DNA from: Perna viridis | Lineage: Eukaryota | Assembly: GCA_037379345.1 (NCBI GenBank) | Contig: CM074519.1 | Span: 42,266,851-42,330,850 of the forward strand | Direction: 5' to 3' | Length of the DNA: 64,000 nucleotides | In this document: positions 1-64,000 of the stretch, piece by piece | How positions within the stretch are numbered: position 1 is the stretch's first letter | Layout: each line of letters starts with the position of its first letter | Program-made: the position numbers and the translations under genes | Notes under the pieces: model-generated | What the model was told of the DNA's origin: nothing | The model's input: only the letters and a program-made list of their open reading frames with translations | Databases searched by the model: none

Positions 1-13296: not shown

Positions 13297-16200
13297 TGTC
13301 GCGAACAGCGAATGCTATTTAAAGACAGTCCGTTGAACTATGAACTTTGAGAGAGTAATCAAGGGAACCAAGATTATAGCGGTAATCAAAAGAATGTAAT
13401 CCATGGACAAAGACCAGACATGGAAAACAGACACACACAACAAAGAACATAATGTAACTAAAATCATATATACAAAGTAACAAAAGTAAATGAGCAACCC
13501 GGACTCCACTAAAAACTGGGAGCATGGACCAGGTGCACCGGTAGGGTTAGCGTGTTTGTATCTATGGTTAAATCGAAATTGCCAGAGGAAGTCCTCCAAC
13601 TCGAAATACAAAAAGGTTCAAAAGAAAATTGGACTGTAATGAGTCTATGTGAAAAGCTTACTGATTTTTTAATTGCAAGAGAAAAACCCAAAAACCGCGA
13701 AACCTAGAGATACCCCGTTTACAAGCAGCAATCATTTTAAAGTTAAATCAACCGATAAATTCCAATCATCTAACAGAAAACCTTTCTTACAAAAACAGTT
13801 GACCCCTCCAGTTCATCCAAGCAGTTCAGCGGAGACGTTTGTGACATCATCTAATAATAGGCAAAGTAAAGTTTCTTATTTTGACAAGCGTAGATATTGT
13901 GTGAAAGATCATTGGAGCGACGAATGTCCGAAATACAAAACGGTTAATGAAAGAAAATTGCTCCTAAGAGGTAGTTGTTTCAAGTGCTTGAAATTTGTTT
14001 ATAAATCGACAGAGTTTAAAAGAAAAAAGGTTATGCATTCATAGTGGAGAGCTTGATGCCCAAAGATATTTAAGGAGAAACCCGTTACAAGTGTCAATTG
14101 ATCAGAAGAGACTGAAATTAAATTTAGTGATGACAATAATTATTGTGCAGGTATTTAGGATGTAAGTGAAATAAATGATAAAGATGACTTTGTGGCTGAA
14201 AATGCATTCAATACATCAGAGGAGATGGTGCTTATCCAACAGCAAAGGCGGATATTATAAATACTAAGAATTCGATCAGTTGTGAAACAAGAATATTGTT
14301 TGATTCAGGATCCCACCGTATGTACATTTCAAAACATTAAGCGGATAAGCTTGGATTGAAAAGAGAGAAAACAGAAGAAATAAAACTGATCACATTTGGC
14401 AGTGTGAATCCGAAAGTGATTAGATACATTCAACAAACTTAAGCATCAAATTGCATAACGAAAAATACCTAAATATCTGAGCAAATATAGTACCTGTTAT
14501 CTGCGGAGCCGTACAACACGTAAGATGAATAGGAATTCAATTGATCATTTGAACACTTATGTGCGAGATGTACACTTAGCAGACGATATTCCAATACAAG
14601 ATGAGTACGAATGAGTAGAGTTGTTGATAGGTAATGATTATTACTTAGACATTATCTTTTGTCTTCAAAGAGTCGAAATTCAACCAGGATTGTATTTGTT
14701 AGCATCAAAATTAGGATGGATTGTCACTGGACGAACGCAGGAACTAGGAGACAAAGACAATGTGCAAAGTATGCTGATTCTCACTTATGGCCGTGAAATC
14801 AATGATTCGTTTAAATTTACAAGTTTAGATTCATTTTTCCATGTAAGATAGATCTCTCTGACTTCTGGAATATTGAGGTTATTGGATTTACAAATCCCAT
14901 AGAAACATCTGAAGACGAAAAGGCTTTGGCAGCATTTAAAGATAGTCTGAAATTCAGTGAAGGAAGATACTATGTAAAATGGCCTTGGAAGGAGGAAAAG
15001 CCAGATATACCTATGGCCTTGCTTTGGGTAGAATAAAATCTTGCCTTAATGTAATGCGAAACAGACCTGAATTAATGGAACAGTACAATGCAGTTATCCA
15101 AGATCAACTAAAAAGTGTGAGATAGAAAGATTGATGGTGATAGCAACGGAGACTTGGTGCACTATATTCCACATCATGCGGTGATAACTCCTTACAAGTC
15201 GACGACCAAGCTTAGAATTGTTTATAATGCATCTGCAAAGGCAGATAAGAATGACCAGAGCTTAAACGAATGCATATACAGAGGTCCAACGTTGCTGAGA
15301 AATCTCTCAGATATGCTGATGCGTTTTCGACTTCATAGAATAGCTTTAGTCGCTGACATAGAAAAGGCTTTCCTACAAGTTGGCCTTTCACCAAGTGAAA
15401 GAGATGTTACAAGATTTTTGTGGATAAACGACATCGAAAACCCAATTATTGATAATACATTGTAATAAGAATATACAACAAGAATTTCGTTTTTGTCGAG
15501 TACCCGTCGGTATTAAATAAAGTCCTTTTTGTATTAGGAGCAACGATTGAGTGCCATCTTGATTCCTACAGGTCGCCACTTTCACAAAAGATTAAGCATG
15601 ATATATATGTTGCGAATTTGATAACTGGTGAAAATATTGTCCGTGATGCTTTATACAGAAGCTTCAATGAATCGTCGAGAGTGGATTTCTAATAGTAGTG
15701 AAGTTAATGAATTCAGTTCGCAGCACGACGAAGCAGGAGTGAATGTTACAAAAGTTCTGGGACATGTGTGGGACGTTCAAAATAATACTCTTAGTGTGAA
15801 ACAATCAACCAAAAATAACAGTTATGACAGAATTTCAAAAAGATCAATATTAAAACAAGTGTCTGAAGTGTTTGATCCTTTAGGATTTTTATCATCCATT
15901 ATACTGAAAGGGAAAATAATTATACACGATTTGTGGAAGAAAAATCTGGATTGGGATGATGAAATTCAAAGAGAGGGTGCAGACAATAGTAGAGCAATAC
16001 AAATTGAATTACGGTAAACAGTTGATTGCAAAAACTTAGGTGCATTGTGAATTTTCCACCACTTTCTGACAATATTGTGTATAATCTTACATGTTTTTGT
16101 GATGCTTCAGGAACGTCACACGCAGCAGTAGTGTATCCACATCAAAGATGTGGGGATCATTCCAACTGTGATCTTGTGTTTCCTAATCTAGGCTTGCACC

Positions 16201-17358
16201 TATAAAGGGAATGACCATTCATAGATTAGAACTCATGACTGTGTTAATTGGGGTGGGATCTTTGTTCTTTGTGAAAAGTGAAATATGTTGAGAAATAGAA
16301 AATACTTACGTATGGACAGATTCTCAGTGCGTTTTAATATGGATATTCTGTTTTAAGGATTTATCGACGTTCGTGAGACTTGCCGAAATTAAAATTTATT
16401 CAGGGATAACATTTGGATATGTTCATTCCAGTGAAAACCCTGCAGACGTTACTTCCCGTGGCTCAACTGTACAGAAACTCATAAGATGTGTATTGGTGGG
16501 ATGCAATTCAAAATTTATTAGAAGAAATTATCTTTATTCATAAATTTTCGAAGATGGCTGCTAGGAAGGCTGCAATTAAAGCGGTTAGAGGTGATATCAC
16601 TCCAGATGGATACGAAGATGTGAGTGATGACGACACTGTGTTTGACTTGATCGAACAACTAGAATCAGTGATGAATTTAGTGTTGATGAATTTTTAATCA
16701 ACATAAAAAAAACTAGAAAGCTAAGGAAAACAATTCTCCAGATATATATGATGACATCTATGCTGAGAAATCTGAAGAAAATAATAACGTTAACGTAACG
16801 ACAAACAAAACAACCGAAGACATCACAGTTATAAGCAGCGAGGAGAAAAATATAGAACAGTCGTTAGTGACTCCACATTGCAATTTAAAACTCATATATT
16901 GACTCTAACTATAACCCGCAAAGTCAAACTATTAGGCGGAGGAGCAATAGGAGAAGAGTATGTACTAGACTAGGACTTTTCTGAACATTTTGATTGATTC
17001 ATTTCTGCTTGGAAGTGCCGGTGTCGCGAACGGCGAATGCTATTTAAAGACAGTCCGTTGAACTATGAACTTTGAATGAGAAAAATTTATTGTTTTTTGT
17101 ATTGTAATTTGTCTTCGTTCTTTCTCCATTCTTTTTTAATACTAAATGGATATTTGTAAAGTAATATTTACTCCGTTTTCTCCGTTCTTTTTATAATTAC
17201 AAAGGATGTTCGTGTAACAGAGTTGTTGGAGCTTTGTTTTAGTATTAATACCATCTGTAAATCTGTTAAAGTGTGTTTTTTTCACGATGGATACTAAACG
17301 GTAATACGAAATTTGTGTTGTATTGTGTTCTATAAAAAAAAATACAGTGTTCTCAACA
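13297..17358 (+). mobile_element. Degenerate BEL/Pao LTR retrotransposon (integrase largely deleted)
   Basis: LTR start TGTCGCGAAC at 13297 and 17022 (54-bp match, 1 mismatch); CCHC knuckle remnants, LFDSGS protease, VHYIPHHAVI/KLRIVYNAS/ADIEKAFLQV RT, FCDAS and NPADVTSRG RNase H; 3' LTR ends ...CAACA. Confidence 0.9.
13351..13547 (-). mobile_element. Naiad-type PLE 3' fragment inside the BEL 5' LTR
   Basis: Family 3' UTR abuts the truncated LTR. Confidence 0.9.
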
Positions 17359-17459
17359 TTGTTAGACATTAAACGACATTTGAACTTTGCCAGTACTGCT
17401 AAAGGTGGCCTATTTGTTGTAAAACGCACAGAGTCGTTAGCAACTATCCGCGGATGTAT
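17359..17459 (+). mobile_element. Gypsy-like element, part 2
   Basis: DIKRHLNFASTAKGGLFVVKRTESLATIRGC continues from KLTNV at 13296. Confidence 0.65.
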
Positions 17460-17880
17460 CACTACTAAGTTATACAAGTCTGAATAGGGTACATTAAGTT
17501 CTAACTTGTGCTAACTGTCTTAACTTTTCTAAATATGTCTGAAAAATACTTGGATTATCTTGACCGAGTTTCACCTTGTCCAAACTAGTCTCAACTAGTC
17601 TCCACCATATCTCGACTTGTCTTGACACATTCTTGACCTGTCTCGACCAAGTTTTCACAAGGCTTAACTTGTCTCGATCAGCCACAAACAGTCTTACCAG
17701 TCTCGAATAGTCTCTACTTAGTCTCAGCCAGTGTCGACTAAGTCTTAAACTGTCTCAACAATTAAATTCAAAGCTCTCAACAACCTTATTAGTCTCGACA
17801 TGAGTTTTTCATCCATTATAGCATTAGAATGTTTCCAAATTGTCTTAATTTCTTTTAAAGTGGGATGTTTATTGTATTTG

Positions 17881-18276
17881 AAAGAGTAATCAAGGGAACC
17901 AAGGTTATAGCGGTAATCAAAAGAATGTAATCCAGGGACAAAGACCAGACATGGAAAACAGACATACACAACAAAGAACATAAAATAACTATAATCATAC
18001 ATACAAAGTAACAAAAGTAAATGAGCAACTCGGACTCCACTAAAAACTGGGAGCATGGACCAGGTGCACCGGTACGGTAAGCGTCCTCTGCTTTTCTAGA
18101 AACACCCGCCGAGTTGCTCATCAAAACGTCCGGGGTAGACAAACGAGGAAAGGAAATCTATGACCCGTTGAATAAATCAGTTTTCGTGGTGCTGATGGAT
18201 ACATCATAACGATCCACGAGTTCATGATGACGACCATAAAACTTCTGTAGTGATGACTTCAATCTTGTAGCAACAT
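17881..18276 (-). mobile_element. Naiad-type PLE 3' fragment within the CACTA element
   Basis: Family RT end plus 3' UTR. Confidence 0.9.
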
Positions 18277-18639
18277 GGCACAATCGACATAAACCGTCAT
18301 TTTTTTAAAGAATTATTTTTTAATATATAAATACTAGTTTCAAGCTCATAGTCTAATATTACATGTAAACACATTTTTAATTAATGATCTCAAAATTTGG
18401 TTGCAACGTTGAGGTGAGTTTATCACTGAAATACATCAAGTTCTATTTTTATATTTATTCCAATGAGGCATCTCTGAATATTGCATTGTTTTCTCACTAA
18501 TTCCGCTTTATTTTTCACTCGATATAAACACAAATTCTTTATACACATGTAAACATAGCCCATGTATCTTATCAAAAACAGATAGTACTTCGATTATAAA
18601 TGGTATTATTCAGTGCGTGATCTATCTGCTGCATATTTC

Positions 18640-19285
18640 AAACCCCTGTAAATTGTTTAATCAAAATATAGAAATAAAAGACTCCTATGTTTACTTGGGT
18701 CTTTTATTTGATTACAATGGACATTTTGTCCAAGCACGGAAAAAATTGGTTGATCAAGCTCAGAAATCTCTTTATGCACTATATAAAAAGATTCAAAATA
18801 TTTCCATTCCGATTGATCTGCAATTAAAATTGTTTGATGTATTGGTTGTTTCTATTTTGACATACTCTTCGGAAATTTGGGGTTTGAAAAAAAGGCTAAT
18901 GTTGAAAAATTACATCTACAGTTCTGCAAACGTATACTGGGTGTTAGATCCTTATCTTTTAAAATTGAAGTTGAGTTACCGGATAAATTTTTGTAGATTA
19001 AGGGCATGTAATATAAAGTTTCCCATTGAAACGGGGAGGTGGAGGAATATCCCAAGGGAAGATAGAATATGTAGAATTTGTGGAACTGGTCTTAGGGACG
19101 AATATCATTATTTTTGTGAGTGTAATAATAATGTAGTTTTAGACTTAAGAAGAAAGTTTATACCATCATATTATACGAGGTATCCAAGTAGAGAAAAATG
19201 TATGGCATGATAAAATTTTGCAATATACAGGTATTAATAAATGTGTCGATATTCATGCAAAAACTGCAAAAGATGTTTAATTAGA
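18640..19285 (+). mobile_element. CR1/L2-group LINE ORF2 3' fragment
   Basis: YVYLGL, LKLFDVLVVSILTYSSEIWG, IETGRW...RICRIC...DEYHYFCEC. Confidence 0.8.
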
Positions 19286-22031
19286 TATGCTATTTGTATG
19301 CAATGATATTGTGAAAATATTGTCTTGATAACTTTATGTGTGATATTTTGTGTTTATATGTATGTACTTTATATTTATATATACATTTATATACTCCTGT
19401 TACGCAGTACTCTGCGGCTGAGTTTTTTTCTAATAAACAGTAAACAGTTTGAAATGAGCCTCCGCACCAAACATCACACAATGAAAATAATTCATCGTTA
19501 TGGTAATTGGTATGTTTATAGTTGAGATGTCTTATCTTTAAATAGAAATATTCACGAAAATTTTATACATGTAATGTCACTAAAGACGCAATATACACGC
19601 ATGTCACTTATCAATTATCAACTAACTACCATGTCTCTAACTAAATGTATTTTATGTTAAATTCTGAAAACTTAATTAATTAGGGGATAATAAAGCCCCT
19701 GATTAAGGATTTTATAATACTGGGAATAACCCTAGAAAGGATCGCCCTAAATTTAGCGATAAAACATGCGTGTATATTATAAAGATTACTATATAGAAAA
19801 AAAACAGTGATACAAATGTACACATTGACAATTCATCATACAGGTACAATGTACGTGATACAGGTCAATAACTATACAAATGTAAAAAAAACATTTTTCA
19901 CCTCTACACCCCCGCGTTACTGACTCCTGTCTGACACCAATAGACACATGTTCGTTTAAAATAAAATCGATCTAAGTATTACACCGAAACTACCGTCTAA
20001 AAAAAGAATAGCTTATAAATCATAGAAACAACCTGCTTACATCGCAGATGATTATGATGATTGTGTTTTGTTGTTAACAAATTCAAACATTCGATTTTAT
20101 TATGCATATCCAAACTAAAAGGGGTCAATAATTAAATGTTTTTATAACATGTATATTGTTAAACATGAAACTGATACAAATTTGTTGCCACTAGTCTGCT
20201 TTTTACTAGATAAAAAGTGCGATAGTTCATAAACCTTTTGTATATTACATCGAACATGTACATGTAACCACAGAGGCTTATTAGCGTCAACTAAACTGTT
20301 TATTATTATATTTTTTGCGTTATCAGCCAGACACTTTGTTTTCGGTGCAAGCGTGATTGTGAACTTTTATTTGGCTGCACGACTAGTTTAAAGCAGGTTC
20401 TGTTCGATTGGTAAAGTCGTTCTCGTCCTTCCTGCCAAAAGACGTTAAACCATATTTTAAATAGACAGGTATTTGGGTATAGCTATACCTAAACTTGCAA
20501 AGTAAGGATGTGTAAAGATGTAAGGTGTCCGTACTTCCGTCAGTCCATACTATCTTCCTTCCTTATGCTATATAGGGGATGCATCTCGCATCTCTCATAT
20601 CTTGAATTATTTTTAAAATGCTTAAAACATATTTTGATTTCTCCTCCGACTATACATGGATGCACTTAAGATATAGAAAATTAATTGCAAATTAAATTAA
20701 AAAGATAATATTATTATTGACAGGCACGATTTTAACCCATTTTCTTCTCTGTACACATCCCTTTATAAATTATAAGTTTTATTTCATCAAAAAAACTGCA
20801 CACACAACATATAAAAAACAAATAAAAGAAGAGAAAAGAAGAATTCTATTATTATTATTATTATTATTATTATTTTGTAATTAATTTATCACACGAACAT
20901 TATATACCAACATAAATCTGTATCATAACGATACAACATTATCATTTTATACGGTACCATTTTTATCGCTGATGTACATGTAGGTATTGTGAATTCGAGG
21001 ATCGTAATAAATGCCACGTGCCAGACGAGTTGTACGATATATTGTATATTGTCTGAATAACGTAAATACTCTTATACAATTTTCTCTGGTATAATGGTAA
21101 ACGTCACATTCAGGTATCTAGTGTTTTCATCTGGTCCGGTGTGTACCCAGGACTCATGAACGGTTTTAAGATGCACCGAATAGCGATTCAGATTCTTTTT
21201 AAAAATGACTTTGGGGCTGAACAAGAGTATTTAAAAAAAGACGGGCTTCAAATGTTACCACGAATGGGTTTTCAAGCTATGACCTGCACAATTTTTGCCA
21301 AAATTTTATATTTTTCAGTTGTTACTGATTCAATTTCTCAGCACATAATTGTTGATTACATCTAAGAGTATGTAGAATCTGTTATCTACTGAAAATGTTT
21401 GTACGCGTGCATTGATTTAAATTAGGCAGAGTAAATTGTATTTAATATATTTCACAGGCAGCGGTGAAACATTAAATTTTTCAATTAAACTTTTTTTATT
21501 TGACTTTCTTTTCATATTCTTCCATCCAAACTTTGATGTTTTCCATATAATAGTATCAATATGAATGTTTCCTATAACCTAAATGATTAAGTAATAGTCT
21601 CCATAAAAAGTATGCAAAAGGCAATTCATGCATAAAAGAGATACAGCGGTTTTATCTTTGAATTCGTAAATTAGGACTGTTTTCAGTCCTAAAATTTTCA
21701 ATATATGTTATCGAGACAGTTTGAGATTCATTTGAGACTGGTCGAGACTTCTTTAAGACTATTCAAGACTGGTAAGACTGTTCAAGACTCTTTGGGACAG
21801 GTTGAGACTGGTGAAAACTTGGTCGAGACTGGTCAAGACAAGATAAGACGAGTCGAAACTGGGTCAAGACAAGTCGAGACACATTCCGGACTTTTTGAGA
21901 CTTTTTTGGACATGGTGAGACTCAGTCGAGACAATCTTAGTATTTTTCAGACACATTTAGGGAAGTTAAGACAGAGTTAGCACCAGTTAGAACAAAATGT
22001 ACCCTATTCAGACTTACATAACTTTGTAGTG

Positions 22032-22870
22032 TATCATCGTACCACGTCAAATTTGGTCTACTTGTGTCGTTACATATCAAACTCAATCACCCTACAGATG
22101 CCAGCTAAAAACTTTGTGAATCGTTTCTTGTTGCATTAGGTATGAATAAATCTATTGAATAGCGCTGTTTTGTCATTACTATGCGTCATTACAAATATTA
22201 AGGATAGTTAAGTCTGATCAAACGAGAGATATACCTGATATAATTGGAAAAGTAATCAAGGCAACCAAGCGGAAATTAAAATAATGTAATAATACATACA
22301 AAGTTCATTCGCTGCAGACGTCATAAACACGAAAAACGGCTTGCACTAGTAGTGTGCGACATCATATACTGTCGCGCTCGTTTCATTTATAGTGAATCCT
22401 ATGACTCTTTTAGAAAAGCTTTACTCTGCCTATGTGTGAACTCCGGCTATAAGATGGGCATATAGGTGTGATTCGAACAAACGATAAGTTACTTAAAACA
22501 CACAAAATTTGCATTGAATGAGTTCTCCCGAAATCGTTGATAACAATCTCGTGACGGAATGAGCCATTCAGGAATAAGAGGATTAAGATATTGCGACTTG
22601 ACCCGTCTGCAAGATCTATTTCTACAATTCACGTGGCTCAAATGAATTCCGGAGTTAGAAATCGATATAGGTGTGTCTGTTTAAGAAATGTGATTCCAGC
22701 GTGATCGGTTTACCAACAACTGACAATTTGATAGAACTTCAAAATGAGGCTCGTATAAAAAAATTTTGCACATAGCAAAAAATCAAAATATCTAAATAGG
22801 AATACCCCGATGCTATATCACTTAGATGCTGGAGACCATTACATTATCATTTCGACCGATTATCATTGAA
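22032..22870 (+). mobile_element. Gypsy-like element, part 3 (integrase remnant)
   Basis: IIVPRQ..GLLVSLHIKLNHPT, FAADVI, QRDRFTN remnants. Confidence 0.6.
22248..22303 (-). repeat. Short degenerate Naiad 3' remnant
   Basis: AGTAATCAAGGCAACCAAG...CATACAAAG. Confidence 0.45.
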
Positions 22871-24815
22871 ACATGAAGAACGTGTGAAGAGAAGTTTGGA
22901 TTTTACATATATTAATATATTTACGATAGATATGACTTGATAAATCGCCATGTCCAGTTTGGATATAATTATATTGTTTATTTACTTATCTTATAATTTA
23001 ATTACACTGTCATTTTTATCCCTGGGGAAATTCATAGAAATGAATAGACTTGTCCATAAGAAAATAGTTTTTCTCTGATAGTCAAAAAGAATCATTGCAC
23101 TAGTTTAAATATGGAAATATTGGACTTAGTGAAATATTAGAAAAACAATATTTGAAAAATAACGTAATAAAAAGAATTATTGAATCAGGAACCCACAGAA
23201 AGGAATAGTACCATATTATAAAAGGGTTATTGCATATTTATATTGGTGAATATTGGACTTGGCAGCACATCTTATTTGACTTGTTACAATTAACTCGTGC
23301 AATATGATATTCTGTTCAGTCCAATATTCCCCAATATTCATGCTAATCCTATAATATCTACCCAAACAAAACAAAATATTTGTATTATATTCTAAAATGA
23401 AGAACATCATTTCTGATAATTTAAAAACAATATTACTAAAGCTGACAATAACAACTAATTAGCTGGCTATATATAAAAACAGTGTTTACATCCTAAATAC
23501 AAGACTAAACGCTTTTTGTTTTATGTACGTCTTGTAATACGTTAAACTTAAATCTCAACAAAACTGTTAAGACTGCGTTAAAAAGTATTTAGATACTAAA
23601 TATTTTCCTCAATACGTTTAGCATTAAACGTGACAAGAAAGTGTTTACTTTATAAATGTTGTTTTTAGATAAATAGTTGCACTTATTTGCACTTGCAACA
23701 CGATGATAAAACTACTATGAAAATACTGAATCCCTAGAATGGTGAATTTCTGGTACCTTTATTGCTGTCATTACCGAATCAATTTGCCGCCAAAGAATAT
23801 TCACTGTGTCAAAAGGCCAATATTGTTGTGACTCAATTGTTTGACCGTCAAAGTTTTCCAGGGATAGCATGTGTGAACAAACTAAACAAAGTATGATATT
23901 GCAGCAAAGACCAAACACCGAACTCCTTTCACCGAACCAGACTATGATTCGAGTTCTGATTATTGTCTTTAATTTTTCTGATTAACAATGCTCTTGCATA
24001 ATTTTCAGTAGAGTGTATCATAATTTAAAATTCATGGTTCTCGTTTTCTTCTTGAGGTTTTCTGAATTTTATGTAATCCAAGATTATATTGAAGTTCGTC
24101 GACAAAATGTCCTAAAAATTCTGGGTCTGATCATTTTTGAACAGTACGTTGTTGTCGTTTTCAACCACCAAATCTACACATTTGATAAAGCATTTTATTG
24201 ATATAGAGAACTTTTGAACAGAAGCAAAAACTCATCAAAGAATTGGTTTCATCAATTGTATAGTACTGAGATACTCCAAGACTATCGCTTTATCAGTATC
24301 CCAATTAACAACAAATATGTTATCATTTAGCAATAAACAAACGAATGGCTATTATCTGAATAAAATTTAATAATTATGAAGACACAAAAAGTTTATGCCA
24401 AAATACACGCTACCGTTTTGTAATACTATGCCGTTTAAACATTGACAATTACAGGTAATAAAATACAACAGTGTACTAAGTTTTAATCAAATCACTTTTC
24501 AGTTTTGATTGTTTTCCTATCTTGACATATTAATGCTAATTATTTCATATATTAAAATTCTTTTAACAATCAGAGTTTAAGAATTTTGTACAGTATTAAT
24601 GATAGTTTCATTAAGTTTTTTTCTATTAATATAATACCATTTGAACGACAAGTTTGAACATTATATCTTCTTTTATTCTATCAACATCCATAACAAGGAA
24701 ATAAACAAGTTTGCATTGGAAATTTTACAAGAATAAAGTGATTACAAAGGGGATAACATACAGCAGTGTTATGGAATAACTATTATCATTAAAAGACAGT
24801 ACTCGTATTGGTCTA

Positions 24816-24907
24816 AAGTAAGCTGTATTGGACAGGATGCAACATACGATACCCCAATCCGAAGTAAGCTGTATTGGACAGGATGCAACATGCGATGCCC
24901 AATACGA
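24816..24907. repeat. 46-bp tandem duplication
   Basis: AAGTAAGCTGTATTGGACAGGATGCAACAT present twice. Confidence 0.85.
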
Positions 24908-26459
24908 CTGTTCAAGGACCTAACAAAGGTTTACCATGAAAATACCCATTTAATGTCATCTGCCTTAACCCACTGAACGAAAATAGACAGACAATTAATG
25001 CAAAGCACACGACCTGTATTTATCTGTTTAAGTTCTGTATACAAGTTTGGATTTAAAATAAGTGCAAAAATGTTAGCATATTCGGTATTTAAAGAATCAG
25101 TTATAAAAATGCGTTTATGTTTACGTTTCTATATCCATCGTTGACTTGTAACTCCGATTATTCTTATCAATTTACATAAAGATAATTTTAGTTAACTTTT
25201 GAATCTTGTTTTATCTAGGACACAGACATGAGTGTTAATTTGTTGTAAATATAACCATTCACATCAAATAAAATACATTTTATTTTAGTCTGTTCTATAA
25301 TATGACAAAATGGATTGTTTATTTATATTTTGTCTTACCTTCAATATCGTTTCCTTAAATATCTATAAATTCAATTCTGTTTTACTCTAGGTTTTTCCTT
25401 TAGAACCTCGTTCGTTGTTGCTATATTTAAATACGTTGGAGAATTCTATGTATTGTTTACAGTAGGGTAGAGTTGTAACAAAAAAATCAATAATACTTCA
25501 AATATTCGATTATTAATGCATGTCGACTTGCTAAGAAAATGTCGTGTTCAGGGTAGACAAAAGAGTAATGGACTACCCTGACGGTTTTCCAAGTGTAGGT
25601 GAATATACCATATGTGATAGGAAATATGATACGACAGTGGTTAGACTTTCTTGATTAAATAATGTTAGTCTTTGAGAAAGGGAAGAAAGTGTACGGATAT
25701 TTTGAGACTTTATAGCAAATATTTTATTATTTGAACTCTATTGATTAAATTCATATGCATAAGGGAAAACAACTTTACACAAACATGAGAACAAGTATAA
25801 AATAACTACCAATATATAACTAATTTCCAATGGGGACACCAGACTATAAAACAAACAATTACCACATACTTGTACACAATCATAAAGGTGTTACATGTAC
25901 ATATGAGATACCTGCATACATAAACAATGATACAAACATTACGATGACAAAATACATGAAGAAAATGGCAGTTGGGTAGGTTCATATACAATTAAGAGGG
26001 TAATATATGAATAAATAAATGAAAAAAAAGGGAGGAAATAAACATAATAAATCAATCATAACATAGACATGAACAGGGGGTTTGACTAATACATAGTTGT
26101 TTTACATAATCGTTAGTACATATAGGGATATAGGGCATTGTTTAAAAAGAATTTGGACTAGGAGCACAGAATGAAGACTAAGATAGGGATTCAAGTTCAA
26201 GAGGGTTCACCCTCAAGAAGGGAGTCTTCTGACTCTTTCTCTCTTCTCAATGTCTGTACGCTGCTGTTGCATTGTGATTGCTGAATAACAAAAGAACCAG
26301 TCGTACGTCCGCTTATTGAACACACCCATGGAAGATAACAGTAACAGATTTTTTCTAATTTGTCATACAAAACGACCAACGAGTGTTTGATGACGACCAT
26401 GTCACTTTTGTTATGATAACTTTAATATTGTAGCAACATAATCCTTTTTATAGGAATGT

Positions 26460-26770
26460 AAAGAGAATAAGTATGATGAATATGTCAAAGAGACAACAGC
26501 TCCATCAGGGATGAAAGTGTCACCCCAAAGTCAATCGCTGGTCTACAATGAACATTGAGGAAATCGGTCCAGCACCGACAAAAAATCCGCGTTTAAAATT
26601 CGTCAAGCTCATGCATAGGGTATGAGTTGTATTATAAATAATCCATACTCATGGGCTATATGGGTGTTGCCACTGATGAAAGGAAAGTTTACGATACGGA
26701 ATAAGATTCGTTGCATTTTTCTTATAGTTGGTAATGAGTTTTCTCTTTCCGTCTAATACTAAGAATAGAT
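26460..26770 (-). mobile_element. Old Penelope-like fragment with a different 3' UTR
   Basis: Minus-strand remnant RIVNFPFISGN..YGLFI. Confidence 0.55.
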
Positions 26771-27267
26771 TAAAATATGAGGCTGAATTAATGGTTTTTA
26801 AAGTGGCCTATACATCAAATGGTTGTTTAGGGAGAGGGGGTATATGCGATGCGTAAAGTCCCCGTTTTAAGATTGTTTAAACACATAAACTCATCTATTT
26901 ACTTGAGACTGATATAAAAAAATCTAACTTAACAGTATTATGATCAGCCATAAAGACAGCCTAATAAGTGTGTAGTAACAGATCATTACGAAGTGTAACT
27001 AAACATTTACCGGTAAATGTCGAACACGTCCACCACAATGGACAAAAATGTCGTCGATAATACAAATTAAGCATTTTTAAAACATTTTGTAAAACATTTT
27101 TTGTTTGTACTTGTAGAAAGTGATGTCGAATAGATTTTTACAAAGTACGTAAAATGTCTCCTAAGATCTAACAAAAATATCATTTCGGGGGTAACAAGCG
27201 TCCTTGTAAGACCCTCTAAAATAGTTGTTAAGTTTGGAAGTGGATAGTTGCACTTCTTCATTTCTTG

Positions 27268-27884
27268 ATCTACACTTAGAAATCGATGGTAAAGGAAAAC
27301 TATTGACCAAACTTTACGACAAACGTGATAACTTTTCATTCAAAATTGTCAACTTTCCTCTCATCTGTGGCAACATCCCTTCAGCGCCTGCTTAGGTGTT
27401 CATATCACAACTCATACGTTATGCCAGAGATTGCCGAAACTACGCACTAAAACTCTAACAAATAGGCTTCTGGGACAGGGTTATGTTGCTACAAGATTGA
27501 AGTCATCACTACAGAAGTTTTATGGTCGTCATCATGAACTCGTGGATCGTTATGGTGTATCCATCTGCACCATGAAAACTGATTTATTCAACGGGTCATA
27601 GTTTTCCTTTCCTCGTTTGTCTATCCCGGACTTGACTTTTTTTATGAGCAACTCGGCGGGTGTTTCTAGAAAAGCAGAGGACGCTTACCCTACCGGTGCA
27701 CCCGGTCCATGCTCCCAGTTTTTACAGGAGTCCGAGTTGCTCATTTGCATTTGTTACTTTGTATGTATGATTTTAGTTACTTTATGTTCTTTGTTGTGTA
27801 TGTCTGTTTTCCATGTTTGGTCTTTGTCCCTAGATTGCATTCTTTTGATTACCGCTATAATCTTCGTTCCCTTGATTACTCTTT
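27268..27884 (+). mobile_element. Naiad-type PLE 3' fragment
   Basis: DLHLEIDGKGKLLTKLYDKRD to the family 3' end. Confidence 0.9.
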
Positions 27885-29482
27885 CTTGTCATAAACGGGG
27901 AATCAGATAAAAGTGAAGAAAACAATCGTGTAGTATGGTCCTGTAAAACTTTTCCAGTTGTCGTTGTTTTATGTTCTTGACTGTACATAATATGTGTAAA
28001 TTTCAACACGAGAAAAAAATGAATCAGTATTGTTCAAACTTTGCATAGTGTTTTATAAACATATGCATCTCTTTTTATTGTTGACTGATTTGGACAAATA
28101 TTCAATATAAAGTTTATCGATCTAGCTAAGCCATTCGCCTTCAGTAGTTCAATTTTGCTTAAAATACAATATTAATTGAAGATATTTATGTCCGGACTAA
28201 TATTTGAAGGTTCAGATCTTGTCTGCGACCATACAATGTACTAACATGGAAGCTTACGTGGACTCAATGTTCAACTCTTAATATTTATATTAGGTACTTT
28301 TAAACCATACATTTAATTTATGGATATATTTGTCGTTGTTAAATTTGAATATTCAATTCAAAATATGACGGCAAACAATCATTAAATACAGACATAGTTA
28401 AAAGGAAATGTGTAACCCAGATTAATAGACCAGGAAATGAGATGGTTAGACAATGGATTCAAAAAACATCTGTGCCACCCTGTGTATGTCACGATTTTGT
28501 CATGTTTCCTTTAGCAATCGAAAAGGGGAAACTATATATTTAAACATTCCATTGTTTTATTGTTCAATATTACGACCGTGTATATGCCATATCGTTAAAT
28601 TGTGAGCTCAATATAAGATATACATGTTGCTATAAAATAAATCCCAAACTTTTCAAGTTATATTTTTGTTAATTGTAATAATAATTACAAACAATAAGGG
28701 GCGTACTTAAAAACACTTTTTATAGGAGTCATAGGAGTAATGTGCCAAGCCAATCTTGTACATTGTATGTTTTGTTTTACTAGAAATGCTTAAAGAATGA
28801 TGTATGAGTACAGTTGTTAACCTTAGTTATTATCGATGAAAACTTATGGTTTTATATATGGATATCCCTGTGTTCCAGAATTGGCCGAGCTCTGTTGTAA
28901 TATATCATTTTTATTGCAGACTTATTTTTGTCTTGCAGACATTGTACGCCTTACTGCATAGGAACAATATCTAGTCAGTGTAAAGAAACTTAATTTGATT
29001 GTTTATATCTCTATTCAGTAAGATAGATAGCCTCCATAGCCTTTCTTGGTACTGTGCCGCCAATAACGCCAATCGGTCCGCAATCCGGAATTTAAACAAT
29101 GCCAAACTAAATAATGCTTTGGTGATTTAGCATATATATATTTGACCGTTAGTAATGTTTGCATGACCAACTTTGGACCCGGGACTGTTTACGCTTGTTC
29201 ATAAACAGTTTGTTGTTAATAAAGAGTAAACGTCCGAAAGTTATCCATGACTTGTTCAAAATTTAAACAAAATCCTAAACAAACCTAATTAATGATAAAC
29301 GGGCGATAGAACACAGTCTCTGTATTTGAATCATTGAAATAGCAACACTTTTACGTTGCATGTTGACCTTAAAATTGCAGGAAATACTATACTTCATGCT
29401 TATAATTTAGTGTAAGGAAATAATTTGGTTATAGTATAAATCTTCAATTTAATAATAAATTTGCTCGCCTGAATGATATAAC

Positions 29483-29522
29483 ATGGAAGGGTTGGCAGAA
29501 TTTATACTTTGTATTGTGACTG
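29483..29522 (+). CDS. Exon 1, signal peptide (MEGLAEFILCIVT)
   Basis: ATG, short hydrophobic stretch and phase-1 donor G|GTGAG, in phase with exon 2. Confidence 0.6.
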
Positions 29523-31477
29523 GTGAGGCATTTTTGTACTTATTTTAAATTTGAAATGCAATCAATAAAGTGAAGATAACTTCAGCACCAGCAAGGCATA
29601 TAACATCAAAATATTCACTTTCATGTATTGCATTTATGTTCTGTAGATACCTCTGTTATTACATTTTTCTTACCCATCCAATATGATATCATTTCATTTG
29701 TGCTGTAATGCATGTAAAAAACACTCAACATGTTAGTCATTACCAAACAATGAGTAAAACAGTTGTATGTGTTTTTCCTACATGTACCTTTGACAAAGTT
29801 TAAACTGGCAAAAATGAACGCGGTTCCATTTTAACAATAGATTGTAAAAAGTCCTTGTTTACTTGTTTATTCTTATATTCTCGTATACAAATTATCAAGA
29901 AAGGGAAAAGAAGAGAAACAATTTAAAAATATAACCTTGGATTATTTTGGTATTTTTTTCCAATTGCTTTGATTTTGAATGTTTTACTTGTAATGAACGT
30001 AGAACTTTTTATCACTGATTTCTTATTCGTGATATAGAGGTAAAACTAATAAGGCATTTACATGTATAGCTTTGTGAATTTATATTGTTGAATCTATGCA
30101 TGTAAATAGACCATTGAAGAAGAAGAAGAGACGGATTCTCACCGGCAAATTCAAATGGAATGATTGTTTTATTTCTTCTACAACTTTATTCGGAAGGCAG
30201 ACATGTCAAAGTATTATTCGTTATTGTTTATACTGTGGATAGTATTTACGACAATAGTTTCGTTGTTATTGTAGTGAACACTATAACAATAATTGATATA
30301 TTTGCTGCGAATGGATCTACAGTAAACCTCACTTGTGTCTTTACAAACTTGTCCTATGGTGACACAATCACTTGGCTAGTGCCACCGGACCTTCACCAAT
30401 ATTCAGTCGGGGATTCAGTAATGAGTAACTATTCGCAATTGAAGCTGCAATTAATAAAGGAAAGATCGACAACGTTACAGGTTTTTAACTTTTCACAGCA
30501 TAATACGGGAGAGTATCGCTGTCAAACAAAGAAGGAAGAGATTTGGTTTGAGGTATTTCTCAAAGGTATGACGCTGGTGTTTATGACATATATCATCTAT
30601 GAAGGCATAGTATTGCATTTTATCAAAATATCAATATCAATTTTGGCAAAATCACTGGGGGAAAATAATAAAGGAACCAAGATTCGAGCAAAAGTTAACA
30701 AAGTTAAACGTAGACTAGACAGAAAAAACAGACACACACAGCAAAGTAATCAAAATAACACGCACAAAGAAACAAAAAATAAATACGTAACCCGGATTCA
30801 ATTACATACGGGTGTATGGGCCATGTGTACCGATAGATAAACGTTATCTACCTTTCTAGCACACCTGCTGGGTTGCTCATATCGACGGTAAGAAGGAGAA
30901 ACTGCAACACAGGTTTTTTTTCAAATTTGCTCAATATATTTACATATTTCTAGACTTGTTTTATAAATACAGTTTCATCATTATCAAACCAAGATTAATA
31001 TATCTTATATACGAAAAAATCCTTTTTTTTAGTGCCTCCTCATGTCAGCATTGTAGACACTGTTTTGAATAGCTCTATAAATACAACATTGGAAGGTGTA
31101 GCCCACGGAGTGCCAGACTCTTACAGCTACAATAGCTGGGTCCATCTGACAAACAATAGATCAGTTGTCAGACATTTGGCTAGTGCTAACAAAGTATCGG
31201 TTTTGTCTAACAGTTATGAAGATAGTGGTATTTACATTTGCAATGTGTCAAATGGAGTGATTGATGATAATGGCAATGAATGGACAACAGCTGAATATTA
31301 CATGAATTATTCAGGTACAATGTATGTGATTGGTATAAGACTGAATATTTTAAATTCACTTAATTATTATAACCCTTTAAATAAGCGGTTTTGTATCTCC
31401 TGCTGTCTATAATGTTCATATTAAGTAAATCAAGGATTTATTCTTTATATGTATATTTTATTATTTTAACTTACTAT

Positions 31478-31560
<83 letters not shown>

Positions 31561-34500
31561 AAGTGTCTAAAAAATTCGAAAAGTTGTTAGAACTGTCAAA
31601 TTTGCAAAGTAAATTTAATTTCTGGTCGTTTCCTCCGCAGGACTCGAACTCATACCTATGTAACATTTATGGCAATACCGCCTGCACAAAGTCCAGCGCC
31701 CTAGACCACTCGGACAGCTACTCTATATTAAAATATAGCTTTTGCTGGCCGGGTCATTCCTCCTCGTAGGATTAATCTAGGGCTGTAACTTAGTACACGA
31801 TGTATGGTAATACGTGACAGTTCATCTGGGTGTATAATATATAGGATAGAAGATCAAATTAAATTCATGATGCGTGTCACAACAAAGCAATATTATACAA
31901 CGTCTCAGAATGTGACGTCTCTATTCGCTACACTGCTCCATCGGATCAAAATGATACAGGGAAGATAATGTAAACTTATAGAAGGGTATGAAAAATTCCC
32001 AACGATGTTAGAACTGTCAAATTTGCATTTCAATCAATGTGAATGCCGTTCATAGAATGGTTTTATAATATACATGTTGTATTATATTATCAGACAAAAC
32101 CAGTTTTGCAAAAAAATTATAATCGCTACGTTTGTATTGTACTGTAGGTAAATCAGTTTTCACCAGAACAAACCTAAGAGCCCAGTTTGGACATATATAC
32201 CTGTATGTTGTAAGTCCTCATCCTATATCGGTGGCGTGTGTGTTTAACGAACCCAGAGAAACATATGGACCGAATGACTCCTGCCATGCCAAGTTTAACA
32301 TAAAGAATACTTACACCTTCATACAAGACATGTTATACAGTAACATAGTAGTCTATGGCTACGAAATACTTCTTGAAGCAAAACTGAACGTGGAGATTGA
32401 TAACCGAAATGTAACAGCTCAAGTAAAGAATAAAGAAGGTTGTAGCACGTATGTTGTACATTTTACAGCGCCAGGTATATATTATTGTCGTTGCTTATTC
32501 TGTATCTTGGGAAAACATCGTTTCATGTTTAAATATTATTACATTGAAAGGTCAATAAATATGTACTTAACTTTTATTCTGTCTTTCCTCATGTAGGGAC
32601 TTGTATACCATATAATTTATAATTGACTATTAAGCAGCATTGATGTAATATAACATTTATTATTAACCTTACAATCTTTTTATAAAATCGGCTTTCTTTT
32701 ATAAATAATTTAGTTATAGTGTAAAATGGTGAACATTTGCATTATGGAGTGGTCAAACGAATTAAAAACAATTTGGTAATTGGCTAGAGAAGGATCATAA
32801 CATTTTTTTTTCTCTTCAGTCTCTAACAATTAAAACCTAGGCAGGAAATATTAATAGAGACATAGAGTATGATACTGACTCGTGGCTGCTTGATATGGGA
32901 AGCACGAGGTGGTTCCTTATATTACCAATCACTTTTCCTTTAATCTGACTACTTTCCCAACAGTAAATTTAGTGGTGTGATTTTATTTAAAAAACAGTTT
33001 TACGTCAAGATCAATATTTCAGTTAACATTTTATGTAGCCTTTGCCAAGGGACACGTACAGCGAACATAAAACTGATTGCACTTCAGTTCTTACCCAAAT
33101 GTAGGTAATACGTCAAAGTGTTGTCAATGAATTAATTCCGCGGTATCCTATAGTTATCTTTGCGTTAGCGAGTTGCTAATCCATAGACAGCGGAATTTAA
33201 TTATCGATCACAGATGATGTTATCAGTTACGGTATGTAAACCATAGATAACAGTCCATGAACCATAGATAATGTTGTTATCCCATAGATATCTGAGTTCT
33301 GATTAATTTCGCGTGTCATTCATATATGTACGATAAACAACACCATGCGTCATACGTGTTCAGATTTAGGTTCATTGGCCATGTGTCAGGTTAAAAAAGA
33401 TACCTAAGTCAAAGTTTCTTTTTTCTTCTTGTAAGGAGTAGAATTTAGCAGCTTTATAAGTAAACTAATAACTTATGACTTTGAATACTACAATTATATT
33501 ACCAAATAATATCAGCAATGTTTCTTAGTGATTGTATACATGATTATATTAATTGATTGTCTGGTAGTAAAATGCAGATAGCATTACATGTTAAAGCCTG
33601 GTTAAATAGCCTGTCAATAATAGATAGGTTATTTGACTAGCATCTGCCTAGCATCTAAAGTTGCTACACTTAAACAAAATCATAGACTTGTAATTAAAAA
33701 TAAAATTAATTTAAAAACTAACATGTCTATGACAGGATGAATATAATTATATGACTCTGAACGATGACTGATTGAGTCATGGGCGTCAAGTGTTAGAAAT
33801 GAAATTTGAGCGATGAGTAGTATATCATGAAATTATCGTTCAATGCACATTTAAGAATTCTAAAATGGCCTAAATTACATGAGACAAAATATTTACTATT
33901 TACAACATTTTCCATTATTAATAGAACCTGTTCTAAATCAAATTGCATTGAATTAGTGTAAGCAACTGTCACGAGTTATGGCAGATAAGATAAGTAAGGA
34001 CAGATTTCGTATTTCTTTGTCAATGCCTTGGAGAGTTGCTGTCAGGATCAGACATATTTCTGATCTACCTGCTGTCATATACCGGTAATAGTTTCCTTTC
34101 AGGATAATAGCAATAAGAGGTGATCGCAAGTGTATCTTCAGTTTTTATGTGTATTCTATTTTATTCGCTTCGCTATAATGTGTACAATGTATTTGTTTCT
34201 TGGTTTTACGTTCAAGGCCATATACTTGGTTATAAGGTATTTTGAAATGTGTGATTGTGTTTGTGTTCGCATCGGTATCTTTGCTGGTAGTTCACGAGGT
34301 AATATTTGTAAAATTAAAAACTGATATTTTATACAGTGAAATATATATGTATTAGCAATAAGGTGTACACTATGTAAGTTTGCAAAGTAAAGATTATTTC
34401 GTTCTGAACTTCGTGGTCGATGCTACGAGCAATATAATTTTACAGAGTTTTAAAGGCCACATCCGTAACATAAGGCAGTAAACAATATTGACAGAAAACC

Positions 34501-37500
34501 CAATTGAAAGAACAATTTCATTTTTGTAGAATCAAGGTAACGCATTGAACGAGTATTTGCATTTACGTGTAAAGGAAGACAACTTTACACTTAAATGCAA
34601 ATACTCGTTCAATGCGTTACCTTGATTCTACAAAAATGAAATTGTACTTTCTATTGGTATTTCTGTCAATCTTTTTTGAAGGTAGGAACATTTTTGCTAT
34701 ATTATTTTTTCAGAGATATGAAAGTACATAATAAGCCGTTTAAAAACTAAATATTTTCATATTTTTGTGTTCAGCTTACCCGTGATTAAATCTTTGTACT
34801 GACTGTTGTATGTTTTTTTTTTACAAAACTTCTATGTATCAGTTTAAAGAATTTTTAATAGTGTTTGTAATTATTATTTTACTTTCACAATATGCCTGCT
34901 CTAAAATTATTTGTATATCTAAGCTTTATTACAGCGTTAAGATACAAAACGTCAATTTCGATAATTATTTTGTATGCCGACGAAATAATATAAAATTTAC
35001 AAATAGATGTATCGTATAGAAAATTCAGTTAGATGATTGAAATATTTTAGGCACTTTATCAGATGTTCATTACGTTCAGAATGGTAAAAGAACGTGTTTA
35101 AAGTGCGCTGTTGATGATTCCATAGATAAGATCACTTGGCTTGGTCCACCCAATGATATGGCTTATGCTGTTGGACAAGAAGTGGATATGGTCTATCCGT
35201 TTATAGAGGTCAATGTCAGTAATAATCGTAGTGAGTTGTGCATAAGTAAAGTATCAAATAAACATCTCGGAACGTATACATGTTATGGAAGTGATTTTAA
35301 TAACATATTTCGTTATAATGTAACAGAACAACGTAAGTAAGACTCACTAAGTATTTATGTATTTTTTATTTACTGTAAACGAAAACGTTAAGAATGTTAT
35401 ACAATTGCTGACTTTTGTTGTGGTTAATGTCTATTGTTATTAACCAACCACCCAAAATACCTTAAAATATATCAAAAACCGACCAAATGGTATAAATTCA
35501 AACCGGACATCTATACGGTGCCAATATGATAGAGTATTCAAGGGAACCAAGGTTATAGCGGTAATGTAATACAGGGACAAAGATCAGACATAAAAAACAG
35601 ACACACATAACAAAGAACATAGAGTAACTAAACTCATACATACAAAGTAACAAAAGCAAATGAACTCGGACTCAACTAAAATCTGGGAGCATGGACCAGG
35701 TGCATCGGTATGGTAAGCATCCTCTGCTTTTCTAAAAAACATCAGCCGAGTTGCTCATAAAAAGTCAAGTCCGCGGGAGAAGAAAGAGGAAAGATAAACT
35801 ATGACATATTGAACAAATCAGTTTTCATGGCGCAGATGGATACACCGTAACGATCCACGAGTTTATGATGACGGCCATAAAACTTTTGTAGTGATGACTT
35901 CAACCTTGTAGCAACATAACCCTGTTCCAGAAGCCTATTTGTAAGAGTTCTAGTGCGATACAAAAAGTCTGCGTAGTTTCGGCAAGCTCTGGCATAACGT
36001 ATGAATTGTGATATGAACACTCCATACGCAGGAGCCGTCATCATGAACTCGTGGATTGTTATGTTTATGGTGTATCCATCAGTACCATGAAAACTGATTT
36101 ATTCAATTGGTCATAAATTTCCTTTCCTCGTTTGTTTACCCCGGACTTGACTTTTTATGAGCAACTCGGCGGGTGTTTCTAGAAAAGCAGAGGACGCTTA
36201 CCCTACCGGTGCACCTGGTCCATGCTTCCAGTTTTCAGTGGACTCATTTACTTTTGTTACTTTGTACGTATGATTTTAGTTACTTTATGTTCTTTGTTGT
36301 GTATGTCTGTTTTCCATGTCTGGTCATTGTCCCTGCTTTGCATTCTTTTGATTACCGCTATGACCTTGGTTCCCTTGATTACTCTTATTAACATGTATTA
36401 TTGACTTTGGGAAAACATACATTCCTCCTACCTGTAGGGCTCTCTCTCACTTTTATTGAGATAGAAGACAACAATTGTTTAATTCTATTATCCAATCAAA
36501 AGTATATGTAAACCCCGTATAAAATAGAAAAAATCACGTTTTCTTAATCATTTTATTACATTTGTGTAATGATTCCCCATGTCTCATAATATATTACACA
36601 AGCCATTTCCGTTGTCATACAAAGTCAACATTATTTTTGTTCATATCACTGGCATTGTTATTTTACCATTATTATTTATATATATATATATATTATAGAA
36701 TGTACGAATTCGGGGCATTTGTACAGTGTAGGAAACACATTTACAAGCAGTCTCAGCAAGGGTAGTTGCAGTTTCATTATTTACAACTACCAATCATTTT
36801 TACTTTTTTTTATTTTAAAGATTGTATCCCTTAATTTATTTTCATTTTGCAAAGTTTCTTAAAGACTGTAATTGAAAGTGGATTGAAATTTCTAATCATA
36901 TATGATTTCAAACATAGCTGAGGTAAAAAAAGAACAACTTGTATGAATTTAATCTGATCATATCCGAGTTTACAACTGATGAATTGAGTCCAAATTTATT
37001 ACACAATGGGCATTAGATGTATTCTATGTAATAAGTTTTAATTATTTGTTCCACTAAGCGCCATTCACATCTTGGTCAATATCCATGCACAATTATGCTT
37101 TGGTTGATTTTTACAGGTAACCCAGCGAACATGACAATTGTCAACGCAGGAAGAAACGGACAATTATGTATAAATGAAAACGAAGATGTAGCTTTGGATT
37201 GTATAATTACTCAAGGTGATCCGATAGGCACGTTACAGTGGGTTCTAGATAATGAAATTATGGTTTGGAATTACACAGACAACTTAAGACTAGAATTAAG
37301 ATCAAAAACATTAGAAAGTGGTAGTGTTTATAGATGTGAGGCTTTAAATGAAGAAGGTGGAATAGTGCTGACCGAAAACGTTGTCCTTCATATAAATAGT
37401 AAGTGCATGCAAGATGAATCGCCCCTTCTGTCGATATTATATAATCAATGTGTCTAAATCTAAACTATGAAAACGTCAAGTCAAAAGTCTGTATTAATTT

Positions 37501-40500
37501 ATGAAGATGTGCTTAGTTTAGTAAACACATTTCTTTTATTAAATGATAAACATATCAGCAAATACGTACACCTACGTAAGAAATTAAGAGGAATGAACAA
37601 AATGAAAACATAATAATATATGAAATTGAATATGAATAATCAAAGATTGCACACCCCATCCCCCAAAAAAATACTGAAGCACTTCCGCTCCCTTGTGATA
37701 GTATAGTGGTATAATGTGCTCCTGAAAGTTTCTACTCCTTTCTACGCACTTATTGCAAGTTATTACAGATGGAAATGGTGGAATGAACTAAGTTTGGTCG
37801 CGTAGATGTTTGTATTTGTGAGAGCTAAAATAAGTCGGTACTAGTACAATATCTACTAAATATAACGAAATGTACATGTTATAGCACTTTATGAAAGCAA
37901 GCTTTATAGAAACAGATTTAAAAGAAATATTACCACGTTTTCTCTGCCTTGTACTATAAGTATACAAATATATATTTTGTTGTCCCTTGTTTATTTGAAA
38001 ACATTGGCGAATATCACGCAGATATTAGTATCATTTCAGCCAGATAATAAACTGTTTACTATATATATATATATATTGTTAGGTTTTAACTTCGTCTAAA
38101 ATAAACCATTTATTGATAGTATCCCCACCATCTATTCCGACCCGTGTACAGTTCATTGAATACGAAACTAAGATTTTTGTGAAGTGGACGCCAGGTAAAG
38201 GTACCAGTCAAGCAAAACAAACGTATACAATATAATATAAGAAACGCGGGGAAAGACGATGGATTGAAATCAGCGATATTAAATCAACAAATGTCAACAT
38301 AAAGGATCTAGAACCAAATACAGTTTACTTTGTGCAACTGTACGCCATTAATCCTGGTGGAATGGGAAATAAACACACGAATTTATGATGAAAACAGGTA
38401 TTACGTTTGTAAATCAAGATTCCAGCATGGAAAATTCTTCGTCCTTTAGGTAGATTATAGCTTATTTGTTTTGTCTTAAGATTGTCCTGACTTGCATTCA
38501 AATACAGGCCTTTGATAAACATATTGAAGGGTATAAAAAGATAAGGTTACCGAATTTATCATTTTAGAGATAATTGAGGCTTTGTATAGTAGTCAATTCT
38601 CTTCAGCATATTTTCTGTACTGAGCACGTATGCAAAGACAAGTACCGAACGTAATCAGAAACAGTTAAAATGAATTTTGATTGATTTTTCTGGTTTAACG
38701 CCCAAGCGGCAATATTTCAGCTGTATTCAGGCGATGAATATGAATTGGATGAGAAAATGAATATGAAATGATGATGATGATGAAATGAAAAAGAGGGATG
38801 GAACACAAAGATAATACGGTCGACAAATTTTGATTGCCTTTGATAGAAAAAAGAAGTAATGTAGCATCTTTCCCAACACGATACAACACCATGGTTTGCG
38901 GTCAGATTTTCAGTATGTATTATAGACTGACAACCCCAGCATGTAACACGCCATGGGTACCACATTCCTGCAGCTGGGGCACACAACTAGATGCTCTGTG
39001 GACAGAAGGCCCTAGGGTTCTAAGCATAATTTAGTTGCCTTTAACGACAAGCTTAGCGCTGGCCTATTCATTTGACACCGGACCCGCACGGGGCTTACAG
39101 TTTTGAACAAAATTTGCTACTCCAAAATACATACGACCTTACCATCTTTTAAGATGACAGAAATGAATATTCCGTGTAAAAGGTATGCTCAACCTTAATC
39201 CGTTTTCCTTTTTTCACAATCGCTAAAAGAAAGTAGTACAATGAACTCAAAAATACAGATACGTCAATGTGTAATTATTTGAAATAAGATTAAATACTGA
39301 CAATCAATTTTTGATTTATGAATTAATCGGTTTGTTTTATTGTTTAGGAAAAAGATCGTTAGACCATATGATTGGTCCACTGATTATCACGTGCGCTGTT
39401 GGTGGTATTTTGATTATAGTCCTGCTACTTTGGACATGTAAGTGTATAATTGGTAAATGAAAACGGATTTTGTTTACCATCTTTTTATTATAAATTAATT
39501 ACGCTTAATATTAAACACGACAAAAAGAAAAAGAGATGTGGTAATAAATATACACAATATATAAATATAAATAATTCGTATGAAATTTTTGTTGTAATCT
39601 TTTAAGAGTAATCAAAGGAATCAAGGTTATAGCGGTAATGAAAAGAATGCAATCCAGAGACAAAGACGTGGCAAACAGACACACACAACAAAGAACATAA
39701 AGTAACTAGATTCATACATACAAAGTAGCAATAGCAAATGAACAACTCGAATCCACTAAAAACTATGAGCATGGACCTGGTGCACTGGTAGGGCAAGCAT
39801 TCTCTGCTTTTCTAGAAACACACGCCGAGTTGCTCATGAAATATCAAGTCTGGTACAAAGTAACAAAAGCAAATAAGCAACTCGGACTCCACAGCAGGTG
39901 GACCAAGTGCACCGTGATGAATATTGGAGATCACTTTACATTTCTTCCGGAGCAATTTAGTTTTAATTTGCTGTCGTGACTTTTGTTTTCAATCAGAGTG
40001 TTTACANNNNNNNNNNNNNNNNNNNNNNNNNNNNNNNNNNNNNNNNNNNNNNNNNNNNNNNNNNNNNNNNNNNNNNNNNNNNNNNNNNNNNNNNNNNNNN
40101 NNNNNNNNNNNNNNNNNNNNNNNNNNNNNNNNNNNNNNNCGAATTTCATGTTTGGGTATTACGCGATAAATATATTTTTTCATCGACATACTACTTAAAC
40201 TAATTATGAATATATCAGAGACAAATACTTTTAATTACAGTTACATTTTAGAATTAAAGTTTTTATTAAGGTTTGACAATCTAAATTGCGAATGAAATTT
40301 TAATGATAGTGCATTAAATTTCTCAATGAATTGTTCATCAGATTTTTGTCTTTCCCTTTAAGGTATTAAAAGAAAACGACGTCGTATAAACTCACGGTTC
40401 GTATAGAATGATAGTTTTATAGATATTGAAGGACTAGACATGCTTGATAGTTACAGTAAAGATTGGCCGTATATTCTGTAGGTCAATCATGACCAGGCTA

Positions 40501-41286
40501 AGAAAACAGAAAAGAAAAAAAATACTTAAATAACTCAAATTGATCACACAAGTATAGATAATTTTGGACTTGAAAAGAAATGCATTAAAGATTTACGATG
40601 AAAATTCGAATTCCTGTACTGCAGTTATCATATTATATTAAACACAAGGTATTTAAACCATACACAGCTAAACCAAATGGCATGCTAAAGGACATGATGC
40701 TTGGTAAATCAAAATGACGTAGTTCAATTTATAAATAGCTTCTTCAGCAATTCCACTTCAAAATTCTAAAATAGTCATTATACCCACTTTTTACTGCTGG
40801 TGTCTGACAAATGCAAATTTAAGGTCACTTAAGTATTGTTGCAATATTTGTGGTGCTTTCGTTACAATTCATTATTTCAGGCTTCAAGACACAACAACAA
40901 ACGAAACAAGGACGACAACCCATTACGACGAAATAGAAAGCATGTCTTTACGTCCTCAAGATAACGTGATTAGAGTTGTCACAGAAACTCAGGAACTCTG
41001 TGAATGTCCGATGCCAGATTATTCAGAAAGGAAAATGTCGACTACGCCTTTTCATCAAAACCAGATCAACGACAGTATTGAACAAGATTCATTGGGATAT
41101 ATTAAGCCATCTTCTATTACATTTGATCATGATATACCTATAACCAATTTAAGCCTACCTGTAACACGACAAAGGGTATCCTCTTCAAGTGATGACAGTG
41201 AAACTATAGTGAAATCAGACGCAAAATATGAATCACTTGTAATAAAACAAACATCTTCACATCAATACGTTAATATAGAGTGCTAA
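29483..41286 (+). CDS. Spliced Ig-superfamily type I membrane receptor (signal peptide, 5 Ig-like domains, disrupted FN3, TM, tyrosine-motif tail); about 677 aa if the FN3 exon is skipped
   Basis: Ten exons with GT-AG boundaries and compatible phases: 29483-29522, 30275-30565, 31033-31314, 32148-32474, 35051-35332, 37117-37398, [38120-38397 disrupted], 39348-39437, 40363-40396, 40881-41286. The sum without exon 7 is 2034 nt, open to the TAA. Confidence 0.8.
30275..30565 (+). CDS. Exon 2, V-like Ig domain
   Basis: VNLTC...ITWLVPP...LQVFNFSQHNTGEYRC; TAG acceptor, G|GTATG donor, 291 nt, phase 1-1. Confidence 0.9.
30655..30905 (-). mobile_element. Highly diverged Naiad-type 3' UTR in intron 2
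   Basis: GGAACCAAG, AAAACAGACACACAC and GTTGCTCAT landmarks in family order. Confidence 0.55.
31033..31314 (+). CDS. Exon 3, Ig domain (B-strand Cys position occupied by Gly)
   Basis: LEGVAHGVPDSYSYNSWVH...YEDSGIYICNVSNG; poly-T AG acceptor, G|GTAC donor, 282 nt. Confidence 0.9.
31493..31558. repeat. (AT)n microsatellite
   Basis: Direct reading. Confidence 0.98.
31560..32027 (-). mobile_element. tRNA-derived interspersed element with 47-bp terminal direct repeats
   Basis: Repeats at 31560-31606 and 31981-32027; minus-strand A box (GTCCGAGTGGTCTAG) and B box (GAGTTCGAGTCC) within 31625-31721. Confidence 0.7.
32148..32474 (+). CDS. Exon 4, divergent Ig-like beta domain
   Basis: Open 327-nt phase 1-1 exon, GKSVF...IYLYVVSPHP...NVTAQVKNKEGCSTYVVHF; CTGTAG acceptor, G|GTAT donor. 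Confidence 0.75.
34487..34670. repeat. Long near-perfect inverted repeat (88-bp arms, 8-nt spacer)
   Basis: 34487-34574 versus 34583-34670, about 5 mismatches. Confidence 0.95.
35051..35332 (+). CDS. Exon 5, V-like Ig domain homologous to exon 2
   Basis: CLKC...ITWLGPP...YAVG...LCISKVSNKHLGTYTC; TTTTAG acceptor, C|GTAAGT donor, 282 nt. Confidence 0.9.
35531..36037 (-). mobile_element. Naiad-type PLE, left arm of a head-to-head inverted pair
   Basis: APAYGVFISQ...MKTDLFN plus 3' UTR on -. Confidence 0.9.
36036..36387 (+). mobile_element. Naiad-type PLE, right arm of the inverted pair
   Basis: RT end plus 3' UTR on +; CG overlap at the junction. Confidence 0.9.
37117..37398 (+). CDS. Exon 6, C2/I-set Ig domain
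   Basis: VALDCIITQGDPIGTLQW...ESGSVYRCEALN; TTACAG acceptor, A|GTAAGT donor, 282 nt. Confidence 0.9.
38120..38397 (+). pseudogene. Exon 7, fibronectin type III domain with premature stop and frameshift
   Basis: PPSIP...VKWTPG...YTI*YKK...W...IKDLEPNTVYFVQLYAINPGG; TAA at 38233-38235; length 278 nt (not a multiple of 3). Confidence 0.85.
38677..39094 (-). mobile_element. Second copy of the SINE-like family (intron 7)
   Basis: Colinear with 8994-9505, same 5' end GCCCCGTGC. Confidence 0.85.
39348..39437 (+). CDS. Exon 8, transmembrane segment
   Basis: MIGPLIITCAVGGILIIVLLLWT; TTTAG acceptor, T|GTAAGT donor, 90 nt. Confidence 0.85.
39603..39912 (-). mobile_element. Naiad-type 3' UTR with partial internal duplication
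   Basis: Family sequence; the CAAAGTAACAAAAGC...CTCGGACTCCAC block recurs. Confidence 0.85.
40007..40139. other. Assembly gap (133 N)
   Basis: Direct reading. Confidence 1.
40363..40396 (+). CDS. Exon 9, basic stop-transfer micro-exon (CIKRKRRRINS)
   Basis: Pyrimidine tract plus AG; the phase 1-2 exon exactly bridges the TM exon and the last exon. Confidence 0.75.
40881..41286 (+). CDS. Exon 10, cytoplasmic tail with tyrosine motifs
   Basis: TTTCAG acceptor, phase 2; HYDEI, DYSE, GYIKP, KYESL, QYVNIEC*. Confidence 0.85.
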
Positions 41287-41834
41287 TTGTGAAAATGTTA
41301 TACATGTACATAGAATAACAGAATTGTACAATATTGTTTTTTGTATGGCTGTTGTAAATAATTTGATTCAAGGTACACTGTCCATGTCTCTTCTGAGTCT
41401 ATTGTCTGATCAGCTTATTTAAATCTATCCTCAGAAACCCCATTGTTAAATATGTTGTCTTTAAATTGTTGTGGTGTTAAAAAGTGATTTCACTATCCTG
41501 AATTTGAATCGTCATGATATAGTATGTATTATTGAAACCAAAACTGATGACAGAGAGGATATAACATTGAAGGGATATTATAACTTTAAACTTAAGCACA
41601 AGAAAAAGAGCGAAAAGTCCGATCTAGAGGTATTTTGTTAGGTTTTAATTAAAGTTTGACAATTGTATTTAAGTTCTTGAGACTAACTCTAGATATGTGT
41701 TATGGTTCCAGGTTAGTTCAAAAATATTTTCACAACATAAAATTCAATTTTTGGTATTGTGTATACCCCAATATTGAATCAGGGCAAAAAAACTAAAAAA
41801 AACAAAAAAACAAACAAAACAAAACAAAACAAAC

Positions 41835-42590
41835 GGACATTCCAGTTGATCGTTTGTTTGAATTTTTCAAGAACCTTAACTCTGCTCTATTATTATTATA
41901 TATTATTATAACTTCCTGTTATTAATGTACAATAGGAGAATCGGTTGCATTATGATCTTAACTCGCACATAAAAGAAGAAAAGATTCTCAATTATATCAT
42001 AAAGCTAAAAACAATTGTAAAGCTGGTGGAGAGAATGCAATTATAAACAAAAATATCAAAACAACCCCAAGCAAGTTTATAGATATTTATTGAATGCTCT
42101 TCAACCTTACATTTGATACCGGTATGATATCGGACACCTGGGTGGTTGGAAATATTCTACCGATATACAATAAGGGTGACAGGTCCGATCCGATTACCAT
42201 TGTCAGCTGTCTTGAAAAACGTTTCACCGCTGTCTTAACCGAGAGTCTGAATAAATACTCTGATTACTTCTTGATCTTAAAAGAAAACCAAAGTTGTTTT
42301 TAAAAAAGTTGCAGTACAACGGATAATTGTGCTATTTATATGCCTTTTTTGAATTACTGAAGCATAGAAATAAAAAAATGAATTGTGCATTTATCGAATT
42401 AGAAAAGGTTTTCGATCAGGTATGGAGAGAAGGTCTATGATATAAACTCATTCTGTCTAATGTTAATAGTAAAATATTAAATGTAATCAAAAACATGTAT
42501 AAAAATATCAAATTGAATATTGTTTATAATAATTGTAAGAATTGTGTCTGGCAAGGGGAAAACATGTCCCCCTTTTTATTTGCCTAAGCT
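41835..42590 (+). mobile_element. CR1/L2-group LINE RT fragment
   Basis: LFNLTFDTG..DTWVVGNILPIYNKGD, ENQSCF, CAFIELEKVFDQVWREGL, QGENMSPFLF. Confidence 0.75.
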
Positions 42591-42599
42591 TATTTCTAT

Positions 42600-43975
42600 A
42601 CCCTCGATATCAATGACCTAGCCACACAAGCAGAAACAGCTGCAGAAAATAGAAATATGAGAGATCTGTACATTATCACAAGAACACGGTCAGAAAAATC
42701 GTCTGCACCTATAAAACCAATAAAAGATACCAAAGGAAATGTCCTGACATCCGCTGACGAACAAAAGTCTAGATGGAAAGAAAACTTCGAAAAACTTTTG
42801 AATAGACCGAGACCAGAAACAACGGCAGATATACCATTAGCAGAACATGAAAGTCCCATAACCCTGGTCACATCAAGTTAAAATGAAATAAGAAAAGCCA
42901 TACAATCTTTAAACAACAAACAACTAGCAGGACTAGATGGAATACCAGCAGATGCAATAAAATATGCCATCATCAAACGTCCAAAAACGGTGACCTAAGT
43001 CAACGCAAAACTATCGCGGTGTTATGGTATTGTCAACACCAGGAAAAGTTTTCAACAAAACCATTTAAGAAAGAATAAAGACGTCATTAGACAAACTTTT
43101 GAGAGACCGTCAAGGTTTCACAAAGGATAGATATTGCACAGACCAAGAAGCAACTCTCAGAATCATCATAGAACAATAACTGAAATTGTACTCTTCACTT
43201 TACATCATTTTTACTGACCTTGAGAAGGCGTTCGATAGTGAAGATAGATCAGCACTTTTGAACATTATGAGGCAAAATTTGTAGCAATTAACAATACACA
43301 TCGAGGCATGAACTATAAGGTACTTCATGAATAACGACAAAAATTAACACTCCTGGACCTGCTCGATGACTCGACTTTGCCAACGATTTGGCCCTACTTT
43401 TACATAAATAAAGCAACTTGCAGGAAACAGCATCAATACTGAAAAAAAAACAGCTGCCACGACCGGTCTCAGAATAAAAGGTAATGAAGATCACCACCAG
43501 CGTGACTGATCCAATAAAGCGGAAATATTGAAGAAGTAGAAATATTTAAATATCTTGGCATTAAAGTCTACACCATAGGCAGTGCAAATAATGATATCAA
43601 AGTAAGAATATGCAAAGCAAAAACAGCATATAACCAATTGGAAAAAGTATGGATCCCCAGAGAGTTCAGCAAAATCACCAACATAAATAATCCAACGAAA
43701 AAGCCGTTCTCTTATACAGATCAGAAACATGGAGAACAACAGTAGCATAAGATAATACCATCCAGTCATTCGTCAACAGTTGACTTCGCAAGATTTCAAT
43801 TATCTATTGGCTCAATCGCATTCCCACCAACTACCTCCTCCGATGCAGATCAATAAAAAGAAAGGACAAAATCAATTGCGAAAGAATCCCGGAAACATAA
43901 CTGAACTTCGATGGAGGCAGATTGTCAGGGACCTATACTCTGTGCAAAACAACAGACATAAGTCAAGTAAGTCTC
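42600..43975 (+). mobile_element. RTE-group LINE, degenerate
   Basis: AETAAENRNMRDLY, EQKSRWKENFEKLLN, DLEKAFDS, LDFANDLAL; tail TAAGTCAAGTAAGT. Confidence 0.75.
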
Positions 43976-43989
43976 GATGAGAGCCATTC

Positions 43990-44230
43990 CTTAATATTAA
44001 GTAGATTTAAAACAGTTAAACATGCATAGGTTACAAGTTATAACAGGTCGATGGCATAATATCAATAGAGCAAATCCTTTTTGTAATCTATGTAACTTAG
44101 AAATAGTGGACAAATACCATTTTATTATGAAATGTCAAAAACTTGCAACAGTTAGAAAACTGTATATCAACAGGAGCTTTTAAAGAGCCCATGAATTGTA
44201 GGTTTTAGAGCAATAATGATAATAATAAAG
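43990..44230 (+). mobile_element. CR1/L2-group LINE 3' remnant
   Basis: TGRWHNI...CNLCN...DKYHFIMKC. Confidence 0.55.
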
Positions 44231-44564
44231 ATAAAAGTGTGAATAATTATGTACCTTTATTACAATTATAAACACAAGAGCGATCAAAATTTTCTTATTG
44301 AACTATGTTTTGTTTTATTCGCAATGGATTGTACCAAAATTAAATGTCGAATTCTTTATTTAGTTTTTTTTATATCAGAAAATTGGAAAAGTTCCATTGC
44401 TTTCAATCAGAATATTTCTGACAAATACAAAAATAAAAAGTCTTGGTAACAAATTTATCTTCAAAATGTACAATACTTTTATTCACAAGTTAATATTCCT
44501 TTATGACATATGGTTTGGTAATCTTTTCTGGAAACATTATATCTAGTCAATATTATTTGAAAAC

Positions 44565-44786
44565 AAATCCATATGCACCATGAAAACTGATTTATTCCAC
44601 GTTCATAGTTTTCCTTTCCTCGTTTGTGGAGTCCGAGTTGCTCATTTGCTTTTGTTACTTTGTATGTATGATTTTAGTTACTTTATGTTCTTTGTTGTGT
44701 ATGTCTGTTTTCCATGTCTGGTCTTTGTCCCTGGATTGCATTCTTTTGATTAACGCTTTAGCCTTGGTTCCCTTGATAACTCTCTC
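44565..44786 (+). mobile_element. Naiad-type 3' fragment lacking most of the structured motif
   Basis: Family sequence joined at CGTTTGT|GGAGTCCGAG. Confidence 0.85.
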
Positions 44787-45715
44787 TGATAATATGAATA
44801 TTACAAGAAAATGCAACTGTACACAATTATTTCTAGTTTGCCATTACTGTTTTCTGTAATTTTGGAATAATTTTACAAATAATTGTATTATTATTGTTTA
44901 TTGTAAAATAAATATTTACTGTAATAAAATGTATGTTACATTCTATAATCAATAAAAAAAGTCATTAAAGATAGTTTTAATATTATTTTCAATCATTTGC
45001 AACTAGTTATGTGTCACCTGTTAGCACAAGAATGACCCATTACAGGAATATAATTTTTATATTTACATTTGTTTTTTTTTTTATTTTGCGGCCATTTCTG
45101 GTTAATTAACTAATCTTTTGTTGTGACAATTCATATTTTGCTTCTTTGCTGTTTATTCAGAGTAGACAAATAACATTCCATTTAATTGCAAATTCATGGT
45201 TAAACATTGTAATGCGATTGAAAATCAATTTGAGGACCAGCTTAAAAAAATACTTGCAAATTTCATATCCAAAATATGCAAAATATATTACGAATGAAAA
45301 AAAAAACAGAGAAATGTATGTTTAAAGTTGAAATCCCATTGGCTGCAATTAAGGCAAAAACTAACAAAAAAAAAAACTCAGACAAGTAAGTTGGTCACAA
45401 GATACATCTACACGTACATATCCCATTGTATAAATGGAATTGTCCTTTGCTTACTATAATTAAACATTTTCTGTCATAATTTAATATATTCAATTTTTCT
45501 AACTTACCACTATACGTTTTCGTATTAATCAATTTCATATCACAGTTTTTTTTACCTATATTACCTAAATATGTACATTTGTGTACTCATAAATTTAACA
45601 TTTTGCTATAATTCATATTCTCATTATTAGTAACTTTGTATTTAATTAATTTAACAAAAATGTTTGAGAGTGTGTCATCAAAATTAAAGTAATTTTTATT
45701 ATCTTTATCAATGAA

Positions 45716-46525
45716 GGAGTAATCAAGGGAACCAAGGTTATAGCGGTAATCAAAAGAATACATACACAACTAAGAACATAAAGTAACTAAAATCATACAT
45801 ACAAAGTAACAAAAGTAAATGAGCAACTCTGACTCCACTAAAAACTGGGAGCGTGGACCAGGTGCACCGGTAAGGTAAGCGACCTCTGCTTTTCTAGAAA
45901 CACCCACCGAGTTGCTCATAAAAAGTCAAGTCCGGAGTAGACAAACGAGGAAAGAAAACTATGACCCGTTGAATAAATCAATTTTCATGGTGCTGATGGA
46001 TACACCATAACGATCTACGACATCATGATGACGACCATACATCTTCTGTAGTGATGAATTCAATCTTGTAGCAACATAACCCTGTTCCAGAAGCCTATTT
46101 GTTAGAGTTCTAGCGCGATACAAAAAGTCTGCGTAGTTTCGGCAAGCTCTGGCATAACGTATGAGTTGTGATATGAACACTCCATACGCAGGTGCCAAAG
46201 GGATGTTGCCACAGATGAAAGAAAAGTTGACAATTCTGAATGAAAAGTCATCGTAAATTCGTAAAATTTGGTCATTGGTTTTCCTTTACCATCGATTTCT
46301 AAGTGTAGGTCAAGATATGAGGCTGACTTGACCGTGTCTGTAGTATCCTTTATCTCAAGTTCTTTGAGGTAGATGCGATGTATCGAATCCCCGAAATTAG
46401 GATTGATTAAAGATAATACGTCATCTATATAGCGGAAAATGAGATTAAAGGATCTAGCCAAACGATATTCATTCTTTCGGATCAAATCAGCTATAAAGTC
46501 AGCCTCATACGAGTGAAGGAGTAGG
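45716..46525 (-). mobile_element. Naiad-type PLE RT 3' fragment
   Basis: FRYIDDVLSL, DTTDTVKSASYLDL, AYGVFISQLIRYARAC plus UTR. Confidence 0.92.
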
Positions 46526-46741
46526 TAAAAAAAAGATATATTTCTTCAAATTGTATGGGTACAAACAGTTTCAATTTCCGTATGGTCCAAATTTGCTACT
46601 TGAAATATTAAAAATGGTAATATTAGTATCTTTTTGGTGGTTGATACTCATATTTTAGTCAAATTCTTAAAAGTGACATATTTTTACAAAGAGTAGGTGT
46701 GCAAACGCTTTTAATATACCTATTGGTTTTAAACTTTTTTA

Positions 46742-46886
46742 GTTGCTCTTTTGCTTTTGTTACTTTGTAGGTATGAAATTAGTACTTCATGTTTTTGTAG
46801 TGTATGTCTGTTTTCCATGTTTGATCTTTGTCACCGGATACCCTTCTTTTGGTTTCCGCTAGAACTTTGGTTCCCTTGATTACTCT
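46742..46886 (+). mobile_element. Diverged Naiad 3'-terminal fragment
   Basis: GTTGCTC...GGTTCCCTTGATTACTCT. Confidence 0.75.
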
Positions 46887-49800
46887 TGTACACAATGTGG
46901 AAAGTGTTAATATTAGTATTATGTGGATAGCTGTGATACATATATTTCAAACCCAATTCTTCAAAAAAACAAAATGTTTTTTTTTCAAATTGAATAAGTG
47001 CGTAGACTTGAAATTTCCTTAATGGACAGACAGTACTGTTTCAAATGTAAAAATAATCAAAATAAGCATCGTGTGTGTTGCTGCGACACATTTATCTCAG
47101 TTCAATTTCTCGAAACTAACATATTTTTGAAAAGTGTTTGTGTGCAAACATTTTCAATATACCTATCAGTCAAAAAGAAATGGATGCAATGTTGTCAATA
47201 TAATTAGTATGTTGATGGCTTTGATACATATATTTTAAACCAAATTCTTAAAAAAATTACATTATTGCAGACATAATGAATGTGAACACACACATGGAAC
47301 TCCCTTAATTGTCATATACTATTGTTTAAAATATAAAAAAGGTCAAAATCTGCATCAGATGTGTGGCTGCGACACATTTATTTCAGTCCAATTCCAGAAA
47401 AAAATGACGTATTAATCAATTGTATGGGTGCGAACAGTTTTAATTTTAATAATGGACCAAGGTTATTGTTTGAAATATCAAATATGGCAATATCAGTATC
47501 ATGTTAGTGGTTGGGGCACTAATAATATTTTTTTTATTTATCAATTAAGAGGGAATCTACATTATTTAATTTCAAACAATGGTTGCATGCTTATTGTTCA
47601 ATATGTTTAATATTACAATCATGTGAGTGTCTGTGATAACAAATCATTTCAGTCCAAATCTTAAAAAATGACATATGTTTAGAAATCGAGTGATCGCCAA
47701 CATTTTAGTCTATGATCACAAGACATTAATTATTGAACAAATGTACTAAATATTAAATATATCAGTAAATAATGAACTACAACAGCTGAAATCATTAATA
47801 ATTACTCTAAAAGACCTTTTTTCTAAACTCATTCAATTGCTCTCATAGCCACATAAGTACATTGCAGGTGGAAAAAGGCAGACAAAATATTTTCGATTGA
47901 CCTTTCCCCATACCCCATTTCACATTGCCCAATACCTCATGCCCCATTGCCCTAACACTATAAAATGGGAAGTGTATCCCATACAGGTACTGTAGGAGAA
48001 TGCATGTAATTGAAATTGTCTTAATATTAAACAGTTAAGAGATTTAGACTAACTTACTTGACTCGCCTTACAAAAATCAACAAACACTGAGTACCAAAAC
48101 ATGAAGTGAGAACTATGATTTGAAATGACGTAAAAAAATCGTCACAGGGCATGAAGGTATATCGAGGTATGTCTTTGTCTTTATTCAATCATCATGGATA
48201 TAACTGATGTATATTTTCTTCGATGCGCTGAAAGATGAAATATCTGGTATACATAGTTATTATTATTAACATTGTCAAAAAAAAATGTTACCGGAAGCAA
48301 AAAATTGTATACTATTCTAAGTCGTATTAAAAAAGCACGACATTTTAAAATCTGGACGGTAATTAAATTCCTGCGACTTTTTCCCACTTCATTTCATTTT
48401 CCAAATTTTCGTCTACATATTTTAAGAGAGAAACCGATTTCCCTTATTTTAATACATTGTCCTCCTTTTGGCTTTCATTTCTAAAATATAAGGGTTATTA
48501 CCTATATCCACCAAAACCTTCCTATTGAGGCGAAATGTAATAATAGAATTACATGGAGATCAGTGCAAATTTATTCCATCTATTACATTGAAACCAAAAA
48601 CAGTTTGCCTGTCTTTATATATCATCTCATGGTTACAAAATCCACCTTAAATCGGTCTTACGTGTATACCATACAATTCCATGGCAATTAATACACACAT
48701 ACAAAAATAATACAGTTAAGACTTATAAAACGCTTGCTTCTTTTTGTATACAATTTGCCTCAATAGGGAAGAGTTTTAGCATTTTTAAAAATCAACCAAA
48801 ACCTTCTGTGGTATAAAACCTCGTGGTAAACGTCGTAAAAATCCATGCATTTAAACGGTTACTGTCCGTGCATCAGAACAGACTTGTTTGTGATTACTTT
48901 TACTAAACTATATTTCAGCTACAAAATGTATTATATAAACATCAAAACCATTACGCTTGAGTTATATCTACACACGACGACAGTACCATGCAGTGATACG
49001 ACCGCACTCCTTGCAGTCGTATAATGAGTTGGGATACCATATAAAAATGTCAATTTTCCATGATAGGAAGTGAAAATTTTCATTATGTATATCAACGTTT
49101 TTGAATAACACTATTTCAATGCTTATGTTTTGAGTCTGCACAATGTCTTTACATGTACGCATTCTTTGATTGTATTTCAGTTGCATTTCGAATTAGCATG
49201 TAAGTGTTAATGAGGTAAGGGTGTTCAAAAGATAAGCCGAACTTATTACTACACAACGATTTTATGTTTACGAAAGTTGGTGGAATCTTAAACAGCACAT
49301 TGTGTTTTCTATATCATACCTTCTTGACATAATTTCAACCAAAGCTATTCCCTGTAAATAAGAAGCTCAGATTTAATGCAAACGTACTTGTTTCTCAATA
49401 TATTCATGTTAAACTATGGAAAATTAGTGTTGCAAAAGATACGGTTGAGCCCCATAATCTAAAGTAAAAAGATTTTTTTAACAAAAAGATCTTCGCGGAG
49501 CACAAAATGAAATGTCCGCTGCATGTTAAACTCTGTTCACTTGTAGCAAGTGTTGACACCATATAATTGACACACTTAAGCATAGGGCTTAAAATTTATT
49601 ATGGACACAATTTGGCACAAAATTGGAATGCAGTGAAGCTCATAATTTCAGGATGCTTATCAAAGATTCATACCTTTGATCTTTGTCATAAAAAGTAAGA
49701 CGAAAAATGCAGGCAGGAATTTCCAAAAGGAATCCAATAAAACAATATCACAAAATATGTTTTTTCAAAATTTTTATTTGACACCACATGGTACAAATAC

Positions 49801-52800
49801 ATTTTTCAAGGAAAAACCTGTCTTAATGTATATGATTATTGGTGGGAAATATTAGATAAAAACATTATAGTTTCTCTTGATTAAATAAATTACACTTATA
49901 ACTGTAATGACTAGTACATACACCCTAATATTGTTTGGTTTTGCTGAATTGTTTTCTGAAAATAAAGAAATACATTATTCATTTTCAAATTAGTTATGTA
50001 AAATGTCGCAGCCGTGTATTATCCATTCTATAGACTTGCAATGTACACAAGGCGTTTTAATCTACCCTTTGGTTTGATGATTCTATGGAGAAAGTTGAAT
50101 AACTTTCATCCAAAGAAGCACAAGATTCGACATTTAAAGAGGTTCTTAAACTTACAAATGTACATCAGCTCTGAGACCCCCGAGCCACTTGAGCCACACA
50201 AAAAAGGATCCTTTAAAGAGCACATTACGGTCAAAAGTCAAATCATTAGCACCGGGGGATTGTTTTAGAGAAGTTTCTCTTTCGAAAGCGATGGAGCCTT
50301 GGACGCACTCTTGTTTAATTAAGCGGAACAACTGTTGTATTGGAAGTCTCTTTTACTTGTTTTTGCATATTGTGGTCACCATTGACTCGTTTGTAGAATG
50401 AATTGATGTTAAGAACCCTAATACCAACTAGAAGCTTAAAAAATCCTCTGAAGCAATATTGTTTGATTACATGAAACCATTAGTCGGTCGTTGGGAGTTG
50501 ATTTCTTCCGAATTGATCAAGGAATTGTCATGTAGTTAACAAAATGTGAAAATATTGAAGACGAGAGAGGACGGATGGAGGTTTTGGTATACGTACACGT
50601 TGACCTTTGGTTCAAGTGAGCTACAAAGATACGAATTGAAATACAGAAATGATAAAATAATACGGATATGGTTGAAGGCAGCAAATACATCCGTACTTTA
50701 CCTACATGAATATACCAAAAATTATATACAAAGATCACAAAAAGGTGTTCAGCAATTTTAAACAAAATCTTTAAGTGGGTTCTGAAAGGCCCCGGCAAGA
50801 CCAGTAAAAAATCCACTATCCGATAGGACTGACAATTCCTATAATCAAACGGAAACGTAAAATAACGACATATGATGTTGTTTGTCATTAAGATAAGACA
50901 TTAAAGCCAATTTCATGTATGGGAAAACGTGATGCCCAGTATAAAGAAAATATTCCGTATGTAATTAATCCAAGAGGAGACATTTGGTTGTTATATGGTA
51001 AGTACGTAAGGTCTGTTCATTTAGGTTAGGATCATGTGATACCTTAAGTGTTATAACGGTTTTAAATATTTTAGCAAGCGTTACCATGACAAAAATTAAA
51101 GCTGTTGGTATTATTGGAGTTATTTAATGGCAATTTATTTTGCGTACTGAATTTATTGCGTCACGTCGATTTTGTTTTTAACATGTGACTGCCGAACAGT
51201 GCAAAGATGAAAGAAGCCGCCCACTCTATCAATAATAAAGCCTTGCAGGTCTTTTTTAAAAAATATATCACCAGTTCTGCAATACAAAGGTTACAATATT
51301 ATTAAAATTAATTAGACATAATCTTGTGTTGAGCCCACTTTAAATTAAAATGATTTTTTTTTTAAACTTTTTTAATTTGAGTTTCTGTTTGCGGTTCTCA
51401 GAGGAACCCTTCCATCTTGTATATTTATCAAATAAGTGCGTTTTAGTTTAAGTTATCAGAAGTGGTTCTATCAAGTATCTACTTAAGATACTAATTGTGA
51501 TTATTAAATTTTGTTCAAATATTTACGAATGTAGCTCTAGATAGACCTACATTAATTAGAATGCATGATAGTAATAAATTTAACCCAATGCAATTAGCTA
51601 TGCAAAATGATTAAATCCTTGGTGTGTGTATTGCCTTATTTAATATCCAAAGATAATCGTTTATTGCTTAAGGACATATTTTCAAATACTTTTTGTTCGA
51701 AAAATGAAAGACAACTTCACACTGAGACTTGACTGGCCAAAATGTATTAGGTTAACTAAATGGATGCCTTCACACCTTTATTTTAAAGCGATTTTTAAGT
51801 AGATGAAACATTCACAAGTAAACTAGCGTTTTATTATTACATTGTACATGAACCTAATCAGGACCTAAGGAAAATAGATCCACGAAAAAAAAAACCAAAC
51901 AATATGTCTAGGTATTTTCAATGGCTTTTCCTCTTTTTCAATTATATAAAGGAAGGTGCTTCGATATATTTAATATCATCATCAGACTTATTAACAGGGT
52001 TGTGATTTAATTAATGGAAAGTTTGTTTATTGTACCGCCTGTCCCCTATATATGCAAATGTATACCCAGGGCGTGTTCACTGAAATGATTAATAAAGAAC
52101 ATCTAAATAAGACATTTTCCCTAACGTTACTATATATGACAAAGATGATTGTCTAAGTTTGGCTGAGTACCTCACACATTTTTTTCACATTCATAAGACA
52201 AGCAACATTTTTTTAGAACTTATAGACATTTATTTTTCCTTAGATTTATATTTATGCTAGGAGTTCGATAACAACCAATTAAATGTAACCTTATTATTCT
52301 ATAATTTTATAGTATAATAATCCGTTTCATATATTGACATATGCCCCTTTGATTAAAAAAAATAAACGTCTGGTGTAACCTTTTAAAATGACCGAATTAA
52401 AAAAAAATCGGTTGTCTTTTTCAGCTCTCTTGTAAAAAACCAACTACTGAACTATTTATATAGATTTTATTATCATAGGCTTCCACAAGTCTACGGAGCT
52501 GTTGGCATTTTCAAATTGTAAATTTAGCTCAATTGTTTTTTCCCTCATAGATATTCTGTATTCATCCCTGAATTACAATTTTGATCATTTTATTACTAAT
52601 AAATAATAATAAGTTTTTTCCTCATTTATTAATTAATTTGTTAGTTTATCCATTTATATATCTATTTATTTACCTTACTGTGATGAAGAAAATAAGAAAA
52701 ATAATTATAATTTAGGCCCTACAAAATGTTGCCTTCCTTACGAGACCTTTAAATTTGCACTTTAAAATAAATTCAATTTAAGGGATGTAACTCAATCTGA

Positions 52801-52869
52801 TTTAATATATAATTCTAGTATAAATATATTTTTAGTCTGTTGAAATTGTGTGCACTTAATAATACTAGA

Positions 52870-53105
52870 CATAGACTTGTTTTCCCTTCACAGAAAATAC
52901 TGAACACTCTTAACACTACTGAATCGATGTTGAGTGAAGCTACTGAGTTTACTGAAATTGCTCTTGACAACTCTTTACGACAGACACTGAATTTGCACTG
53001 AATTTCCACTTAAAAGGCACTGAAACTCTTAAAACTACTGTCAGGAGTTTTCAGTAGATGTTAAGTAGGTTATGGCCAATTCAGTAAAAATTTCGGCTAC
53101 TAGTG
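52870..53105. repeat. Possible single end of a CACTA-like element
   Basis: ACTGA-rich subterminal-like repeats ending CTACTAGTG; no partner end found. Confidence 0.35.
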
Positions 53106-54004
53106 ATGGCTGGGGCTTAATCTATTGTCTTGCAGCCACCGTTCGAATTCATTACAAGTAACAGTCGAATTACTACCAAAAACCTCCGAAAGAAATATAG
53201 TTCGATACAAAGATACAAATTGTATTTATTCCGCAAGCGAAATTGTAGAAAAAATTGCATGCTCCTAGGTGACCCTCTATGGTTATTTAGACAGCGACTA
53301 CATTTTGGCAGCATCGCAATCTACTGTCTACTGTCTAAATATCAACACAGTCTTTATGATAATTATAGTAATGTTGTGTTTGACTTAAAATATGGATGAG
53401 TTACAACACAATATTATTTTATAGATAAAATTTACACTGGTCTACACGAGTTCAAACTTTATTTTTCAACCTTCACTTTCTTCATCATTTAATATTCATT
53501 TAATATATTCAGCATATACTGATGATAATAATTGTTAAATATCTCAATGATTTCTTTGTTTATAAACGTTTTGTTCCTTGTATTGGTTGTTCAAAGATCT
53601 TTTCAACCCATCATGAATACATCAAAGTGTAGCCTAAGATTATTGGTTAATACTAGGCATATTCCATACTCCCTGGAACCGGCCCGAGATTCCTATATCA
53701 TTACCTAGACGTAGTTGTACCAAGGCGATATGTATCGAAAACTTGGTGGATATGGAAAATGCCTGTAATAACCTATTGTTCACATATTTATTCAATTAAA
53801 GGGAAAATGTATAATGCTTAATGGTTAAATTGACAAACAAATGAAAATGTCAACAAAACAAGAGAATCTAACAGCTTTGCTGCTGTTAATAATATAGAAT
53901 TTGTCATTCTTTATTATAAAATTATATGACATTTATGGGCAATTATCTAAGCAATATAACTGCATATTTCCAATACAAAATTTTGAATAAATGACCTTCT
54001 GAAT

Positions 54005-54175
54005 GCAGTGGCGAATCCTGGGTGCATAGGATTGGGATCCCTTCTTTTTATTAGAAAAATTGTCATTTTTATTTGTAAAATTGATAAAAAAAATGGAAAA
54101 TAATGTCCTAGCACCCCCTTTTTCTGAGGAACCTCGGCTGGCTCCATTTCTTTTCAAAGTACATGGATCCATCCT
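54005..54175. repeat. Degenerate MITE-like element
   Basis: CAGTGGCGAATCC...GGATCCATCCTTG imperfect inverted ends. Confidence 0.3.
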
Positions 54176-54247
54176 TGTAACGGTAGCTCGTTCCTAATAT
54201 TTATCTGGACCGAAGCGTTTTGATAGACCAAACTATTCATATATTCG

Positions 54248-55340
54248 TGTAATCAAGTGAACCAATATAAAAGTGGAAATCAACAGAATGTGATTTAGGG
54301 ACAATGTAAAGACATGGAAAACAGACACAAAAAACAAAGATAATAAAATAACCAAAATAAATTGTACAAAGCAAAAAAGTAAATGAGCAATGGACTCCAT
54401 TAAAAAATGGGAGAACGGACCAGGTGCACCGGGAGGGTAAACGTCCTCTGCTTTTTCTAGAAACACCCGCGGAGTTACTCATAAAAAAGTCAAAGTCCGG
54501 GGTAGACGATGGAGGATAGGAAAACTATGACCCGTTGAACAAATCAGTTTTCAAGGTGCAGATGGATACAACGTAACGTTGCACGAGTTTATGCATGATG
54601 ACGACCATAAAAATTTTGTAGTGGTGACTTCAATCTTGACGCATCATAACCTTGTTCCAGAAGCCTTATTGTATGAAGTCTAGCGCGATACAAAAAGTCT
54701 GGTCAGTTACAACAAACTCTGGCATCATGTCTAAGGTGTGATATGAAAACTAAATACGAAGGTGTTGAAGGGATGTTGCCACATATCAACATAAAGTTGA
54801 TAATACGGAATAAAAAGTTATGGCGTTTGATATATAGCTTTGTTAATAGTTATCATCGATCTTTAAGTATAGGTGGAGATATGAGGCTGTGATGAATGAA
54901 ATCCCCCAAATTAGAATTATTTAACGATAACACGTCATCTATGTAGCGGAAACTGAGATTAAAGCATCTTGCTAAACGACGTTTCTTATTTTGGACCTGA
55001 TCAGCTATTAGCTCGGCATCATTAGAGTGACGAAAAAGGTCCGCATGTAGAGGAGTACAATTTGTTCCTGTGGAATGCCGACCGTTTGTTGAAAACCACA
55101 CTGCACGACTATGTTATCGATCAAAACCGCCAGCATTTTAAAAAACATCCTCTCCGGTATATTTGAAAGGTGATTTGAATTTGTTTTTACAAAGTATCAG
55201 GAATCCTTGCAAAGAACTACATATCTGTATCTAGGTGTACAGACTACTTTGTAGTAACGACAACGTATAATGTTTTTGAGTCGGGTGTAACTGAGTATGG
55301 GGAATAGAAGGATAAATAGTTGAAAAATCATAGGCTGTAA
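54248..55340 (-). mobile_element. Older diverged Naiad-type PLE RT fragment
   Basis: GTNCTPLHADLF, FRYIDDVLSLNN plus diverged UTR. Confidence 0.85.
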
Positions 55341-56034
55341 GGCTAATTTACCCCGAAATATGACGAAATATTTGCTTATTTCTACTTTGTCAATGTACAT
55401 GTAGTTTACGCAGGTTTATTTTAATATGGAGAAAAGTAAAAACCAAATATCACCGCCACGTTCTAAATCTAAAAGCGAGGCGGTCCATAACATTTTCTAA
55501 TAGTCGGTATACTATTTACCAATATATCGACCGAAAGATATTAATGTTAGAAGGCAAACATATAAAATTGTAATGTATAATAGTAATGTACTAAATGCAC
55601 ATTCATTTATGATGTGTACCACATTGTCGAAAAAATGGCGTTTTTATCAATTTGATAGAAAAAAATTGTCATTAGACGAGATATTTGATAAATCGAGATA
55701 ACCTTTCTTTGTATAAAAACATTCGTCCGCAGGATTGCACAATTTCACACCAATCGAATTGCACGTCATTCCAACTCCCAACCTGTCGTAACATTATCTC
55801 TTAAATATCGGAAAGCTGGTGGAGAAGCCGTTACTTCTACTCTACTACCATATACCAAAGCAGTTGTGTCCACATGTCATATATTTCAATTAGTCTACAT
55901 TTATTTATGTTATTATTTTTCCTGATCCTTGAGATTTTAGGAGAAAATACACGTTAAGATATTAAATCAGTTATCATTGTCACACATATTAGTCTCATCT
56001 TAATAATATAGGTAAACAGTAAATTTTGACTCAC

Positions 56035-56215
56035 CATCACACATTTGTATCTTTTCATAATATAAAGGAATGGTAATATTTCCAACTGTACAGCTAATAT
56101 TTGCATCCGTGTGACAAACTGTTATTCTGAATTTTCCATGTAATTTAACACTTTTAATCATACTACTGTCTTCATTCCATTTAATTTCTTTGTGAAGAAA
56201 ACGTTGTTTATTATT
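56035..56215 (-). CDS. Isolated exon, probable C-terminal half of an Ig-like domain
   Basis: TATAG acceptor, G|GTGAGT donor, 181 nt, phase 0-1, open: ...VKLHGKFRITVCHTDANISCTVGNITIPL... Confidence 0.55.
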
Positions 56216-57201
56216 CTATAAAATATAAATACTAAAAAATTACTACCATTACATGGAGAGAATTATGAATAAAAAAAGATATGGACTCGACCCAAAACAG
56301 GATATCGACTGCGAATTGCACCGCTAAAAGCTTGTCTAATTTAGAAAGGGGGAATCCCATTATTAATGTTATTGAAAACATTTTTAAAACACATATACTT
56401 AATTCATATTGACATTTAACATAGCCATACATTTTATCTTAATTTGTTTCTCGTCTATCACGAAAACTTCAGAAAAAAAAAACCTCAGTAATTATTATAC
56501 GAGATACTTAAAAAAAGTGGAAATCATGGGTATAGGGTTAACCATTATAGAAAGCTTCGCTGAGTGCAGCATGATAGGACCACAGTGGTCAAACCCTGTA
56601 GATACCTGTATTTTATGTTCATGAGCGGGTGTACGTCAAAACATGGAAGGTACTTTAATGTGGCATTTTCTTTTTGCCTTTCTACGAACTAATGTTTTAT
56701 CAAAAGATAAAAACAGAAAACAATCATTTATAGTTCAATACTACTTCTCTTTACGATCTTCGTGGACTCACCCTACTCTTTTTTGCGGAAAATTATTTTT
56801 TCATGTGTCCTTAGACATGCTACATAAATGAAAGTTTTATTGAATCAATTTACATATTTTTATTCTAAAATCCTAAACATATGCACTTCTATGGGAATAT
56901 TTATGACCTGAAAGGTTTGGGCAAATGTGGACACAATATCAGTTTTGGAAATACTTCAAAATAGGGACTTACAATTCATTATGGACACGACCACTGGTTT
57001 GAACACTATATTGCAGAAAATTTGAAATTCAATAAAAATTTTCAAACAACGACGACAGCGCAATACCAATATACGAGCGCTTTTTTTTCGTTATAAGAAT
57101 GTCCTCAATTATTCATCGTATAGTATGGACCATATGGCAGAATCAATGTTAAAGAAATACTTGTGCATAACTTTAAGTAAATAGAATGTTATACATTTTC
57201 A

Positions 57202-57989
57202 AAGAGTAATCAAGGGAACCAAGGTTATAGCGGTAATCAAAAGAATATAATCCAGGGACAAAGACCAGACATGGAAAACAGACATACACAACAATGAACA
57301 TAAAGTAACTAAAATCGTAAATACAAAGTAACAAAAACAAATGAGCAACTAGAACTCCACTAAAAACTGGGAGCATAGACCAGGTGCACCGGTAGGATAA
57401 GCGTCCTCTGCTTTTCTAGAAACACCAGCCGAGTTGCTCATAAAAAGTCAAGTCTGGGGTATACAAACGAGGAAAGGAAAACTATGACACGTTGAATAAA
57501 TCAGTTTTCATGGTGCAGATGGGTACACCGTAACTATGCACGAGTTCATGACGACGACCATAAAACTTCTGTAGTGATGACTTCAATCTTGTAGCAACAT
57601 AACCCTGTTCAAGAGGCCTATTTGTTAGAGTTCTAGCGCGATACAAAATGTCTGTGTAGTTTCGGCAAGCTCTGGCATAACGTATGAGTTGTGATATGAA
57701 CAATCCATACGCAGGTGCTGAAGGGATGTTGCCACAGACGAAAGGAAAGTGGACAATTTTGAATGAAAAGTCATCACGTTTGTCGTAAAGTTTGGTCAAT
57801 AGTTTTCCTTTACCATCGATTTCTATGTGTAGGTCAAGATATGAGGCTAACTTCACATTGTCTGTAGTATCCTTTATCGCAAGTTCTTTGGGACAGATGC
57901 GATGGATCAAATCCCCGAACGTTAGGATTGTTCAAAGATAATACGTCATCTATATAGCGGAAACTGAGATTAAAGGATCTAGCTAAACG
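57202..57989 (-). mobile_element. Naiad-type PLE RT 3' fragment
   Basis: FRYIDD, YDKRDDF, ISQLIRYARAC plus UTR. Confidence 0.92.
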
Positions 57990-58325
57990 AGGCATCTCAA
58001 TTTGTCCGCATATGACAAGTTAGCTCCCTTTATAATCTTTCGGTAAGAAAGCTTATCAGATGTTTTCGTTGCCTAATTTTTCTGCCAAAATTTATTAAAA
58101 TCTACCGATTCTTCAAAAATTCAATAGAGGCCTTAAACGGCGAAGTTATTTAGTTTACATCCGTGAGTGTTTTGTATTACTTTCGATTTCTCCTACGAAT
58201 CGAGTTAAATTTCCAAAAGTAATTTTCAAAGTTTGAAATGTAAAATTTGGAATAAAATCCCTTTCAGGATCCTTAAACTTCACCGATCGTGACTGCATTG
58301 AATTGAAACAAAATAATCTGTAATC

Positions 58326-59926
58326 AACAAGAGGCTCCCAGGAGCCTGAATTGCTAACCTGGTCGAATTTTGTCTTTTAAGGGCAATAAATTTAAGTTGT
58401 CCAACAATTTGGACTCAAAAAGACTATGGTAGGATTTATCATAAGGATCATTTCAGCAACTGAAAATTTCTATCTATTATAGTTTTCGAAGTATTGGCCA
58501 AAAACTGTCAAATAGCCCTTATTTTTCCCCTTTCAATGGCAATAACTCTTACAAGGAGTCGTCTGACAATTTTTATTCCCGAAGACTTTTGTAGTCTTAA
58601 TAATAACGATCATTTCAGCTATTGCAAGAATTTTGCTAAAGTTAAAGGTTTAAGAAATATATGTGAAAAACAACTGCCTTACCCCCTTATATTCTATTTT
58701 TAGTAACAGAGGTCATGTCTTCGAACAGATAAAAAATCCCCACATGAGTTATATGCAGGATACCCGTAGAAACATTTCGGCTCTAATTGGTCAAGTAGTG
58801 TCACATGAGAAGATTTTTTGAAAGAAATAACATCAATAAAAGAACATCGTTCCAATGCATCCCCCGCCTGCGAAAACGACGTGCAAAAACCCTTTTAATT
58901 TTCAAAGTCCAAAGGCCATAACATCCGTAAAAATCATTCAACCATAGCCAAAGTCGAACTTAATCTGTAACTTCTCATAGTAAGACTACATATAAAATAT
59001 AAAATGAGTTGGTAAAAGCATTACAGAAAAGAGCGGAAAACTGTAAATTCATTGAAATTGTTTAAGTCCACGGGCCGTAACTTCCGTAAAAAATCTTTCA
59101 ACCGTATCCAAAGTCGAATTTAATCTGTAACTGTTCATGATAAGGCAACATACCATAAAACAAATTTATTTGGAAAAAAAGCATAACAATACAAGTGTGT
59201 AAACGCGAACGGACGGACTCCCGGCATTTCCATGTCCCATCGCGACAGATAAAAAATCCCCACATGAGTTCTGTGAAGGATACCCTAAGTAACATCTTGG
59301 TTCTAATTGGTCAAGTAGTGTCAAAGGAGAAGATTTTTTGAAAGAAATAACATCAATAAAAAAACATCGTTCCAATGTATCCCCCCCCCCCCCCCGCGAA
59401 AACGAAGTGCAAAAAAAACCCTTTAAATTCACTTAAATTTTCAAAGTCCAAGGGCCGTAACTTCCGTTAAAATCAATTAACCATAACCAAACTCAAACTT
59501 AATCTGTACCTTCTTCTCATAGTAAGACTACATACAAAAGATAAATTGGTATAAGCATTACAAAGAAAAAAACGGAAAACTGTAAATTCATTGAAATTGT
59601 TAAAGTTTAAAGGCCGTAACTTCCGTAAAAAATCTTTCAACCGTATCCAAAGTCGAACTTAATCTGTAACTGTTCATAATAAGGCAACATACCAAAAAAA
59701 AATTATTTGGAAAAAGCATAACAAAACAAGTGTGTAAAACGCGAACGGACGGACTCCCGGCATTTCCATGTCCCCTCGCAACGCGACACGCGGCACAAAA
59801 ATAGTAAAACACATGTCACTTCCATGCAAGTTTGAAACGCATAGTCCTGTTGAATCAGAACTATTTGCTAAAGTGTCAACAATGTGTCGCATACTGTTCT
59901 TGCCAAATCAATTGTAATAATTTACG

Positions 59927-59957
<31 letters not shown>

Positions 59958-60435
59958 CATAGGAAATCCAGTAAGATAATTCATGTGGGGAAAGAACTAA
60001 AAAACAACTGAAATTAGGAACAACAATCATCTTTTGTATAAGAAGATATGACCTCTAAAATATTAACGAGGACAAAAGAGTATTATTCGTTTCATTAATG
60101 TATAAATGTTAGTACAGACAAAGATTACGATGTGAAACAGCCTCACTTGAATCTTGAAGCTATCCTGTTTCCTATTCCGAAATACGCATTAACAAAAGAA
60201 ATTATCAAAACGGAAAACGTTGCAAACTATTCCGTCGGACCCCTATGTTATGTCTTTTAGTAACGGCGGATCTATTCACGACGAATTAAAACTCCCCACA
60301 GAATACCCACAGGAACATTCATATAATTTTTTAGTTTTAACGGTTTTGAAAAATTGTTAATGACGAAGGACGATGACGACGACGGAAGCCAAGTGATGGC
60401 AATAGCTTACATGGCCTTTGGCCAAGTGAGCTAAA
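58326..60435. mobile_element. Helentron-associated non-autonomous (HINE-like) composite with internal tandem repeats
   Basis: Starts AACAAGAGG...GCTAACCTG, ends in hairpin AGCTTACATGGCCTTTGGCCAAGTGAGCTAAA; ~520-bp internal duplication (about 58728-59245 and 59246-59785) with shorter subunits. Confidence 0.65.
59929..59957. repeat. (AAT)n microsatellite
   Basis: Direct reading; an (ATT)n run also lies at ~20848-20873. Confidence 0.95.
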
Positions 60436-60514
60436 CAATTAGAAAGTCCAAGTGAAAAAATACATGCGGACAAATCAAACGGTTTTTTTTTTTATTATAT
60501 ATACAAACAAAGAA

Positions 60515-60745
60515 AAACGTTTCACGTTAATTCGTGTAAGTTGCGCCTTATTTTTGCGTAAGTTCCAAGAATAACGCGAAATCATCGCGTAAGTTCGCGC
60601 AGGTTTCGCTTAAGTACAAAAAAGTATCGAGTTAATTCGCGTAAGTTTTGCATTATTTTGCATTATTACATAAAGGTATCGTGTAAGTTTTAACGCGATT
60701 TTTTTTTCTTTTAATCTAAGAAAATGAGCTCAATAGGCTTTCGTA
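60515..60745. repeat. CGCGTAAGTT-rich subrepeat array, probable DNA transposon end
   Basis: Repeated TCGCGTAAGTT units ending GGCTTTCGTA. Confidence 0.35.
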
Positions 60746-60989
60746 CATTCCTTCAGACGTTTAGGTTCACCACAGGCACGATACCCAGACGTACGCTACA
60801 CGCTCACCACATGCACGATAAACGAACGCTCCTAGCATGCGTTTGAACACACGATAGACGAACGCTCAAATCGTGCGTTTAAACAAACGATCTGTAAACG
60901 CACGGTAGACGATACAGGAACGCTAAGATTGGAGACGTGAACTTGATATCCCTGACCTTAATTGAATGTTGTTTTAGTCTAATTATCAA

Positions 60990-61350
60990 ATGCTGGAGAA
61001 ACGTGAACACACCAAATAATGCTCAAACCTTTTTGTAGACTGTTTAATCTAATATTAAATAAAGGAACCTTCCCAATAATATATAATGAAAGTTGCTATC
61101 CTTGATACATAAAAATGGAATGAAATGGACCCATCAAATTACAGAGAATATCAATAATCTCAAATTTTGGTAAATTATTCAACAAAATTATACATGATAT
61201 ACTTCTGACATTTGTTAACTCAAACAATAAAAACCAATAGAAACCAAACTTGATTTAGACCAAAAGCAACAGCTGACAATATATTCTCAATGAAATCAAT
61301 AACTGAGCACCACAAATACAAAAAAGTATTTGCACTCTTTGTAGATCTTA
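60990..61350 (+). mobile_element. Degenerate LINE RT fragment
   Basis: LFNLILNKGTFP, DPSNYR, FGKLFNKII, FALFVDL. Confidence 0.6.
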
Positions 61351-61375
61351 GGATAGAGGAGAGAAGTCTTATTCT

Positions 61376-62095
61376 ATTTTCATGTGACTGTGCTTCTTCT
61401 CTCTTTAATTACAGTCCTTCTGGTCATGTCATCATGCACTAGAAATTTGAATACCATTGAGAATGAACACCTACGGTAGTTTCTCCTTGTCCAATTTACA
61501 GAGAACCACAGCGCCTCGATTGGAAACTTTATTTCAAAACCATAATAGATGCTGTTTAATATTATGCTAAATCGTGGATAAAGAGAGAAAAGGACCGAAA
61601 GAACTAGAAGTCAAGTCCCTGTCAGATTGGATAGGAGCCATCCGATCTTTGGTACGGAATTGCATTGACAATCTGCAGAAATGTGTCAATAACAGACCGT
61701 ATTCAGTGATTGTGAGGCATTTGAATACCTTTTCTTACTATATGATAAATATGTTATTGATTCTGTATACAAAGCTTCGTATAGCATTGTATTTGTTTGT
61801 AAAGCGCTTTACATCAGTTGCCTTATTAAGGAATTGGATATTGATAGTAACATCCGAGGTAATGGCACATACAAACGTACTACTTTTGACAAAGATGAAA
61901 TAATACATAAACACAAGTTCTTCATGTTTCTTCTCAACATCAAAATAAAATGAGAGGACTTGCTTTACTTGTATTGGATTCCAAAACTTCATAAGAATCC
62001 ATACAAAGAAAGGTATATTGCAGGATCTTCATCTTGCTCCACGAAAGAAATGTCAATTCATCTTACAAAGATATTGTCTGCAGTGAATGATGGAA
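61376..62095 (+). mobile_element. Second Naiad family fragment with CxC linker and RT start
   Basis: SCDCASSLFNYSPSGHVI, YREPQRLDW, LYWIPKLHKNPYKERYIAGSSSCSTK. Confidence 0.8.
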
Positions 62096-62844
62096 AGCAA
62101 ACAAATATTACTTTTAAGGTAATAAGATGGCATTTTGATGTTTGCTCATTTAACTTGCTTCTATTGGCTTCAAACATGAATCAACTAAGAGTAAATCCTG
62201 AACGTCCTTGTTTTTTTTTTTTTTTTGTATTTTTTATACATATAAACTTACAAAAATGATGTTTTATATTTTAATTTAAGAACATTATTACTCTACACGT
62301 TCTCATTTTGTGTTTCCTTCAGAAATACTTCATGTTTGATAAAGCTCGTCATTTCTTTTCATTTTATGACATTTCAAGCCTGTCATCGTATAATCATATT
62401 CTCGGAATATTAAGGCTTTTGTTCCGTGAACCTCTCGGCATTGCGTTTTGTATTATGTGTTATCGGTCTTTGAGATTTGAACAGCAAGGTTCCGAACTTC
62501 ATACCTACAAAAATGAAGTCAACTAGGAGCTCTGTTCCAGACAACATAAAACGAAGACGCAAAGTGGTCTTTGTCATACATTCAGCATTCTTAGGTAAGT
62601 AAACATCTGGGTTATATATACACTGCATAATCGATGTACATGAACGATATGTTTCATTTATGTACAAACCTTATTTTATTTCTTTTCATATTTTATCAAG
62701 TATATATACATTGAATGTATTATTTAAATAGAATGGCGAACGCCGCCAAGCGTTGTGCTCTACAATTATTACATTAACTATCTAAATTCCCCGATATACT
62801 ACCGAAAAAAAAGTCATGCCTCGAAAGTAACAAAATTTTTAATG

Positions 62845-63600
62845 AGATCTTAGTTCTTGTGTACAATTAAAGTGACCAGCTTTTTGTTTGAATCTTGCTG
62901 CTTGTGTACAAGATGATTAAACATCTTGGCGATTGTTTACAAGATGACTGACAAACTTATTGTTAAATTATTGGTGCTTGTGAACAAGATGAGTGACAAT
63001 TTATTTTTGACATTTACGCGCTTGTTAACAAGATGAGTGACCTATTTATTGTTGAGATCTTAAGACCGAAAATGAAATCGTAGAAACGGTTAAAACATAC
63101 TGGTATCTTGCATTACAATACATTATACTGGTAATTTAAATCTAGTCAAAACTATTTTCGTGGAAAAAGACAGAAAACCCTTGTATAAGATTAAAAAAGG
63201 TGTGTCATTAGACAACCTTTGCAACTTGTTAGAAAACTACTTGGCATCCTAGTAACGCCATTTCATATGGACATGAGGTTTTGAGAGCTCATAGAAAATG
63301 TCCCATTGGTTCAGATCCTCATATATATTTAAATTTAGAATTTATGAATAAATTTTGTTTGTCCACAATAAGCAACAAATATTGCTTGCTTGACCGAAAC
63401 TAATATAAAGCCCCCTACACCTACAGACACAATTGAAGACTATTAAATTTCTTAATCAAAACGAGAACAAGAACACATTGATTCTCTGTTAGAGTGGGTA
63501 AAGTCTGTGAGGTAAACAAAGACCGAGATCTCAACAAAAAGAATTTTCACATTACTTGTACAAAAGTACAAAAATCTCAATAAAATTGGTCACCCATGAC
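62845..63600. repeat. Degenerate tandem units (CTTGTGTACAAGATGA core) with an inverted copy, MITE-like
   Basis: About 5 units at 62855-63062; reverse-oriented units at ~63525-63600. Confidence 0.45.
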
Positions 63601-64000
63601 TTATTTTTCAATGAGATAAACAATGTATATACAAGGGTTATTATGAAAAGGAATTAGGTATATATGAATTCAGGAGACACGATAAATGGCTCTGGTGTAA
63701 TTAAGTAGACAAGTACACCGATAATGCAGTGCACATTAATGTACTGTCAATGTATATCTCGACGTTTTCAAGAAAGAAGCACTTTTCGCTAATTTCCTCA
63801 AAATTTCATTCCTCAATGAAAAGTTGTATGATAGAGTATTTAAAAGGCAAAATATCAGTAATCTGTTAGACATTTTGTCTGATATTATGGACAAAAACTA
63901 GTGAGGAATTCTCCTTGACCAATATAACCAAAATGTTAGCACTAACATACCTACGAATGCTGAATATTGCAAAAACCCATTGTGTTTTTGTTGGTTTTAT

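Follow-up and report, generated by a model that had tools for sequence, protein, structure and literature searches.

Two loci lie side by side in the 64,000 nucleotides of Perna viridis DNA analysed here (the window): a duplicated 5' block of a gene that we call gene A, which brings along its upstream region and exons 1-4 without the transmembrane (TM) and tail exons, and a gene B that runs in the order signal peptide, V, Ig, FN3, TM, tail and comes to 472 amino acids when intact (Table 1). The original prediction, a single gene with a 677-aa product, is a fusion of these two, the gene A copy and gene B, and the gene model is corrected accordingly. Nine in-frame exons with GT/AG ends do give exactly 677 amino acids, provided that the FN3 exon is omitted; of the ten exons proposed as phase-compatible, those nine are, and the FN3 exon is not. 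Because that exon is 278 nt long and contains an in-frame TAA, the ten-exon product ends early. What had been overlooked was a second signal-peptide exon, that of gene B, and a microhomology at which the DNA of two loci is joined; the five-Ig architecture came from running two genes together and treating FN3, wrongly, as optional.

Table 1. Features of the two loci, in positions of the window
Feature	Position	Strand	Remarks
Duplicated 5' block of gene A (upstream region + exons 1-4)	28264..32735	+	without gene A TM and tail exons
Gene A copy, candidate first coding exon	29483..29522	+	13 codons, phase 1, weak signal peptide
Gene A copy, V-like Ig exon	30275..30565	+	open; Pfam V-set E 1.2e-5
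Gene A copy, Ig exon (exon 3)	31033..31314	+	Pfam Ig match
Gene A copy, exon 4	32148..32474	+	one codon shorter than gene A's; 5 genomic matches
12-bp microhomology, junction of gene A block and gene B locus	32724..32735	.	end of gene A homology
Inverted repeat, locus-specific	34489..34677	.	54-bp perfect stem 34512-34565/34592-34645; gene B ATG in right arm
Gene B signal-peptide exon (predicted)	34636..34681	+	15 codons + G, phase-1 GT donor
Gene B V-like Ig exon	35051..35332	+	Pfam; AlphaFold pLDDT 92; Foldseek Ig matches
Gene B second Ig exon, I/C2-like	37117..37398	+	Pfam; contigs show exact exon ends
Gene B FN3 exon, broken in assembly	38120..38397	+	TAA 38233-38235; one base short near 38370
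Gene B transmembrane exon	39348..39437	+	donor 39437 seen in X3 record 13
Gene B basic stop-transfer exon, 34 nt	40363..40396	+	33 letters between TM and tail (X3 record 13)
Gene B tail exon	40881..41286	+	contigs in X1 and X3 cover it

Exons 1-4 (29483-32474) are a truncated copy of gene A, an apparently orphaned front half. Gene A itself lies 157 kb upstream, with its own membrane segment and an ITIM/ITSM-type tail; the block matches it (G000:C9:42137063-42142853) at 81-96% identity, reaches some 1.2 kb further upstream than exon 1 and loses homology to three gene-A-type loci at one and the same point, 32735. Its V-like exon encodes a sequence 87.5% identical to that of gene A, with 14 amino-acid-changing and 6 silent differences. 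The other exons are less tidy: the candidate first exon was not among the picks of a signal-exon scan, exon 3 matches an Ig family as predicted but has Gly for the first Ig cysteine (Cys in gene A), and exon 4, which had been called Ig-like, has no Pfam match and a fold prediction at pLDDT 34 that rested on three near-identical rows. None of 14 candidate homologues of exon 4 held up in a word-index search (a weak negative). The Pfam run bore out Ig families for exons 2, 3, 5 and 6 and fn3 for the 3' part of exon 7, all under the curated cut-offs. Six other loci of the family keep the order V-Ig-FN3, and none of the six has exons 2-4 in front (1.7 to 24 kb of upstream DNA examined).

Gene B begins with a signal exon that is also open in a second copy in the assembly (C10), where its three changes all exchange one hydrophobic residue for another, and exons resembling it sit 5' of paralog V exons; the transcript contigs show no direct splice between it and the V exon. 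The inverted repeat around its ATG (MFE -123.7 kcal/mol, z -20.7) is present solely here and in the C10 copy, and every Rfam match of the hairpin falls under the gathering score. That long hairpins might be a conserved first-exon feature of the family is an idea that we rejected: such a hairpin is absent from 14 of 17 upstream regions, and the stems near paralogs B2 and F derive from dispersed repeats (82 and 57 matches).

What kind of receptor would this be? The V exon of gene B encodes an immunoglobulin superfamily domain: the model is an Ig beta-sandwich (Foldseek Ig matches at TM 0.7-0.85) with eight strands of at least three residues, C' present and C'' not clear; C18, W29, L62, Y75 and C77 are invariant across all 12 aligned V domains. 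In the Pfam run on the predicted exons, V-set scores are 17.9 and 25.9 bits against a cut-off of 26. The top PDB matches of the gene B V domain, by sequence and by fold, are NEGR1, IgLON5, OPCML, ZIG-8 and Dpr/DIP, and one could accordingly read gene B as a receptor for cell recognition or adhesion in neurons or epithelia, used as IgLON, Dpr/DIP or ZIG-8 proteins are, with tyrosines serving cytoskeletal adaptors or endocytosis; low expression would fit, and YxxL/I also suits AP-2 sorting signals. We consider this unlikely, as the matches are generic (14-24% identity, with antibody V domains scoring alike), no conserved orthologue was found, conserved wiring genes seldom show such rapid turnover of copies or so many null alleles, and the two tyrosines of the tail pair keep a constant distance, with an acidic residue always at -3.

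The original prediction recognised no named orthologue, and tail, exon 4, FN3 and HMMER searches (weak negatives) found none either. A word-index search with the tail kept 0 of 115 candidates, the FN3 profile drew four generic FN3 proteins among 2088 candidates and nothing closer (both weak negatives), and the tail profile, run through a full HMMER scan, returned only three unnamed Logan proteins. For one-to-one orthology to nephrin, NCAM, IgLON or Dscam, word-index searches gave no named close homologue, and to our knowledge two Ig domains plus one FN3 match the domain count of none of them. The literature searched, mainly open-access, held no earlier description of the family; an entry in the supplement of a mussel genome or transcriptome paper is possible.

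Gene B is transcribed, although sparsely, with a raw-read depth per exon bin that is mostly below 1 and at most 3.4. None of the runs with RNA-type contigs is registered as RNA, but the spliced joins identify these contigs as cDNA. Contigs spliced from V through Ig to FN3 come from three studies, those joining FN3 to TM from two and those joining TM to tail from one; the V exon is spliced to the second Ig exon in all three transcript-type runs, the GT..AG join 37398-38120 from second Ig to FN3 appears in three runs, X18 and X2 both have loose ends that match the FN3-to-TM join, and the letters of the stop-transfer exon are a loose end in X2 too. Joins of exon 4 to exon 5, or skipping FN3, are absent among the joins listed, for which at least three reads were needed. 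Their absence bears on the notion that the 677-aa product is real after all, a young chimeric gene in which exons 1-4, driven by the promoter of gene A, are spliced to the gene B V exon, past the signal exon and the broken FN3. All of its junctions are phase 1 and its product is open, the block carries DNA from upstream of its first exon, and the copied V exon has stayed open; but contigs over exons 3-4 bear the letters of gene A (three differences in exon 3, and the 3-nt exon 4 insertion of gene A in X1 and in both of two X22 reads), the X1 contig departs from exon 4 for 457 letters, X1 depth is 0 over 32612 to 35095, FN3 is spliced in wherever it is seen, and exon 3 has lost one core cysteine. 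We hold such a chimera to be very improbable.

The allele assembled here would yield no full-length FN3-bearing receptor. Its FN3 stop and frameshift are no assembly errors, an explanation that we rejected when a DNA-type contig proved identical across 38203-38410; they are missing from RNA-type contigs of other animals where covered, no single contig covering both sites. Those RNA contigs also include deletion forms, TM-skipped forms and two more FN3 lesions, and alleles of gene B differ by 1-5% and take several structural forms. The C10 copy, which is the second DNA form, has a 3.26-kb deletion that removes the 3' part of FN3, the TM exon and the tail; no gaps interrupt the sequence around it, which is collinear with C9 for 68 kb (93-97%), and it may be a heterozygous allele or a second locus. 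Over six exons, 39 amino-acid-changing differences stand against 17 silent ones, a near-neutral ratio that suggests weak constraint on the ectodomain. Is gene B simply a dying duplicate, its motifs inherited from a functional paralog and of no present use? Both assembly copies are disabled, other animals add further lesions, and the substitution ratio is what one would expect; yet RNA-type contigs of three studies are free of the window lesions where covered and are correctly spliced, the P0001 tail allele keeps its ITAM, and the motifs of the open tail match those of paralogs at about 35% identity. We give that reading very little weight.

Signalling would fall to the tail. The TM segment before it has no charged residue, and the five tyrosine motifs first noticed all lie in one open frame (40921-41277), among them THYDEI (ITSM consensus), GYxxP and D-x-x-YESL-x9-YVNI (ITAM consensus). 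The C-terminal YxxL-x9-YxxI is kept, as D-x-x-YxxL-x9-YxxI, in four of five open tails; among 200,000 shuffles of the tail it arises in 0.9% when a spacer of 6-9 is allowed and in 1.6% when 6-12 is, a frequency to be read with the pattern having been picked after the motif had been seen. Four of the tyrosine motifs are conserved in the family: tails of five loci align at about 35-40% identity, with Y15, D113, K115, Y116, E117, Y129 and I132 invariant, and D/ExxYxx[LI]x6-12Yxx[LI] occurs in 5/7 tails (P0003 and paralog E2 have no match), each time with a spacer of 9. The strict vertebrate ITAM spacer is 6-8 residues, which these tails exceed; the motif does satisfy the x(6-9) spacing given in the part of PMC9546547 covered. 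By the consensus D/ExxYxx[LI]x(6-12)Yxx[LI] in a single-pass tail, gene B is a putative ITAM-bearing receptor. Other parts of the first reading of the tail have fallen away: the DYSE tyrosine is in 1/7 tails (DHSE in P0001), and the YxN proposed to dock Grb2 is likewise in 1/7 and varies even among alleles (YVDI in P0001).

Could the tail of gene B inhibit rather than activate, THYDEI and the C-terminal tyrosines recruiting SHP2 or SHIP and not Syk, and make this an inhibitory or switch receptor? SHP2 had been named as a reader of the C-terminal pair, but those tyrosines stand 13 residues apart, a spacing that suits Syk better, against 23-27 in the ITIM/ITSM-type neighbours, and 23-27 is the known range for two-site SHP2 binding. 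The ITIM consensus [ILVS]xYxx[ILV] finds no match in the gene B tail. On the other side, TxYxx[VI] occurs in four of five open genomic tails, an SHP2 SH2 exon was found in the genome, and oyster CgNCAM1 signals through SHIP2 (PMC11841013, as far as covered). An inhibitory gene B strikes us as very doubtful. Syk itself was not identified among at least 43 SH2 matches in the genome, one of them named by search.

Transcribed gene B belongs to a family of mussel Ig receptors at the cell surface that is undescribed and turns over fast. As anticipated, the family is multi-copy, with at least 10 tail-bearing loci in the genome, many of them broken; the gene A tail has 10 further matches, and among those shown in frame 6/6 end in TxYxxI (a degenerate DSSGY pattern was uninformative, at 151 matches against 69 in a control). 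Inhibitory-type (ITIM/ITSM) and activating-type tails neighbour each other in one unstable cluster. That cluster likely turns over by birth and death, beside inhibitory-type relatives. The single five-Ig product is gone; what survives from the original prediction is an Ig receptor that is lineage-restricted, spliced and transcribed and whose tail conserves the ITAM consensus. We lean, by a little, towards an orphaned gene A front half beside a gene B that would be an activating immune-type receptor acting through Syk-family docking. Ligand binding by the V domain would cluster the receptor, a Src-family kinase would phosphorylate D-x-x-YxxL-x9-YxxI, and tandem SH2 domains of Syk might then dock and start ERK-type signalling, by analogy with oyster CgIgR (PMC6994640, the part covered); THYDEI and GYxxP could supply extra phosphatase or adaptor sites, and ITIM/ITSM relatives may counteract gene B via SHP2 or SHIP.

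The bivalve literature, in the parts covered, offers two precedents: CgIgR, an Ig receptor with an ITAM, and CgNCAM1, an Ig-FN3 receptor with ITIMs. CgIgR of Crassostrea gigas carries a cytoplasmic D/ExxYxxL/I-x(6-12)-YxxL/I and is reported to recruit CgSyk in haemocytes (PMC6994640, in excerpt). It is, like gene B, a single-pass bivalve Ig receptor with this ITAM consensus, which is all that the two share when compared by the short printed ITAM alone; the excerpt reports five Ig domains and no FN3, whereas gene B combines two Ig domains with a single FN3, carries ITSM-like and GYxxP sites in addition and sits in a tandem family. CgNCAM1, with three Ig domains, FN3, TM and two ITIMs, is inhibitory through SHIP2 (PMC11841013, same portion); its tail type resembles that of gene A and of gene H, another gene of the mussel cluster, whereas gene B has no ITIM. 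The Alr complex of Hydractinia, as described in the portion of PMC9546547 covered, is likewise a cluster of genes and pseudogenes with V-set, I-set and FN3-like domains, TM and ITAM (spacer 6-9) or ITIM tails. It belongs to a different phylum, its Ig domains often dispense with the disulfide and tryptophan that are invariant in our 12 V domains, and its tails are unalignable whereas mussel tails align; for mussels, no part in allorecognition is known. True pairs of the CEACAM1/CEACAM3 type have near-identical ligand domains (PMC5112662, in part), whereas mussel ITAM-type and ITIM-type genes share about 23-33% in V and separate with 90/91 support in a tree of FN3 domains. A near-identical ligand domain on opposite tails is absent among intact genes, and only the putative chimera of gene A copy and gene B would qualify: a paired receptor caught at birth, the microhomology having set the promoter and ligand exons of ITIM/ITSM gene A before ITAM gene B to make an activating twin of gene A. 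That is a long shot, with no joining transcript seen among the contigs; if true, the twin would stand to gene A as CEACAM3 to CEACAM1, within a cluster of mussel Ig receptors that oppose one another and among which null, FN3-deleted and TM-less forms segregate. With or without a twin, the mussel family clusters activating-type and inhibitory-type tails while null and structural alleles segregate among animals, and a molluscan balance of activation and inhibition, of the kind known from NK cells and colonial invertebrates, becomes testable with genes, peptides and natural knock-outs.

How many receptors do these exons encode? The original prediction strung all ten into a single gene, and on this point it fails, since the alignments split the window between two kinds of locus: positions 28264-32735 align to gene A, an Ig receptor 157 kb upstream (C9:42137063-42142853), and 32724-38250 align at 96-97% to a locus on contig C10 of the same genome, with 12 identical bases shared by the two alignments. 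When the junction was searched against the genome, its left half matched three loci and its right half gave one long and two short matches; both halves were spanned by the window alone. In intact gene A, exon 4 is followed by that gene's TM exon and by a tail whose two tyrosines lie in NYVEV and TNYADI, and the gene that follows here, gene B, has its own signal-peptide exon, also open in the C10 copy. Paralogs E1, F and D have a similar signal-peptide exon ahead of their V exon (none comparable was found for paralog B2), and at six other loci, with 1.7-24 kb fetched upstream, V-Ig-FN3 has no exon 2-4 block in front. As assembled, the window thus reads as two genes, a truncated copy of gene A's exons 1-4 (the A-copy) and gene B, which on these grounds is SP-V-Ig-FN3-TM-basic-tail, 472 aa when intact, the SP-to-V splice being predicted. 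The C10 locus lies in a gap-free stretch of 68 kb (C10:42115495-42182970), collinear with C9:42140343-42333581 at 93-97%, that lacks 138 kb of the C9 cluster and carries 15 kb not found there; it is either a segmental duplication or a misplaced haplotype.

Features of the receptor cluster and of the window (plain ranges are window positions)
Feature	Location	Description
Gene A	G000:C9:42139209-42144353	V-Ig-unknown domain-TM receptor, ITIM-like and ITSM tail
Exon 4	32148-32474	108-aa domain; four near-identical genomic copies
Gene B signal-peptide exon	34636-34681	phase-1 donor; 369 bp before second V exon
Inverted repeat	34489-34677	190 nt, near-perfect; right arm holds gene B start codon
Broken tail exon, another gene-B-type paralog	about 6074-6270	its Ig and FN3 exons at C9:42261668-42263510, just upstream of the window
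Paralog G	C9:37215581-37219695	Ig and FN3 exons, minus strand; broken tail exon, plus strand
Gene H	C9:42.52-42.53 Mb	gene A-type tail; V-Ig-FN3-TM layout as in gene B
Reverse-transcriptase/GIY-YIG-like retroelement	4256-5792, 27070-27907, 35802-36401, 45962-46545, 57176-57931	many decayed copies and 3' end; presumably Penelope-type
Fragmented ORFs	13673-16540	presumably BEL/Pao LTR retrotransposon gag-pol, as they read to us
Decayed reverse-transcriptase fragments	18467-19207, 42094-43977	taken to be LINE-like

The exons themselves are real, but they are not ten compatible ones: nine GT/AG exons give exactly the predicted 677 aa only if the FN3 exon is left out, and this exon, at 278 nt and with a TAA at 38233-38235, terminates the frame when included. 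The predicted domains were partly borne out by Pfam, which matches Ig in exons 2, 3, 5 and 6 and fn3 in exon 7, all sub-threshold, with no match for exon 4 or the tail; our searches turned up no homologue of the exon 4 domain beyond this genome (a weak negative), nor is its fold confidently predicted. The setting is a genome of 723 Mb in 46 contigs, and the window has a GC content of 30-37% and introns full of dispersed repeats, with copies of the GIY-YIG-like element, abundant in RNA runs, also inside those of gene B. The inverted repeat, present at 2 loci, is not a dispersed one; the C9 and C10 copies, elsewhere ~3% divergent, share an identical 54-bp core and loop, and in a transcript begun upstream the repeat would hide the AUG or yield double-stranded RNA.

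In eight run alignments to the window, gene B junctions are seen from the V exon to the tail: V-to-Ig and Ig-to-FN3 (37398-38120, GT..AG) are joined in all three transcript-type runs, which come from three studies; FN3-to-TM is joined in X18 and X2, and TM-to-basic-to-tail in X3, setting the TM donor at 39437. X22 reads on gene B's strand reach a depth of 0.73 in the bin containing the signal-peptide exon. Gene A is expressed in the runs aligned, and contigs over exons 3 and 4 match its letters; an X1 contig departs exon 4 for 457 letters, X1 depth being zero over the V exon's initial 45 bases, and the X3 contig on exon 2, with 13 differences from the window where gene A has 17, is exactly neither. 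Might an activating twin of gene A have been born here via exon shuffling? The DNA arrangement is present, but no A-copy transcript or exon 4-to-5 join was seen among the joins listed, at low depth, and we regard that origin as distinctly improbable. X2 holds an in-frame transcript in which FN3 is joined to the basic exon and the 90-nt TM exon is skipped (38120-40396; one contig, depth 6), possibly a soluble form, and a contig at 37206-37255 from a transcribed paralog whose second Ig exon is related; this paralog was matched to none of the loci fetched.

The FN3 lesions are present in DNA, because an X15 contig is identical to the window over 38203-38410. RNA-type contigs have G at 38233 (X3 and X2) and one extra base behind 38370 (X18 and X2), at all depth there, the two sites being covered by separate contigs and by no single one. 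A join at 38206-38389, seen in two studies and linked to 38164C, loses 182 window bases within FN3, keeps the frame and has non-GT-AG ends; it is likely a genomic deletion. At 38166, 7 bases are missing from one contig (depth 2). The deletion in the C10 copy is larger, 3.26 kb between about 38250 and 41506, and takes out the 3' FN3, TM and tail; given this deletion and the window's stop and frameshift, gene B is disabled in both copies of this assembly. Counted by single sites, copies or alleles differ at 39 amino-acid-changing versus 17 silent sites across six ectodomain exons; this suggests weak constraint on the ectodomain without thereby demonstrating positive selection.

The five tyrosine motifs do lie in a single frame (40921-41277), and paralogs proved numerous, the tail query matching 7 places in the genome (a further three, broken or distant, came from local profiles) and the FN3 query 14, 11 of them on C9. 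The strand arrangement of paralog G amounts to a local inversion. Five open tails, 35-40% identical when aligned, share invariant T-x-H-Y, S-S-D-x-S, K-x-D-x-K-Y-E and Y-x-x-I. The ITAM pattern D/ExxYxx[LI]x6-12Yxx[LI] is present, with a spacer of 9 every time, in the window, B2, E1, F and the gene B tail allele P0001, and absent from a further tail, P0003, and from paralog E2, whose FN3 is also frameshifted; it arises in 0.9-1.6% of tail shuffles, and its conservation among paralogs is the stronger argument for an ITAM. THYDE[IV], an ITSM consensus, occurs in four of five genomic tails and GYxxP in six of seven; the DYSE tyrosine and YxN are found in the window only among the tails compared, and at 41272 the X1 and X3 RNA contigs likewise have D instead of N.

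The gene A tail has 11 genomic matches, some of them in clusters at C9:27.4-27.6 Mb, C5:31.7 Mb and C13:10.8 Mb. Six loci show such tails in frame (one seen in the wrong frame is excluded), the first tyrosine ITIM-like (strict consensus in three), the second TxYxxI, 23-27 residues apart. The FN3 of gene H groups apart from that of the ITAM-type genes. The genome contains an SHP2 SH2 exon; Syk was not identified among the SH2 matches listed.

What, beyond the gene structure, splicing, motif conservation and turnover observed here, might gene B do? The V domain is confidently predicted as an Ig sandwich, and the domains it resembles most are generic ones from adhesion molecules and antibodies; these would suit an adhesion role, which we nevertheless think unlikely. 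We lean, by a modest measure, toward signalling, because of established immunoreceptor biology and of CgIgR, the model for these steps (PMC6994640): a ligand would engage the V domain, a Src kinase would phosphorylate the tail tyrosines and Syk would dock on the pair spaced 13 residues. ITIM/ITSM relatives may counteract it through SHP2 or SHIP, an opposition with a precedent in CgNCAM1 (PMC11841013).

Our sequence searches found no named homologue of the gene B family (weak negatives), and a literature search found no published description; the family is an undescribed one of a known kind of receptor. Botryllus receptors (PMC12582321) and mussel presence/absence variation (PMC10514466) are the subjects of other papers. 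In architecture and cluster behaviour the family is like Hydractinia Alr (PMC9546547) and the vertebrate paired-receptor clusters (PMC5112662).
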